A DNA stretch of 64,000 nt, taken from assembly GCA_021733945.1 (NCBI GenBank), contig JAIPJX010000001.1:3707-67706 (forward strand), written 5' to 3'. The notes under the pieces are model-generated. The model worked only from the letters and a program-made list of their open reading frames with translations, was not told where the DNA came from and did no database searches. Shown one piece after another: positions 1 to 64,000 of this stretch (positions within the stretch are counted from its first letter, which is position 1; each line of letters begins with the position of its first letter). Position numbers and translations under genes: made by a program. This DNA is from Verrucomicrobiota bacterium (GTDB lineage: Bacteria; Verrucomicrobiota; Verrucomicrobiia; Limisphaerales; SIBE01).

Positions 1-253
1 CAGTGCCAGCAGCGGCGCATCCAACCCACCCCCCAAGCCTGGGGGCCAAGACCAACCGCGACCGAAGGCTTGCCTCCGACTCATCCGTCCGATTGTTCAT
101 GGTCGATTTCAACACCTCGATTGATATTCGCCGGTCCACCCGCCGACTGCCTGATCATGTCCGGTCGGACACGCAACGACCGGGCATGGCTTGGTCTTCC
201 CTACTCCTTTCTTGGTGAACCTCCCGCAACAAGCGGTATGTCTCCGGTTCGCG

Positions 254-2827
254 CTACATCAGGAACAGGAGCAGCCCGCAATAGACGCACGCACCGGCGA
301 AACGCATCCCCAGGGACCCCGGCCCGGGCCGGTGAGGCGCGGGCTCTTCCCGGGAATGTTTCCAGAGAACCCGGACCGTGATGAACAGACCGATCATCAG
401 CACGAGGACACGGAACAAACTCAGGAGCGAAAGTGAAACCGCCGGGCCTCCGGCACCGCCGCCACCCTGATAACTCAATCCCGCCTCCACATGGATGAGT
501 TCGGGAACAAAACCAATTTCGTACGCGGCGTAGCCTGCAACCACAAGAGGAACGAAAGCGATGATCCCCTTCCAGAATCGACTCTCCGAATCGATCGCGC
601 GTCCCTCCCCCCTGCGGTTCCTGAACACCCGGAGCAGCATCAGGGGAATCCCCGTGCAACAAACCAGCACCGCCGTCGTGATCCAGAACCGATGCTCCGC
701 CAGGGCACCCAGGGAACGGGTGAAGACGACACCCTCCCAGTTTTGCAGCAGGATCAGCCCGATCAACAGTCCGAGCAGAACCATGGTGAACCACCCTTTC
801 TTGGCCAGCTCACTATTTCCCGTCCAGAGCTCACGACCCGGAAACCGGAGATTCAGTTGCGGAGACCCGTTGGGGCAGCTGCGAACACATTCCAGACAGA
901 GCACACAATGGACGTTCGAATCCTGAAACATCAGATGATTGAACACGGGGCAACCGCCGCTCGACTCGGTTCCCTTGTAACAGGCATGCCCGGCACATTT
1001 CGCGGAACACAAATCGAGTGTGGGTCGCAGTTCAAGCACCGAGGCGGTCGAACAGAGTCCCCCGAAGCCGCCCATGGGACAGAGATACCGGCACCAGGTT
1101 CGCCGCGGAAACACAACACTGGCAAAGGTCGCGCAGCTCATGATGCCGATCAGCAGGAACCCGGTCGCCACCGGTGAATGGTGCATGTCCGAAACCGCTT
1201 CCAACCACATGATCCCAACAAACCCGCCCATCGCCAGATAGCTGTCATTGTTCTTGATCCAGGCAGGAATATGCCACTTCAGGTTCGCGACCCGCTGCGC
1301 CAGAGATCCGCTCAGTGCCATCGGGCAGATCGCACACCAAAGCCGACCCAGGAAAAAGAAGGAAAACACCAATCCGGGCCACCAAAGGGACCAGACCAGG
1401 AAGGTCGCCAACCGACCTCCACGCTCTTCCGTCCCAAAAAAACAAAGAACCAGGATCGCCGCGAAGAACAAACCGACCCCCGCCTGGAGCACGGTCGGAA
1501 AGAACCGGAGCAGCGGCTGCAGGATCGATCGCGGAAGATTCAGTAGATTGACCCCGCGGTGATTGTCCTTCAGCACCGTTCCCAGGAAAATCGCTTCCGC
1601 CGGGATGACTTCCTCGTCGGTCAACACCACGGCCAGTTCGATCGCTTCCTTGAGTTCCTGCACATTGCCACCCGTGAAATGATACGACACCAGTTTCGTA
1701 ATCGCCGAATCGTCGAGGTCAGTCACCCGCTTCTTCAAACGCTCGGCGTGCCGGGTCAGAAAATGCCGGGCCAGCTCCGGGATGTCCCGTTTGCGATCGC
1801 GCAGCGCCGGCACGCTTACCCGGTTTTCCGAAAACAGGGCCGCCAGCTCCGGCAAAATCCGTCCGCACCGCGTCAGATCCTCCAGAGAACCACGGATGGT
1901 CACCATCACCCGCACGTCCTTGTGAAGGTAGGCCGGCAGGAGCGGATTCCGGGTGAGCATCTGCGCCAGCCGTTTCTGGATCGGCTGCGTGAGGCTCTCG
2001 ATGTTTCGAAGCAACAACGTGCCTCCCTCCGCAAGATCGATGTAACAGACTGCCGAATGACGCCGATGGCCCGCTTCCCCCAGGGTGAACGGCCCAAAGA
2101 GCGTGTCGCCCAACGCAGTCTCGGCAGCAGCTTCCGCGTTCACACTCACAAACGGATACTCCTTCCGGACACTCAGCACATGGATCCGGCGTCCCACGGA
2201 TTCCTTGCCAGCCCCCCGCTCGCCCTCGATCAGCACCGGGCAACTCTCCTGACTGAGATTCTTAATCTGCCGGTGCGCACTGTTCATCGCCCGGTCCCGG
2301 CCAATCAAGGCGTCGTATCCCTGCGCCTTTTCGTTCTGCACAAAACGCGAGAGTTCCTTCTCCTTTTCCACCACCTTGCCGAGAACCGCGTCGGTCACCC
2401 GCAACCGCTTCGACAACACCCGCACAAACTCACGGAGCAGGCTCGGCTGCGAGGACGTCAGCGCCTCGAAACTCTCGCGGTCCAGCGCCAGTGTGCGCGA
2501 TCTCTCAATCGCAACCACGTTCGCCGAGGTGGTGTCTCCGGTGAGCAGCGACATCTCCCCAAACGCTTCCTTCTCCCCGAGCGTCGCCACCGGGATCACA
2601 CTGCCGCTCTCGGTCTCGACCCTCACCTCCATCCTCCCGGACAGGATGATATGAAAATCGCGGCCGGGAGCCCCCTGATGAATCACCGTCTGCTCAGGCT
2701 CGAAGACCACCAATCGCATCGACAAAGCAATCGAATGCATCGCTTCCTCCGAGAGTGCGGACCACGGTTCGGCGCGCCGCAGAAACTCGACGCTCTGTTC
2801 AAGGGATGGCTGATCGTAGGAAACCAT
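254..2827 (-). CDS. Fusion protein: cyclic-nucleotide-binding domain + sigma-54-activator-type AAA+ core + NapH-like polyferredoxin membrane domain (857 aa)
   Basis: ATG at 2827. The N-terminal region has a cNMP-binding fold (EAFGEMSLLTG, RSRTLAL). The central region aligns to the NtrC-type core (Walker A GERGAGKE, VPALRDRKRDIPELARHF). The C-terminal ~430 aa are polytopic, with RLWCAICPM, RTWCRYLCPMGG and CVLCLECVRSCP Fe-S motifs. Confidence 0.85.
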   Translation of the reverse strand: MVSYDQPSLEQSVEFLRRAEPWSALSEEAMHSIALSMRLVVFEPEQTVIHQGAPGRDFHIILSGRMEVRVETESGSVIPVATLGEKEAFGEMSLLTGDTTSANVVAIERSRTLALDRESFEALTSSQPSLLREFVRVLSKRLRVTDAVLGKVVEKEKELSRFVQNEKAQGYDALIGRDRAMNSAHRQIKNLSQESCPVLIEGERGAGKESVGRRIHVLSVRKEYPFVSVNAEAAAETALGDTLFGPFTLGEAGHRRHSAVCYIDLAEGGTLLLRNIESLTQPIQKRLAQMLTRNPLLPAYLHKDVRVMVTIRGSLEDLTRCGRILPELAALFSENRVSVPALRDRKRDIPELARHFLTRHAERLKKRVTDLDDSAITKLVSYHFTGGNVQELKEAIELAVVLTDEEVIPAEAIFLGTVLKDNHRGVNLLNLPRSILQPLLRFFPTVLQAGVGLFFAAILVLCFFGTEERGGRLATFLVWSLWWPGLVFSFFFLGRLWCAICPMALSGSLAQRVANLKWHIPAWIKNNDSYLAMGGFVGIMWLEAVSDMHHSPVATGFLLIGIMSCATFASVVFPRRTWCRYLCPMGGFGGLCSTASVLELRPTLDLCSAKCAGHACYKGTESSGGCPVFNHLMFQDSNVHCVLCLECVRSCPNGSPQLNLRFPGRELWTGNSELAKKGWFTMVLLGLLIGLILLQNWEGVVFTRSLGALAEHRFWITTAVLVCCTGIPLMLLRVFRNRRGEGRAIDSESRFWKGIIAFVPLVVAGYAAYEIGFVPELIHVEAGLSYQGGGGAGGPAVSLSLLSLFRVLVLMIGLFITVRVLWKHSREEPAPHRPGPGSLGMRFAGACVYCGLLLFLM

Positions 2828-3061
2828 GAGACTGCCGGGGAATGACGTAAACTTTCAATCATCACCTCAAAACCGAGCCGATGCTGCCAACTCGATTTTG
2901 CCTTATTCAAATCCCTTCTTGTTATTTCCGCCGCGGAATTTCCTGATCAACCCCATTCCATCCAGTCAACCGCGTCACCCGGCCTTCGGAACAAACCAGC
3001 GGCATGCCAACCCGCTTTCAAGCCGGGGGCCTGTCTCATTCACGTGAACCTCGTCAGACAG

Positions 3062-3079
3062 TGTCACATTCCTGTGACA
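3062..3079. promoter_or_regulatory. Perfect inverted repeat TGTCACA-TTCC-TGTGACA, candidate operator
   Basis: Read directly. It lies in the 817-bp divergent intergenic region between the fusion gene and the cytochrome gene. The same half-sites and spacing recur at 3318-3333. Confidence 0.4.
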
Positions 3080-3126
3080 ACCGTTCAAGATCCCCGAATG
3101 CGGGGCGCAACAATTTCCCCCTGGCA

Positions 3127-3242
3127 CAACCAAAGCGGCGTGGCCGCTGCGCTCGGCCGCGCACCCCAAAACACCGTCGTTCTTCCCAACTCATGCCTTG
3201 GTATTCATCCCCATTGCAGACAGGAATCCCTGAAGCAAAGGC
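3127..3242 (+). repeat. Interspersed repeat family 1, copy A
   Basis: Shares the blocks CCAAAGCGGCG, GCTGCGCTC and CCAAAACACC with copies at 9697-9862 and 44027-44250. Confidence 0.6.
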
Positions 3243-3317
3243 AGTGCGCTTCGCCCTCCCTTCGATCTCCCCAACCGAACAACCGAACAAACCGACCCTC
3301 CGTTCAACCTCCGAACC

Positions 3318-3333
3318 GTCACACAGATGTGAC
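3318..3333. promoter_or_regulatory. Inverted repeat GTCACA-CAGA-TGTGAC, second copy of the candidate operator
   Basis: Read directly. Same half-sites and 4-nt spacer as 3062-3079, about 310 bp upstream of the cytochrome start codon. Confidence 0.4.
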
Positions 3334-3644
3334 ACCAGCCACCGCCGCACCCGTCCCCCGTGAGAGCCGCAGGCCCGAAGGCAATCACCCGCCGGTTCCG
3401 ATCCATGATGCTTCACTGCAACAGGTTACAACCCGCCCCCCCAGAACCCCTGGCAGTCACGGGATCTTTCCGGCGAATCAGAACAGGACGGCATGGCTCC
3501 TGCGATAGCAATGGCAATGAAAAGGACAGGCCGCATCCGGATCGTCAGGCATTCAACTCGGGAGCCGGTCACCGGGCTTGAGCGTGCAGGGCAACCTTCA
3601 GTGGGAAAAGGACCCATGGGACTCGAAAACAACCATCAAGAATC

Positions 3645-5996
3645 ATGAAAAATGTAAGACAGATAACAGGCATGCTGGCACTCCTGGTGTGGATGGCGCA
3701 ACCAGCGCCCACGCAGGGAGCCGATTCACCACTCATCATGACCCTGCAAAAGCCGGACAAGGGAATGATGGAAATCATCTTCCACGCCGAATCGGGACCC
3801 TTCCGGATCCAGATGAAAACCGCCACCGCCCCGAACGCCGATCCCGATACATCCTGGACCGATGTGCCGGACGCGATGGTCACCAAGATCGATGGAGACG
3901 TTTACCTGGGTCTCTTCCCGAAGGGCGAAGCGGATCTGGCACTCTACCGCGTCGTGAACGAAAGCGACGGCATTGCCGAACTGAAGGGTTGGACCGTGAC
4001 AGCGAAGGTTGCACCGCCTCCCAACGGCCTCTTCTTCGCTCCCGGGGATCGTCCGGTGGTCACGGTGACGATTCTGGACACGTTCGCTCCGGGATTAAAA
4101 CGCGAGGCGTTTTCCTCCCTGGCCCTCTACATGTACGGCCCCCAGGATCCGGAGTACACCATCACCCCGTCAAGATTGCTGAATGCCTCCACCGATCGCA
4201 CGAAAACGCCCCATCATTACATCGACCTGATCAAGGATCCCAATGTGCAGGTGAACGGCAACACCCTCACCTACACCCTGCAGCCGGTGGCGGATGAACT
4301 GCCCGGCACCTATACGGTGAGTGTCCGGGCTCAGCTCGCCTCGGATCGCATGCAGCAGATCATGAAGGCCACCTCGGTGCAGATTGGAACGGCCGATGTC
4401 GAGGATCTGGTTGTCACCAAGACCCAGTGCGCCTCCTGCCATCAGGGCACCGTCAGCGGCAAGTTCTACCTGCATCACATCGACACCAGCAGCCGCAATC
4501 CGACGGGCAGCTGGGCCCTGGATTACGAGCCGGTCACCTCCTGCAAGAACTGCCACAACAATGACGGATACGCGGCGTTTCGGGACAACTCCGTTCCCGG
4601 CGGCCGGGTCCCCGATCCCATCGTCCGCAGGGTGCACGGGGTGCACATGGGCGAACATCTGGAAAAATCGTTCAACATTGATCCGGAGACCGGCGATTTT
4701 GCCGATTACATCCATGTCGAGTTTCCGGCCAATGTCCGCAACTGCACGACCTGTCACGTCGATGATCGATGGAAAACCCATCCCTCCACCCTGGCCTGCG
4801 GTGCCTGTCACGACAACGTATGGTTCGGCGACAAGACCGAACTGCCCGCAGGCATGGAAGCCCACGCCGGCGGTGCGGTACTGCCGGGCAGCCAGAACGA
4901 AAGCCTTTGCGCCACCTGCCATCCGGCCGATTCGGGAGGCGCCGCTGCCATCAGTGTTGCCCACCTGGTCCCACCTCCGAGCTTCAAACACACCGTGACC
5001 CTGGAGGCCTCCGCCCCCGCCAACGGTAAGTTCTTCGTCGCGGGCGAATCCCCGACCGTCACAATCCGGATCAAGGACATCGCCACCGGCGCCGCCATCG
5101 CTCCGGCCAGCATCCTCGAACCGGTGGATTCCCGGAATGTCGCAGCCACCGAATGGCGGCGGGCCAATTTGTTTGTCTCCGGCCCGAGGGCCTGGACCGA
5201 ACCGGTTCTCACCACGGCTGCGGCTCACTCCGATCCAACCCACTACTATGCCAACAACGATCTGCGCGTGCGCATTGATCCGGCCAACGAAGATGCCAAG
5301 ATCACCCGCACCGCCGATTCCATCGTCTACCAGCTGGACGATGTCGCCGGGCTCAAACCGGGCACCTACACGGCCTTTGTGGAAACAATGCCCTCGGCTC
5401 CGCTCGGCGGATGGGCCAGCATCAACTTCCAGGTGGGAACCGCCACCCCGGAACCGATGGTGGCTTCCAGCTGCAACGACTGTCACCGGGACACCAAGAT
5501 GCATTCCAGTTACTTCGCAGTCTCCTTCTCACCGGACATCTGCAAGAACTGTCATGATTACGAACGCCAGACTCCGGGCAAGATCGCGTGGACCGACAGC
5601 AACAGCGGCTTCGGTGCGGCACCGCTCTCGCGACGAATCCACGGGGTGCATTACGGGCACTACCTCGATAAACCGGGCGAAGTGCATCAGCAGCACGATT
5701 ATTCACACACCATCTTTCCGCAGGACGTGCGTAACTGCACCAAATGCCATTCGGAAAGCACGACCTGGACGGAAAAACCGTCCCGCCTGGCCTGTCTGGC
5801 CTGTCACGACGACGATGCGGCGGTGTTTCACGGCACCTTGCTGACATTCGACCCGTCCCCACAGGATCCGTGGAGCGGGGATGAAGTGGAGACCTGCGTG
5901 GTCTGTCACGGCAAAGACTCCAAATTCTCCCCGGCCGTGGTCCACTCAATCGCCAACCCGTTTGTGCCTCCGTATCCAAGGGAAAAGGCGAGGTAA
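3645..5996 (+). CDS. Secreted decaheme c-type cytochrome with an internally duplicated (beta-domain + pentaheme) x2 layout, MtrC/OmcA-like (783 aa)
   Basis: N-terminal signal peptide (MLALLVWMAQPAPTQGA). Ten CxxCH motifs in two groups of five: CASCH, CKNCH, CTTCH, CGACH, CATCH, then CNDCH, CKNCH, CTKCH, CLACH, CVVCH. Each group follows a related beta-rich segment (PPNGLFFAPGDRPVVTVTILD...GTYTVSV and PANGKFFVAGESPTVTIRIKD...GTYTAFV). Confidence 0.9.
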   Translation: MKNVRQITGMLALLVWMAQPAPTQGADSPLIMTLQKPDKGMMEIIFHAESGPFRIQMKTATAPNADPDTSWTDVPDAMVTKIDGDVYLGLFPKGEADLALYRVVNESDGIAELKGWTVTAKVAPPPNGLFFAPGDRPVVTVTILDTFAPGLKREAFSSLALYMYGPQDPEYTITPSRLLNASTDRTKTPHHYIDLIKDPNVQVNGNTLTYTLQPVADELPGTYTVSVRAQLASDRMQQIMKATSVQIGTADVEDLVVTKTQCASCHQGTVSGKFYLHHIDTSSRNPTGSWALDYEPVTSCKNCHNNDGYAAFRDNSVPGGRVPDPIVRRVHGVHMGEHLEKSFNIDPETGDFADYIHVEFPANVRNCTTCHVDDRWKTHPSTLACGACHDNVWFGDKTELPAGMEAHAGGAVLPGSQNESLCATCHPADSGGAAAISVAHLVPPPSFKHTVTLEASAPANGKFFVAGESPTVTIRIKDIATGAAIAPASILEPVDSRNVAATEWRRANLFVSGPRAWTEPVLTTAAAHSDPTHYYANNDLRVRIDPANEDAKITRTADSIVYQLDDVAGLKPGTYTAFVETMPSAPLGGWASINFQVGTATPEPMVASSCNDCHRDTKMHSSYFAVSFSPDICKNCHDYERQTPGKIAWTDSNSGFGAAPLSRRIHGVHYGHYLDKPGEVHQQHDYSHTIFPQDVRNCTKCHSESTTWTEKPSRLACLACHDDDAAVFHGTLLTFDPSPQDPWSGDEVETCVVCHGKDSKFSPAVVHSIANPFVPPYPREKAR

Positions 5997-6035
5997 TTCC
6001 ACCGGGCAGACTCCGGTAACGATTCGACACACGAG

Positions 6036-6064
6036 CCGCCCCTCCCGGGGCGGTTCTTTTTTTC
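6036..6064 (+). terminator. Rho-independent terminator after the cytochrome gene
   Basis: Stem CCGCCCC/GGGGCGG with loop TCCC, followed by TTCTTTTTTTTC, about 40 nt past the stop codon. Confidence 0.6.
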
Positions 6065-6121
6065 AACCCGGAACATACGCAGAAGCTTGACAAACAAAAC
6101 CAGACTGATCAATATACGTAA

Positions 6122-6140
6122 CATGAGTATCATACTCATG
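6122..6140. promoter_or_regulatory. 19-bp perfect palindrome CATGAGTAT-C-ATACTCATG abutting the cysH start
   Basis: Read directly. It lies about 30 bp downstream of a TTGACA hexamer (6087-6092) and ends 1 nt before the first possible cysH start codon. Confidence 0.35.
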
Positions 6141-6141
6141 A

Positions 6142-6930
6142 TTGACATGGGGTATTTGGGATTGTATGACTGCGACCTGTGCCGAAGCAGACTTAATGTT
6201 GCCGAAATCTGAAATCGAAGAGCTGAACGGTCGTTTTGTCGAGGCCCCCACGGAGGAGATTCTGGAATGGGCCTGGGGACAATTCGGCGACAGGGCGGCG
6301 ATTGGAACGAGTTTTCAGGGCGCCGGCCTGGTCATGATGCACCTCGCCAAACAGCGGGGTTTAAAATTCCCGGTCTTCACTCTCGACACCGGGTTATTGT
6401 TTCCGGAGACCCTCAAGCTAAAACGCCGCCTCGAAGATTTTTTCGAACTCACCATCGAACCGCTGCATCCGGACCTGACTGTGGAGCAGCAGGAGTCGGC
6501 ACAGGGCCCCGAACTGTGGAAACGCGATCCCGATTTGTGTTGCACGATGCGCAAGGTGCTTCCGCTTCAGAACAAGCTGCAGGACCTGGATTGCTGGATG
6601 ACCGGATTGCGACGGCAGCAATCCGACACGCGCGCCAGCGTGGACGTGGTGGAAGTCTACATCTTCGACGAGTCGACCGGACGCGAGATCGTCAAGCTGA
6701 ACCCGATGGCGCACTGGAAGCGGGAAACCGTCTGGGAATACATCGCGGCACAGGGCATCCCCTACAACCCGCTGCACGATCAGGGCTATCGGTCCATCGG
6801 GTGCCAGCCCTGCACGCACCGGACCTCGGAGCAGGGGAACGACGAACGAGCCGGCCGCTGGACGGGTTTCAGCAAGGTGGAATGCGGCATTCACACATTC
6901 ATGTCAAAAAAAGTCGATTTTCAAATCTAG
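6142..6930 (+). CDS. cysH: Assimilatory adenylylsulfate (APS)/PAPS reductase, Fe-S (CC...CxxC) type
   Basis: Motifs [22 protein letters not shown] and ECGIH. The start is uncertain: TTG 6142, ATG 6166 or ATG 6196 ([14 protein letters not shown]). Confidence 0.9.
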
Positions 6931-6938
6931 GACGAGCT

Positions 6939-7751
6939 ATGGATTATCTGTCGAAACTGGAGAACCAGAGCATCTACATTATGCGCGAGGCTTTCAACAA
7001 GTTTGAAAACCTCGCCATGCTCTGGAGCATTGGCAAGGACTCAACCGTCCTGCTCTGGCTGGCCCGCAAGGCGTTCCTGGGGCATGTGCCCTTTCCCCTG
7101 GTCCATGTCGACACCAGCTACAAGATCGCTTCCATGATCGAATACCGGGACCGGCTGGTGGCCGAGTGGGGACTCGATCTGGTGGTGGGCAAGAACGAAC
7201 CGGTCCTCAAGAGCAAGGTGACCTTTCCCGAAGGCAAAGCCACCCGCGTCGAATGCTGCGGCACCCTCAAGAAGGACGGACTCAAACAGGTGCTGGACGA
7301 ACACAAGTTCACCGGAGTCATCGTCGGCGTGCGGCGCGACGAGGAACCCACCCGGGCCAAGGAACGGTATTTCAGTCCGCGGGACAAGAACATGGAATGG
7401 AACGTGGTCGATCAGCCCCCGGAACTCTGGGATCAGTTCAAAACCGACTTCGAGCCTGGCACTCACATCCGGATTCATCCCCTCCTGCACTGGACCGAGC
7501 TCAATATCTGGGAATACATCGAACGGGAGAACATGCCGGTGATCCCCCTCTACTTTGCCAACGAAAAAGGCGAGCGTTACCGGAGCCTGGGTTGCGCCCC
7601 CTGCACGTTCCCCATCAAATCCAGCGCCAGAAACGTCAGCGAGATCATCGCCGAACTGCGCAATTCCAACACCTCCGAACGTTCCGGGCGCGCCCAGGAC
7701 AAGGAGAGCGAAGATGCTTTTGAAAAACTGCGCCGCGACGGTTACATGTAA
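6939..7751 (+). CDS. cysD: Sulfate adenylyltransferase subunit 2
   Basis: [19 protein letters not shown]...[19 protein letters not shown] matches the CysD PAPS-reductase-like fold. The longer ORF-track start (6267) overlaps cysH and was rejected. Confidence 0.95.
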
Positions 7752-7784
7752 TCCAACGTCCCGCGACCTCCAACCATTTTCCAG

Positions 7785-9677
7785 ATGACTCAATCTTCAT
7801 CCACCGAACAACTCAAGATCGTCATTGTCGGCCATGTCGATCACGGCAAATCCACGTTTGTGGGCAGGCTCTTTTACGACACCGGCTCCCTGCCCGACGG
7901 CAAATACGAGCAGCTCAAGACCGTCGCCGAGCGCCGGGGTGTGCCCTTCGAATGGGCCAACCTCATGGACGCCCTGCAGTCCGAACGGGACCAGAACATC
8001 ACCATCGACACGGCCCAGATCTGGTTCCGCACGCCCAAGCGCCAGTACGTCATCATCGATGCGCCCGGACACAAGGAGTTCCTGAAAAACATGGTCACCG
8101 GCGCGGCCAGCGCCGAAGCGGCTCTCCTGCTCATCGACGCCAACGAAGGGGTGCAGGAACAGTCGCGCCGGCACGGCTATCTCCTGAACATGCTCGGCAT
8201 CCGCCAGATTGCCGTTCTGGTCAACAAAATGGACCTGCAGGGCTATTCGGAGGAACGCTTCAATGCCATTGAAACCGAATACCGCGAGTTCCTCAAGGGA
8301 TTGGGCATCGAGGCCAAATGTTTCCTGCCCCTGGCCGCCAAGTCCGGAGACAACATCGCCACCCCCAGCGCCAACATGCCCTGGTGGAAGGGAAAAACGA
8401 TTCTACAGGCCCTCGATGATTTCCAGGTCTCCGATCAACCCGACCATCAGCCGCTCCGGTTCCCGATCCAGGACGTTTATCGCTTCGACGATCGACGCAT
8501 CCTCGCCGGTCGTGTCGAATCCGGCACCCTCCGCGTGGGGGATCGCCTGTTGTTTAGCCCGAGCAACAAGGTCAGCACCGTCAAATCCATCGAGCGCTGG
8601 AGCGCGCCCACGCGGGACGAAGCCACCGCCGGGGAATCCATCGGCGTGACGCTCACCGAACAGATTTTCGTCGAACGGGGCGCCATCGCCGCCCTGGAAA
8701 CGTCCCCGCCCTACGCCCTCACCCGGATCAAGGCACGGCTCTTCTGGTTGAGCCGGTCGCCCTTTGCGAAGGGCAAACGATACAAAATCAAACTCGCCAC
8801 CCAGGAGATGGAGTGCGAGATCGAGTCCATTGATCGTCTGATCGATTCCTCCTCCCTCGCGACCATCACACGCGAGGACCAGGGCGCCTACGTCGGGCGC
8901 AACGAAGTGGCTGAACTGGTGCTCCGCACCAAACGCCCCGTCGCCTTCGATCTTCAGTCGGAAATCGTGGCCACCGGCCGGTTTGTCATCGTGGACGGTT
9001 TCGAGGTCTCGGGCGGCGGCATCATCGCGCCGGACAACTACCCGCGGCGCACGGCCGATTCCCTGCAGAAGAGCGACAACATTTACTGGAGCCAGGGCAA
9101 GGTCACCCCCACCCAACGCAACCTGCGAAACGGTCACCTGGGCCGGGTGGTCTGGCTGACCGGCCTGTCGGGCTCCGGAAAATCAACCATCGCGACCGAT
9201 CTGGAACGGGAACTCTTTAATCTGGGCAAACACGCCTATGTTCTGGACGGGGACAACGTCCGCCACGGCCTCTGCCGCGACCTCGGGTTCTCTCCCCAGG
9301 ACCGCCAGGAAAACATCCGGCGCGTGGGAGAGGTTGCCAAGCTCCTGGCGGACGCCGGTTTCATCGCGATCACCGCGTTTATTTCACCCTACCGGGCCGA
9401 TCGTGATCTCGTACGTTCCATCGTGCCTGCAGGCCAGTTCATCGAAGTGTTCGTCAGCGCTCCGATCGAGGTGTGCGAACAGCGCGATCCAAAGGGCCTC
9501 TACGCCAAAGCCCGCGCAAACGAAATCAAGGAATTCACCGGCATTTCCGCCCCCTACGAAGCCCCTGTCCAACCGGAGATCACTCTCACGACCGATTCAA
9601 TGTCAGTCCAGGAATCGGTTGCCAAGGTGATCGAATACCTCCAACTGCAGGATGCCGAGTTGACCGTGACCATCTGA
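7785..9677 (+). CDS. cysNC: Bifunctional sulfate adenylyltransferase subunit 1 (GTPase) / adenylylsulfate kinase
   Basis: N-terminal translational-GTPase motifs ([18 protein letters not shown]). The C-terminal APS kinase domain has the P-loop [11 protein letters not shown]. Confidence 0.95.
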
Positions 9678-9696
9678 CCAACCGGATTGGGAGGCA

Positions 9697-9862
9697 TTGG
9701 GTTTGGCTGCCGGAGTTCCAGGGAACTTTGCATCTTCAGACACAACCAAAGCGGCGGCGCCGCTGCGCTCTGCCGCGCGCACTCCAAAACACCATCGCTT
9801 TTTCCGACGCCATGCCCTGGAATCCATCCCAATGGCAGACACGAATCCCTCAAACGAATGGC
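9697..9862 (+). repeat. Interspersed repeat family 1, copy B
   Basis: Aligns with copy C over the upstream arm (GGCTGCCGGAGTTCCAGG...), the CCAAAGCGGCG...GCTGCGCTCTGCCGC core, and CCTGGAATCCATCCCAA. Confidence 0.6.
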
Positions 9863-9877
9863 GCTACCCCGGATGCA

Positions 9878-10606
9878 CTACGGACTCTCTGCCTGAAGCG
9901 GCTGGACCCTGTGGAGGTAGCTCTTCACCGCCACGGACCAGAGCTCATAGCCCTTGTGGTTCAGGTGTAGTCCGTCCGGTTTGAAAATCTCGTTCCGGGG
10001 CAGTCCCTCGCGACTGAGCATTGGCTTCGAAATGTCGATGTAATCGACAAACGGCGTTTCCCGGGCGTAACTCAGGATGGCACCATTGACGTTCCGGATC
10101 TTCTTCCTGAGTTTCCACCGGGCCAGACTGGGTTTGATCGAAAGAAACCCGATCCGTGTCTCGGGAAGCTCGTCCCGGATGGTTTCCACCAGCGTCTTAA
10201 AGTCTTCGACAATCTCGTCGTTTGTCTTTTGGGCAGCCACATCGTTGTCGCCGGCATAGACAATCACCACACTCGGCCGGTACGGCAGGATGATTCGATC
10301 TGCATAATGAACAACATCCGAAAGACAGGAACCTCCGAACCCCCGCCTGAACACCGTGAAGGGCCCCAGATCCTGCTTGGCCGTTTCCCATTGACCAACG
10401 CTCGAACTGCCCACCAACAGGATCGCGTCCTCGGGAGGAGGATTTATCTCGTCATTTGCTTCGAACTTCAGGATCTGTGATTCCCACCAGCCGTGGTATT
10501 CCGGTTGACGCGGAAATTCCCAGATCACACGCCCCACGCCCGATACCACGAGAAGCCCCAGGAGAACGATCAACCGGGTGTTTTTTCTCTTTCCACGGAC
10601 AACCAT
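9878..10606 (-). CDS. SGNH/GDSL-type hydrolase, membrane-anchored
   Basis: N-terminal TM helix. LLVGSSSVGQW (block I-like), VIVYAGDNDV, and DGLHLN (block V DxxH). Confidence 0.7.
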   Translation of the reverse strand: MVVRGKRKNTRLIVLLGLLVVSGVGRVIWEFPRQPEYHGWWESQILKFEANDEINPPPEDAILLVGSSSVGQWETAKQDLGPFTVFRRGFGGSCLSDVVHYADRIILPYRPSVVIVYAGDNDVAAQKTNDEIVEDFKTLVETIRDELPETRIGFLSIKPSLARWKLRKKIRNVNGAILSYARETPFVDYIDISKPMLSREGLPRNEIFKPDGLHLNHKGYELWSVAVKSYLHRVQPLQAESP

Positions 10607-10808
10607 GACCCGAATCTAACAAAAATCGCTCGCGCATGAAAGCTTTTGTTATCAGACCAACTGATTCCCTTTTTCACCCTCCTTATGCCAGCGTGCCATT
10701 CGGCAAAAGAAGCCTTGACCATCGCTGATTTCCCGTTAAATGAATGCTAGCCTGATTCAATTCGTCCCTATCAAGGGACATGTCGATCACTGTTCAACTA
10801 GGTACCTT

Positions 10809-11612
10809 ATGAAAAAACAACTCTCCGGCCTTCTCACCCGAGCCACATTCGCTCTGGCAGTGATCTCTTTGCTGTCGGTCTCAGCCCTCGCACAAACCCC
10901 CAAGAAACTGCTCCTGGTCACGGTGACCAAGGGTTTCCGTCACAGCTCCATCCCCACTGCGGAGAAGGTCCTCGGCGAATTGGCTGCCAAAAGTGGCGCG
11001 TTCACCATCGACAATGTCCGACAGAGCGAAGGCGACGCTGAAATGAGCCAGAAGATGACCATGGCGCAGCTGGCCAAGTATGACGGCGTGATCTTCGCCA
11101 ACACCACGGGGGTCCTCCCGCTGCCGGACAAGGCAGGCTTCCTCGACTGGATCAAGTCCGGCAAGGCATTCATCGGCATGCACTCGGCAAGCGACACGTT
11201 TCACGCTGAGAACGGCGTCGATCCCTATATTCAAATGCTGGGCGGCGAGTTCCGCACCCACCATGCGCAGGCAGGCATCGAATGCCTGGTCCAGGACAAG
11301 GATCACCCCGCCACCAAGCCGCTCGGCGAGAGTTACTGCATCGAACGGGAAGAGGTTTACCTGCTGAAGAATTACGATTCGGCCAACGTGCACGAATTGT
11401 TGGTCCTCGACAAACATCCCAACGACAAGAGCGTCTTCGGCCGGTTCCCGATCGCCTGGTGCAAGAAATACGGACAGGGCAATGTCTTTTACACTTCCCT
11501 GGGCCACCGCGAAGATGTCTGGGAAAACCCGACCTACCAGAAACACCTGCTGGGTGCCATCAAATGGGCGCTCGGCCTCGAAGAGGGCAATTCCAAACCA
11601 CAAATGCGCTAG
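10809..11612 (+). CDS. ThuA-like domain protein, secreted
   Basis: Signal peptide, then KKLLLVTVTKGFRHSSIP and FIGMHSASDTF, typical of the ThuA family. Start taken at the MKKQLSG ATG. Confidence 0.8.
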   Translation: MKKQLSGLLTRATFALAVISLLSVSALAQTPKKLLLVTVTKGFRHSSIPTAEKVLGELAAKSGAFTIDNVRQSEGDAEMSQKMTMAQLAKYDGVIFANTTGVLPLPDKAGFLDWIKSGKAFIGMHSASDTFHAENGVDPYIQMLGGEFRTHHAQAGIECLVQDKDHPATKPLGESYCIEREEVYLLKNYDSANVHELLVLDKHPNDKSVFGRFPIAWCKKYGQGNVFYTSLGHREDVWENPTYQKHLLGAIKWALGLEEGNSKPQMR

Positions 11613-11672
11613 GTCGCACGATTAAATTTCCACATTACCGGAGTGTGCGGTAAACTCCCTGCCAAGAGTCTC

Positions 11673-13043
11673 ATGATGAAAAACGAACCAGTATCGGAAC
11701 TGAATCGACGGAGCTTTTTAAAGGGCGGCTCCATCTCCACGCTCATGTCCCTGATCGGCGCGGTCGAACTCAAACCAGAACCGGCCGCCCAGGGCATCGC
11801 CGGCGTCAAGATCCAGGCCGGACCCAAGGTCAATTGCGCCGTGATCGGACTTGGAACCCGGGGACGCGAGATTGCACAGACCCTTTCGGTACTCCCGGAC
11901 GCCAATGTCTCTGCGGTCTGCGATCCGTATCCGAGCTCGCTGCGCCGGGGAGCCAAAGCCGCCCCGACCGCCGCTTCGATCAAAGATTATAAACAAATTC
12001 TGGCCGACAAGGCGATCAAGGCGGTCGTGATCGCCACTCCCTCCCACGAACATCGTCAGATCGTCATCGAAGCCCTGGACGCCGGCAAACACGTCTACTG
12101 CGAAGCGCCTCTGGCCCACACGATCGAGGATGCCCGGGCAATCGCCCTGGCCGCCCGCAAGGCCCACCGTCAGGTGTTCCAGGCCGGACTGCAGACCCGC
12201 TCGGAATCCCAGCGTCATTTCCTGCTCAGTTTCATCCGGGCCGGGGCCATCGGGCGTCCCGTCATGGTCAAGACACAGTGGCACAAGAAACAGAGCTGGC
12301 GGTTCGCCTCCCCCAACACCGAACGCGAAAAAGCCCTCAACTGGCGCCTCAGTCAGGAAACGTCCCCCGGGTTGATCGGCGAGATCGGCATCCATCAGGT
12401 CGATGCCACCTCCTGGTACCTCAACTCAAACCCGGTGGCGGTCACCGGATTTGGCGCAGTCAATTTCTGGAATGACGGACGCGACGTGCCGGACACCGTG
12501 CAGGCCGTGTTTGAGTACCCGAACAATGTGAACCTGATCGCCGACTGCACCCTGGCCAACTCGTTCGATTCGATGATGGACGTGCTGTACGGCACGGACA
12601 GCGCCGTCATGATTCGGGAGGAGAAGGCCTGGATGTTCAAGGAAGTGGACGCGCCCTTGTTGGGATGGGAAGTCTACGCCGCCAAGCAGGCTTTCTACCG
12701 GGAGACCGGCATTGCCCTGGTTGCCAATGCCACCAAACTCTCCGCTCAGGGCACCGCAGAGAAGGAAGCCCCCGCGTATACGAACACCACGCTGAGCACC
12801 GCGCTTGAGTCCTTCCTCATCAACAGTCGGCTCACGGGTACCGCTGTGGAGGACTTTCTCACCAATTATGGAGAGGATGAAGAGGGCTTGAAGGAGTATC
12901 TTGCCGACATGGAAAAGAACCGGCAGCCGGCAGCCGGCTATCAGGAAGGCTACGAAGCCACCGTCTCCGTGCTGAAAGCCAACGAGGCTATTCTCGGTAA
13001 GAAACGAATCGTTTTGGACAAGGAACTTTATCAACTGGGCTAA
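11673..13043 (+). CDS. Gfo/Idh/MocA-family oxidoreductase with twin-arginine signal
   Basis: NRRSFLKGG Tat motif. Rossmann segment NCAVIGLGTRGRE. EAPLAHT-type motif (YCEAPLAHTIEDA). Confidence 0.85.
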   Translation: MMKNEPVSELNRRSFLKGGSISTLMSLIGAVELKPEPAAQGIAGVKIQAGPKVNCAVIGLGTRGREIAQTLSVLPDANVSAVCDPYPSSLRRGAKAAPTAASIKDYKQILADKAIKAVVIATPSHEHRQIVIEALDAGKHVYCEAPLAHTIEDARAIALAARKAHRQVFQAGLQTRSESQRHFLLSFIRAGAIGRPVMVKTQWHKKQSWRFASPNTEREKALNWRLSQETSPGLIGEIGIHQVDATSWYLNSNPVAVTGFGAVNFWNDGRDVPDTVQAVFEYPNNVNLIADCTLANSFDSMMDVLYGTDSAVMIREEKAWMFKEVDAPLLGWEVYAAKQAFYRETGIALVANATKLSAQGTAEKEAPAYTNTTLSTALESFLINSRLTGTAVEDFLTNYGEDEEGLKEYLADMEKNRQPAAGYQEGYEATVSVLKANEAILGKKRIVLDKELYQLG

Positions 13044-13157
13044 CTCCCGGAATACTACCCGGCCTTGGCTTCCATTGGAAACCGCAGGGACGCCGATCGT
13101 TTCCGACCGTCGTCCGAACGCACCGGAGCCTGTAACCACAGAATAAACGCACTGACT

Positions 13158-13799
13158 ATGAAATCGAAAAATACATGGATCCAAAAAAGCCTTCTCGCAT
13201 TGATCGCGCTGATGATCGCCGTTCCGGCGCTTCGAGCCGAAGAGTGGGTGCGCTACCAGGCCCGGCCTGGCAGCAAGATCAAGATTGAAGGAACCTCCAC
13301 CATCCATGATTGGGCCGTCGAAGGTGGAATCATCAGCGGTGCCATGGAACTGGAATCCAATTTCCCACTGGACCCGGCAGTCAAGGCACCGGACTCCGCC
13401 AAACTCAACGCCAGGGTTCAGGTCTCCATCCCGGTTCGTTCGCTCAAGAGCGGAAAGACCCTGATGGACGATGTGATGCGCGGTGCCATGAACGAGGAGA
13501 AGTTTAAGCTGATCCAGTACAAGCTCGACTCGATCTCAATGAAACCTCACAAGGCCGGCGAAGCCCTGGAATACGAAGCCGATGGCGTGATCACGGTCTC
13601 CGGGGTTTCCAAACCGAACAAGATGAGCGTGAAAATCGAAAAAATCAGCGGCACCAGCCTCAAGGTCATCGGTGAGACCCCGCTCAAAATGAGCGATTTC
13701 GGAATCGAACCTCCGGCTCCCTCGATCGGTCTGGGCCTGATCAAGACCTCCGATGATGTCAAGGTGACCTTCGAATGGGTCACCGCCCAGCGGAAATAG
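13158..13799 (+). CDS. YceI-like periplasmic protein
   Basis: Signal peptide, then SKIKIEGTSTIHDWAVEGG and a C-terminal DDVKVTFEW, typical of YceI-like lipid/polyisoprenoid-binding proteins. Confidence 0.8.
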   Translation: MKSKNTWIQKSLLALIALMIAVPALRAEEWVRYQARPGSKIKIEGTSTIHDWAVEGGIISGAMELESNFPLDPAVKAPDSAKLNARVQVSIPVRSLKSGKTLMDDVMRGAMNEEKFKLIQYKLDSISMKPHKAGEALEYEADGVITVSGVSKPNKMSVKIEKISGTSLKVIGETPLKMSDFGIEPPAPSIGLGLIKTSDDVKVTFEWVTAQRK

Positions 13800-13826
13800 G
13801 AAAGCCCTTCCAAAAACCTGAATATC

Positions 13827-13857
13827 GGGGAGTGGGGTTCGCCCCACTCCCTTTTTT
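13827..13857 (+). terminator. Rho-independent terminator after the YceI-like gene
   Basis: GGGGAGTGGGG-TTC-GCCCCACTCCC followed by TTTTTT. The T-run overlaps the stop codon of the convergent bioA. Confidence 0.6.
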
Positions 13858-15307
13858 AGTTTTTCAGCAATACTTCGCCAATGCCCTCGCGCACCGCTCC
13901 AACCATCTTCGCCACCTGCTCGTCGGTCGTGCAGTAGGGCGGCATCAGCACGATGACGTTCCCGACGGGTCGCGTCAGGACCCCGCGCCGGGCCATGGCC
14001 TCGCAAACCCGGATACCCACCCGGTCCGTCAACGGAAACGCCTCCCGGGTCCGCCAATCCCTCACGAGTTCGATTCCCGCAATCAACCCGACCTGCCGCA
14101 GATCTCCCACCTGCGGCAATTTCCAGAGCGCAGCCAATTCGCTCTCCAACACTTTTTGCAGACGCACACGACGTCTTATCGATGCCGAACCTGTCAGAAT
14201 CTCAAGACTGGACAACGCAGCGGCACTTCCGAGCTGGTTCCCAGTGAAACTGTGGCCGTGAAAGAAGGATTTAAATTCGCCGTACTCGCCCAGAAACGCT
14301 TCGAACACCCGGCCCGTGGTCAACGTCGCCGCCATCGGCAGGTATCCCCCGGTCAACCCCTTGGCAACGGCCAGATACTCCGGTTGCACCCCTTCCTGAT
14401 GGCTGGCAAACAACACCGGCCCGGCATTCGGATCCCCGTTCCCCAAGTCACGAATTCCAGTCCGCCCGAATCCGGTCATGACCTCGTCCGCGATCAACGG
14501 CACGTCGATCTGTTTCAAAAGACCGGCCACCCGTCGAAGCCACCCCTCCGGATGCGCCACAATACCCGCGGCACCCTGCACCAGGGGCTCCACCACCATG
14601 CCCGCATGCGGATCTCCCTTCTGCTTTCGCACCACCAGCTTCTTTTCCACACGATCCACGCACTCCCATTGGCATTTCCGGTAGTCGCGGGCATCGGCCC
14701 GTTCCGCCCGGGCTTTATTATGCGGACACCGGTAGCAGGCGGGTGCCATCACGCTCTCCGTTTTAAACAGCAGCGGCTGATATGCCTTATGGAACAAATC
14801 GACATGCCCGAGACTCACCGCTCCGACCGTGTCCCCATGATAAGCACCGCCCAGCGAAAGAAACCGGGGCCTGCTTCCCGGACGCTTCCGCCGCGCCACC
14901 TCGAACGCCATCTTCAGCGCGACTTCCATCGCGGTGGATCCGTCGTCCGAATAAAACACCCTTTCCAGCGGCCGCGCCTTTGCATCTCGAACAATCCCCT
15001 CCGGGTTCGCGTGCCGGATCAGTTGTTCCGCCAACAGGGACGCCGGTTCATTGGCGAATCCGAGCGCGGAAGAATGGGAGATCCTGCCCAGCTGCCTCCG
15101 GATCGCCGCATTGATCTTCGGGTGGTTGTGCCCATGCAGGTTGGTCCAGATCGACGCGTTGGCGTCCAGATAGTCGCGTCCGTGAACATCCCGTAGAACA
15201 GCCCCCTTCCCTTCCGCAATCACGATGGGCTCCGTCTTGAGCCAGTCCCGCATCTGCGTGAACGGATGCCAAAGATGGTCGTGATCGAGTTGGGCGGTCC
15301 TGTGCAT
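13856..15307 (-). CDS. bioA: Adenosylmethionine-8-amino-7-oxononanoate aminotransferase
   Basis: DHDHLWHPFTQM, LHGHNHPKINAAI and LIADEVMTGFGRTG match the BioA class-III aminotransferase pattern. Confidence 0.93.
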   Translation of the reverse strand: MHRTAQLDHDHLWHPFTQMRDWLKTEPIVIAEGKGAVLRDVHGRDYLDANASIWTNLHGHNHPKINAAIRRQLGRISHSSALGFANEPASLLAEQLIRHANPEGIVRDAKARPLERVFYSDDGSTAMEVALKMAFEVARRKRPGSRPRFLSLGGAYHGDTVGAVSLGHVDLFHKAYQPLLFKTESVMAPACYRCPHNKARAERADARDYRKCQWECVDRVEKKLVVRKQKGDPHAGMVVEPLVQGAAGIVAHPEGWLRRVAGLLKQIDVPLIADEVMTGFGRTGIRDLGNGDPNAGPVLFASHQEGVQPEYLAVAKGLTGGYLPMAATLTTGRVFEAFLGEYGEFKSFFHGHSFTGNQLGSAAALSSLEILTGSASIRRRVRLQKVLESELAALWKLPQVGDLRQVGLIAGIELVRDWRTREAFPLTDRVGIRVCEAMARRGVLTRPVGNVIVLMPPYCTTDEQVAKMVGAVREGIGEVLLKN

Positions 15308-15449
15308 GTTATTCCTGATCCCCCCCGGAAGCGGCAGGCGACCCGGATCGCCTCGATCGAGCCCGGGAAGAAAGCTTGATCGTTTGTCTGGTTAGAGGGA
15401 TAAATCGAAGGAAGCAACCCAAATCTTTCCCCATCGAGAATCGTTTGCC

Positions 15450-16181
15450 ATGAAACCCGCACCCCAGATTCGCCTCCTTCGCCGGGCATTTACGCTGATC
15501 GAACTCCTCGTTGTCATTGCCATCATTGCCATTCTGGCCGGCATGCTTCTGCCCGCCCTGTCGAAGGCCAAGGAACAGGGACAACGCACCCGGTGTTTGA
15601 GCAACCTCAAACAAATCCTCCTGGCCACACACATGTATGTCATGGATAACAACGACAGTCTCCCCTACAGCTCCTGGAGCTCGGGCACCTACGACCAGCC
15701 CAACTGGTGTTATACCCGCAAGCGCGGCGTCAACCCCGAACATGTCGTTGAACTCGGCACCCTCTGGCCCTACCACGGCGAACGCAACATTTACTGGTGC
15801 CCCTTGGACCGCACCAATACCGCCCTCTTCCGCCAGCGCGAAATGAAGGTCTCCAGCTACATGATCAACGGCTCCGTCAGTGCCTATTCCACCGGACCAA
15901 AAGGCGATTGGACCACTTATAAAATGAGCCAGTTCAGCCCGGATCACATGTTGTTCTGGGAAGCCGACGAACGCCTCCCCTCAAATTACGACAACGTCGC
16001 CAGCCGCCCCAACGAGGGCGTGACCGAACGTCACAGCACGGGCACGGTCATGGGCATGTTCGGCGGTCAAACCGAATACATGCGCTTTCAGAAATATTAC
16101 GAAGAGGCCGGCATCGGCGGTTTCCCCGGAAAACGACCCGGCCGCTTCTGGAACAATCCCGGATCCAAAACCGGCGATTAA
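15450..16181 (+). CDS. Prepilin-type N-terminal cleavage/methylation domain protein (H-X9-DG-like family)
   Basis: Class III signal ([27 protein letters not shown]). The C-terminal region has a variant motif [13 protein letters not shown]. Confidence 0.85.
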
Positions 16182-16214
16182 TCCTGCCGCTTCAACCCGT
16201 GCCAACCCTCTGAC

Positions 16215-16607
16215 ATGAAACTCTCCCTTCCCCGAACATTCACAGCCTCTCTCGCCGTCGCTTCACTCTGCTTCGGCTCCGGGTGCGGATCGGATCCCGA
16301 CGACGCCCTCGGCTCCGTAAAACCCGCCGCCGCGGCCGCCGAGCTGGACCAGACCTTCGCGGACGCCGATGCCCGGACTCGCAAGAACGTCGATGCAGCC
16401 TCCGAAGCCATGAAACGCGGCGAGTATGAGAAAGCCGTGGTCTCCCTGCAAACGGTTCGAGGCACCGAAAACCTGACTCTCCAACAGGGCATGGCCGTGC
16501 AACGCTCCGTCATTTCCATGGAAGCCGAATTGATCAGCGCCATGGAAAGCGGGGACCAAAACGCCCGCAAAGCCTATCAGCTGCTCAAGCAGGTCAACCG
16601 CAACTGA
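16215..16607 (+). CDS. Small lipoprotein, unknown function
   Basis: Lipobox-like SLCFGSGC and a helical Ala/Glu-rich body. No family recognised. Confidence 0.6.
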   Translation: MKLSLPRTFTASLAVASLCFGSGCGSDPDDALGSVKPAAAAAELDQTFADADARTRKNVDAASEAMKRGEYEKAVVSLQTVRGTENLTLQQGMAVQRSVISMEAELISAMESGDQNARKAYQLLKQVNRN

Positions 16608-16635
16608 AACCCGCTGCAGCCCATCCCCGAACCCC

Positions 16636-17199
16636 ATGAACCGTGACACCGCGTGGACTCTCCTCAACGAATTCACCAAATCCGAATCGTTGATCAAGCA
16701 TGCCCTTGCCGTTGAAGCCTCCATGCGCGGTGCGGCCGGTCGGCTCGGAGCCGACCCCGACCAGTGGGCCCTCACCGGCCTGCTTCATGATTTCGACTAC
16801 GAACGCTGGCCAAACCCGCCGGACCACACCCGGGAGGGTGCCCGGATTCTCCGGGAACGCGGAGTCGACGAGGAAATCATCGGCGCCATCCTGTCCCATG
16901 CGGAGTGGAACCACGCCGATTACCCCCTCGACCGGCCGATTCGCAGGGCTCTCTTCGCCGTGGACGAACTTTCCGGATTCGTAACCGCGGTTGCCTACGT
17001 CCGACCCGATCGACTGCGTGGCATGACCGCCGGCAGCGTGAAGAAGAAGATGAAACAAAAATCCTTCGCCGCAGCCGTCAGTCGCCAGGACATTACCCGC
17101 GGGGCCGAACTTCTGGATCGATCCCTCGACGATCATATCGGCGACGTGATCGCGTCCCTGCTCACCATCGAAACCGAACTCGGCCTCGCGATCCCCTGA
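16636..17199 (+). CDS. HD-domain phosphohydrolase
   Basis: KHALAVEASMR ... GLLHDFDYE gives the H...HD...D metal-binding pattern. Confidence 0.8.
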   Translation: MNRDTAWTLLNEFTKSESLIKHALAVEASMRGAAGRLGADPDQWALTGLLHDFDYERWPNPPDHTREGARILRERGVDEEIIGAILSHAEWNHADYPLDRPIRRALFAVDELSGFVTAVAYVRPDRLRGMTAGSVKKKMKQKSFAAAVSRQDITRGAELLDRSLDDHIGDVIASLLTIETELGLAIP

Positions 17200-17424
17200 C
17201 CCATCGGGTCAAAACTCCCCCCCCACACATCGATCCCCGCCCTGAAGGCCGGCCATTCCTGCGGGGCTGGTGGGGTCTGGTTGTGAAGCGATCGATTTTT
17301 TAATGGAAATCGGAGCCGGCAGCCCCTGTCCACTGTGCCCAAAAACGCACGCTTGTCGGATTCATCTTACAGGGGTATAAAAAGTGGCCAGTCTCGCTTT
17401 GTGTTTTTTTGAAGGATAAAAGCT

Positions 17425-18276
17425 ATGCTCTCATCTAAATCCCATTCCCAGATCACCCACCGTTCTCAAGGCAAATCCGCGCACGGGTTCACCCTGATCG
17501 AACTGCTCGTCGTCATCGCCATCATTGCAATCCTTGCCGGAATGCTCCTGCCCGCCCTGGGCAAGGCAAAGTCCAAGGCCACCGGCATCACCTGCATGAG
17601 CAATACCAAGCAAATCATGTTGGGCTGGATGTTTTATGCGGGTGACAATGACGAAAGGATCACCCATGCGTACGGCACCGCCCACGGATGGATGGGCGGC
17701 GGCGAACAGGTTCTCGATTACACCGCCAAACGAACCAACTGGGACCCTGAAGTCTCTGTGCGACGGAGTCCTCTCTATCCATACATCAGCGCGGACGCCG
17801 TCTTCAAATGTCCGGCCGACAAAAGCACCGTCAAGGCCGAGGGCCAGGTCCGGCCCCGGGTCCGCAGCATGTCCATGAACGCCTGGGTCGGCGGCAATGA
17901 CGGAAAACATACCTGGTACGGCGGTGAAGAGTGGCGCATGTATCTCAAGACCTCGGACATGGTGGATCCCGGCCCCTCCATGACCATGGTGCTTTTGGAC
18001 GAACGCGAAGACAGCATCAACGACGGGTTCTGGGTGGTCTGGATGCCCGGGTATCCGGACCCGGCACAAGCGAAAATCATCGATTACCCCGCGAGTTACC
18101 ACAACGGAGCAGCCGGGATCTCCTTCGGGGACGGCCATTCCGAGATTCACAAGTGGATCGATCCACGGACCGTGCCGGCCCTTCAAAAAAATGGGAACAT
18201 CCCCCTGAATGTTCCCTCGCCGAACAACAAGGATGTCATCTGGACCCAGGACCGGGCAACCCGCCTCAGGCGCTGA
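17425..18276 (+). CDS. Prepilin-type N-terminal cleavage/methylation domain protein with H-X9-DG motif
   Basis: [30 protein letters not shown]. The C-terminal region has [15 protein letters not shown]. Confidence 0.85.
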
Positions 18277-18365
18277 TTCCTGGCTCCAATTCAAAACCCG
18301 GATCGTTCCGCGATTTTACCGCCGCAGGCAGCTCCCCGCCGGAACGGGCGCCGTCCGCACTCCTG

Positions 18366-18734
18366 ATGAATCCAAAAAACATCCGACGAATCGCGGCCGG
18401 TGCCGGCTTCCTCGCCGTTGCCCTCGGTGCCTTTGGTGCCCACACCTTGAGCGCATTGCTCGCCAGGCTCGATACAACCCACATCTGGGAGAAAGCGGTT
18501 CTCTACCACTTCATTCATGCCCTGATGCTGTTTGTGATCGCAGATCGGGAACCGCTGCGCAGAGGCCCGTGGTTCTGCTTTCTCGTCGGCATCCTCGTGT
18601 TCAGCGGCAGCCTCTACGTGATGGCCGTCACCAACCTCAGATGGCTCGGAGCCATCACCCCGATCGGCGGCGTGAGTTTCCTGGCCGGATGGGCGTGGCT
18701 GGCCTGCTCCCCAGCACCCAACGGATCCAGGTGA
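18366..18734 (+). CDS. DUF423-family small membrane protein
   Basis: FLAVALGAFGAHTL and four predicted TM helices. Start taken at MNPKNIRR; the upstream part of the ORF-track ORF overlaps the preceding gene. Confidence 0.75.
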   Translation: MNPKNIRRIAAGAGFLAVALGAFGAHTLSALLARLDTTHIWEKAVLYHFIHALMLFVIADREPLRRGPWFCFLVGILVFSGSLYVMAVTNLRWLGAITPIGGVSFLAGWAWLACSPAPNGSR

Positions 18735-18735
18735 C

Positions 18736-19377
18736 CTAACCCAGTCCGGGAATGCTCGCCTCTTTCCGAAAGTTCTGGTAGGCCAGCATCGCGAGCATGA
18801 CGGCACCAAACACGTATCCCTCCAGGGCCGCCCAGACACAAAGCACCGCAGCCAGGACAAATCCTATGTTGCACACCAGGTTTTTCCTCCGGGGACCCAG
18901 CACATCCCGGAGAATCTGCCCGCCATCCAGAGGCAGGATGGGAAGCAGATTCAACAGACTCCAGACGAAATTGATGTACAAACCGTATCGTGCAGCCAGT
19001 CCCAGCAGAGGGTTCGGGGAGTCGCTCAAGCCGACCCGGACCAGCGCATAAATCAACACCCCGAGGAGCAGCCCCGCCGCCGGGCCGGCGGCGGTCACCA
19101 GAATGTTCTCCTTTCGACTGAACCTGCCCTCCGGCAGAAAGGTCGCCCCCCCCAACCCGTGCAACCGGATTGCCGGGTCCGCTCCGAAATGCCGCCCCAC
19201 CAGGGCATGCCCGAGCTCGTGCACGATGATCGAACCTAAAACAACGGCAGTCCAGACAAGCACCCGGATCCAGTCCTCGGGTCGGCTCGCGCTCATGGCC
19301 CCACCCAGGAAAGCACAGGTCAACCAGAACCACCCTTCGACAACAATGGGAATACGAAACAACGAGAACCTTATCAT
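18736..19377 (-). CDS. Site-2 protease family (M50) zinc metalloprotease
   Basis: HELGHALVGRHFG (HExxH) and NLLPILPLDGG. The protein is polytopic. Confidence 0.85.
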   Translation of the reverse strand: MIRFSLFRIPIVVEGWFWLTCAFLGGAMSASRPEDWIRVLVWTAVVLGSIIVHELGHALVGRHFGADPAIRLHGLGGATFLPEGRFSRKENILVTAAGPAAGLLLGVLIYALVRVGLSDSPNPLLGLAARYGLYINFVWSLLNLLPILPLDGGQILRDVLGPRRKNLVCNIGFVLAAVLCVWAALEGYVFGAVMLAMLAYQNFRKEASIPGLG

Positions 19378-19444
19378 TCACCCCACTCAGAACCATGCGC
19401 CCGGCTTACTCAAGTTCAATTTTCCACAGCACCCAAGCGCGGCC

Positions 19445-19472
19445 TTGACTCAAAATCGAGCGGATTTATGAT
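19445..19472 (+). promoter_or_regulatory. Sigma-70-like promoter candidate for eno
   Basis: TTGACT (19445-19450), a 16-nt spacer, then TATGAT (19467-19472), 35 nt upstream of the eno ATG. Confidence 0.35.
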
Positions 19473-19485
19473 GCGCGCTCATTAA

Positions 19486-20781
<1,296 letters not shown>

Positions 20782-20813
20782 TCCGCCAATCTCTCGTTTG
20801 CAAACTCTCCGGT

Positions 20814-21305
20814 TCAGCCATTGGGGCTGTCCGGAGGGTTTTTCTTTTCCGCACCGACTCCCTCCTCCTCGGTGAGACCTCCGCCTCCCGGAAGTAATCG
20901 GGCTCCCAGCGCAATCACCAGCAGCGTCGCGCCGAGCGAACAAACAATCGCCGCGCCGGTCGGCAGGTCCAGTCTGTAGGATCCGTATAAACCGCCGACA
21001 CTGGCAACGGTGGCGACCGCCCACCCGATGGCCAACCGTGCGGGGAGCGATGCGGCAACGAAGTTCGCGCACACCGCCGGCACAATCAGAAACGAGAAAA
21101 CCAGAAGCACGCCACCAATGTGTACAAAGCTGGTCACCACAAAACCAAATAGAGCGTAGAACAGGAAATCCCACCACCGGATGGACAGTCCCTCGGCCAC
21201 CGCTCGCTCCGGTTCAAATGAAATCATCAGAAACTGCCTGCGGAAGACGAAGTGAACAACCCCGATCACACTGTATAAAAGAAACGTCTTCGTGATCGCC
21301 CAGAT
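20814..21305 (-). pseudogene. C-terminal half of an ABC-3 (ZnuB/MntB-type) metal transporter permease; N-terminal half missing
   Basis: FEPERAVAEGLSIRWWDFLFYALFGFVVT...LIVPAVCANF aligns to roughly the last 120-130 residues of ZnuB-type permeases. The reading frame closes with a stop just upstream of 21305, and no ATPase or binding-protein gene is adjacent. Confidence 0.6.
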
Positions 21306-21720
21306 TCAGACCGCCCGACACATCCGAATCGGTCGACCAACCGGCAATCGTGATCAGATCAAACCCCACATTCAGGTAGGCGGACCCGGCCGAGACCAGG
21401 GGTCGGCCCGTGGATGGGCCGCTGGCGAGCGGCGTCGGTCCAGGGGCGGCAACCCCGGGCTGCACAGCCAATTCCTCCGCCAGCTCACGCTCCAGAGCCT
21501 CCCGGGCCGGATCGGGCACCGCTTTCGGCTGCAGTTCCTCAATCTGTCGGCTCAACGCCTCGATCTGCAGTCGTTGTTGTTCCTGCGTCTTCTCAAATGC
21601 CGCCCGCATGCGCTCGAGCTGCAGCTTGAGTTCCTTCACCTGACCACTCTCCTGCGCCACACCCGTGGCGGCAAAGAGACACAGTGATCCCACGAGGAGA
21701 AAACCACGAAATTGTCTCAT
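21214..21720 (-). pseudogene. N-terminal fragment of a secreted coiled-coil / beta-barrel-like protein (probable truncation)
   Basis: A signal peptide (MRQFRGFLLVGSLCLFAATGVAQE) and a coiled coil lead into amphipathic beta-like sequence (AYLNVGFDLITIAGWSTDSD). The ORF then runs into unrelated sequence after GGLNLGDH (~21292) and overlaps the permease fragment. Confidence 0.4.
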
Positions 21721-21800
21721 ATTCTTCCGGACAAACTCGCTCCGCCCACGGGCGGACGCACAAACATTCTCAGCCAAAAACCAACCCAATACCGATGGGA

Positions 21801-22079
21801 TCAGGCGTTGGCGGGCGGGGCACGGCTCGGGGAGAGCCGAAACTCGAATGTCCGGGGCTCGGGAAGATTCTGGACCGGAGCCAACTCGACCAGCAGACTC
21901 ACGTCCGGCTGGAAACGCTCCGGAAGATCCCCGGCAACGAAATGATCCCGGGCCAACAAACAGAGAGCGCAGGAGTCAGAGTCGTTTCCGTCCGTGGAAT
22001 GCGTCAGAAGATGCAGATCTCCCAGGGAAACAATGGAAGCCAGCAACAGAAAACCAACCAGAAAAACAGTCGAAACCAT
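21801..22079 (-). CDS. Small secreted/membrane protein with H...H...CxxC motif, unknown function
   Basis: MVSTVFLVGFLLLASIVSLG signal/anchor, then HLLTHSTDGNDSDSCALC. No family assigned with confidence. Confidence 0.45.
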   Translation of the reverse strand: MVSTVFLVGFLLLASIVSLGDLHLLTHSTDGNDSDSCALCLLARDHFVAGDLPERFQPDVSLLVELAPVQNLPEPRTFEFRLSPSRAPPANA

Positions 22080-22217
22080 TCCTGCATTCCGACCGAACCC
22101 CGAAGGTTTTCGTTTCAGTTGCATTCTTTGAGTCCCCCAACTCAACCAGACTTCACCCGAACGCGCAACCCGATTCATCCCCCACTCCCCCCACTCAAGC
22201 TCGGACGAAACTCCCTT

Positions 22218-22253
22218 GTGCAACCTTTTGTTGCACGTGCAACAAAAGGTTGT
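22218..22253. repeat. 36-nt nested palindrome GTGCAACCTTTTGTTGCACGTGCAACAAAAGGTTGT, copy 1
   Basis: Read directly. The 32-nt core is a perfect palindrome, and each half is itself a dyad (TGCAAC-N5-GTTGCA). Near-identical copy at 48384-48419. Confidence 0.8.
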
Positions 22254-22369
22254 CGCCGTCAAGGCGTTGCGCATGAGTGGTTTGGGTGCATGAGCACCAG
22301 ATTCCTGTGCCTGGATCCCCCGGGCTTTTGGCTTGCGGCAGACTCCCGATCTGTTTGAGGATTCCAGCC

Positions 22370-23620
22370 ATGCGCTCCACATCATTCGGTTCCTGCCTTG
22401 CCGTTGTCCTGTCGCTGCTGCAACTCCACGCCGGTGACTGGCCGCGCTGGCGGGGTCCCACTGCCAACGGAGTGGCCGAGGCGGACCAGAACCCTCCGGT
22501 CACCTGGAATGAATCCCTGAACGTTCTCTGGCGGGCGCGGGTTCCCGGAGGCGGGCACGGTTCTCCGACGATTGTCGGCGATGCCATCTACCTCGCTTCA
22601 GCCGATCTCGAACAACAGACCCAGTCGGTAATCTGTTTCGACCGGCGGGACGGAAGGATCGTCTGGCAAACTCCGGTGCACCGGGGGAACCTCGACACCC
22701 ACGGACACCGCAACACCTCCCAGGCTTCCTCAACCGTGGCCTTTGCCGGCGACCGTTTGTACATCAATTTTCTCAACGACGGAGCAATCCATACCACGGC
22801 GCTGGACATCGGGGGAAAGATCCTGTGGCAGCACCGCGTGGGTGATTTTGTCACGCACCAGGGATTCGCCTCCTCACCCGTGGTGCATGAATCCCTGGTG
22901 CTCGTCTCGGCCGATCACAAGGGCGGCGGCGTGATCGTTGCGCTCAACGCGAGCACCGGCGAGCTGGTCTGGAAGCAGGATCGCCCCAGAATCGCCAACT
23001 ACACGTCCCCCGCCATCGTGCGCGCGAGCGGTCGCACGCAGATGGTGGTTGCGGGTTGCAACCTGATTTCGAGCTTCGATCCGGTGTCCGGGAGGAAACT
23101 TTGGGAGACAGCGGATTCGACCGAGGAATGCGTGATCACCATGGTGACCGACGGCGAGCGGGTGTTTGCCAGCGGCGGATATCCGAAGAACCACACGGTG
23201 GCCTTGAACGCGGATGGCACCGGCACGGTTGCCTGGAGGAACACCGCCCGCGTGTATGTGCCCTCGATGATCGTCAGGGAGGGCCATCTGTATGCGGTCA
23301 TGGACGCCGGGCTTGCGGTCTGCTGGAAATCCGACACCGGTGAGGAGCTCTGGAAAGAGCGGCTTGGGGGCGACTTTTTCGCCTCCCCGGTGATGGTGGG
23401 CGATCGCATGTACGCCACCAGCGTGAGGGGTGTCACCTCTGTGTTCGAAGCAACTCCGGGACGGTTTCGATTGCTGGCGCAGAACCAGCTGGGGGACGAG
23501 ACCTATGCCTCGCCGTCGATCTGCGGCGATCGGGTGTACCTGAGAACCGCACACACCGGCAACGGGCGCGCGGAATACGTGTACTGCATCGGAGAAGGCA
23601 ATCGCCCGGTCAACCCGTGA
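22370..23620 (+). CDS. PQQ-like beta-propeller repeat protein, secreted
   Basis: Signal peptide then GDWPRWRGPTANGV. Repeated propeller blades (GRIVWQ, GKILWQ, GELVWK, GRKLWE, GEELWK). Confidence 0.85.
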   Translation: MRSTSFGSCLAVVLSLLQLHAGDWPRWRGPTANGVAEADQNPPVTWNESLNVLWRARVPGGGHGSPTIVGDAIYLASADLEQQTQSVICFDRRDGRIVWQTPVHRGNLDTHGHRNTSQASSTVAFAGDRLYINFLNDGAIHTTALDIGGKILWQHRVGDFVTHQGFASSPVVHESLVLVSADHKGGGVIVALNASTGELVWKQDRPRIANYTSPAIVRASGRTQMVVAGCNLISSFDPVSGRKLWETADSTEECVITMVTDGERVFASGGYPKNHTVALNADGTGTVAWRNTARVYVPSMIVREGHLYAVMDAGLAVCWKSDTGEELWKERLGGDFFASPVMVGDRMYATSVRGVTSVFEATPGRFRLLAQNQLGDETYASPSICGDRVYLRTAHTGNGRAEYVYCIGEGNRPVNP

Positions 23621-23629
23621 CCGGGCGAT
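23601..23629 (+). terminator. 12-bp-stem hairpin overlapping the stop codon (terminator-like, weak U-tract)
   Basis: ATCGCCCGGTCA-ACCCG-TGACCGGGCGAT followed by TTGAG. It lies between convergent genes. Confidence 0.45.
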
Positions 23630-23690
23630 TTGAGAATGATTGAATGAGCTCCTTCCCGGAGTTCTGGAGCAGAGACGACCGCCTGCCGGT

Positions 23691-24767
23691 TCAGTAGACC
23701 CCTTCGACGATCGTCTTTTCCATGGCCCCGAACGGGCGGACATCGGCCACGCCATCCCAGGCGTAGGGTGCCCGGGGCGCGCGCCGGATCGCTTCGTCAC
23801 GTTCCAGAAACCGGGGCATGAAGAATTCCTTCGTAAGCGTGGTCAGCTCCACCCGCCCCCATTCCCCGTATCCCATCGTTTTGTCGGTGTCGTTTGGATC
23901 AACCACACGCAGGACCGCGCGCGGTTGGGGCGCGTAGTAGGTGACGGAGAATTTATCCTCCGGCGTGAGCGGAACGCTGGCAGCCAGCCCCATGAGCGTG
24001 TTCCCGTAAGTGGGATAAAACCCGATTTTATTCTCGAGCACTTCCTCGGTCAGGAACCGGACGTATTGAGGCAGCATCGAAGTGCCGCCGCAGAAGACCC
24101 CGCGAATTCCCGCCTCGTACAGATCGATTTTTTCACCGAGCGACTCCAGGAGTTTTGGCGTGGTGAACAGTCCGCTGATCCTGCGGTTCTTCAGAATGGT
24201 CACCGCCTGGTCGATCACATGTTCCATGTACGCCTTGGCCTGATCGAACTGTTTGGAAGCAATGAGCTTCTTGACCCAGCGCGGATCCAGGTCGACAAAG
24301 TAGCACGACGAACCGCGGACGTTGGCCAGGTGCTCGATGGCCAGGCGCAGGCGCCTCGGCCCGGTGGGGCCGACCATCAACCAGTAATGGTTGCGTGGGA
24401 AATGTTCATCGGAGACCTTGTTCGAGAACTCACTGTAATCGACCTTGTAATCGTCCCAGCCGATGCGCTGCTTGGGCATGCCGGTGGTTCCGCCGGTTTC
24501 GAAAATGTTGAAGGGGCGACCCAGGTATTCTTTGGGAATCCAGACCTCGTTCTGGAGGTCACGGAGCCATTCATCCTGGAAATGCGGAAACCGCTGCAGG
24601 TCCGCGTAGCATTTTATCTCGGTGGCCGGATTCCAACCCGCCTTGCCGGCCCAGTCGAGCCAGAATGGGCAGCCGGTTTCGGGTGAAAAGTGCCATCGCA
24701 CCATTTCACGAACGTGAGCATCGAGCGCCTCCTGCGCCGCTTGAATCTGAGAGGGGTCCACTGGCAT
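23691..24767 (-). CDS. Short PaaK/F390-synthetase-like adenylate-forming enzyme (358 aa)
   Basis: ADLQRFPHFQDEWLRD, FETGGTTGMPK (ANL P-loop-like), TYGNTLMG and GEWGRVELTTLTKEFFMPRF parallel phenylacetate-CoA ligase motifs. The protein ends where the ANL C-terminal subdomain would begin. Confidence 0.7.
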   Translation of the reverse strand: MPVDPSQIQAAQEALDAHVREMVRWHFSPETGCPFWLDWAGKAGWNPATEIKCYADLQRFPHFQDEWLRDLQNEVWIPKEYLGRPFNIFETGGTTGMPKQRIGWDDYKVDYSEFSNKVSDEHFPRNHYWLMVGPTGPRRLRLAIEHLANVRGSSCYFVDLDPRWVKKLIASKQFDQAKAYMEHVIDQAVTILKNRRISGLFTTPKLLESLGEKIDLYEAGIRGVFCGGTSMLPQYVRFLTEEVLENKIGFYPTYGNTLMGLAASVPLTPEDKFSVTYYAPQPRAVLRVVDPNDTDKTMGYGEWGRVELTTLTKEFFMPRFLERDEAIRRAPRAPYAWDGVADVRPFGAMEKTIVEGVY

Positions 24768-24793
24768 GGCTTGCTGGTTCTATGGATTGTTTC

Positions 24794-26413
24794 TTAACGG
24801 TTGGGATTCAGTTTCACCTTGGGAACCTCGTCCCGGCGCCCCGATTGGAGGGCGGAATCGTGGAACGCGTACAGGTGGGTGTTCACGGTCAGATAAACAA
24901 CGCCGTTGGCGACCACGGGCGTCGAGTAGATGGGTGAGTTGAGGTAGGTTTCACTGAGCACCTTCTTCTCCTTGCTGGCGGCCATCACGACGAAATCGCC
25001 GTCCTCATCGCCCAGATAGACCTTGCCGTCGGCCACGAGGGTCGACCCCCACATGTGTGCCTTCATGTCGTGCACCCAGTGAAGCTTGCCGGTTTCGGCG
25101 TCCAGGCAATGCACGAAGCCTGAAAAATCAGCTATGAAGAGGAGTCCTGTCTCCGGGTCAATCGAAACGGTGGAGATGCTGCGGTAGATGTCGCGGTAAT
25201 CCCAGATCAGGCCCGAGTCCGTGATGTCTCCGCTCTTGGTGGCATCCAGACAAAGCAGCCTGCCGACCCCCTCCCCGTGCTCCGGATCCTGTCCGATGGC
25301 GACGTAGACACGGTTCTTGTAGAAGACCGGCGTGGCGTTGATTTCGCTGGGACCGTCCGCGGCGGGGTATTTGATCGGCTTGCCGTTCTTGGTTTTGTAC
25401 TCGGGCGGATTGCAGTCGAACGACCAGGCGGTCTTCAGCCAGGACGCATCCTCGGCCTCATCCCGAACTGGTTTTGCGTCGAAGGCATAACACACGCCGT
25501 CGCCGCCTCCGAAGAAGACCAGCGGTTTGCCATTCACGATTCCGGCGGAGGGTGAGCTCCACTGTCCGTGAAAGATCCGGGTACTGATGCGGGCATCGTC
25601 CTCACCCGCAAGCTTGCCCGTTTTCTTGTCGAGTGCGATGAAGCTCGGCGAGAGCGGCGATGGAATGTTGGAATGGGTCCAATCCTGGCCGTTCGAGGTG
25701 CAGGCGTAAACCAGGTCGCCAATCACGATCACCGAGGAATTGGAGGCGTTGTGCGGAAACACGCCCAACTCATCCATCATGTCGTAGATCCAGATGATGT
25801 CGGCGTCCTTCGGACCGATCGTGGCTTTGGGATTGCCGGGTCCAGCGACATACTGGGCTTCGCCCTGGAACCCCTGATTTCCGTTGCTAAATGCGCTGAC
25901 ATCCAGGCACATGACTTCGCATCGGCTTGTGACAATATAAATGCGATCGTCTTCAATGTTGGGGGACGAAAGAATGCCGAGGTTTTCCCAGTCGTTGACC
26001 TTGCCGGAGGCAAGCTTGGGAACCACCAACTGCCACAGGAATTCGCCGGTCTTTTCGTCGAACACCATCAGGATGCTCCGATCGCCCTGATGCTGGAGAT
26101 CCCGTGCGGAATCATTGTTGGTGCCGACATAGACCCTGCCATTGGCGACGGAGACATTGCCGTAACTTTGGGACCCGAGTTTGGAGACCCACTTGACGTT
26201 CTTGGTGGTGGCCATGTCCACATCCTCGGTGCCGGACTTGAACTTGCCCGGGTCGACACGGTCGGGCAGTCCCTTGGCGGGGGCGTACATGTTTCTTCCC
26301 GGGTCGTTGCCGCCCCATCGGGGCCAGTCCTGTCCCGACGCAACGCGGGACGACAGTGGGAGCAATGCGGAAAAGGCAACGGCAAACAAGAGCTTGGATC
26401 GGTGGTTCTTCAT
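24794..26413 (-). CDS. PQQ-like beta-propeller repeat protein, secreted
   Basis: Start at MKNHRSKLLFAVAFSALLPL, then QDWPRWGGNDPGRN. Blade motifs GEFLWQ, GKLHWV. Confidence 0.85.
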   Translation of the reverse strand: MKNHRSKLLFAVAFSALLPLSSRVASGQDWPRWGGNDPGRNMYAPAKGLPDRVDPGKFKSGTEDVDMATTKNVKWVSKLGSQSYGNVSVANGRVYVGTNNDSARDLQHQGDRSILMVFDEKTGEFLWQLVVPKLASGKVNDWENLGILSSPNIEDDRIYIVTSRCEVMCLDVSAFSNGNQGFQGEAQYVAGPGNPKATIGPKDADIIWIYDMMDELGVFPHNASNSSVIVIGDLVYACTSNGQDWTHSNIPSPLSPSFIALDKKTGKLAGEDDARISTRIFHGQWSSPSAGIVNGKPLVFFGGGDGVCYAFDAKPVRDEAEDASWLKTAWSFDCNPPEYKTKNGKPIKYPAADGPSEINATPVFYKNRVYVAIGQDPEHGEGVGRLLCLDATKSGDITDSGLIWDYRDIYRSISTVSIDPETGLLFIADFSGFVHCLDAETGKLHWVHDMKAHMWGSTLVADGKVYLGDEDGDFVVMAASKEKKVLSETYLNSPIYSTPVVANGVVYLTVNTHLYAFHDSALQSGRRDEVPKVKLNPNR

Positions 26414-26429
26414 GACGAGTTGAAAATTC

Positions 26430-28799
26430 CTAGTGGTTCTGAGTGACCGACACGTTATCGATGTACACGCGCATCTCCTGCGGAGCAAACCCAAACAGCC
26501 CCGGGGATCCGCTTTGATGCGCGTTGGCGTGCGGAACCTCCAGGGTCCACGCTTCGGGTTCCGGATCGCCCTTCGGCCAGGCCTTGGCCCGCACAAAGCC
26601 CGATCCGTCTGCAGCGACATCAACGCGTGTCTTCAGGTGGTACCAGACGTTGGGACGCCATCGGAAATTCGGCGGGTCGGTCATTTCAGGCACCCGGAGA
26701 CGCTCCAGATTGGAGCTGATCTCGAGTTTTTGATCGTTTCCCTTGAGCACGATCAGATAGCGCTGGTTGATCAGTCCCACCTCGGACATCTTGCGGCGGT
26801 TGCCCTCGCTCATGACATCGGCTTCGACCGTGTAGTTCTTCATGTCCTCGCGCCCGAAAAACACCGTGCCGCGCTGGAACAGCTTGTTTTCGATGGTTTT
26901 CACCAAAGCCTGATTGCCCTCGCGCTCACGGACCTCGAATTTGAACCGGGCACCGATCCATGGCAGCGGCGGATAGGAGTACGCCGTCGCGGGCTCTATC
27001 GAGTTGTCGGTGGTCTCGGTGAGTTTGAAGCCCTCGAATTCCTCGGAGAACGGAAACCCGGAAAGCACGCGGCCCCGGATGTAGCCCTTGAGACCATCCA
27101 GCGTCGCCTCAAACGCACCCGCCGAGGGGCTGGATTCGTTCCCGGCCACCAGTTCACCCTTCGCATTGAACGCGCCATTGAGCCGGGCACGCACCTTGGC
27201 CGTCGGCGGGATAAACGATTTCCATTCAACCGCACTCACATCCTTCACTTCCTCCACGAGCAAACCTTTGGCGTCGAGTTTCCGAACCCGGAAGGAGGCC
27301 TTTTCACCGGGCAACAGCAGAACTTCAGACGGGATGATCTGCAACTCTGCGGCCGGACCCGGACGCTGCTCGGCGGGAGCCGCCGCGACCTTCGGCAAAC
27401 CCGGGTTGTCCCCCTTCTTCCCGAAACAGTAGAGATGTTCCTTGGTTTGGATGTAGACCTTTCCGTTGTACGCGGTGGGCGAACCAAAACAACGCCCCTC
27501 CAGCGCCACATGGCTCAGAATCTTGCCCTCGGTTCGGGTCGGTTGAATGACATAAAACGAACCCGAGGTGCCCGCTTCCGGGGATCCTTCACTCCCCTTG
27601 CCCTTGCCCTCCAGCATCGGCGCGAACGCATCGAGCATCGGGACATACAACTTGCCGTCCGCGTACAGCGGGCAGGAATTTCGCTGCTCGATGCCGATCT
27701 TGAGGGTCCAGAGAACGTCGCCGGTCTTTACGTCAACGGCGAAGAGATCGCCCTTCTCGGCCACGACATAGATGGTGTCTCCGACGAGGATCGGGGAACT
27801 GGTGGAGGTGGAGATGTCCCTGCTCCAGATCTCCACTTCGGAACGTTCCACAACGGCAGGTCCGGCCGCCGTGGCGGTCACTTTGGGAACTTTGAAGGCA
27901 ACCATCTGACCGGGTTCATACGGCATGCCGTAAACGGCAATGACGGTGTCGTTGTTATGCACGAGCACCGTGGCGTTGATTCCCCCCTTGGTCAGCGGCA
28001 CGCGCCAGATCGGAGTCCCCGTCCCGGCGTTCGCGCAGACCACGCTGCCGTCGCCGGTGGTGGCGACGAACGCAGGCTGTCCGTTGAGCCATCCGAAGTA
28101 AGGATGGGAGAAGGAACTGTCCTTCGGCCTGTCGGCCGGAGTGGACGCCCAGACCAGTTCGCCCGTTTGTTTGTCAAACGCGTAAAAACGGTCGCCGACC
28201 GGACCGTTGGCACCCCAGTTGGCCGTGATGCCGCGGGTCACCACCAAACCACCCTGCACGGCTGGCGAAGCCGTCCGCCCGTTGGGGAAGGTAAGCCTGC
28301 CATAAGATTCCATCATGGAATGTTGCCACAGCAACTCACCGTCGGCCGTAAACCCAGCCAGGATGCCCTGGGTGCACTGGATGTAGACATTGCCGGTCTC
28401 CGGGTCGATCGACGGACTGGAGGTGGCGTAACGGGTGTATATATTGTCGCTGAGAAAATCGCTGAACAGATGGTCCCAGAGTTTTTTCCCGGTCTCCGCG
28501 TCGAAACAGGCAACCCCCTCCTGCAGGCCGGGGCCTTCGCCGAGATACCCCATCACGTACAGTTTGCCGTTGGCGATCACGGGGGTGGACGCCCCAGGGA
28601 AATCGACGGTGAACAGGTGATTCGGCCCGTTGAGTTCAATTTTGTCCGGCAGACCCCGTTCGGCCGAACTCCCGTTTTGTTGGGGACCACGCCAGTCGAG
28701 CCAACCATGGACGGCGGCATGGGTTTGCAGACCAGTGGAGAGAACGGGGAGCCAGCCGATTGCAAATATGGCCAGGACGGAAAGTTTTCTTGAGATCAT
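26430..28799 (-). CDS. PQQ-like beta-propeller + Ig-like + concanavalin/LamG-like (DUF1080-like) C-terminal domain protein, secreted
   Basis: Start at MISRKLSVLAIFAIGWL, then HGWLDWRGPQQNG and blades GKKLWD, GELLWQ, GELVWA, GTPIWR, GDVLWT. The C-terminal jelly-roll-like segment ends GLFGFAPQEMRVYIDNVSVTQN. Confidence 0.85.
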   Translation of the reverse strand: MISRKLSVLAIFAIGWLPVLSTGLQTHAAVHGWLDWRGPQQNGSSAERGLPDKIELNGPNHLFTVDFPGASTPVIANGKLYVMGYLGEGPGLQEGVACFDAETGKKLWDHLFSDFLSDNIYTRYATSSPSIDPETGNVYIQCTQGILAGFTADGELLWQHSMMESYGRLTFPNGRTASPAVQGGLVVTRGITANWGANGPVGDRFYAFDKQTGELVWASTPADRPKDSSFSHPYFGWLNGQPAFVATTGDGSVVCANAGTGTPIWRVPLTKGGINATVLVHNNDTVIAVYGMPYEPGQMVAFKVPKVTATAAGPAVVERSEVEIWSRDISTSTSSPILVGDTIYVVAEKGDLFAVDVKTGDVLWTLKIGIEQRNSCPLYADGKLYVPMLDAFAPMLEGKGKGSEGSPEAGTSGSFYVIQPTRTEGKILSHVALEGRCFGSPTAYNGKVYIQTKEHLYCFGKKGDNPGLPKVAAAPAEQRPGPAAELQIIPSEVLLLPGEKASFRVRKLDAKGLLVEEVKDVSAVEWKSFIPPTAKVRARLNGAFNAKGELVAGNESSPSAGAFEATLDGLKGYIRGRVLSGFPFSEEFEGFKLTETTDNSIEPATAYSYPPLPWIGARFKFEVREREGNQALVKTIENKLFQRGTVFFGREDMKNYTVEADVMSEGNRRKMSEVGLINQRYLIVLKGNDQKLEISSNLERLRVPEMTDPPNFRWRPNVWYHLKTRVDVAADGSGFVRAKAWPKGDPEPEAWTLEVPHANAHQSGSPGLFGFAPQEMRVYIDNVSVTQNH

Positions 28800-28958
28800 G
28801 ACGAACCTTTCACTCGGGCGACACGCGTCGCGACGATCAGCAGACGACAACGAGAACATTTTTCTTCCCAGGGGCTGGACACTCCATTACACCACTGGAA
28901 GTTTCGAACCGAAATAATACCTACACGTACGAATTGTCAAACTTCAAATCCAACTTCG

Positions 28959-29528
28959 ATGAATTCGAAGCCTGAAACCGCTCCCGTCGATTCCCCTGTC
29001 CGCCGCCGACTTCCGCCGCTCCTGCGGCGCGCCTGGTACGGCCTGAACCAGGCTTTTCGCAGGCGCATCGCGCACACCGGCCTCACACCGGATCAGTTCA
29101 CCGTGATGCGCATCCTTCAGGAATGCGATCCCGAAGGCATCACCCAGCGCGAACTCACCCGGCTGATGTCGAGCGATCCAAACACCGTCGCTTCGTTGCT
29201 CGAACGCATGGAAACCGCAGGGTGGGTCGAGCGGCGGCCCCACGAAAAAGACAGGCGCGCGCACCGGATCCGGCTGCAGAAACGGGGGCAGGGCAAATAC
29301 TCGGAAGCGCGCCGGATCGCCCTCGCGCTCCAGGCGGATGTGCTGGAAGTGTTGCCTGAAAACAAACGCGAGGAATTCCTGGGACACCTCAAACTGGTGG
29401 CGGACGCGTGCCGGGAATCGGCCGAATTGGTCTCGAAACAGCCAAAATCAAAAACACCGGAATCCCGGGCGAAACACGATACCTCCACACCGGATGCAAC
29501 CGCCCCGATCGTGGCTGACCTGCCCTAG
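28959..29528 (+). CDS. MarR-family transcriptional regulator
   Basis: LTPDQFTVMRILQECDPEGITQRELTRLMSSDPNTVASLLERMETAGWVERRPHEKDRRAHRIRL is a winged-HTH MarR signature. Confidence 0.9.
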   Translation: MNSKPETAPVDSPVRRRLPPLLRRAWYGLNQAFRRRIAHTGLTPDQFTVMRILQECDPEGITQRELTRLMSSDPNTVASLLERMETAGWVERRPHEKDRRAHRIRLQKRGQGKYSEARRIALALQADVLEVLPENKREEFLGHLKLVADACRESAELVSKQPKSKTPESRAKHDTSTPDATAPIVADLP

Positions 29529-29657
29529 GTCCGGCACGGGATGCCCCGCCCCCGGTTGTTTCGGGATTTTGGAAACCTCCTGTCGCCAAGGAAGATGGCC
29601 CTGCCCGGTTCCTTTCTCCGGCCTTTACGACCGGGGATTTTCCCATAAACTGCCACC

Positions 29658-30758
29658 ATGGTTCGGGTTGAAGAAAGCAAACTATTCAGCGGAATTCCGG
29701 TCACGGATCTGGCGGGCTTGCGGGATTCGATCGAGTTACGGCACTACACGGCAGGCCAGGTTGTTTTCCGACAAGGGGATTCCGGGGATGGCCTCTATTT
29801 GATCCAGGAAGGCACCGTTGCGATTTCAGTCCGGGTCAACGACGGGGACAAGCACACACTCAGCGAACTGGATGCCGGGGACTTTTTCGGGGAGATGGCC
29901 GTGGTCGACAATGAACCACGATCCGCGACGGCCACCGCCAACACCGATTCCCAGCTCTGCTTCATCCCCAGCGACAAGCTCCTCGAGATGCTGCAGCGTG
30001 TCCCCACTCTGGCGGCGACGCTCACGCGGGAGGTAAGCCTGCGGCTTCGGGAGTTCAACCGGCACTATGTGCAACAGGTCCTCGAAGGCGAACGGATGGG
30101 CCTGGTGGGGCGTTTCGCCGGATCGATCGTACACGACTTCAAAAACCCGCTCAACATCATCGGCATGGCGGCGGATTTTGCGGCCATGGACGATGCCAGC
30201 CTCGACATGCGGCGCACGGCCCGCAACCGGATCCGCAAGCAGGTCGACCGCCTGAGCACCATGATCAGTGAATTGCTCGAGTTCACACGCGGATCCCGGG
30301 GACGCGTGCTCTTTGCCGAGACGCCCTTTGACAGTTATGTGCGCGGGGTGGTGGACGAACTCCGCCCAGCCAACGGCGAAGGTCGCTGCACCCTGGAGCT
30401 CGAGACTGAACCTCCCGAAGTGACGGTGCAGGTCGATCCCAAACGGCTGTTCCACGTTTTCAGCAATCTGATGAACAACGCCTTCGACGCGATGCCGGAC
30501 GGCGGGTCCCTCAGGATCGGATTCAAGCAAACCGACACGCATGTGCTGACCGAGTTTCGCGACACCGGCGTGGGAATCGCTCCTGAAATCGAAGCGAAGA
30601 TGTTCGATGCCTTTGCCACCTACGGCAAGAGCAAGGGCACCGGCCTGGGTCTCTCGATCTGCAAACGCATTGTCGAGGATCATCAGGGAACCATCCGGGC
30701 GTCGAACCACCCGGAAGGCGGTGCCGTCATCGCTTTCTCGCTCCCCATCCTGCGATGA
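29658..30758 (+). CDS. Cyclic-nucleotide-binding domain sensor histidine kinase
   Basis: N-terminal cNMP domain (GDFFGEMAVVDNEPRSATA). HisKA H-box (FAGSIVHDFKNPLN). HATPase N, G1 and G2 boxes (NLMNNAFDAM, DTGVGI, GTGLGLS). Confidence 0.9.
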   Translation: MVRVEESKLFSGIPVTDLAGLRDSIELRHYTAGQVVFRQGDSGDGLYLIQEGTVAISVRVNDGDKHTLSELDAGDFFGEMAVVDNEPRSATATANTDSQLCFIPSDKLLEMLQRVPTLAATLTREVSLRLREFNRHYVQQVLEGERMGLVGRFAGSIVHDFKNPLNIIGMAADFAAMDDASLDMRRTARNRIRKQVDRLSTMISELLEFTRGSRGRVLFAETPFDSYVRGVVDELRPANGEGRCTLELETEPPEVTVQVDPKRLFHVFSNLMNNAFDAMPDGGSLRIGFKQTDTHVLTEFRDTGVGIAPEIEAKMFDAFATYGKSKGTGLGLSICKRIVEDHQGTIRASNHPEGGAVIAFSLPILR

Positions 30759-32716
30759 GCAACCGGATCCGACTGCTCTCCGAACAGGCCGCCAACCAGA
30801 TCGCTGCCGGCGAAGTCATCGAACGGCCCGCCAGCGTGATCAAGGAACTCGTCGAAAACGCCCTCGACGCTCAGGCACACAAGATCACCGTGGAAATCCA
30901 GGCCGGCGGACGCAGCCTCATGCGCGTGACCGACGATGGCACCGGCATGAACCGGGACGACGCCCTGCTCTGTCTGGAACGTCACGCCACCAGCAAGATC
31001 CGATCGGCCGAAGATCTCGCCTCCATCAGCTCGATGGGCTTTCGCGGGGAAGCGATGCCGAGCATCGCCAGCGTGTCCCGCATGACCCTCACCACACGCA
31101 CCCATGACCCGGAAAACCCGGAAGGCACCCGGATCGTGATCAACGGAGGCAAAATCCAGGAGGTCAAGGTGGCGGGCAGTCCGCCGGGAACCAGTGTCGA
31201 AGTGCGCCAGCTCTTCTTCAACCTGCCGGCACGCCGGAAGTTCCTGCGCACGGAAGAGACCGAGCGCTCGCATATCCAGCACTACCTCTCCCTCGTGGCC
31301 ATGGCTTACCCGGAAGTGGCGCTCGACTTTCTGCAGGAAGGACGCTTGATCTGGCAGCTTCCAGCCATTGAATCAGGCCCGGATCCGGAGGGCAGACTAA
31401 ACGCCCTTCAGGAACGACTCAAGGCACTCCGGGGTGGCGGCGGCAAGATGCTGGCGCTGGATGCAAGCTCTTCGGCTGGCCCGACCGAACCCTCCGATTC
31501 GGAGGAACCGGCACCGCCCGATGGGATCCGGATCTGGGGAGTCATCGGTGCCCCAGGCGTTTCCCGCTCCAGCCGCGACGAACAGCACCTTTTCGTAAAC
31601 CGCCGTCCCGTCGATCACCGCGGCCTGAACTTCGCCCTGATGGAAGGTTACCACACCGCCCTCATGAAAGGGCGATACCCGGTCTGCTGCCTGTTCCTTG
31701 AGATCAACCCCGCGTTGGTCGACGTCAACATCCATCCCGCCAAACGCGAGGTGAAGTTCCACCAGGAATACGTCGTCCGCCGCGCCGTGTCCGAAGCGGT
31801 GCGCAACCGCCTGCTCACCTTTCATTCGAACCCCGCCGGACCCGGCGCGGCATCCGCGCCTCTCCCGGACCTCGCGGTTCCGGATCGATCGGTGGATGTC
31901 ACACCGCCCCCGCCCCCACCGGAACCGCCCACCCTCGCCCTGCCCCTGGAGGGCGCGCGTCCAGGCGTGATCCGTCCCGAACCGGCTGCCGCGCCGGCGA
32001 ATCCGACAGCCCCCCCGGCTCCGTCCGTCGCCCCATCGCCCGCCCGGGACACCGCGCCGCACGCGACGACTGTTCCTTCCCGACCCGTTCCACCGCACGC
32101 GGAAACCGCCACCCCCGGCCCCATTCCCTTGTTGAACGTCCCATTGCGTCTTCTGGGAGTTGTGGGAAAATTATACGTGGTTCTGGAATCCGATCGCGGC
32201 CTGGTGCTGCTCGACCAACATGCCGCCCACGAACGGGTGCTGTTCGAACAGATGCTGCGGCGACTCGAACAAAGCGGCATGCCCTCCCAGAAACTGCTGC
32301 TCCCCGAGACAATCGAGTTGTCCGCCCGGGACGCCCAGTTCCTGCGCGAACAACTGGAGACCCTTTGTCGGCTCGGCGTCGGGTTGAGCGAGTTTGGGGA
32401 GCGCACGTTTCTTCTCGACGCCCTCCCCCCGTTCGTGCTCGCCAGCAACCCCCGGGAGTTCGTCCTGGAACTCGTCGACGGACTCAAGTCTGCCGGGCAA
32501 TCGGTGAACACCTGGCGTCTGGGCGAACAGACCGTTGCAAAAACGGTCTGCCGTCACGCCGTCAAAGCCAACGACGCCCTGAGTTCCCTCGAGCTGGAGA
32601 GCCTCATCCGGGATCTCCGCCAATGCACCATGCCCTACACCTGTCCGCACGGACGGCCGACGATGATCGAGATGGGTTTCCGGGAGCTGGAGAAAAAATT
32701 TGGTCGAATTCAGTAG
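30755..32716 (+). CDS. mutL: DNA mismatch repair protein MutL
   Basis: [30 protein letters not shown], a Pro-rich linker, and a C-terminal dimerisation/endonuclease region (CPHGRPT). The ATGA overlaps the kinase stop codon. Confidence 0.95.
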
Positions 32717-32721
32717 GATTC

Positions 32722-33471
32722 ATGATTCCTGGCCATGCCAGCCCGACGGAAGCCCCTGCCACCGCGAAGCGCCTTGTCTACTGCGCCCGCGGCCTGACGA
32801 AGGTTTATCGAACCGGCGAGGTGGAGGTGCGGGCGCTGGCAGGCGTGGACCTTGATCTGCACGAGGGCCAGCTGGTGGTGCTGCTGGGCGCTTCCGGAAG
32901 CGGCAAATCGACGCTGCTCAACATCCTCGGCGGACTGGACATTCCCTCCTCGGGTTCGCTCCATTATCACGACACCGAACTGACCCATTCGGACGAGGCT
33001 TTTCTGACCCGGTTCCGCCGGGATTCGGTCGGGTTTGTCTTTCAGTTTTACAACCTGATCCCGAGCCTCACCGCCCGGGAGAATGTCTCGCTCATCACGG
33101 ATATTTCGGTGAATCCCATCGCCCCCGAAGAAGCCCTCGCTCTCGTGGGATTGCAGGATCGCATGGATCATTTCCCGTCCCAGCTCTCGGGAGGCGAACA
33201 GCAGCGGGTGGCCATTGCCCGGGCCATTGCCAAACAACCCGAAGTGCTGCTCTGCGACGAACCCACAGGCGCCCTGGACGTACGCACGGGCGTGCAGGTT
33301 CTGAGTGCCATCCAGCGGGTCAACCAGGAACTGGGCACGCTCACCCTGCTGATCACGCACAACGCGGTGCTCGCGAAAATGGCGGACCGTGTGATCCACG
33401 TATCGGATGGGCAAATCACGCACATTGAAACCAACGCCCACCGCCTTCCCGTTTCCGAACTCTCCTGGTAA
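32722..33471 (+). CDS. ABC transporter ATP-binding protein (MacB/DevA/LolD-like)
   Basis: Walker [10 protein letters not shown], signature [14 protein letters not shown], Walker [12 protein letters not shown]. Confidence 0.92.
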
Positions 33472-35840
33472 TGCGTTTCAAGCCCCTCCATCTCAAGTTG
33501 CTGAGGGATCTCGGTCGAATGAAGGGCCAGACCCTGGCGGTGAGTCTGGTGATGGCCTGCGGCCTGGCCATGATGATCATGGCGCGCAGTCTCATTTATT
33601 CGCTCGAAACGACCCGGGACACCTACTATCAGGAAAACCGATTCGGCGATGTGTTCGCCGATCTGAAACGGGCCCCCAATTTCCTGAGGCAACGGCTCGC
33701 CACCATTTCCGATGTGGCGGCGGTGGAGACCCGGGTCATCGGACGCCTCACCCTGGATCTTCCCGGATTGAACGAACCGGCGGACGGCGTGGTCATCTCG
33801 CTCCCCGACGATCGCCCGCAGCAGTTGAACCGGCTCTTCCTCCGACGCGGACGTTTCCCCGAACCGGGTCGGCGCGGCGAAGTGGTCGTGGGCGAAGCGT
33901 TCGCCGAAGTGCACGGTTTCGGCCCAGACAACCAGATATCGGCCCTCCTGCGGGGACGCAGGGAAACCCTCACGATTGTGGGGATCGCGTTGTCGCCCGA
34001 GTATGTGTTCGAAGCACGCCCCGGCGAGACGCTCCCGGACAACAAACGATTCGGGGTGTTCTGGATGAATGAACGGGAACTGGCCACCGCGCTCGATCTC
34101 GATGGCGCGTTCAACAACGTGGTGGTCGACGTGGCACCGGGCGGGGACACCCTCGCCGTGATCGCGGCGCTCGACGATCGGCTGGCGAACTACGGAGCCC
34201 TCGGAGCGATCAGCCGCAGGGATCATCCTTCGGCCGTGCGGCTCAACGATGAACTGGCGGTGCTGCGCACCCTGGCCGTGGCGTTCCCGCTGGTGTTTCT
34301 CAGCATCGCGGCGTTCATGGCGAGCGCCGTGCTCTCCCGACTGGTGCGACTGCAGCGGGAACAGATCGCGCAGCTCAAGGCGTTCGGGTATTCGGCGCGC
34401 CAGGTCGGTGCGCATTACTTCCAGTTCGCCCTGGTGATCGTGGCAATCGGCACTCTCGCGGGGGGGCTCGGCGGATTCTGGATCGGGGGCAACGTTGTGA
34501 ACATCTACCACCGATTCTTCCGGTTTCCTTCGCTCGTGTTTCATCCCGATCTCTCGGCCATTTTCCTGGCGTTTGTCGTGAGCGCGGGTGCCTCGTTTCT
34601 GGGCGTTTACGGCTCGGTGCGGCAGGCCATGCGATTGCCACCGGCCGAAGCCATGCGTCCGGAACCGCCCGCCAGCTACCGTCCTTCCCTGGTCGAACGT
34701 CTGGGCTGGAGCCGATGGCTTACCCCCACACTGCGGATGGCGCTCAGGAACATCGAACGTCGCCCCTGGCAGGCGTTCTTCACCGCGCTCGGCCTTGCCC
34801 TTGCCGCAGGCATCCCGATCGTGCCCTGCGCTTTTCGGGAGGGCATCGAATACCTCCTCGGCTTCCAGTGGGATGTCGCCCAGCGGCAGCACGTCACCGT
34901 CTCCCTGTTCGAACCCGCCTCCGCCACGGCGGCCGCCAGCATTGCCCATCTGCCCGGAGTTCTCCTGGCTGAACCATACCGGGCGGTGCCGGCGCGCATC
35001 CGGTTCGGCAACCACTCCCGCCGCCTCGAGGTGACCGGTTTCTCACGCGAAGCAACCCTTCGCCGCGTGCTCGACGCCCGGGAACGATCGATCCCGCTTC
35101 CACCGGACGGACTCCTGGTCTCCGCCAAACTCGCCGAACTGCTCGGAGCCGAAGCCGGGGACGTTGTGTCCCTTGAAATCCAGGAGGGGAACAGGCCGCG
35201 TCGCAATGCGGTCATCCGCGGGTTGATCACCGATTACGCAGGGATATTCGCGTACATGGACAAGGAAAGCCTGCACCGTCTGATGCGGGAGGGCCCCACG
35301 GTGAGCGGTGCCTATCTCTGGCTTGACCCGGAGCGCTGGCTTGATTTTCTGAAGGAGGTCAAGAACACGCCGCGCATCGCAGCCATGATGATCAAGAACA
35401 CCGTGCGGGAAAGCTTTCGTAAAACAACAGCCGAAACGATCAATCTGGTACAGAGCCTGTACTTCAGCTTCTCGGTGGTTGTGGCCTTCGGAGTGGTTTA
35501 CAACAGCGCGCGCATCGCGCTTTCAGAGCGGAGCCGCGATCTGGCGACCCTCCGCGTGATCGGGTTCAGCACCTGGGAGGTGGCCGGTGTCCTGGTGACC
35601 GAGCTGGTGCTGCTCACCCTGGTAGCCATTCCGTTTGGCCTGCTGCTCGGCAGCGGATTGGCCGCGGGCATCGTCGCCACCGCGAGCACCGAATCGGTGC
35701 GCCTGCCGCTGCGCCTGACTTCCCAGATGTACGCCACCGCAGTGTTTATTGTGTTGAGCGCCGCCACCGTGTCGTTCGCAATTGTCAGTTGGCGAATCCG
35801 CGAGCTCGATCTCGTCGGCGCACTCAAAGCGCCCGAATAA
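33471..35840 (+). CDS. ABC transporter permease with two FtsX-type domains (DevC/MacB-like)
   Basis: 789 aa. Two membrane modules separated by large periplasmic loops. 1-nt overlap with the ATPase stop codon. Confidence 0.9.
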   Translation: MRFKPLHLKLLRDLGRMKGQTLAVSLVMACGLAMMIMARSLIYSLETTRDTYYQENRFGDVFADLKRAPNFLRQRLATISDVAAVETRVIGRLTLDLPGLNEPADGVVISLPDDRPQQLNRLFLRRGRFPEPGRRGEVVVGEAFAEVHGFGPDNQISALLRGRRETLTIVGIALSPEYVFEARPGETLPDNKRFGVFWMNERELATALDLDGAFNNVVVDVAPGGDTLAVIAALDDRLANYGALGAISRRDHPSAVRLNDELAVLRTLAVAFPLVFLSIAAFMASAVLSRLVRLQREQIAQLKAFGYSARQVGAHYFQFALVIVAIGTLAGGLGGFWIGGNVVNIYHRFFRFPSLVFHPDLSAIFLAFVVSAGASFLGVYGSVRQAMRLPPAEAMRPEPPASYRPSLVERLGWSRWLTPTLRMALRNIERRPWQAFFTALGLALAAGIPIVPCAFREGIEYLLGFQWDVAQRQHVTVSLFEPASATAAASIAHLPGVLLAEPYRAVPARIRFGNHSRRLEVTGFSREATLRRVLDARERSIPLPPDGLLVSAKLAELLGAEAGDVVSLEIQEGNRPRRNAVIRGLITDYAGIFAYMDKESLHRLMREGPTVSGAYLWLDPERWLDFLKEVKNTPRIAAMMIKNTVRESFRKTTAETINLVQSLYFSFSVVVAFGVVYNSARIALSERSRDLATLRVIGFSTWEVAGVLVTELVLLTLVAIPFGLLLGSGLAAGIVATASTESVRLPLRLTSQMYATAVFIVLSAATVSFAIVSWRIRELDLVGALKAPE

Positions 35841-35844
35841 TTTC

Positions 35845-37116
35845 ATGAACGCACCCAACCCAACTCCCGGTCAGTCCAGTCCGAACCGGACCCGGAGCAA
35901 CAACGGAACCCGCAATCCGGAACGTAAACGACCCTATCTTTGGATCGCCGCAGCAGCAGGGGTTGTCCTGCTCCTTGCTCTGGCATTCCGCCCCAATGCC
36001 ATCTCGGTGGAGGTCGGCTCGGTGGCGCGTGGTCCCCTGACCGTGTCTGTTCTTGAAGAGGGCAAAACCCGCATCCGCAACCGATACGCCGTCTCCGCGC
36101 CACTGTCCGGACTGCTGCGGCGCACGTCGCTCCGCCCGGGGGACCGGATCGAGGCGGGAACAACCGTGCTCGTGACGATGCAAACCCAGCCTTCGGCATT
36201 TCTGGATCCGCGTTCCCGGGCCCAGGCCGAAGCGGCCGCCGCCGCCGCGGAAGCGCTTGTCAGTCTGCGTCAGGCCGAGGTCGAACGCGCCAGCGCATCG
36301 GTGGATCTAATGAGGAAGGAACGACAAAGAGCCGAAGCTCTCCATTCTTCAGGCACCATTTCCAATCAGGAATGGGAACGTGTCGACGCCGAATCCGTCA
36401 TTCGGGAACGCGAATTGCGCGCTGCGGAATTCGCCTTGCGGGTCGCGGAGTTCGAGCGGGAGCAGGCCCGGGCCGCACTGCTTCAGGGTGAATCCACCGA
36501 ATCCCGGTTGTTCGAAGTGCGCTCCCCGATCTCGGGTGTGGTGCTCAATGTATTCGAGGAAAACGCGCGTCCCGTGGCCAGCGGAACGCCCCTGATCGAA
36601 GTGGGGGATCCCGCCGACCTGGAGCTCGAGGTGGAACTGCTCTCGCAGGATGCCGTCACGGTGACACCGGGAGCTGAACTCTGGATCGAACGCTGGGGCG
36701 GCGAAGAATCTTTGCGAGGCCGCGTTTCCGTGGTGGAACCTGCGGCCTACACAAAAGTATCGGCGCTTGGAGTGGAGGAACAACGAGTGAAAATACGCGC
36801 CGACTTCGTGGACCCGTTGCCGGCAGGCCAGCCGCTCGGCGATCGGTTCCGGATCGAAGCCCGCGTGATCATCTGGAATTCGGAGGATGTGTTGAGAATT
36901 CCCACGGGAGCTCTGTTCCGACGCGGCGGCGAATGGATGACCTACCGCGTGATCAACGGAAGAGCGACGCTGACCCAGGTCACCATCGCGCACAACAGCG
37001 GCACTCATGCCGAGGTCGTCAGCGGAGTGTCGGCAGGCGATCCTGTCATCGTGCACCCGCCCGATATCGTGGTCGAAGGCTCCCGGATCCGCGCCCGCAA
37101 TCCGGACGGTTCGTAG
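35845..37116 (+). CDS. HlyD-family periplasmic adaptor subunit (DevB-like)
   Basis: N-terminal TM helix, a long coiled coil (RQAEVERASASVDLMRKERQRAEAL), and beta-barrel segments (RSPISGVVL, RVSVVEPAA). Confidence 0.85.
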   Translation: MNAPNPTPGQSSPNRTRSNNGTRNPERKRPYLWIAAAAGVVLLLALAFRPNAISVEVGSVARGPLTVSVLEEGKTRIRNRYAVSAPLSGLLRRTSLRPGDRIEAGTTVLVTMQTQPSAFLDPRSRAQAEAAAAAAEALVSLRQAEVERASASVDLMRKERQRAEALHSSGTISNQEWERVDAESVIRERELRAAEFALRVAEFEREQARAALLQGESTESRLFEVRSPISGVVLNVFEENARPVASGTPLIEVGDPADLELEVELLSQDAVTVTPGAELWIERWGGEESLRGRVSVVEPAAYTKVSALGVEEQRVKIRADFVDPLPAGQPLGDRFRIEARVIIWNSEDVLRIPTGALFRRGGEWMTYRVINGRATLTQVTIAHNSGTHAEVVSGVSAGDPVIVHPPDIVVEGSRIRARNPDGS

Positions 37117-37262
37117 GGCGAAGTTTCCCACGTTCCAGACCCACCGCATCTGGTAGAGCCTGTCGCGCCGCGAGAGGCAAGCGCCGCGTCCAGCGGCGCA
37201 AGTTACCCCGATAAGACAGGCAGAACGAGGGTGGAAGGGGAAAACGCCCGCTCAACGCGGGC

Positions 37263-37287
37263 GGGGTTGTCGCAGCGCGACAACCCC
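37263..37287. repeat. 11-bp-stem hairpin GGGGTTGTCGC-AGC-GCGACAACCCC
   Basis: Read directly, in the 368-bp convergent intergenic region. Confidence 0.6.
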
Positions 37288-37351
37288 CACCTGGCATCTT
37301 GGTTCGGGCAAAAGCAGTCCAATCATTGGAACCTGTGTGTAACTCGATCCC

Positions 37352-37391
37352 GGCACCATCTTGGAGTGCGGTAGTCCTCTACCGCTTTTGG
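37352..37391 (-). repeat. Short variant of repeat family 1 core (reverse orientation)
   Basis: The reverse complement reads CCAAAAGCGGTAGAGGACTACCGCACTCCAAGATGGTGCC. This parallels CCAAAGCGG-hairpin-CCGCACGCACTCCAAAACACC of copies A-C. Confidence 0.4.
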
Positions 37392-37404
37392 ACCTGCCAA
37401 CGCG

Positions 37405-37436
37405 CTGGAAAGCGGCGGAGCACTGCCGCTTTCCAG
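37405..37436. repeat. 12-bp-stem hairpin CTGGAAAGCGGC-GGAGCACT-GCCGCTTTCCAG
   Basis: Read directly; the arms are perfect. Confidence 0.6.
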
Positions 37437-37484
37437 GATCTGCCGAAGTGTCGATGATCTCCTGGATGAACCTTGCGAGACCCA

Positions 37485-39152
37485 CTACGCTTCGGGCGGT
37501 GTCCAAACCCAGTCGCCTTCCTCCAAATCAAACGCGGCCGGTGACGACGGTTTCCTGCCGGACGCACCGGTCTTCTCCCTGGAAGGTTCCCCGAGGTATT
37601 GCCCTCCGTCATCCGTCTGATTCCATCCGACCGAATACACGATGAAGCGGTCCGGGGCTGTTCTCCGGTAGATCAAGGGATCACCCGTGATCAGGTCAAC
37701 CGGGAGCACCCCAAGATACTGTGGCACGAGTGCCTCCAGACGTTCCGGATAAACCCCGCGCGCGATCCGAAACCTCTCCAACGCGCAGGCCACGTCAGCC
37801 TCGCGGAGCGTGCACTGACCGTAGGCAGCTTTCACAATCACCTTGGATAGGGCGGGCAGGAGGATTCTCGAGAGCATCAGATGAGCGGTGGGATTGCCCG
37901 ATTTCTGAAGGCTCAGAACCATCTTCGCGGATTGGAGATCCACACGGGCGGGGTCGATCCGACCGACCCGCGTGCGTGTGTCCATGAGAATGCATTCTTC
38001 AAACAACCGGGCATAATTGAGTTTCTCAAACTGGAACCAACCGTCCGGCAACAACCGAAGCAGGGTGCTGATTCCCATTCCCGAATCATGACCGACCATG
38101 TCCATCGCTGCGATTGCATCCGGCGCGGTGCCGATCCAGTCGATGGTTTTGATTCCAAAGGCGCGTTCGGCCCGGAGGGCGTGATCCATGTCCCGGATCA
38201 GATCCGGCTCACGAAGGGCGGACTGCACCCGCGCCAGCTGGGACTCGGTGAACCGGTGATCAGCCAGCCCTTCCCACAAGGCTTCCATCGCGATCTGCTG
38301 GTTTGCCAGTCGGACCAACTGTGAGATGATGAAGGGTTCGCTCCGGTGCGCTTCGGCCAATCGCAGCATCAACATAATATCTTCGTGTCCGGATTCCACA
38401 TTCCCCAATTCAAAGGCGGCCAGCGCCCGGAGCCTGAGCACCTGACAAACCCCTTTGATGACCGCAAGATGCGGCAGTAAAATGCCCGTCGGGTTCTCCT
38501 CGTCGTACCGAACCGCGAACCGTGAGTGAGGACGTTTGCTTGCCTCCCTCAATTCTTCAATCACAGCCTCCGTATCGCTTAGAAACTCGAGCAATGCGGA
38601 AGCCGACCGGACCGGATCATGTTCCGCGGCGACACTCTCTTCGGGCAGCTTCCCCCGGTCGGGGGTGGCCCGTTTCTCCTCGAACCCCCTCACATGGACG
38701 GCAAGATCCGTGCGTCGCCCCTGACGCCGGTTTCCGGATTCACGAACGTTTGGCAGGTCCTTCGCGAATGCCTGGGCTTTCGCAAAACCATTCGTGTCCC
38801 GCCAGAGACTCTCGCCCGGGGCCAGCCTGTCGCCGCTGCTTCGATCCGGATTAAAATCTAGCAACGGCGCGAGAAACGGGGTGGATGCAAAATTGTCGGC
38901 ATCGGGAACCGGAGGAGGCACATAGGCTTTCCAGTCTCCGGCGACGCCGCGTGCCTCGGCTTCGATCCGGTATTTTTCCCAGGCTCGGGAACCCCGCCAG
39001 TTTTCGACCGCGTAAATCAGGAACATCATCGTCACGAACACGGCACTTCCAAACAGGATTCCGCGCAGCACACGCCAGCTCGAGATCCAATGCAGGAACC
39101 GGCGGGTCGTGCTTCGTTCCCAGGTTGATTTGAATGATTTGTCTTGGTTCAT
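37485..39152 (-). CDS. Membrane-anchored protein of unknown function, third gene of the ECF sigma operon
   Basis: Start MNQDKSF overlaps the upstream stop codon (ATGA). One N-terminal TM helix (ILFGSAVFVTMMFLIYAV) and a large helical extracytoplasmic body. No family recognised. Confidence 0.7.
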   Translation of the reverse strand: MNQDKSFKSTWERSTTRRFLHWISSWRVLRGILFGSAVFVTMMFLIYAVENWRGSRAWEKYRIEAEARGVAGDWKAYVPPPVPDADNFASTPFLAPLLDFNPDRSSGDRLAPGESLWRDTNGFAKAQAFAKDLPNVRESGNRRQGRRTDLAVHVRGFEEKRATPDRGKLPEESVAAEHDPVRSASALLEFLSDTEAVIEELREASKRPHSRFAVRYDEENPTGILLPHLAVIKGVCQVLRLRALAAFELGNVESGHEDIMLMLRLAEAHRSEPFIISQLVRLANQQIAMEALWEGLADHRFTESQLARVQSALREPDLIRDMDHALRAERAFGIKTIDWIGTAPDAIAAMDMVGHDSGMGISTLLRLLPDGWFQFEKLNYARLFEECILMDTRTRVGRIDPARVDLQSAKMVLSLQKSGNPTAHLMLSRILLPALSKVIVKAAYGQCTLREADVACALERFRIARGVYPERLEALVPQYLGVLPVDLITGDPLIYRRTAPDRFIVYSVGWNQTDDGGQYLGEPSREKTGASGRKPSSPAAFDLEEGDWVWTPPEA

Positions 39153-39589
39153 AGAATGCCTTTCCATAAAGGAATGGTTCGCAGCCCGATTGATCGGACG
39201 TCACTCCTCGGTTTCGGACCCTTCTCCTCAGGCGTCCTGGTTTCGGGTTCTCCGAGCAACTCAGCCCGGAGCAACTTCTGTTGGGCCATCGCCATCGCCC
39301 AGTAGGGAGAGACAGCCCGTTCGCGTGTTCCCTCCCCCACGCTTCGTTCAACCGGTTCCCAGGATCCTGCGTTCAAAAAGAGAATGACCAACCAAGCCGT
39401 GGCCAATCCCGCCCAGGCTCGCGGCGAAGGCCACAACAGATTCTGCCACCAGGGTTCGGGCAGTCTCACCTCCGCGGACGACGGCTCCAGTTCGGCCAAC
39501 GCCGCGTTGAGAATCCCGTCGCGCCATTGGCCGGGAATCGGTCGAATCGTTTGACGGGCCAGTTTCTTTTCGAAATCTTCAGAGTTCAT
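39149..39589 (-). CDS. Putative anti-sigma factor (single-pass membrane protein)
   Basis: ATGA overlap with the sigma gene. Short cytoplasmic N-terminus and one TM helix (WAGLATAWLVILFLNA). The call rests on position and architecture only. Confidence 0.6.
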   Translation of the reverse strand: MNSEDFEKKLARQTIRPIPGQWRDGILNAALAELEPSSAEVRLPEPWWQNLLWPSPRAWAGLATAWLVILFLNAGSWEPVERSVGEGTRERAVSPYWAMAMAQQKLLRAELLGEPETRTPEEKGPKPRSDVRSIGLRTIPLWKGIL

Positions 39590-40107
39590 TTGAGTTCCTC
39601 GTAAATGGGACGCAGCAGATGCCGCAATTTGTCTATTCCATACCGGTATCGACTGGCGGCGGTGTTGAGGGGCAGATCGAGCACCCCGGCAATCGATTCG
39701 AATGTCATGCCTTCCCATAATTTCAAATGCACGACGGCCCGCTGGTCCTCGGGCAAATCGCGCATCGCGATCGACAGGGCGTCAGCAAAGGTGTTCTCAT
39801 CCGGATCCGCAGCCCGGGCAAATAACCCGACCGAATCCGTCGCTGCCGACTCCGCCCGGCGGGTCCGGGCCGATCGACGTCGGATCAGATCCACTGCCAG
39901 ATTATGCGCCAACCGGAGCAGATACGCCCTCGGCGTGGCGACGCCCGCGAGGAGATCCGGTTGCCTGGCGATCTTGACAAAGATCTCCTGTATCAAATCC
40001 CGCGTGTCCGCTTCCTCCCGGGTAAAGCTGAGAAGAAACGCGAACAACGCCTGAGCGTGTTCGTCGTACAAGCACTCGATGGATTCGGGGGCGGCCATTC
40101 GTTGCAT
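39586..40107 (-). CDS. ECF-type RNA polymerase sigma-70 family factor
   Basis: Region 2 (DTRDLIQEIFVKIARQ, YLLRLAHNLAVDLIRRR) and region 4 (LPEDQRAVVHLKLWEGMTFESIAGVLDLPLNTAASRYRYGIDKLR). Confidence 0.92.
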   Translation of the reverse strand: MQRMAAPESIECLYDEHAQALFAFLLSFTREEADTRDLIQEIFVKIARQPDLLAGVATPRAYLLRLAHNLAVDLIRRRSARTRRAESAATDSVGLFARAADPDENTFADALSIAMRDLPEDQRAVVHLKLWEGMTFESIAGVLDLPLNTAASRYRYGIDKLRHLLRPIYEELK

Positions 40108-40283
40108 TCAGGACGCACACGGAACCGGTTTTTGTCTACACCGAATATACCCCACGCACCCGCGAACGTTCATCCGACCACGAAAATCGGGAGGAATTGA
40201 GAGGAAACTCAAATAACAAGGGGGAATGACAGCCACTCTGCCATTCCCCCCATCGGAGAACCAACCTGGGATTCAGTCTTTTT

Positions 40284-40317
40284 TCATCACCCACGGACGG
40301 GCGTCCGTGGGTGATGA
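40284..40317. other. Perfect 16-bp-arm inverted repeat TCATCACCCACGGACG-GG-CGTCCGTGGGTGATGA
   Basis: Read directly. It lies 14 nt past the stop codon of the 1153-aa gene. On the gene strand it is followed by an A-run, not a U-run. Confidence 0.7.
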
Positions 40318-40330
40318 GTCCGAACCACCG

Positions 40331-43300
40331 TTACGGCGCAGCCGTTCTGGCGCGGAAGAACCGCTGCGACCCGCTGGGAGTCACGGTCTGTGGGCTGTTG
40401 CTTTCCGTGGCCAGCTGGGTCCACGGTCCGTTGATCGCCGCGGCGCTTTCGAGCGTGCCCGTGAATTCGATCACCAGAGCACCGCCGGCACCCCGGGCGA
40501 AGGTCAACGTCGGCCAGACAAAGCCCGGCTGGAGCAGCGCCCCCGCCCGATACGCCCCGATCGACAACGGATCCGAAGCGTCGTTGATCAGATGCACCCC
40601 TTCCTTCGAGGAGGTGAAGAGTTCGAGCAACGGTGCCGCCTCCTGATTCGAATCGCTCTGGAACCAGAGGATCCGGACCGGATAATACCCGGTGGATGCC
40701 GCAACGACATCAAACGAAAGCGTGCGTCCGTAGTAGCCCGGAATCCGGTCGTTCACACCGCCGGAATCGTCGAACAATCCGAGCACCGGACCAGCCGGAG
40801 TAAAGCCTGCGTTGGCTTTGTACCCGCCTTCGGTGTGCAGACCGATCTTGTAATAACCTTCCCCCAGGTGCAGGTAGGTCATGATTTCAATGACGTCGCC
40901 CTGCATGGCGGAAACAAGGCCGGTGAGATTCGGGATGGGACCGTCCCCGGGAAACCGGTCGGTCTCCGGTTCCTGCTCCGGCGCGAGACCGAACCAGTTG
41001 ATCACTCCCTCGGCCGTGGCGGGCGTTACCTTCCATTCGAAACCAAAGGCGGGATCGGCTTCATTGTAATAGTTCCGACCGAGCGTCGCGTTGACCAGCT
41101 TGCCGGCAATCTGCTGCTCGGCGAGGTCGGCCCGATCCTCGTGAACCGCGGGCACCTCGGATTGTTCGGAACTGATCTGCGTGGTGTTCACCACAAACCC
41201 GCGCTTCGAAGTGTCCAAGGTGCTCAAACGCCCGAGGGCCGGCAACACCGTGTACGGACCAACCGCCAGGGGGAACTCCTGCGATTCGCGCTTTCCACCC
41301 ACTTCAACGGACAGAGCCACGGTATGCAGCCCCGTTGGCAACAGGACCGGGTTCTTCGCGGTGATCAGGGTCACGGCCCCCTGCTTGGAAGCGGACGCGG
41401 TGACCGATTGCCCGTCCACGGAAGCCTGCACCGATGCGGGGTTCGCCTGAAGATCCGCCGTGTCGCTGAGCTCGATCTCAAATCCGTAGGCGTTTCCACG
41501 GAACGCAGCAGCCAGGCTGATCCCGGTGTTTTCGCTCAACGTGATGACACCGGACTCCATCCAGTCCACCGCCCATCCGTCCGATGCACCCTCCTGGAAG
41601 GCGGAAAACGCGATGGTCTGCCCGGGCGTCAGTCCCAGCGCCGCAAGCGGCAGACGCGCTTCCATCGAATCACCCTGACGAGTAAACTCGAAGTCGACCA
41701 GCAGCGGATTCTCGTCGTCGGCAGGGTCAAACACGGCGATGCCGTTGGCTTTGCCGTCGCGCCAGCCGACCTGAACAAAAAGCTCGGACCCAATGGCGCT
41801 CGCCACCTGGGTCGGATTGCCTTCATACGAATCATTGAAAAAACTGCCCGTCGCCGGGTCGTTGTCCGTGTCCAGCATCCAGTGATAGTAGTAGCGATTG
41901 GACTTGCCTTCGGGAGTCTCTTCCACGGACGGGAGAATCGTGCCGTAAACCGCCATGCGCAGCACCAGATCGCCACCGTCCAGGGTTGCTTCAATCCGTT
42001 TGATGTCGCCGCTCGAATCGGCCAGATCCTGCGGATCATCGACACCCACAACCGGTGCCTGCGACGATGAGACCGGTTTCAGCGCAATCACCGCGGATTC
42101 CGCCCAGTCGACCGCCCATCCATCCGAGGCCCCTTCCTGGAAGGCCGACAACGCAACAATCTGCCCCGGCGCGAGACCCAGAGCCGCGAGCGGAAGCACG
42201 GCCGTGAGTGTATTGCCACTCCCCTGGTACCGGAACCCGACCAGCAACGGATTTTCGTCATCCGCCGGATCGTACGCAGCGACCCCATTGGGTTTGCCGT
42301 CGCGCCAGCCCACCTGGACAAAGAGCTCGGCTCCGATCGGCCGGGTCACCCCGGTTGGATTGCCCTCGTAGGAATCGTTGACGAAACTGCCCGTGGCCCG
42401 GTCGTTGTCGGTGTCCAGCATCCAGTGGTAGTAGTAACGGTTGGTTTTCTCCGCCGGTGTCTGCGCGGCCAGCGGCGTCGCCACACCCTGAACGTTCATC
42501 GACAAATAAAGGCTGTCTCCAAGGACGTACGCGCCCACGCCCCGAATATCACCGCTGCTGTCCCCCAGATCCGATGGATCGGCTATCGCCGCGATCTCCG
42601 CGGCCGGCCCCTTCAGGGTGACCTTCCCGGATTCCATCCAATCCACCGCCCATCCATCCGATGCGCCTTCCTGAAAAGCCGAAAGGGAAATTGTCTGACC
42701 CGGTGCCAGCCCCAGGGACCGCAAAGGAATCGTTGCCGTCAGGGTGTTTCCACTGGCCTGGAAAGGGAAATCGGTCACCAGTGGATTCTCATCATCCGCC
42801 GGATCGTAGGCGGCCACGCCATTCGGTTTGCCGTCACGCCAGCCCACCTGAACGAACAACTCAGCTCCGATTGGCCGCGCAACGCCGGTTGGATTGCCTT
42901 CATAGGAATCGTTGACAAAACTGCCCGTGGCCCGGTCGTCGTCCGTGTCCAGCATCCAGTGATAGTAGTAACGGTTGGTTTTCTCCGCCGGTGTCTGTTC
43001 CGCCGAGGGTGCCGCAACCCCCTGAACGGTCATCCAGAGATTCAAATTGTCTCCGATCACATACGCGCCAACACTCCGGATATCGCCGCTGCTGTCGCCC
43101 AGATCCCCGGAATCCGGGATGGAAACGCCCGGAACCTCGGGTCCTTTCAGGCTCAGCGTGGCCGACTCCATCCAATCCACAGCCCAGCCGTCGGACGACC
43201 CCTCCTGGAAGGCGGACACGGCTATCGTCTGCCCCGCGACCAGACCGAGTGACTGCAGCGGGATCATGGCGCTGATGGTGTTTCCGCTGGCTTGAAAGCT

Positions 43301-43792
43301 GAAATCCGTCACCACCGGATTTTCGTCGTCCGCCGGATCGTAGGCGGCGACCCCGTTGGGTTTGCCGTCGCGCCAACCGACCTGCACGAATAATTCGGCC
43401 CCAACAGGTCGGGCGACTCCGGTGGCGTTGCCCTCATACGAACTGTTGACGAAACTCCCCGTGGACGCATCGTTGTCCGTATCAAGGATCCAATGATAGT
43501 AATACCGGTTGTTCTTGCCCTCCGGTGTCTGACCCATCGAAGGTGCCGCCACCCCTTCCACGGTCATCGACAGCTGGAGCATGTCACCGAGCACGGAGGC
43601 GTGGATTGCACGAATATCGCCACTGCTGTCGGCCAGGTCCTGCGGATCCATCACACTCGCGGATTCCTCCGCGCCCACCGACGACCAGGTCATCGGCAGG
43701 GTAAGCAGGGACACTACACAGCAGGCGCGGATCAGCGTTCGCACGCCCCGTTTTCGTTTTGTAGAGGTTAGTTTCAAGTGGGTTTTTCTCAT
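40331..43792 (-). CDS. Secreted protein with four tandem ~178-aa repeats of an unassigned module, Ig-like and PA14-like regions, and a conserved C-terminal motif
   Basis: Signal peptide (ATG at 43792; an in-frame GTG at 43807 is also possible). Four copies of D-x-x-DL-x-DSSGDI...NRYYYHW-x-LDTD-x-D...GAELFVQVGWRDGKPNG...AFQEG-x-SDGWAVDW. The tail reads ...GTLESAAAINGPWTQL...RFFRAR. Confidence 0.85.
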   Translation of the reverse strand: MRKTHLKLTSTKRKRGVRTLIRACCVVSLLTLPMTWSSVGAEESASVMDPQDLADSSGDIRAIHASVLGDMLQLSMTVEGVAAPSMGQTPEGKNNRYYYHWILDTDNDASTGSFVNSSYEGNATGVARPVGAELFVQVGWRDGKPNGVAAYDPADDENPVVTDFSFQASGNTISAMIPLQSLGLVAGQTIAVSAFQEGSSDGWAVDWMESATLSLKGPEVPGVSIPDSGDLGDSSGDIRSVGAYVIGDNLNLWMTVQGVAAPSAEQTPAEKTNRYYYHWMLDTDDDRATGSFVNDSYEGNPTGVARPIGAELFVQVGWRDGKPNGVAAYDPADDENPLVTDFPFQASGNTLTATIPLRSLGLAPGQTISLSAFQEGASDGWAVDWMESGKVTLKGPAAEIAAIADPSDLGDSSGDIRGVGAYVLGDSLYLSMNVQGVATPLAAQTPAEKTNRYYYHWMLDTDNDRATGSFVNDSYEGNPTGVTRPIGAELFVQVGWRDGKPNGVAAYDPADDENPLLVGFRYQGSGNTLTAVLPLAALGLAPGQIVALSAFQEGASDGWAVDWAESAVIALKPVSSSQAPVVGVDDPQDLADSSGDIKRIEATLDGGDLVLRMAVYGTILPSVEETPEGKSNRYYYHWMLDTDNDPATGSFFNDSYEGNPTQVASAIGSELFVQVGWRDGKANGIAVFDPADDENPLLVDFEFTRQGDSMEARLPLAALGLTPGQTIAFSAFQEGASDGWAVDWMESGVITLSENTGISLAAAFRGNAYGFEIELSDTADLQANPASVQASVDGQSVTASASKQGAVTLITAKNPVLLPTGLHTVALSVEVGGKRESQEFPLAVGPYTVLPALGRLSTLDTSKRGFVVNTTQISSEQSEVPAVHEDRADLAEQQIAGKLVNATLGRNYYNEADPAFGFEWKVTPATAEGVINWFGLAPEQEPETDRFPGDGPIPNLTGLVSAMQGDVIEIMTYLHLGEGYYKIGLHTEGGYKANAGFTPAGPVLGLFDDSGGVNDRIPGYYGRTLSFDVVAASTGYYPVRILWFQSDSNQEAAPLLELFTSSKEGVHLINDASDPLSIGAYRAGALLQPGFVWPTLTFARGAGGALVIEFTGTLESAAAINGPWTQLATESNSPQTVTPSGSQRFFRARTAAP
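41528..43648 (-). repeat. Four tandem in-frame coding repeats, period ~534-543 bp
   Basis: Repeat units start at protein residues 54, 232, 410 and 591 (numbered from 43807). Long identical peptide blocks and clearly alignable DNA between units. Confidence 0.85.
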
Positions 43793-44026
43793 AGAGCATC
43801 CTTTCACAACTGCATCCCTCTCCTTGACGCGCGCGCCAACGAATTGGTGACAGCGAGTTTAGGTCATTTTGCAGGTATCTCGAAACAATTTTCGTCAACC
43901 CCACCACTTCTGGACTGTGTTCGGACGTTGGGACGAAGCGCAGTGCGATTTTGTATGGGTGTGGAGATGTCCTCGTTGTGCGGATTCCTCGCTGCCTGCA
44001 GTGGAAGTGATTGAGATTCTGAGAGA

Positions 44027-44250
44027 GTGTTTGTGGCTTTGCCGCCCGGAGTTTCAGAAGGATTTGCGCCTTCACGCAAAACCAAAGCGGCGTCGGCGCT
44101 GCGCTCTGCCGCACGCACTCCAAAACACCGTCGTTCTTCGGACCCCATCCCCTGGAATCCATCCCAACTCCAAAAATCAATCCCTTCGCTCCCACAAACC
44201 CGCCGCCCTGTGGAGTGCGGCGGCAGAGCGCAGCGCCGACGCCGCTTTGG
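44027..44250 (+). repeat. Interspersed repeat family 1, copy C, with an added inverted arm forming a long hairpin
   Basis: Same blocks as copies A and B. In addition, 44082-44121 pairs with 44212-44250 (31 perfect bp, a 1-nt bulge, then 8 bp). Confidence 0.65.
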
Positions 44251-44504
44251 ACACTTCCCACAAAAAACGACAGGGTCCTCCCCATACATTCCAGTGTCAA
44301 AAACGAAGCACTCCCGATTCCGTATCCACCGCCCCTGCCGGAGGCAGGAACCCGCTCCAAGCAGACTGCCCCAATTCCGAACCCCCTAACCCAAGGGCAA
44401 TGCGGTTCGCACAACCCTGCCCGTTCCCAACCAAATGCGAGAGGATCGAGCTTCTCCGATTCCTGACAAAGCCGACGGATGGACAGGGATGATACTCTTG
44501 CTCC

Positions 44505-47500
44505 GTGAAAAGTCAGGATTTCGAAGTCTGGTCCGGCACCGTTCAACAGGCCTTGGCGCTGGCGATCTGCCTGCTGACCTTCGGCTGCGGAGAGTCCGCG
44601 ACACCTGTTCGGACCGGTGTTGACGCCGCCAGGAAGGAGAACCCCGGACCACTGATCCGATCCACCGAACTCAAACCCTCCGTTGTGCCTGGTCCGAATG
44701 CGCCCCTTTTCGAATCCCTGTCCGCACAACAAACCGGCGTTGCGTTCGTGAACCCACTGCTGATCGATCATCCCCTGAATGCCCTCAACGGATCCGGGTT
44801 CGTGTGCGGCGGTGTTTGCATCGGGGACATCAATGGCGATGGGCGTCCGGATCTCTATCTGATCAGCGGATCCGGACGAAACCGTCTCTACCTGCAGAGC
44901 GGCGATGTTCAATTCACCGACGCAACCGATGCAACGGGAGTGGACGGCGGAGAGGCGTGGGGTGCGGGGGGGGCGTTGGTGGATATCGACAACGACGGAG
45001 ATCTGGACATTTACGTGTGCAACTACGACTCACCGAATCAACTTTACATCAACGACGGCACTGGCGGGCGCTTCATGGAATCGGCCAGGCAATACGGGCT
45101 TGATGTGGTGGATTCGAGCCTGATGCCGACCTTTGCGGACTTTGACAACGACGGGCATCTGGATCTTTTCCTGCTGACAAACCGGTACTATCGACCGGAA
45201 GGGCGTCCGAACCGGCCGCCGGTCGGGTTCCAGGGGGGGAAACCCCACATACTCCCAGAGTTTCAGAAGTATTACGGCCTCCGGCAGGTGGGGCCGGGCA
45301 ACTACACGGCGGACACCTGCGGGCGTCCCGATTACCTCTTCCGAAACAACGGAAACGGAACGTTTTCGAACGTGACCGCGCGCGCGGGAATCCGAGAGCC
45401 CGGACACGGCCTTTCAGCCACCTGGTGGGATTACAACAACGACGGCTGGCTCGATCTGTATGTTGGCAATGATTTCACGGATCCGGATCATCTGTATCGG
45501 AACAACAAGGACGGCACCTTCCTCGATGTGATCGCCGACACGCTGCCCATCACCTCATGGTCCACGATGGGTGCCGATTGTGCTGATCTCAACAACGACG
45601 GTCGGCTCGACTTCATGAGCGCCGACATGGCGGCAACCACCCATTACAAGGCCAAAATCACCTCGGGAGACATGGGCGATCGTCGGTGGTTCCTCGAAAA
45701 TGCCTGGCCGCGGCAGACGATGCGCAACACGGTTTTTCTCAACACGGGAACGGACCGGTTTCAGGAGGTGGGTTTTATGACCGGACTTGCCGCAACGGAC
45801 TGGACCTGGGCGGTGAAACTCGCCGATTTCGACAACGACTCCCGGGTCGATGTGTTTGTAACCAACGGCTCCTCGCGCATGGCCACGGACGCGGATTTCC
45901 CGGTCAACCCGGGCATGCTCATCGGTCGCACCGAATGGGACCTTTGGAAGGACAAGCCCACCCTGAAGGAACAGAACCTGGCGTTCCGCAATGAAGGGAA
46001 TCTGCGTTTCTCCAATCAGAGCACTCCATGGGGACTGGATCACGTCGGAATGAGTTACAGCGCCGCATGCGGGGACCTCGATGGAGACGGAGACCTCGAT
46101 CTCGTGGTCGCAAACCTCGACGAGCCGGTGGCGGTCTACCGGAATCGCGGACACGATCAACACCGCATCGTGATCGAACTGCGTGGCACGGCCAGCAACC
46201 GGTCCGGGATCGGCGCTGTCGTCCGGCTCCACACTGCTTCGGACGGACCTCAGATCCGGCAGATGAACCCTGCCACGGGGTTTCTCTCATCCAACGAACC
46301 GGTCATTCACTTCGGCCTCGGAAAATCGGCAGCCATCGACAAACTTTCCGTTTCCTGGCCGTCGGGCCGGATCCAGGAATTCGAAGGGCTCGTTTCGGAC
46401 CAAAGGTATGTGATTACTGAACCTGGGGACGACACACTCGCGGCCACACCGAAAGGCAGCGCCGCCCCCCCGCAGTTCACGGACGTGGCGCACGAGACGG
46501 GGCTGCGCTTCGAACACCGCGAAACTCCCTTCGACGATTACGCGCGGCAACCCCTGCTGCCCGGTAAACATTCCCAACTGGGCGGCGGCATGGCCTGGGG
46601 CGACGCGGACGGAGACGGCGATGAAGATCTGTTCGTGTCCGGAGCGGCCGGGCAGGCTGGCCGCCTGTTCCTTCGGCAGCCCAACGGACGATTCACTCTC
46701 AGTGCGCTGGCGACCCGGGTGTTTGAAGCCGACAAGGCGTTCGAGGACATGGCACCGCTCTGGTTTGATTCCGACAGCGACGGCGACATGGATCTCCTGG
46801 TCACCAGCGGCAGTGTGGAAGGGGAGGAGACCGATCCCAAACTCGAGGATCGCCTCTATCTCAACGACGGCAAAGGAGGGTTTCGGCGCGCCTCGGCGGA
46901 TGTGTTTCCTGGTGCCCGGATCTCCAGCGGGGTGGCGGTCGCCGGCGACATGGATGGCGACGGCGATCTGGACCTGTTCATCGGCGGCCGGGTCGTTCCC
47001 GGACGGTATCCCGAAACACCCGAGAGCCGGTTGCTCCGCAATGAGGGCGGTGTGTTTTCCGACGTCACCGACACTCTCGCACCCGGGCTTAAACGCGTGG
47101 GTTTGGTCACCGGCGCTCTTTGGTCCGATGCCAACGGCGACGGCGCGCTTGATCTCCTGATCACCTGCGAATGGGGCCCCGTTTATTGTTTCATCAACAC
47201 CAGCGGTGTTCTTCAAAATCAAACCCGTGAATCCGGACTGGCCGATCGAACCGGCTGGTGGAATTCCATCACCGGTGCGGACGTCGATCAGGACGGGGAC
47301 ATCGATTTTTTCGTCGGCAACGTCGGACTCAATACGAAATACGGCGAACCGAGCGCATCAAAACCCGCCGTCCTGTTCCACGGGGACATGGAAGGCAATG
47401 GAATCAAGCGGATCGTCGAAGCGAAACCCCATTCGCTGGGACTGGTCCCCGTTCGCGGGCGGAGTCATACTGCTTCGGCGATGCCTTTCGTGGCGGAGAA

Positions 47501-48260
47501 ATTTCCAACGTACCGGAGTTTCGCCTCCGCCTCCCTTGCGGCGATCTACACCGAGAAACAACTCGGCGAAGCGCTACGACTCGAGGCCGTTCATTTTGAA
47601 TCAGGCCTGCTGATGAACGACGGACACGGAAGGTTTGCATGGCGCTCGATCCCGCGACTGGCACAGAGCTCGCCGGGTTTTGGTGTCGTCGCCACGGAGA
47701 TCGACGGGGACGGTCGGGTCGACATCCAGATGGTCCAGAACCTGTACAGCCGGGAGCCCGAGACCGGACTTTGGCGTGGCGGCATCGGGGTGACATTGAT
47801 TGGAGGCCAAACCGGCTTTCACCTCGCCGAAGCCGATCAGACGGGACTGGTGGTCGCCGGTGATGCCAAGGGATTAACCGTCGCGGACTTGAATCTCGAC
47901 GGATGGCCGGACTTTGCCATCACTCAAAACAACGGCCCCCTGCTTGCCTTTCAGAACCGCGGCAACCCGGGCGTCAAACCGCTTTCAATCCGGCTGGCCG
48001 GTCCGATCGGGAACCCCACCGGGATCGGATCCCGGGTCCGCGTGTCCCATGCCGACGGAACCACACAGACTGCGGAAATCTACGGAGGCAGCGGCTACCT
48101 GTCCCAATCCACCGCAACCCTCTTTTTCGGCAGGGCCAAAAGCCCCATCACCTCGGTGCAAACCCGTTGGCCCGACGGCCGCGTGACCACCACGAGCCTG
48201 AGCGCCGGGCAGGACCAATTGATCATTCCGCCTTCTCCTGAGAGCGTGTCTGAAAAATAG
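44505..48260 (+). CDS. CRTAC1/ASPIC-UnbV family lipoprotein with two FG-GAP/VCBS + UnbV_ASPIC modules (1251 aa)
   Basis: GTG start and lipobox LLTFGCG. Many DxNxDGxxD FG-GAP loops (DINGDGRPDLY, DIDNDGDLDIY, DFDNDGHLDLF). Two UnbV-like ends (SGIGAVVRLHT...VSWPSG and GIGSRVRVSH...TRWPDG). Confidence 0.9.
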   Translation: MKSQDFEVWSGTVQQALALAICLLTFGCGESATPVRTGVDAARKENPGPLIRSTELKPSVVPGPNAPLFESLSAQQTGVAFVNPLLIDHPLNALNGSGFVCGGVCIGDINGDGRPDLYLISGSGRNRLYLQSGDVQFTDATDATGVDGGEAWGAGGALVDIDNDGDLDIYVCNYDSPNQLYINDGTGGRFMESARQYGLDVVDSSLMPTFADFDNDGHLDLFLLTNRYYRPEGRPNRPPVGFQGGKPHILPEFQKYYGLRQVGPGNYTADTCGRPDYLFRNNGNGTFSNVTARAGIREPGHGLSATWWDYNNDGWLDLYVGNDFTDPDHLYRNNKDGTFLDVIADTLPITSWSTMGADCADLNNDGRLDFMSADMAATTHYKAKITSGDMGDRRWFLENAWPRQTMRNTVFLNTGTDRFQEVGFMTGLAATDWTWAVKLADFDNDSRVDVFVTNGSSRMATDADFPVNPGMLIGRTEWDLWKDKPTLKEQNLAFRNEGNLRFSNQSTPWGLDHVGMSYSAACGDLDGDGDLDLVVANLDEPVAVYRNRGHDQHRIVIELRGTASNRSGIGAVVRLHTASDGPQIRQMNPATGFLSSNEPVIHFGLGKSAAIDKLSVSWPSGRIQEFEGLVSDQRYVITEPGDDTLAATPKGSAAPPQFTDVAHETGLRFEHRETPFDDYARQPLLPGKHSQLGGGMAWGDADGDGDEDLFVSGAAGQAGRLFLRQPNGRFTLSALATRVFEADKAFEDMAPLWFDSDSDGDMDLLVTSGSVEGEETDPKLEDRLYLNDGKGGFRRASADVFPGARISSGVAVAGDMDGDGDLDLFIGGRVVPGRYPETPESRLLRNEGGVFSDVTDTLAPGLKRVGLVTGALWSDANGDGALDLLITCEWGPVYCFINTSGVLQNQTRESGLADRTGWWNSITGADVDQDGDIDFFVGNVGLNTKYGEPSASKPAVLFHGDMEGNGIKRIVEAKPHSLGLVPVRGRSHTASAMPFVAEKFPTYRSFASASLAAIYTEKQLGEALRLEAVHFESGLLMNDGHGRFAWRSIPRLAQSSPGFGVVATEIDGDGRVDIQMVQNLYSREPETGLWRGGIGVTLIGGQTGFHLAEADQTGLVVAGDAKGLTVADLNLDGWPDFAITQNNGPLLAFQNRGNPGVKPLSIRLAGPIGNPTGIGSRVRVSHADGTTQTAEIYGGSGYLSQSTATLFFGRAKSPITSVQTRWPDGRVTTTSLSAGQDQLIIPPSPESVSEK

Positions 48261-48370
48261 GAACCGCAGAAGGTCCACTTCTTCAACTGCCAAACCGGTC
48301 CGTTTCCAGGGCAGTTGGAGCCTCGTCACCCCGGCTCCTACCTGGAATGAGAGTTTTCAGACACCCTCTT
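48240..48370. repeat. MITE-like repeat family 2, copy 1 (terminal inverted repeats GTGTCTGAAAA / TTTTCAGACAC)
   Basis: A perfect 11-nt TIR (48246-48256 vs 48354-48364), extendable to 17 nt with 2 mismatches. The core aligns in reverse complement to 58499-58560. The left TIR contains the last four codons and the stop of the upstream CDS. Confidence 0.6.
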
Positions 48371-48383
48371 CGACGCAAGCGAA

Positions 48384-48419
48384 GTGCAACCTTTTGTTGC
48401 AGGTGCAACAAAAGGTTGT
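48384..48419. repeat. 36-nt nested palindrome, copy 2 (GTGCAACCTTTTGTTGCAGGTGCAACAAAAGGTTGT)
   Basis: Differs from copy 1 only at one central base. It lies 7 nt from the stop codon of the 958-aa minus-strand gene. Confidence 0.8.
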
Positions 48420-48426
48420 ACCGGGG

Positions 48427-51303
48427 TTATCGTCGGGCGCGGTAGAATTTGATCGTGTCCGAGAACGGGAGGGTGGCGGGGCTTGAGATGGCGGGGACAT
48501 CGGTGTACGGACCCGTCACGGATTCGGAGGACTGCAGGATTCCTTCGTAGGTGATCGTGATTCCAGTAGCGCTGCGGACGATGGCGATGTTCCCGATTTC
48601 ACCGCCCCCGTTGACCGGTTCCACAGGGAGCAGCTGAACCGCGTTCACGGGAGCGCGCGGCGGGTTCCCTGCACCCAGGCCGGTTTCCGTGCTCGCTTCC
48701 AGGATGATGTTCGCGGCCATCAATCCCGGGAACACCAGGTAACTGCCAGCCCCATACTCAGCCGGACCGATGTCCGTCGGAACCTGCACAAATTCGGTCG
48801 GGACGGTGTCTGATGTGGCACGGATGTATTCGGTGAGCGCTTCTCCCGTTGCCGCGTCCACAATCCGGTAGGCACCGGAACGGCCGTCGGCGACTCCCCC
48901 CAGGGCATACACATAGACGTCATAACCGGCCACCACCAAACCGTCGGGAATGCCACTGATGGACACGGTCGTCCGGGTCGCATCTCCGGTGTCCAGATAG
49001 CCGCCCATCAAGGCGGCGTTCGCGGTGCCGACTGCGAACTCGGCTCCATTGTCTTCGCCACGACCATGGGAGGCCCAGGTATTGTTGGATTGCCACTGAA
49101 CGGAGACGCCGGAGGGGCCGCCGCTTGCGTCCACCACTTCGTCCTGAAAGCCGGACATGCCCTGGAGGTTGTTCCAATTGATCTGGACGGCAATCGGCGC
49201 TCCCGCGGAATCCAGGGCACCGAGAGCAAACGTTCCGGTGCCATTCGGTTCATCCGCGCCAAAGTTGAGCCCGATCGGAAGGGCAATTCCGCCAATGGAG
49301 TTCGGGGCGGCAAACATGCCGATGGAGCTGCCGCTCAGGGCGGGACTGCCTGCGACCGGCAGGGGACTGCCTTCCTTGATCCAGGTCACCGCCGCGTTGT
49401 CGGCTCCGACTCCGGCCGTGTGGAGCAGTTCGACGTAATATCGGTTGCCCGCCACCAGGCGTACTGGCGCGGAACGGTTCTCGCAGAAGTCGGGGCATCC
49501 CGGTCGTCGTTGATCCTCGAGCCAGTCGCGTTCCGCATTTCCTATTGGCTCGGAGGCGATGAACGCTTTGTTCACAGGGTCTTCATCGGTGCTCAGCCAG
49601 AGTTCCCCGCGGTTGTCCGAAGACATGAAGAAGATGTAATTGGCCGTCTCGGTTGGCGTGACGAAGCCAGTGATCCTCGAGCCATAATTTTCGGCAAACC
49701 CGGTTGGCCCTTCGAAGGCCCCCAGGAGCCGCTCTTCGGTGGAATGTTCAGGATAACGGGGATCATTCCGGAGGTTGCCCAGACCACCCGTCACGTCGCT
49801 CCAGACCTGCCATTTCAGGACGCCGGAAACAAACTTGAAGGACCTCAGGATCGCGGTGTTCCCCAGAGGCGAGATCCTGTTGCCGGCGTTGTCCCTCAGG
49901 TTTTCCACCCTGAGGGTGAAATCGGTGTCCTCGGTCTGCCTGCTTGTGGTCAGGCGGACCGTCAATGGATCCATCTGCGTGGCGCGGGACACGGTCACCC
50001 CGCCTGAAAGGGAGTAGTTGGCGGCCGTTGTGGCCGTTTCCTTGGTGATCGGCTCGGAGAAACGAATGGTGGCCGAATGCATCGTGTCGCTGCCAATCAC
50101 ACTGGCGATCCTGGGTGCCTTGTTGTCCGCCTCCACGGTCAGAGTCACCTCATCGCTGACCAACGACGTGCCCAGAGTGCCAACGATCACTTTGAACAGC
50201 GCCCCGTTGTCCTCCTCGGGCGTGTAGGGAATCGTGTAGCGCTCGGAGGTGGCACCGGGGATGATCGTGCCATTGCGAACCCACTGAATGAAACGGGGTG
50301 CACCGTAGGGAGAGAAATGCCGCACGCCCACCGCGAACGTCACACGCTCGTTGGCGATGGTGGTGGCATTCACCGGTTGCGCAGTGATCTCCAGTTCCAC
50401 ACCGTTCGGGTCTCCGATGCCGGTGAGGAGCGCCCCGCGAATCGGCTGCAGGGTTGCGGCGGGAGTCGGATCGCCCGATTGCCGCATTGCCACCTGGCCA
50501 AAATCACCGCCGGTTCCCTCCTTCACGACGAACGCAAAACCGTACTGCCCGCCCTCGGTCAGAAGAATCGGCACCTGAGTGGTCTGCTCGGCGCCAGGTT
50601 CCTGAAAGGCATTGCAGCAGCCGGTCTCTTGGGCGATGGGAAGATCCACGCCGGGGATCGGGATTTCGGGACCGGTTTCGTTCAGGTAGAATTGGGAGGC
50701 GTCGTGGCTGCGAACAAAAAAATCGAACTGACCTGTCTTGGGAGCCTTCAACACGCCGGTGATAAGAATTCCATAATTGTCGCCGAGACCCTCAAAATCG
50801 AGTCCGTTCAGGTAAACACCCCGGGTGGGAGTGCGGTTCTGAAAGGCGGCGGAATCCAACAGCGACGCCACGGTCGAGCCGGGAATCCGATCATAGATTT
50901 CGCCCAGCAGAAACCCGAGGTTCTCGATCTCCTCGGTGGCGGTCCTGGCGATCAGAGTTTTCCAGAGCGAAACATTGCCGGCTGGGTCGACAGCGCGCAC
51001 CCGGTAGGCGTGGTTGCTTCCGGGCAACAGTCCCACATCCACCCATTCCAGGGCATCGAGGTGGAGGGGTGGGCTCACGCCATCCTTTTCGACTTCGTAA
51101 GCGACCACTCCTGAATTGTCCGTCGCGGCATCCCAGGCCAACCTGACCAGGCGGGTGCCTTCGAAAACGACCCGAAGATTGCCGGGAGCCGTGGGGGGTT
51201 GCGTGTCGGCGACAATGGCCGTCGAGCTCAAATGGATGTTCCCTCCGGCGTGCGTCGTCATCCCGACGAGCAGGAAGAACGCGGCAAGTATTGTTTTACG
51301 CAT
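48427..51303 (-). CDS. Giant secreted surface protein: FN3 + PA14-like + Ig (I-set-like) + SbsA-type Ig + second PA14-like + unassigned domain + conserved C-terminal motif
   Basis: Start MRKTILAAFFLLVGMTTHAGG. FN3 (PPTAPGNLRV...WDAATDNSGVVAYEV). PA14-like (GQFDFFVRSHDASQFYLN). Ig (ITAQPVNATTIANERVTFAV...WVRNG). Tail ITITYEGILQSSESVTGPYTDV...KFYRARR. Confidence 0.85.
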   Translation of the reverse strand: MRKTILAAFFLLVGMTTHAGGNIHLSSTAIVADTQPPTAPGNLRVVFEGTRLVRLAWDAATDNSGVVAYEVEKDGVSPPLHLDALEWVDVGLLPGSNHAYRVRAVDPAGNVSLWKTLIARTATEEIENLGFLLGEIYDRIPGSTVASLLDSAAFQNRTPTRGVYLNGLDFEGLGDNYGILITGVLKAPKTGQFDFFVRSHDASQFYLNETGPEIPIPGVDLPIAQETGCCNAFQEPGAEQTTQVPILLTEGGQYGFAFVVKEGTGGDFGQVAMRQSGDPTPAATLQPIRGALLTGIGDPNGVELEITAQPVNATTIANERVTFAVGVRHFSPYGAPRFIQWVRNGTIIPGATSERYTIPYTPEEDNGALFKVIVGTLGTSLVSDEVTLTVEADNKAPRIASVIGSDTMHSATIRFSEPITKETATTAANYSLSGGVTVSRATQMDPLTVRLTTSRQTEDTDFTLRVENLRDNAGNRISPLGNTAILRSFKFVSGVLKWQVWSDVTGGLGNLRNDPRYPEHSTEERLLGAFEGPTGFAENYGSRITGFVTPTETANYIFFMSSDNRGELWLSTDEDPVNKAFIASEPIGNAERDWLEDQRRPGCPDFCENRSAPVRLVAGNRYYVELLHTAGVGADNAAVTWIKEGSPLPVAGSPALSGSSIGMFAAPNSIGGIALPIGLNFGADEPNGTGTFALGALDSAGAPIAVQINWNNLQGMSGFQDEVVDASGGPSGVSVQWQSNNTWASHGRGEDNGAEFAVGTANAALMGGYLDTGDATRTTVSISGIPDGLVVAGYDVYVYALGGVADGRSGAYRIVDAATGEALTEYIRATSDTVPTEFVQVPTDIGPAEYGAGSYLVFPGLMAANIILEASTETGLGAGNPPRAPVNAVQLLPVEPVNGGGEIGNIAIVRSATGITITYEGILQSSESVTGPYTDVPAISSPATLPFSDTIKFYRARR

Positions 51304-51501
51304 ATGTTTGGTGCTTCTGACTTCGATCCGCGCTGGAACGTTGGATTCGGACAATCATGGCGCGAATACCAACACACTTAGCAAAGAGTTCATTTCGTGT
51401 AACCCTATTTTATGCTGGTTGACCTCGGGGTGTGCCCCGGGGAAGGCCCGGTCCCCGGCGCTGGTGCCGGTGCCCGAGGCAGACCAAGGCCTGATCAGGG
51501 C

Positions 51502-51532
51502 AAAAAAAGGGGCCGGATTTAAATCCGGCCCC
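51502..51532 (-). terminator. Rho-independent terminator of the 1244-aa gene
   Basis: Palindrome GGGGCCGGATTTAAATCCGGCCCC (51509-51532), followed on the minus strand by a run of seven T. Confidence 0.7.
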
Positions 51533-51556
51533 TTCGTGATTTGATGTTACGTCAGA

Positions 51557-54500
51557 TTATTGACGTGTCCGGTAGAACTTGCCGGATCCGGAGAACGGAA
51601 TCGTTGCCGGGCTCGCGGCTCCGGGCACGTCCGTGAACGGTCCAAGGATGCTGTCCGAGGACTGCAATGTTCCCTGGTAGGTGAGGGTCAGGCTGGTTGC
51701 GGTGCGGGCGATCCCGATTCCGCCGCCTGTGCCACCACCGCCGGCGGGCACTCCGGGCACCGAGCCGACTGCCAGTCCGGTTCCACCGTTGTACAGAGCG
51801 GCCACTTCCGCGGGTGTCAACACCCGGTTCCAGATGGCGATGTCGTCGATTGATCCGACCCAGCGGCGGTTCAGAGCATCGGGGTTTTCTCCGATGAACA
51901 GGTTCTTGGTTCCTGCCGCCAACACGGGTTTGGTTGCATTTACCCCGTAGATCTTGCCGTCGATGTAGATGGCCGTGCCGAACGCCGCACCCGTCGCATC
52001 GCTGACTGCCACGAAATGATGCCAGTTGCCATCATTCACATTCGGCGCGTTGTCCGCTCCTTCACCCACACCACCGGCGTAGGCGATGGAGTTGCTGCCA
52101 CCACGTCGTGCGACGCGGTAGTTGGAGCCTTCACCCTTGGAGATGAGGGCCTGCCAGTCCTTGTCAAAGGCACCCACCTTGAACCAGCCGCCGATCGACA
52201 TGCTGCCTCCGGGGAACTGCAGGTTGTTGTGGTCGCCTCCGGTGATCTCGACGAAGTTCGATCCGTCGAGCACGAGGGCCTGACCGGCTTTGCCTGCGCC
52301 ATACGCAATCGGGGCTGTTCCCCGGGCTGTGCCGTTGAACTTACCGACCGGCTCGTTGAGATTGCCGTCGAAGCTCCAGTAGGCGGTGAGACCCTTGACC
52401 AGATCAACCGACCCGCCAGCGCCAGCGCCGGTGGGGACCAACTGGACCGCGTTCACGGGGGCGCGTGCCGGACTTCCGGCACCAAACCCGGCTTCGGTCG
52501 TTGCTTCAAGGATGATGTTCGAGGCTTTCAGGCCCTTGAACACCAGGTGGGTGCCCGGAGCATAGATCGTCGGGTCCGTGCTGGGCTTGACGATCGAGTA
52601 TTCAGTCGGGCTGGTGGCCGACGTTGCTCGAATGTACTCCGTCAACGGCGCTCCATCCGATGCGTTCACCACCCGATAGGAACCCGAACGTCCGGCGGCA
52701 ACACCACCCAGTGCATACACATAGAGGTCGTAACCGGTCTCGGTCAGGTTTGCGGGAATGCCGGTGATGGTGACGGTCGATTTGGTCGGATCACCCGTGT
52801 CGAGGTAACCCGCCATCAGCTGATGATCCGGGGTGCCGACGGCGAAGTTGTCGCCGTTGGTTTCACCGATGCCGGTGGAGGCCCAGGTGTTGTTGGAGGT
52901 CCACTCAATGCTCAGCCCGGTGGCTACCCCGTTGGCATCGGTGAGAGCAGCGCCGGTTCCCGCCGCGCCAGCCAGGTTGTTCCAGTTGGACTGTGCGAGG
53001 CCCGGCACGCCGGCCCGGTCGGTTGCGCCAAGGGCGAAGGTGCCCGCGTCGTTGGGTTGATCGGCACCAAAGTTGAGGCCGATCGCGATGTTCCGGCTCG
53101 CGGACGTGATGGATTGAGTAATGCCGGCCGCGGCAATCTTGTTGCCCGCGTTATCGGCCAGATTGCGCACGGTCAGAGTGTACTGCGTGGCTTCCGCCTG
53201 TTTGCTGGTTGCCAGCCGGACCGTGGTCGGATTGACCTGGGTTGCGCTCGACACGGTGACTCCGCCGGACAGCGAGTAGTTGGCCGCAACCGTGGCGGAT
53301 GCCTCGGTGACGGGCTCGGAGAACTCGATCGTTACCGAGTTCCACGAATCGGCGGGAGTAGCTTTGACAATGGCCGGCGGACGGGTGTCATTTTCGACGG
53401 TCAATGTGACCTCGCTGCTGGTGACCGCTTTGCCAAGGGTTCCCACAGTGACCTTAAATTTCGCTCCGTTGTCAGCGAGGGAGGTCAAGGGGATGTTGTA
53501 GGTGCTGGCCGAAGCACCCGGGATGAGCGCGCCATTGCGGTACCATTGGTAGAAGACGCCCGCACCGTAGGGGGAGGAGTGGGTGGCCGTCACACTGAAG
53601 CTTGCCGACTCGTTGGCCGTGGAGGTCACGTTGGCCGGCTGTGCGGTGATCGCGAGTTCCGCTCCGACCGCATCGGCCTTGCCCGTGAGGATTGCGCCCC
53701 GGATCGGCTGAAGCTGATCGGCAGGGGTCGGATCGCCGACCTCCCGCATGGCCACCTGGCCCCAGTCACCGCCGCCACCTTCCTTCACCACGAACGCAAA
53801 CCCGTACTGCTTGCCTGCGGTGAGCGAAATCGGCACCTGTGTGGTCTGAGGCGCGCCCACTTCCTGGAATGCGTTGCAACAGCCGGTCTCTTCAGCGATG
53901 TAGAGATCAAACTCGGGATTCGGAATGGCCGGTCCTGCTTCGTTCAAGAAGAACTGCGAGGCGTCATCGCTGCGAACGAAGAAGTCGTACTGACCGGTTT
54001 TCGGCGCGGTCAACACGCCGGTGATCAGGATGCCGTAGTTGTCGCCGTATCCATCGAAGTCCAATCCGTTGACATAAACGCCGCGGGTGGGTTTTTTCTC
54101 GAAAAAGGCATCGGAAAAGACCAGCGAAGCCACGTCCGTGTTTGGAATATTATCGTAGATCTGGCCCAGAAGGAACCCGACGCCGTCCACTTCCTTGACG
54201 GTCTTGGTGGTCAGGGTCTGCCAGGCGGAAGCGTTTCCGGAAACATCGATCGCACGGACCCGATAGCTGTGGTTGCTCTCGGGAAGCAGACCAGTATCGG
54301 TCCATTCCAGAGCGTTGACCAGCAGCGGAGGGGTGGCTCCGTCCTTCTCAACCTCGTAACCCACGCGGCCGGAGTTATCGGTTGCGGCACCCCAGGTGAG
54401 TTTCACAAAGCGTGCGCCGGCAAGAGCGACCTTTGCATTGCCCGGAGCCGTCGGAGGCGTGGTGTCCGATCCGCTGGCGGTGGTTGACAGCTTGATGTTG

Positions 54501-55291
54501 TCGATGTGTGTGTGTTCATTGGCACCACCGGTGCGGCCACCCAGAACGAGTCGGCCGGCGGACGGGAAGAAGTCGGTCTGAAATCCGTCCAAAATGGTAA
54601 CGCCCTTCCAGATCACCGTCAGCTTGGCGGCGTCATCCAGGTTCACCACGAGATGCTGCCAGCACAGGCCGGCCCAGGAAGCGGGATCCATCGGGTCCCC
54701 GCCATTGGCCCAGTAGTCGGCGTCCCTCGGACCGGTCTGAAGGCTGGTCGCGTCGGCGCAGGCGCCGTGCCGGGTGGGCACACTGTGACGAAGAACGGTT
54801 TTGTTGTCGACACGCACCAGGATGCCTTCGATGTCGCCGCCATCCGCGTAGGTGTTTCCGGCCCATGTATCGAACGAGATGGCGATACCGGTGGTGGATC
54901 CGCCCTCCGGAATGCTTCCAGCGAAATTGCCGGCGTTCCCGATGTCACCCAGGACGGGGTCATTCGCGCGGGCGATGCTGATGCTGAATCCGTCGGCGGC
55001 ACGGTCGCCCGTGCTGTTTCCAACGCGCAGGTCGGCTTCGAACTTGAAGGCGGTGATGATTTTTCCGTCATCGATGTCAGGGAAGACAAAGCCGGTGTAC
55101 TGACCTTCAACGGGATAGGTGATTGCCAGAAAGCCACCCGGATTACCGCCGGATTCGACCCAGGGTTGAGTGTTGTTCCCTCCGATCTGGAGACTACTGG
55201 TCGGGTCGCTCGAAAAATCGAACGTCGCCTGACCAGCCTGCACCGTCACTCCGATGAGAGCAAACAGCGCTGCAAGGATTGATTTACGCAT
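51557..55291 (-). CDS. Giant secreted surface protein, paralog of 48427-51303 with extra N-terminal lectin/LamG-like and C-terminal LamG domains
   Basis: Start MRKSILAALFALIGVTVQAGQ. It shares the FN3, PA14-like (ETGCCNAFQE), Ig, SbsA-Ig and NWNNL-containing domains with its neighbour. LamG_3-like segment (WHHFVAV...DDIAIWNRVLTPAEVAALY). Tail LTLTYQGTLQSSDSILGPFTDV...KFYRTRQ. Confidence 0.85.
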   Translation of the reverse strand: MRKSILAALFALIGVTVQAGQATFDFSSDPTSSLQIGGNNTQPWVESGGNPGGFLAITYPVEGQYTGFVFPDIDDGKIITAFKFEADLRVGNSTGDRAADGFSISIARANDPVLGDIGNAGNFAGSIPEGGSTTGIAISFDTWAGNTYADGGDIEGILVRVDNKTVLRHSVPTRHGACADATSLQTGPRDADYWANGGDPMDPASWAGLCWQHLVVNLDDAAKLTVIWKGVTILDGFQTDFFPSAGRLVLGGRTGGANEHTHIDNIKLSTTASGSDTTPPTAPGNAKVALAGARFVKLTWGAATDNSGRVGYEVEKDGATPPLLVNALEWTDTGLLPESNHSYRVRAIDVSGNASAWQTLTTKTVKEVDGVGFLLGQIYDNIPNTDVASLVFSDAFFEKKPTRGVYVNGLDFDGYGDNYGILITGVLTAPKTGQYDFFVRSDDASQFFLNEAGPAIPNPEFDLYIAEETGCCNAFQEVGAPQTTQVPISLTAGKQYGFAFVVKEGGGGDWGQVAMREVGDPTPADQLQPIRGAILTGKADAVGAELAITAQPANVTSTANESASFSVTATHSSPYGAGVFYQWYRNGALIPGASASTYNIPLTSLADNGAKFKVTVGTLGKAVTSSEVTLTVENDTRPPAIVKATPADSWNSVTIEFSEPVTEASATVAANYSLSGGVTVSSATQVNPTTVRLATSKQAEATQYTLTVRNLADNAGNKIAAAGITQSITSASRNIAIGLNFGADQPNDAGTFALGATDRAGVPGLAQSNWNNLAGAAGTGAALTDANGVATGLSIEWTSNNTWASTGIGETNGDNFAVGTPDHQLMAGYLDTGDPTKSTVTITGIPANLTETGYDLYVYALGGVAAGRSGSYRVVNASDGAPLTEYIRATSATSPTEYSIVKPSTDPTIYAPGTHLVFKGLKASNIILEATTEAGFGAGSPARAPVNAVQLVPTGAGAGGSVDLVKGLTAYWSFDGNLNEPVGKFNGTARGTAPIAYGAGKAGQALVLDGSNFVEITGGDHNNLQFPGGSMSIGGWFKVGAFDKDWQALISKGEGSNYRVARRGGSNSIAYAGGVGEGADNAPNVNDGNWHHFVAVSDATGAAFGTAIYIDGKIYGVNATKPVLAAGTKNLFIGENPDALNRRWVGSIDDIAIWNRVLTPAEVAALYNGGTGLAVGSVPGVPAGGGGTGGGIGIARTATSLTLTYQGTLQSSDSILGPFTDVPGAASPATIPFSGSGKFYRTRQ

Positions 55292-55644
55292 AATGTTTGA
55301 GTTCTGACTTGGTTTTGTTACTTAAATTCACATCCCTGCGCCTTCGCATGGGTTATCCCACTGATCGCTCCTATTTGTCACCTGCCGGTTGCGAGCCGAG
55401 GCGTGGATGGGACAGCAGGATCCAGCTCTTGCCTGTTCTCATACGATCTGCAATCACGATCTCGACAAATCGGATCAATCCGTTGGAATAGTGTGAACGA
55501 GGATATCAGCAGAAGACGTTGTGAAAGGCAAGCATAGAATAGAAAGCCCGGTTTTGAGCTAGACACCCCGGATCATGTCCCGATGGACGGTTTTTGCGGG
55601 GGGTTTTGTGATTTGCCTGCTATCCGGAAGCGGTGTATGGAACG

Positions 55645-55675
55645 AAAAAGGCCCGCCGAATGGCGGGCCTTTTTT
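55645..55675 (-). terminator. Bidirectional-type rho-independent terminator after the pseudopilin-like gene
   Basis: AAAAA-GGCCCGCC-GAAT-GGCGGGCC-TTTTTT. Confidence 0.75.
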
Positions 55676-55699
55676 GTAAGATTCTGACTGACGGGTGAA

Positions 55700-56533
55700 T
55701 TACTGGCCGACCGGAAGCTGATGCCCCCGCTTGCGTTGGGTTTTCAGAGCCATCCAGATCGCATCCTTGTCACGGGCAGTCGCGTTGGGCTTCACAAACC
55801 CGAACCGGACGGGATTGATCGCCTGCGAAGCCGAAGCGGTCCAACGATGAATCTCGGAATGACCGTCGGCAAAAGCAATGCCGGCAGCGCCGTTGTGATA
55901 GCTCGCGGGAAGATCAATCCACGGATTGCCGCGCTCGAGTTCGGGGGTGAAACAACCTGCATCATTAATGCTGTCGGGATGTTCATCCATGTAAACCCAG
56001 GTTTCGGTGGGGCCCGGATCGTTCAAACCGGACATCTTGCGGGTGAACTCGGGGAAATCGCGGCAACCCCAGGCATTGGAATCATCACCAATCCGGATGT
56101 TGCCGGAGATACTGCGAACCCGTTCCGTCCAGCCCACTTTTTTCTGAGCAGCACTCGCGTATTTGTCCGAAGGGCACTTGAAGATGTTCCGGGCATTCGA
56201 GAAATACGCCGCGAGATTGGAGTATCTCGGGTCCAGCAGGTACTGGACATTGGTGTTGTGTGAGGAGGTGCCCCAGTCAAGCCAGCCGGTCACCCAGGCG
56301 CCATTCGCCACGCCACCGCCGTGGCGGGCCGTTGGAAAACTGTCCTCATTGTCGCCCAGATACATATGGCAGGCGAGCATGAGCTGCTTGGTATTGTTCA
56401 TGCACAACACCCCTTTGGCCTTCTCCTTCGCCTTGCCGAGAGCCGGCAACAACATGCCTGCCAAAATGGCGATGATGGCGATAACCACCAGCAATTCGAT
56501 CAATGTGAACCCCTTTCGAATCTGGGTGTTCAT
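55700..56533 (-). CDS. Prepilin-type N-terminal cleavage/methylation domain protein with H-X9-DG motif
   Basis: [30 protein letters not shown]. The C-terminal region has [15 protein letters not shown]. Paralog of 17425-18276. Confidence 0.85.
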
Positions 56534-56763
56534 CCTGTCTGTGTCTCTATTTATCCTCATAATGTTTATGAATATGTTTGGCTGTCTTTAGTTGGGGCGC
56601 AATTTTTTACCTAAAATGAAAGATGTATACAAGCACGATTCTTAACGGCAAAAATGGATCCGGGTTTTTGACAAAGTCGTTTTACTGGCTTATTGCGATC
56701 TTGCCTCAATCGTGCGAAATTGAAAAGTGTGCGTTTGACCGCACAGAGAGTCGTCATCGGTTT

Positions 56764-57318
56764 TCAGAATTCAAGCGCTGCCTGAACCTGGATCCCGGCT
56801 TCCAGGCAGTAGGCTGCATTCTGAACGTATTTTTCGGCCCAGGGTTTCAGCCCAGCCTGCTCCTCCGGCGAGAGTTCACGCACCACACGAGCGGGCGAGC
56901 CCAGCACAAGGGACCCTGGCGGGATCATAACCCCCTGGGTCACAAGCGCATTCGCTCCTATCAAGGACCTGGCCCCCACGACGGCACCGTCCAGAACCGT
57001 CGCCCCCATCCCGATCAGGCACTCGTCCCCGATCGTGCAGGCATGGATGATGGCGGAATGCCCGATCGTGACGTAAGCCCCCACTTCACAGGCATACTCC
57101 TCGGCCAGGTGGAGTACGGCGTTGTCCTGCACATTCGAATGATGCCCCACGACAATCCGGTTGATATCACCCCGGAGCACCGCGTTGTACCAGATGCTGG
57201 CGCATTCACCCAAGGTGACATCCCCGATGACAACCGCTCCGCGGGCAATATAAACGCCGGGGCCGAGGCTCGGTTTCTGACGAAGATGGCGGTCGAGCAA
57301 TGCTTTGAGGTTTCCCAT
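56764..57318 (-). CDS. Gamma-carbonic-anhydrase-like / hexapeptide-repeat (LbH) protein (YrdA/PaaY family)
   Basis: VIGDVTLGECASIWYNAVLRGD, VGHHSNVQDNAVLH and IGHSAIIHACTIGDECLIGMGA are left-handed beta-helix repeats carrying His ligands. Confidence 0.85.
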   Translation of the reverse strand: MGNLKALLDRHLRQKPSLGPGVYIARGAVVIGDVTLGECASIWYNAVLRGDINRIVVGHHSNVQDNAVLHLAEEYACEVGAYVTIGHSAIIHACTIGDECLIGMGATVLDGAVVGARSLIGANALVTQGVMIPPGSLVLGSPARVVRELSPEEQAGLKPWAEKYVQNAAYCLEAGIQVQAALEF

Positions 57319-57431
57319 GGCTCCCTTTAAGCATGGATACAAAGCCTGTCCAAGAAAAATCACGACCAAGAGATCCAACACCCGAGATTGTTTTTCGGGT
57401 ACCCTTCGTGGTATTGGTAATTACGGGTACC

Positions 57432-58361
57432 ATGACACATCACGAACCCAATCAACCCATTCGACGCAAACGGCGTCTGCCTCGTTCCTTCAAGGATCTC
57501 ACGCCGAGCAATCATTTTAACCCGAGAACCTTTTTTCGGGAAATGGTCTGGAAGGCGCTGCTGACCAAACGGACCGGCCAGCACCGCACCCCGGAGTTTC
57601 CGGTTCTGAACGAGGGGGAGGTGGCGGTGACCTGGATCGGCCACGCCTCGTTCCTGGCTCAATTCACCGATCTCAACGTCCTGATCGACCCGAACTTCGC
57701 CAACTGGCTGTTCCTGCTCAAACGGATCAAACGGACCGGCTTGAAGATCGAGGACCTTCCACCCATAGATCTCGTGCTGTTGACGCACGCTCATTTTGAT
57801 CACTTCCACAAACCGACCCTGCGCAAGCTGCCATCCCCAAAGATTGCCGTGCTCCCCTGGGGCGTTGGAGACCTGGCGCGCGGACTGGGCTTCGGGCGGG
57901 TCATCGAACTGAAGTGGTGGGAGAGTTTTTCCCACGGGGACTGGAAAGTGACCCTCACTCCAACCCGGCACTGGGGCGCACGCGCGCTCGCTGATGAGCA
58001 TCGCGGATACGGCAGTTTCATTCTGGAGCACCAGGGACGCAGCCTGTTCCACGCGGGGGACAGTGCCTATTTTGAGGGGTTTCAGGAGATCGGGACCCGG
58101 CATTCCCCCGAAATCGCCATGCTGCCGATCGGAGCCTATTTTCCCGATTCCTTCCGGCATACCCACATGGGCCCGGACGAAGCGGTGCGGGTGTTTCATG
58201 ATCTGAGGTCGAAATGGCTGGTGCCGATGCATTTTGGCGCATTTCGGTTGTCGTTTGAAGATCCGGAGGAACCGCCCCGGTGGCTGCGCGAGCTCTGCGA
58301 TACGGCCGGGATCAACCACCACCTCAAGGTTCTTGAGGAGGGGTGCCCCCACGTTTTTTGA
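57432..58361 (+). CDS. MBL-fold metallo-hydrolase (NAPE-PLD-like subgroup)
   Basis: VTWIGHASFLAQF, VLIDPNF and DLVLLTHAHFDH. The start at MTHHEPN is chosen over the longer ORF-track start. Confidence 0.8.
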   Translation: MTHHEPNQPIRRKRRLPRSFKDLTPSNHFNPRTFFREMVWKALLTKRTGQHRTPEFPVLNEGEVAVTWIGHASFLAQFTDLNVLIDPNFANWLFLLKRIKRTGLKIEDLPPIDLVLLTHAHFDHFHKPTLRKLPSPKIAVLPWGVGDLARGLGFGRVIELKWWESFSHGDWKVTLTPTRHWGARALADEHRGYGSFILEHQGRSLFHAGDSAYFEGFQEIGTRHSPEIAMLPIGAYFPDSFRHTHMGPDEAVRVFHDLRSKWLVPMHFGAFRLSFEDPEEPPRWLRELCDTAGINHHLKVLEEGCPHVF

Positions 58362-58461
58362 TTCCTCGCTTGAGGCCGCACCCAAACCCCGGTGCAAAGC
58401 TGTTTCGGAAATGCGCCACTCCTTTGGAGACTGACGTTGGCGCTCGCCGTTCCCTAATTGC

Positions 58462-58585
58462 CTGTCTGAAGACTCTAATCCGATGGCAGGCGCCGACGGG
58501 ACGAGGCTCCAAATGACCTGGAATTTGCCCGGTTTGGTGGTTGAAGAAGTGAACCTTCTTACGTCGGCTCCTACTTTTAAGACAC
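58462..58585. repeat. MITE-like repeat family 2, copy 2
   Basis: The left end CTGTCTGAAGA and right end TTTTAAGACAC are inverted. The core GACGAGGCTCC...CCGGTTTGG..GTTGAAGAAGTGAACCTTCT matches the reverse complement of 48266-48327. Confidence 0.55.
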
Positions 58586-58645
58586 GCCCTGAGAGAATCC
58601 CCTTGCACGAGCCGGTCATTGGCCATAACCGGGAGCGTTTGGGGA

Positions 58646-59569
58646 CTACAAACTCAGATGCCCGAGGGCGAGCAATCCGTAGAACGTATATTCGCAGTCG
58701 ACGGAGTCATCGGTCCAGTTCCCATGAAACGCGCCCTGATTGGTCCACAGGGTATCCACGAAATCCAGGCACGCCTCCTTGACGGGTCCAAGATCGTATT
58801 CCAAACCAGACAACGCATGCAGCCCCGTCGCTGTGGAAAGCAGATCCGGCACCGGTGCCGTCGGGGTCGCCAGAAAACCGCCCTGGGAATGGAGCCGCGC
58901 GACCAACCAGTCTCCCACGGCTGGATTGAGGGGGATTCCAAGGTAACGCAGCACAGTAACGGCTGCCGCGGTGGCATTGGTCGAACCAACCCGCTCGCCG
59001 GGATCGTTTTCCGGCGTGTTGGAGAATCGTTCGTTTCGCCATGCGCCATCGGTCGTCTCAAGCAGCTTGAGGGACTGTACCAACCGCAGGGGTTCGGGCA
59101 AAGACACGCCGAGGTCGAGATGGGCACCCAGAGCGAGAAACCCGGCATAAGCGGTTCCGGATGCGTTGCCCGGCTTCACATGATACCCTCCGTCCATGCT
59201 CCGAAATCGTTCGACACGCTGCAGGATTTGCTGCACGAACGGGCATCTCCCGTCGGGTCCGGGGAACCATTCGCGGATCCCCGCCCAACAACGAGCCAGG
59301 CAGCAGAGGTGTACCAAATCAAGCTCCGCACCCGCGCCGTGGGATAATACAAATTCACGGACCAGCCGGGGTGGGGAATCGACCTGAAGCGCCCGCAAGG
59401 CGTCCAATCCAAAAACCGTGTAATACAAATCGCTGCCCCCTGCCCGATCCCGAAATCCACCATCCGGATTCTGTTGTTTCTCGAGAAACTCCCGGACCAA
59501 CTCAGCGGAATCCCCAAGCATCCTGGGTGCCAGCCGGGCGACCTGGAGCATCTCAAGACGGAGACTCAT
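58646..59569 (-). CDS. Prenyltransferase / squalene-oxidase-repeat (alpha/alpha-toroid) protein
   Basis: Repeated Q-x-x-DGGF/DGGY/DGAW/QGGF/QGAF motifs, each followed by aromatic-rich helices (NPDGGFRDRAGGSDLYYTVFGLDAL, MDGGYHVKPGNASGTAYAGF, SQGGFLATP). Confidence 0.75.
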   Translation of the reverse strand: MSLRLEMLQVARLAPRMLGDSAELVREFLEKQQNPDGGFRDRAGGSDLYYTVFGLDALRALQVDSPPRLVREFVLSHGAGAELDLVHLCCLARCWAGIREWFPGPDGRCPFVQQILQRVERFRSMDGGYHVKPGNASGTAYAGFLALGAHLDLGVSLPEPLRLVQSLKLLETTDGAWRNERFSNTPENDPGERVGSTNATAAAVTVLRYLGIPLNPAVGDWLVARLHSQGGFLATPTAPVPDLLSTATGLHALSGLEYDLGPVKEACLDFVDTLWTNQGAFHGNWTDDSVDCEYTFYGLLALGHLSL

Positions 59570-59676
59570 TCTGTTCGGTTCAATCGAGGGACAAATGCGG
59601 CCGCGTTGAGGGCCCAGCCGGAATGCACGGCGGCACCAGTTCCAAGACCAGCGATTCGAGGGCCCTCACCTTCCCG

Positions 59677-61410
59677 CTAAGCCGGTACCGGAGCTTCTTC
59701 GACCTCCTGAATCAGAGTGTTTTTATCCTCGAATTCCTTGCACCAACCCTTGATCTCGGTGTCGTTGAAAATCTTGCCCACCACACGCCGCAGAAGGCCC
59801 TTCAAGTTCGGGTTTTCCAAATCTCGCAGACACCGAACCGTCTCCTCCTTGTACGTTTCGAGCAGGGTCCGGGCACGGTCCCCGACCTCAAGCTCGCCGT
59901 ACATTTTCTCAATTTGATCGGGACGGAATGTGGAGTCGGTTTGCCGGTTCCAAATGGCCGCCAACTGTTCCTTCTGTACACCGGTGGCGCGCTCGTGTGC
60001 AATCGCCAGCAGCAAGCTCGGGCGCATGCCCCGGATGTCATCGGTCTCCCCGGCACTCCCCATGTCGCTGAGATCATCGCGAATCTGATAAGCGATCCCC
60101 AACGCCTCGCTGTAGCCCTGAAGCACATCGCTGACTTCCGCATGCTTTTCGATGCCCGAATAAAGCGCCCCAAGCTGAAGCGCCACCTCAAAGGCCGGCG
60201 CCGTCTTTTTGCGGAAAATCTCAAGCACCTCCAGGCTCGTCAAAACCTTCGGTTTCCGGCTCCAGCAAAGTTCAGCCCCCTGGCCGCGACAAAGCTGCCG
60301 TTGCCCTTCGGATGCCACCCGCATCATCTCCACCCGTTGTTCCGCGGAGACGCGGCAGGAACTCAGCAGGCGGTAGCCCTCCCCGATCAGCAGATCTCCG
60401 ACGTTCAACGCCACGGCCACGCCGTATTCTTCGTGCAGCGTTTTTTCGCCATACCGCATGGAGTCGTTGTCCTCGATGTCATCGTGAATCAAGGAAGCCT
60501 TGTGAAAACATTCCACGGCCACGGCGATTTTCCGCACATCCTCCGGCAGGGGTTGTCCGGGTGTCTCGCGCAGGGCCTGAAACGCGGATACCGCCAGAAA
60601 CGGGCGCCATCGTTTTCCGGCCCGGGCCAGCCATTGACGACCAATGGTCTCGGTCTCCCCTTCGCAGGTGCCCATCACCAGATCCAGCGAGGCCGGGGTA
60701 AACCAGAAATCCACTTCGTCCCGCAGCGCCGCCAGATCCAGCCGGCGCGTTTTGTCGTCGCTGGTTAAATGGATATAATCCCAGACCCAGTCCAGATCCA
60801 CCGTTGTATCGATGCAATCATCCTGAAGCAGGGGAACCGCCACTCCGGGCACCGCCGCGGCTTCCATGTAGGGGAATGCCCTCTCGAGCACGCTGATGCA
60901 GCTCACCCCCACGATGGCTTCGATCTTTCCGGTCTGGATCAGGGACATGACGATCGCCGAACCTTCCGCCACGAGCACGGCGTATCCGAGCCGTTCGGCT
61001 TCCGCCTGCAAATCCTGAATCGAACACAGACCACATTGCTTGCAGAGCAAGCCGAATTCATCAAAGGGTGCCGGGCATTTGTTTTCGATGCGCAGGCATT
61101 TGGGCAGCAGGAGCAGCCGGCGTTCAAACGGGACGGCCGCCACGGTTTCACGCCAGATTTCGTTGTTGATCAGGACTCCGACGTAGTCGCGGTAAACCGG
61201 ATCGCACTTGAGCATCTCCATGACCCGATCGGCATGCACCTTCAGATCATCCAACGGAAGCGGAGGGACCGGATTGTATTCGGCCACGTAGTTCCGGATG
61301 AACTGCAGAATGCGCGTCCGCTCTTCCGGCGTCTGCGGGATGTTCTTTTTCGGTGCGCGAATCCGTTGCGTGGCAGCCAGGCGGGGAAGTGTCAGTATGG
61401 ATGTCTGCAT
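59677..61410 (-). CDS. Fusion: N-terminal Cys-rich DUF116-like domain + C-terminal trans-polyprenyl diphosphate synthase
   Basis: N-terminal half: RRLLLLPKCLRIENKCPAPFDEFGLLCKQCGLCSIQDL. C-terminal half has both Asp-rich motifs (LIHDDIEDND and YQIRDDLSD) and KRWRP. Confidence 0.85.
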   Translation of the reverse strand: MQTSILTLPRLAATQRIRAPKKNIPQTPEERTRILQFIRNYVAEYNPVPPLPLDDLKVHADRVMEMLKCDPVYRDYVGVLINNEIWRETVAAVPFERRLLLLPKCLRIENKCPAPFDEFGLLCKQCGLCSIQDLQAEAERLGYAVLVAEGSAIVMSLIQTGKIEAIVGVSCISVLERAFPYMEAAAVPGVAVPLLQDDCIDTTVDLDWVWDYIHLTSDDKTRRLDLAALRDEVDFWFTPASLDLVMGTCEGETETIGRQWLARAGKRWRPFLAVSAFQALRETPGQPLPEDVRKIAVAVECFHKASLIHDDIEDNDSMRYGEKTLHEEYGVAVALNVGDLLIGEGYRLLSSCRVSAEQRVEMMRVASEGQRQLCRGQGAELCWSRKPKVLTSLEVLEIFRKKTAPAFEVALQLGALYSGIEKHAEVSDVLQGYSEALGIAYQIRDDLSDMGSAGETDDIRGMRPSLLLAIAHERATGVQKEQLAAIWNRQTDSTFRPDQIEKMYGELEVGDRARTLLETYKEETVRCLRDLENPNLKGLLRRVVGKIFNDTEIKGWCKEFEDKNTLIQEVEEAPVPA

Positions 61411-61441
61411 AGATCAGCTCTTCGTACGTTCAAAAGTTACT

Positions 61442-62740
61442 TCACGTCAGGACCGGATTTTCGCGAGCGGCATTATCCGCGACCGGTCGGGCCGGGTCGA
61501 GACTTGTTTTCAGCACCCGGGACCGGGCGGCAACATCGTGACCAGCACCCTGGTAAGCCCCAAAATCGCTGAACCAAAACTTCTTGGCCAGCCAGTACAA
61601 CCAACTCTGTTCCGGGATTTCCTCGCCCGGCAACCACTGGCTGAATCGGGGCGTCATCGCTTCGAGTTCCGCAATGGCCGTCTGCCGGATCGTGGTGTCC
61701 TTCGCCCCGTGTTTGCGGACGAGGTCCTTGACGAGATCCGGCCGCTCCATCACCACACACCCCCGGGTGGCCTGGGCGGAAAGCGTGCGGAAATCGCGCA
61801 GGAATTCCGAGTCCCGCATCGTGCGAAAAATCCCCCGTTCATCGTGAATGCTCTCGGCGGCAAATTGAATGATCGGGCAGGGCTCGATGGCCCCTTTCGG
61901 GCTGATGTGATGGCTGATGCCGGTGGACATCGGGCAAAGCGCCCGGCCTTCGTGGTCGTAATAGGCATCAACGATGCCGATGGGCATCTTGACCCGCATC
62001 TCGACGATGAAGCGGCGCACGCGCACCAGTTGCGCGGGGGTCAAGGCCAGCTCCTGATTCATCTTCGGTCCGACAGGCCGATAGGTGTGAAACCAGACAT
62101 AGTGCGCCCCAAAATCAATCAGCTCCCGGATCCAGGCCTCCGTCAGCAGATCATCGATATTCGACTGGCAGACGCTCGTGGCCACCCCGGTGAGCACCCC
62201 GGCGTGCAGGCAATTCTGCAAGCCTCGCATCGTTTTGCCGAATACATCCTTCCGGCCCCGCCGTTCGTCACTCACAATCTCCCGGCCCTCGATGCTCACC
62301 AGCGGTGTGACGTTGCCGAACCGACGCATGCCCTCGGCAATCTCTTCCGTGATGAACTGCCCATTGGTGAACACCTGGAAATAACAGTCCGGATGCGCTC
62401 CCAGGAGCGTCATCAGGTCCGGGTGCATAAAAGGTTCCCCACCCAGAATTCCAAAAAAGGTATTCCCGTGCGCCCTGGCCTCGGAGATCAACCGGTTGAG
62501 TGCCTCCAGATCGATGCTTTCGCGCGGGGATTCCACGTCCACCCAGCAGCCCTGGCAACGCAGGTTGCAGCTGTTGATGAGCGAGATGTAGAGGAAGGCG
62601 GGAAAATACTCGCCCCGCTGCGCCCGGCGTTTGAACCGTTCCACCGAGAGCGCTCCCTTGACCCCGAAGTTCCAGGCGAACTTCGCCAGGCACCGGGTGT
62701 CGGCGGTGCGCAGAATGCGGGATGCGAGTTTTAAAAGCAT
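61442..62740 (-). CDS. Radical SAM enzyme (HpnH-like architecture, substrate unknown)
   Basis: SLINSCNLRCQGCW gives CxxxCxxC, followed by GILGGEPF. The C-terminal extension carries further conserved Cys (EGRALCPM, EPCPIIQF, TRGCVVM). Start at MLLKLASRIL. Confidence 0.88.
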   Translation of the reverse strand: MLLKLASRILRTADTRCLAKFAWNFGVKGALSVERFKRRAQRGEYFPAFLYISLINSCNLRCQGCWVDVESPRESIDLEALNRLISEARAHGNTFFGILGGEPFMHPDLMTLLGAHPDCYFQVFTNGQFITEEIAEGMRRFGNVTPLVSIEGREIVSDERRGRKDVFGKTMRGLQNCLHAGVLTGVATSVCQSNIDDLLTEAWIRELIDFGAHYVWFHTYRPVGPKMNQELALTPAQLVRVRRFIVEMRVKMPIGIVDAYYDHEGRALCPMSTGISHHISPKGAIEPCPIIQFAAESIHDERGIFRTMRDSEFLRDFRTLSAQATRGCVVMERPDLVKDLVRKHGAKDTTIRQTAIAELEAMTPRFSQWLPGEEIPEQSWLYWLAKKFWFSDFGAYQGAGHDVAARSRVLKTSLDPARPVADNAARENPVLT

Positions 62741-62754
62741 GCCTGGAGATCCTT

Positions 62755-63606
62755 CTACGGCTGGTTCCGGATCGCCGCTTCGGCCTTGGCTTTGGCTTCC
62801 TGCGCCCGCCGTTGGATCTCCTCCGGGGAAGGCAGCGACATGAGGACCTCCGGCGGGATGTCCCCGGCCTGCGCCAGTTTCACCAGGCATTTCTGGCGTT
62901 CCGTCAGCGCCTTGTCCGCATCCCGTTCCTTTGAAAAACGCGAGCGCGCCTTGTCGCTGCGATCCCGCAGCATCTGGTAAACATCCCCGCCCAGCAGGGA
63001 TGAAATGTCGACCTTCATTTTCTCGCGCTGCAGATCCGCATCGCTCACGACATCCCCGTTGATCGGGCCGCTCCGGTATTTCGGGAACATGATCGCCGCC
63101 TCGGGACAGACACGCGAACAGGCCGGGCAGTTGGTCTTGCAGTTGTCATTGTTCTGCACCTGAATGTGCTGCCCGGAATCAACGCCATACACCCCAAACA
63201 AACAGAAACTCAGGCATTGCATGCAGTTGGTGCATCGATCGTAGTCGATCACCGGAAACCACGGCTTCCAATCCCCCGGTTTCACCGCCTTCTGCTCGGC
63301 GCGCACATTCTCGACCATTTCCACAATCCGGCTGGTCCCGCACCCGTCGATGTCTTCAAACCGAATGTCCACCTCGTTCTGCGCATCGACCGCGACCGGC
63401 GGTCGCCCTCCGTCGAACCGGCCCAGAACCAGCAATGAACTGCGGTCCGCAGCGGGCAGACTGCCGTCCGGGACGGCGCGTGTGACGGCAAAGCCCTGAT
63501 CCAACAACGCGCTCATCGCGTCGTAACGTTGCTGTGGCTCCAGGGGCTGGGCCCCGGTGCCTTCGTAAAGAACCACTCGAAGTGCGGTTTGATCGTTTAA
63601 ACTCAT
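62755..63606 (-). CDS. 2x[4Fe-4S] ferredoxin-domain protein with N-terminal unknown domain and charged C-terminal tail
   Basis: IDYDRCTNCMQCLSFCLFGVY and NCKTNCPACSRVCPEAAI. The Lys/Glu/Arg-rich tail reads EEIQRRAQEAKAKAEAAIRNQP. Its ATGA overlaps the upstream gene. Confidence 0.8.
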   Translation of the reverse strand: MSLNDQTALRVVLYEGTGAQPLEPQQRYDAMSALLDQGFAVTRAVPDGSLPAADRSSLLVLGRFDGGRPPVAVDAQNEVDIRFEDIDGCGTSRIVEMVENVRAEQKAVKPGDWKPWFPVIDYDRCTNCMQCLSFCLFGVYGVDSGQHIQVQNNDNCKTNCPACSRVCPEAAIMFPKYRSGPINGDVVSDADLQREKMKVDISSLLGGDVYQMLRDRSDKARSRFSKERDADKALTERQKCLVKLAQAGDIPPEVLMSLPSPEEIQRRAQEAKAKAEAAIRNQP

Positions 63607-63998
63607 GATGCGGGCAGTTCGGATGGCGCGGGTCGGGTCTCTTTGCCGCGTGGCAGGTTGGGCTCCAATCCGGGGGACAGGGCGGCAGCCAGGACTTCCT
63701 GGGCCGATTGAACGCGCATGTTCAGCACCTGGGTGGAATCGCACGGCAGCGGAGCATCCGCCGCGGAAAACAACCATTTCACCGCACGCGGAAAGCAGGC
63801 CGCAATCTTCACGGCCCCGCCTTCGGCCAGGCGTTTCAGGGCGGGATCGCGTCGGGCGGACATCTCACAGAGATCCGCCACCGCTTCAAAACCGATGTCC
63901 GATTGCGCCAATTCCCTGAGAACCGCCTCTTTGACGGGCTTGGGAACCACCTGGGCGTAGGTGCAGTTGCAGTACAAAATGCGTGTCTTGTCGCTCAT
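63603..63998 (-). CDS. Small Cys-containing protein of unknown function (131 aa)
   Basis: ATG at 63998, 2 nt from the window edge. ILYCNCTYAQVVP motif plus further Cys (DLCEMS, IAACFP, LPCDS). Translationally coupled to the ferredoxin gene. Confidence 0.55.
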   Translation of the reverse strand: MSDKTRILYCNCTYAQVVPKPVKEAVLRELAQSDIGFEAVADLCEMSARRDPALKRLAEGGAVKIAACFPRAVKWLFSAADAPLPCDSTQVLNMRVQSAQEVLAAALSPGLEPNLPRGKETRPAPSELPAS

Positions 63999-64000
63999 CT

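Follow-up and report, generated by a model that had tools for sequence, protein, structure and literature searches.

The C-terminal domains (CTDs) of T9SS cargo are Ig-like sandwiches (PMC4804311, PMC11285876, PMC11969387), and short yet functional T9SS CTDs are known, 43-55 aa long, which have 3-5 strands and a basic residue conserved close to their end (PMC11969387). Two further sources report the T9SS in Bacteroidota alone (PMC5445135, PMC11611037). The tripartite signals (LPXTG, PEP-CTERM and GlyGly-CTERM) combine a signature motif with a hydrophobic TM helix downstream of it (PMC3237569).

An earlier note on a 64 kb stretch of bacterial DNA, the whole of which is here called the window, proposed that a C-terminal motif of ~45 aa on three otherwise different giant secreted proteins is a sorting or anchoring tag. 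The tail is found in Limisphaerales and Verrucomicrobiales, which abound in soil, lakes and groundwater and encode many giant lectin-like surface proteins; to our knowledge, no route of export and anchoring has been described for these proteins.

Results

Three minus-strand ORFs of the window share a C-terminal tail, of which the window holds no other copies. The carriers, their tails and two neighbouring genes given for context are as follows.

40331..43807, minus strand: P1 carrier ORF; probable start ATG 43792, 1153 aa
40334..40507, minus strand: P1 tail, putative mini Ig-like module, 58 aa, HMM 84.7 bits; LTFARGAGGALVIEFTGTLESAAAINGPWTQLATESNSPQTVTPSGSQRFFRARTAAP
44505..48260, plus strand: FG-GAP/ASPIC-UnbV (CRTAC1-like) gene, flanked by P1 and P2 and convergent with the latter, without a tail (context)
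48427..51354, minus strand: P2 carrier ORF; probable start ATG 51303
48430..48603, minus strand: P2 tail, putative mini Ig-like module, 58 aa, HMM 101 bits; GEIGNIAIVRSATGITITYEGILQSSESVTGPYTDVPAISSPATLPFSDTIKFYRARR
51557..55291, minus strand: P3 carrier ORF, 1244 aa, P2 paralog
51560..51733, minus strand: P3 tail, putative mini Ig-like module, 58 aa, after a Gly-rich linker, HMM 98 bits; GTGGGIGIARTATSLTLTYQGTLQSSDSILGPFTDVPGAASPATIPFSGSGKFYRTRQ
55700..56560, minus strand: DUF1559/N_methyl prepilin-like gene, immediately upstream of P3 and on its strand (context)

The translations of 40334-40483, 48430-48579 and 51560-51709 match those quoted in the earlier note, and each is the very end of a long ORF on the minus strand. 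An HMM built from the three tails, as that note had suggested, and run on the window in all six frames scored 85-101 bits on the P1, P2 and P3 tails and no more than 5.9 bits anywhere else, returning these three tails alone. The tail is also the only similarity between P1 and P3 by BLASTP (40% identity over 45 aa, E=3e-5). The motif is thus common to all three C-termini, as claimed, but the true module is longer: the conserved unit begins ~10 residues further upstream with the hairpin 'IxIAR..G.hThTY' (one extra strand), so that the module comprises ~53-58 aa.

P1 opens with a signal peptide, after which an uncatalogued domain of ~190 aa is repeated four times; an Ig-like domain, a PA14/GLEYA-type lectin fold and the tail complete the protein. 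Counted from ATG 43792, its 1153 aa equal the length of its ortholog P0268 (1153 aa) and the length first assigned to it. The PA14-like part that had been noticed in P1 has no Pfam match, but it is borne out structurally by the AlphaFold model of the last 394 aa, for which Foldseek matches the Flo5, Epa1 and Marinomonas PA14 lectin domains with E down to 3e-6. P2 has, in order, a signal peptide, FN3, a PA14-like region, Ig, Big_5, a second PA14, an uncatalogued ~240-aa domain and the tail. P3, a paralog of P2 (59-65% identity), has a signal peptide, an N-terminal beta-domain, FN3, PA14, Ig, Big_5, the ~240-aa domain, LamG (Laminin_G_3), a Gly-rich linker and the tail, the LamG domain being inserted between the tail and the body common to both proteins. 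Direct reading of P1, P2 and P3 revealed neither a clear lipobox nor another anchor. In other genomes, tail-bearing genes repeatedly have DUF1559 prepilin-like and FG-GAP/ASPIC genes as direct neighbours on the same strand.

Beyond the window, we identified at least 10,676 representative proteins with the tail at E<=1e-3 (counted as protein clusters at 50% identity), of which 2,361 were found at E<=1e-10. They belong almost wholly to Verrucomicrobiota (Limisphaerales, Pedosphaera-like and Verrucomicrobiales lineages), and single MAGs yield 5-8 tail loci with a pattern that catches 1-17% of tails. The tail family is lineage-restricted and highly expanded, and no curated model in Pfam or NCBIfam matches it at E<=1 (NCBIfam run on 45 tails).

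Verrucomicrobiota also carry a second, longer C-terminal module (~75 aa, '...Y.LQYS..L..GSW...GFYRV..'), which is likewise uncurated, has no Pfam match and, in the PDB, matches discoidin/CBM32 modules only partially and marginally (E~0.003). The short tail and the long module align as homologs over their whole length (hhalign 94.9%, E=4e-8). Both lie at the extreme C-terminus and have the 'FYR' end; the long module has three insertions, and 'S..L..W' where the tail has 'GP[WYF]TD'. The two modules interchange on orthologous P1-type bodies and are paired within some proteins. Judged by their sequences, the short and long forms constitute a single 'FYR'-ending C-terminal family, uncurated and defined here.

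AlphaFold folded the isolated P3 58-mer into 5-6 strands (pLDDT 89.2, pTM 0.71) and the P1 tail, within the model of the P1 C-terminus, into six strands (pLDDT ~90); the tail is predicted to be a compact beta-sandwich of ~53-58 residues that folds autonomously. Foldseek gave weak FN3/Ig-like matches to the tail model (best E 0.46, TMq up to 0.59), and the tail family had no PDB match. Pfam models did not match the tail in whole proteins or in isolated tails. Profile comparison aligned the tail with the Ig_7-type repeats of the proteins P0150 and P0123 (hhalign 97.1%, E=6e-11) over the common core 'QWQ..GPW.D..GAT...Y....FYR'; of these two proteins, P0150 alone matches PF19081. Since the alignment is confined to columns 20-72 of the 93-column Ig unit, the tail lacks the first and last Ig segments (~19 and ~21 residues). 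The tail appears to be a truncated Ig-like domain, reduced to the central strands.

We examined the position of the tail in two samples. Among the top 146 matches, which are ranked by summed score and therefore enriched for multi-copy proteins, 35 carry several copies; in the 111 single-copy matches the tail ends exactly at the C-terminus in 96 and within 3 residues of it in 109. In the stop-to-stop ORFs of 72 genomic loci, a position-unbiased sample that is independent of gene calls, the stop lies no more than 3 codons past the tail in 82 of 84 cases, and ~3% of copies are internal. The predicted C-terminal bias is strong: placement is extreme C-terminal in ~97% of copies, with or without gene calls. 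The earlier note had held that internal copies, or identity with a common Ig-like domain that has no positional bias, would count against a sorting role; internal copies do occur, in ~3% of cases and in a tandem minority, and the Ig-like derivation is borne out (hhalign 97%), whereas the bias persists. The multi-copy proteins carry tandem arrays of two to six copies, or copies that alternate with PKD or long-variant modules. The end of the tail is stereotyped as '[FYW]xR + 2-4 residues', basic in ~90% of 314 tails, and its last five residues are net positive in 285/314.

A Pfam census of 45 carriers identified PA14 (16), LamG (12), Ig_3/I-set (11), PA (6) and Big_5 (6), as well as PKD, GH115_C, InlB repeats and a PQQ propeller, and no cytoplasmic families. 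Carriers in this census have lectin/adhesin-like, extracellular-type domains alone and are not a broad set of enzymes. Most full-length carriers have a signal-peptide-like N-terminus: a crude rule classed 163 of 218 N-termini in this way, and the remainder consists mostly of visibly clipped signal peptides. Among 120 relatives of P3, a terminal tail was found in 91 at E<1e-5 and in ~105 at E<1e-2; among 120 relatives of P1, the tail was found in 78, and about a dozen more carry the homologous long module. These two body families (P1-type and P3-type) always end in the tail or its long homolog. Tails are no better conserved than their bodies and form body-specific subfamilies. As a module, the tail can be separated from the bodies that carry it, which are otherwise unrelated.

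Searches for a known sorting system were negative. Pfam scans of the larger ORFs of the window (~34 of 43), several of which had no Pfam match, found no sortase, exosortase or T9SS gene (SprA/Sov, PorV, PorU, GldKLMN), in agreement with the earlier reading of the window, and 90 flanking genes of other tail loci (+/-10 kb flanks) included no known sorting machinery. No tail matched Por_Secre_tail, CHU_C, PEP-CTERM or other curated models, even at E<=1. Identity with a T9SS CTD was rejected on comparison with three genuine type-A CTDs, to which hhalign assigned a probability of 0.1% with the short tail and of 1% with the long form. In 45 tails, the maximum 17-aa Kyte-Doolittle mean had a median of 0.82 (range 0.28-1.66) and was 0.82-1.22 in the tails of the window, so that a TM helix is not possible in the tail. 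Direct reading found no LPXTG, PEP or GlyGly motif in the tails, and LPXTG/PEP-CTERM identity was rejected, the architecture of motif, TM helix and basic cluster being absent.

Discussion

Taken together, these results show that the tail is a C-terminus-specialised module, folded by prediction, and not a known tag. Of the proposal that it serves for sorting or anchoring, the parts that stand are that the tail is separable, C-terminal and lineage-restricted; support is partial because the tail is Ig-derived, internal or in tandem in ~3% of copies, without a TM helix or T9SS homology, without known machinery nearby, and related to a longer homolog. The reading that we favour, tentatively, as the most likely is that of a folded recognition or retention module that would hold or target its carriers at the cell surface. 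The carriers would leave the cytoplasm by Sec export, after which the tail would act as a folded C-terminal module, read by a recognition partner, and this recognition would target lectin/adhesin-like carriers to the cell surface or retain them there. Such a mode of reading would resemble that of the T9SS Ig-like CTD, which is recognised in its folded state, and not that of a linear sortase-type signal. We infer recognition by a partner; the outcome could be OM translocation or surface attachment, and the tail may be cleaved. A more far-reaching version, which we consider unlikely, is that the short and long 'FYR' modules are the cargo tag of an unrecognised Verrucomicrobiota surface-targeting pathway (OM translocation and/or attachment), in which a folded, reduced Ig-like C-terminal domain would be read by dedicated machinery, an independent invention of T9SS logic that would serve tens of giant lectin-like adhesins per genome.

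Several observations run against a targeting role: copies are not strictly terminal, the tail is homologous to ordinary internal Ig_7-type repeats, and it shows the body-specific subfamilies and unexceptional conservation described above. The narrow, lectin/adhesin-like carrier set is also unlike what a general export signal would predict.

The same observations can be read as those of a plain structural Ig-like cap or spacer of adhesin stalks, with no sorting, anchoring or recognition role, an explanation that we regard as somewhat unlikely. The tail would then be the last small beta-sandwich of the stalk, passed down along with two or three large body families and duplicated now and then, which agrees with the 97% hhalign match to internal Ig_7-type repeats, with tandem and alternating internal copies, with tails that follow body families and are conserved no more than these, with the lack of machinery nearby, and with the dominance of a few related mosaic families among the carriers. 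A cap, however, leaves unexplained that ~97% of copies end 2-4 residues past the last strand at the C-terminus, that two unrelated body families always end in the tail or its long homolog, and that these adhesin-like proteins show no other anchor. Tandem arrays indicate that the fold tolerates downstream sequence, and terminal position is therefore not a folding requirement.

Two further explanations assign the tail a partner or a known machinery. As an assembly or docking module with a dockerin-like logic, it would bind a second copy of itself or a different protein, perhaps through pairing with an exposed edge strand, and so build multi-protein surface structures, with the neighbouring prepilin-like or FG-GAP/ASPIC proteins as possible partners. 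The sheets may have open edges, since the tail lacks ~19 residues from the start and ~21 from the end of the 93-residue Ig unit, tandem copies would suit avidity-type binding, and the two neighbouring gene types are recurrently adjacent on the same strand; yet AlphaFold folds the tail confidently alone, with no sign that it needs a partner strand, and the neighbour association may be a property of the P2/P3 body family and not of the tail, because 37 of the 72 loci carry a P2/P3 body. We consider docking improbable. Far less probable still is membership in a known sorting system (T9SS CTD, PEP-CTERM, LPXTG or GlyGly-CTERM): the C-terminal position on signal-peptide proteins, the basic end and a predicted sandwich fold of the same class as T9SS CTDs (PMC11285876) would suit it, whereas the lack of matches to curated models at E<=1, the type-A CTD comparison (0.1-1%), the impossible TM helix, the missing LPXTG/PEP/GlyGly motifs and the reported confinement of the T9SS to Bacteroidota (PMC5445135, PMC11611037) all speak against it.

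A module of ~55 aa that marks at least 10,000 protein clusters offers a simple means of predicting which proteins of these largely uncultured bacteria make up the surface proteome. The two domain families defined here, the short tail and the long module, are missing from Pfam and NCBIfam, and the vector of tail presence and absence across genomes can serve as input for phylogenetic profiling in a search for machinery. Should the tail prove to be a signal for export or attachment that is read in folded form, the T9SS-type 'Ig-like CTD' principle would gain a second, independent case, and the tail would be a potential display tag. Should it be a structural cap alone, its annotation is still corrected, from sorting peptide to Ig-like domain.

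Comparison with known systems

The LPXTG/sortase, PEP-CTERM/exosortase and GlyGly-CTERM/rhombosortase signals resemble the tail in their extreme C-terminal position, their number per genome and their basic end (PMC3237569), and they likewise sit on otherwise unrelated signal-peptide proteins. The tail differs from them in being, as predicted, a folded soluble beta-domain and not a membrane-spanning peptide, with neither motif nor TM helix, and the shared basic end is not diagnostic without a TM helix.

Homology is detectable between the tail and the Ig_7 (PF19081, 'Ig-like domain CHU_C associated'), Ig_3 and I-set-type repeats of giant Bacteroidota adhesins. Unlike Ig_7, the tail lacks the first and last segments and fails the Pfam model; Ig_7 units are repeated in tandem inside their proteins, whereas ~97% of tail copies are C-terminal.

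From the T9SS CTDs of Bacteroidota cargo (Por_Secre_tail type A and CHU_C type B) the tail is separated by phylum, being found in Verrucomicrobiota, where no T9SS is reported, and by the lack of sequence or profile homology. It halts at the 'G.YR' strand, whereas the aligned type-A CTDs (A9) run ~15-17 residues further, and a minority of tail proteins have tandem or internal copies, which the literature surveyed does not describe for T9SS CTDs. Both occupy the extreme C-terminus of signal-peptide-bearing proteins, which are Sec-exported, often giant and multidomain surface proteins, many per genome and with unrelated bodies, and the tail, whose predicted model has 5-6 strands and weak FN3/Ig-like matches, may fall in the fold class of the T9SS CTD, a compact Ig-like beta-sandwich of 3+4 strands.

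A separable module at the ends of three large proteins

The earlier note had proposed that three large secreted proteins end in a common sorting or anchoring tag of about 45 aa. The three peptides on which this proposal was based are correctly translated, and each is, as claimed, the extreme end of a long minus-strand ORF:

40331-43807, minus strand: P1, probable start ATG at 43792, 1153 aa
48427-51354, minus strand: P2, probable start ATG at 51303
51557-55291, minus strand: P3, start codon ATG at 55291, 1244 aa

Against the 64 kb translated in all six frames, an HMM of the three tails scores 85-101 bits at the three ORF ends and at most 5.9 bits elsewhere. P2 and P3 are paralogs with a common body (59-65% identity), between which and the tail P3 carries an inserted Laminin_G_3 domain and Gly-rich linker, and the tail is the sole part common to P1 and P3 (40% over 45 aa, E = 3e-5, BLASTP). 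Taken together, the HMM scores, the tail-only match and the insertion show that the similarity is real rather than due to chance and that the tail is a separable module. The proposed ~45 aa are common to all three proteins, but the conserved unit starts about 10 residues further upstream, with a hairpin 'IxIAR..G.hThTY' apparent in the alignment with relatives, and thus comprises ~53-58 aa. The PA14-like part that had been noticed in P1 has no Pfam match but is borne out by the predicted structure: the AlphaFold model of the last 394 aa (pLDDT 91.4, pTM 0.84) resembles the PA14/GLEYA lectin domains of Flo5, Epa1 and a Marinomonas adhesin (Foldseek E down to 3e-6, prob 1.0). On direct reading, P1, P2 and P3 have Sec-type signal peptides, and none has a clear lipobox.

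The bodies contain further conserved regions. Residues ~50-760 of P1 (41500-43700, minus strand) consist of four ~190-aa repeats with the consensus 'D..GDI...NRYYYHW.LDTD.D..TG...GWRDGKPNG..YDPADDENP...FQEG.SDGWAVDW.ES', for which no credible family was found in Pfam or NCBIfam; this repeat domain is highly conserved across ~120 verrucomicrobial relatives. P2 and P3 share, at 59% identity, a ~240-aa domain (48610-49280 and 52430-53090, minus strand; P3 residues ~735-955; consensus 'IGLNFGAD.PN..GTFALGA.D.AG...YVYALGGVA.GRSG.YR...NAVQL.P') that recurs in many tail-bearing proteins and has no Pfam match. The 25 nt 5' of the P2 and P3 starts (51304-51328 and 55292-55316, minus strand) also have 'AAGTCAGAA...CAAACAT' in common; judging by this similarity, the paralogs appear to retain the same 5' leader or ribosome-binding context, an argument for the downstream ATG at 51303 as the true start of P2.

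Fold and homology of the tail

For the 58-aa tail of P3 alone, AlphaFold (45-sequence alignment) predicts five to six beta-strands with a mean pLDDT of 89.2 and a pTM of 0.71, and the tail of P1, modelled in the context of the P1 C-terminus, has the same six strands (pLDDT ~90). Because the predicted fold holds in both settings, the tail appears to be a small autonomous beta-domain rather than a linear peptide; hydropathy (median of the maximum 17-aa values, 0.82) excludes a TM helix in the tails. No Pfam or NCBIfam model matches the tail at E ≤ 1, either within the whole proteins or in 45 isolated tails, a sequence search of the PDB returned nothing for it, and Foldseek comparison of the isolated tail with the PDB gave weak FN3/Ig-like neighbours, none of them significant (best E 0.46). 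Profile comparison (hhalign) connects the tail to the Ig_7-type repeat units of giant Bacteroidota adhesins (97.1% probability, E = 6e-11), of which it spans columns 20-72 of 93, ending exactly at the 'YYR' strand; going by this alignment, the tail would be an Ig-like domain from which the opening and closing segments of the complete unit are missing. By hhalign (94.9%, E = 4e-8) it is also homologous from end to end with a ~75-aa module '..Y.LQYS..L..GSW...GFYRV..', hereafter the long variant, that terminates other verrucomicrobial proteins, likewise has no Pfam match and gives marginal discoidin/CBM32 matches among PDB sequences. That the tail is a real, Ig-derived module, with a compact beta-domain as its predicted fold, is firmly supported.

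Abundance and position of the tail

With a 45-tail profile, HMMER was run exhaustively against 1.84 billion representative proteins and identified 10,676 at E ≤ 1e-3, of which 2,361 reach E ≤ 1e-10. Local re-scanning of the best 146 matches yielded 111 single-copy proteins, in which the tail is the exact C-terminal end in 96 and lies within 3 residues of the end in 109, and 35 multi-copy proteins, which are over-represented because the ranking is by summed score. Some multi-copy proteins end in a tandem array of two to six whole modules (P0122, P0125, P0129, P0134). In Limisphaerales-type proteins, the module alternates with PKD-like domains (P0136, P0137, P0133), or each short module is followed by a long variant, which forms the true C-terminus (P0140, P0160, P0201 and genomic locus L068). 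A further group consists of giant adhesins with weak matches (12-31 bits) to internal 'QWQ..GPW..GAT..FYR' Ig-like repeats; among these, P0150 matches Pfam Ig_7, P0124 and P0141 are labelled Luteibaculaceae/Luteibaculum (Bacteroidota), and P0123 has a genuine CHU_C T9SS domain at its C-terminus.

Position was also assessed independently of gene calls, in stop-to-stop ORFs of 72 loci (~970 kb) found by scanning species-representative genomes with the pattern V[TN]GP[YFW]TDVA, which derives from a 9-sequence alignment and covers 1-17% of known tails. Nearly all of these loci are from Verrucomicrobiota (Limisphaerales, Pedosphaera and Verrucomicrobiales; a few MAGs are oddly labelled). Among them are loci of the cultured Limisphaera sp. 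VF-2, whose locus L008 encodes a carrier of ~1,070 aa, and of a complete 6.08-Mb MAG chromosome. The pattern is narrow, so the per-genome counts are lower bounds; given that single MAGs nevertheless yielded 5-8 loci, there are likely tens of carriers per genome. The ORFs number 86, with 87 tail copies. The earlier note had allowed that the motif might simply be strands of a common Ig-like domain with no positional bias: these are indeed the central strands of such a domain, but the bias is strong, with the tail within 3 codons of the stop in 82 of 84 genomic ORFs (71 of these with zero residues past the match). Restriction to C-termini thus holds for ~97% of copies but is not absolute, ~3% being internal and a minority of proteins bearing tandem arrays. 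The end itself is stereotyped: 284 of 314 tails finish in '[FYW]xR' plus 2-4 residues, and the last five residues are net positive in 285. No tail copies were found in viral contigs and phage genomes, a narrow and weakly informative test against a sorting role.

Carrier proteins

Pfam families in 45 full-length carriers
PA14: 16
Laminin_G_3: 12
Ig_3 and I-set: 11 each
PA: 6
Big_5: 6
GH115_C: 4
PKD, InlB B-repeats, PQQ propeller, CarboxypepD_reg: also present

Among the top 25 of the 42 families in this census, there are no cytoplasmic families and few if any catalytic domains. A signal-peptide-like N-terminus was detected in 163 of 218 full-length carriers by a crude rule that also flags 17 of the 39 window genes and is accordingly supporting evidence only; most of the remaining carriers have visibly clipped or mis-started signal peptides. 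In the P3 family, the tail is terminal in 91 of 120 relatives at E < 1e-5 (~105 at E < 1e-2), and nine relatives end in another small beta-rich terminus, '...KIKSVTLVGTTLTVVYE'. In the P1 family, the short tail is terminal in 78 of 120 relatives, about a dozen with the same body end in the long variant, and distant relatives with the P1 repeat domain only, one of them labelled Planctomycetota, have an unrelated 'MYFDDIRLY' C-terminal module. Two unrelated body families therefore essentially always end in a module of the tail family, and in neither were relatives seen that had exchanged it for PEP-CTERM or another known anchor. There is firm support for a C-terminal specialisation of this very large, uncurated family from Verrucomicrobiota, whose members form the ends of exported proteins of lectin or adhesin type.

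In a subgroup of P3-family relatives (P0085, P0092, P0093, P0096, P0105, P0107 and P0109), a different small beta-rich terminus, '...GATKIKSVTLVGTTLTVVYE', has a last hairpin resembling the first two strands of the tail and also ends exactly at a strand end.

Gene neighbourhood

The following genes flank the carriers in the window:

55700-56560, minus strand: DUF1559/N_methyl prepilin-like gene, directly upstream of P3 on the same strand
44505-48260, plus strand: FG-GAP/ASPIC-UnbV (CRTAC1-like) gene, between P1 and P2
39586-40107, minus strand: ECF sigma-70 gene, immediately downstream of P1 on the same strand

The FG-GAP/ASPIC gene has relatives in 21 of the 72 loci and the DUF1559 gene in 16; most of these relatives lie 0-400 bp from a tail-bearing gene on the same strand (adjacency is undercounted because greedy ORF picking sometimes took the wrong strand), and none bears the tail. 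DUF1559 proteins form a large family of paralogs with no assigned function (PMC10632474). Given that 37 of the 72 loci encode P3-type bodies (FN3-PA14-Ig-Big_5), the conserved neighbourhood may reflect this body family rather than the tail. The earlier observation that the window has no sortase, exosortase or T9SS gene agrees with a Pfam scan of its larger ORFs (~34 of 43, several without a match). Among the 90 other flanking ORFs of the loci, nine encode TPR proteins, and the 25 most frequent families include no secretion or sorting machinery.

Window positions 15450-16181 and 17425-18276 (plus strand) group with the FG-GAP/ASPIC and DUF1559 neighbourhood. Two ORFs without a Pfam match that follow the sigma-70 gene (39149-39718 and 37485-39167, minus strand) may be an anti-sigma module. 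Elsewhere, 3645-5996 (plus strand) encodes a 783-aa multihaem cytochrome with MtrC/MtrF-like domains II/IV (Pfam E = 1e-24), an outer-membrane-type decahaem-like protein that is noteworthy for a verrucomicrobial genome, and is adjoined by a cNMP-binding sigma-54 activator gene (254-2827, minus strand). Genes for a prenyltransferase alpha-alpha toroid protein, a DUF116-polyprenyl synthetase fusion (577 aa) and a radical SAM protein lie in a row at 58646-62890 (minus strand), apparently as an isoprenoid-related cluster. Neither an Rfam scan nor a tRNA scan found anything in the window.

Possible functions of the tail

In tandem arrays the fold evidently accommodates further sequence after it, so folding does not require the ~97% terminal position or the stereotyped end; both suggest selection for a terminal function. 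Given this apparent selection and the lack of any other anchor seen on the adhesin-like carriers, we tentatively favour a reading in which the tail would act as a folded domain at the C-terminus through which the proteins are recognised or retained for surface display. The sorting tag of the earlier note is thus partly supported, as a real module with a real positional bias, but one that is not strictly terminal and beside which no sorting machinery was seen. That such a module represents a new folded-CTD targeting pathway of Verrucomicrobiota, T9SS-like but independent, strikes us as fairly unlikely.

Foremost among the rival explanations, though somewhat unlikely, is that the tail caps the proteins as an inert Ig-like structure and was passed down with a few large families; this accords with the homology of the tail to Ig-like domains, the internal copies, the tails without extra conservation and the narrow carrier spectrum, and would leave the apparent selection for a terminal function to be explained. 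A docking or assembly module acting via open sheet edges ranks next and is distinctly improbable, and membership in a known sorting family, ranked last, is hardly credible in view of the comparisons below.

Comparison with known sorting systems

The defining parts of LPXTG, PEP-CTERM and GlyGly-CTERM signals are a motif, a TM helix and a basic cluster (PMC3237569); the tail has the basic end alone and is therefore not a sortase-type signal. T9SS cargo, exported through Sec, ends in a CTD that folds into an Ig-like 3+4 sandwich (PMC4804311, PMC11285876); CTDs of short (43-55 aa, three-strand) and medium (five-strand) form are functional too and have a conserved basic residue near the end (PMC11969387). 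The tail is rejected as a T9SS CTD, with no model match and hhalign probabilities of 0.1-1% against genuine type-A Bacteroidota CTDs.

Literature searches turned up no relevant account of a verrucomicrobial C-terminal module. The Ig-like fold class is already known, as is the idea that secreted proteins can end in a folded domain; what is new is the truncation of the Ig-like domain, how abundant it is, its restriction to a lineage and its lack of an entry in curated libraries. With its putative role in display, the tail offers a concrete starting point for working out how giant adhesins reach the surface of these bacteria. Its closest analogue in logic is the T9SS CTD, from which it differs in that tandem or internal copies are possible and in its lineage, T9SS being reported, in the passages cited here, in Bacteroidota only (PMC5445135, PMC11611037).
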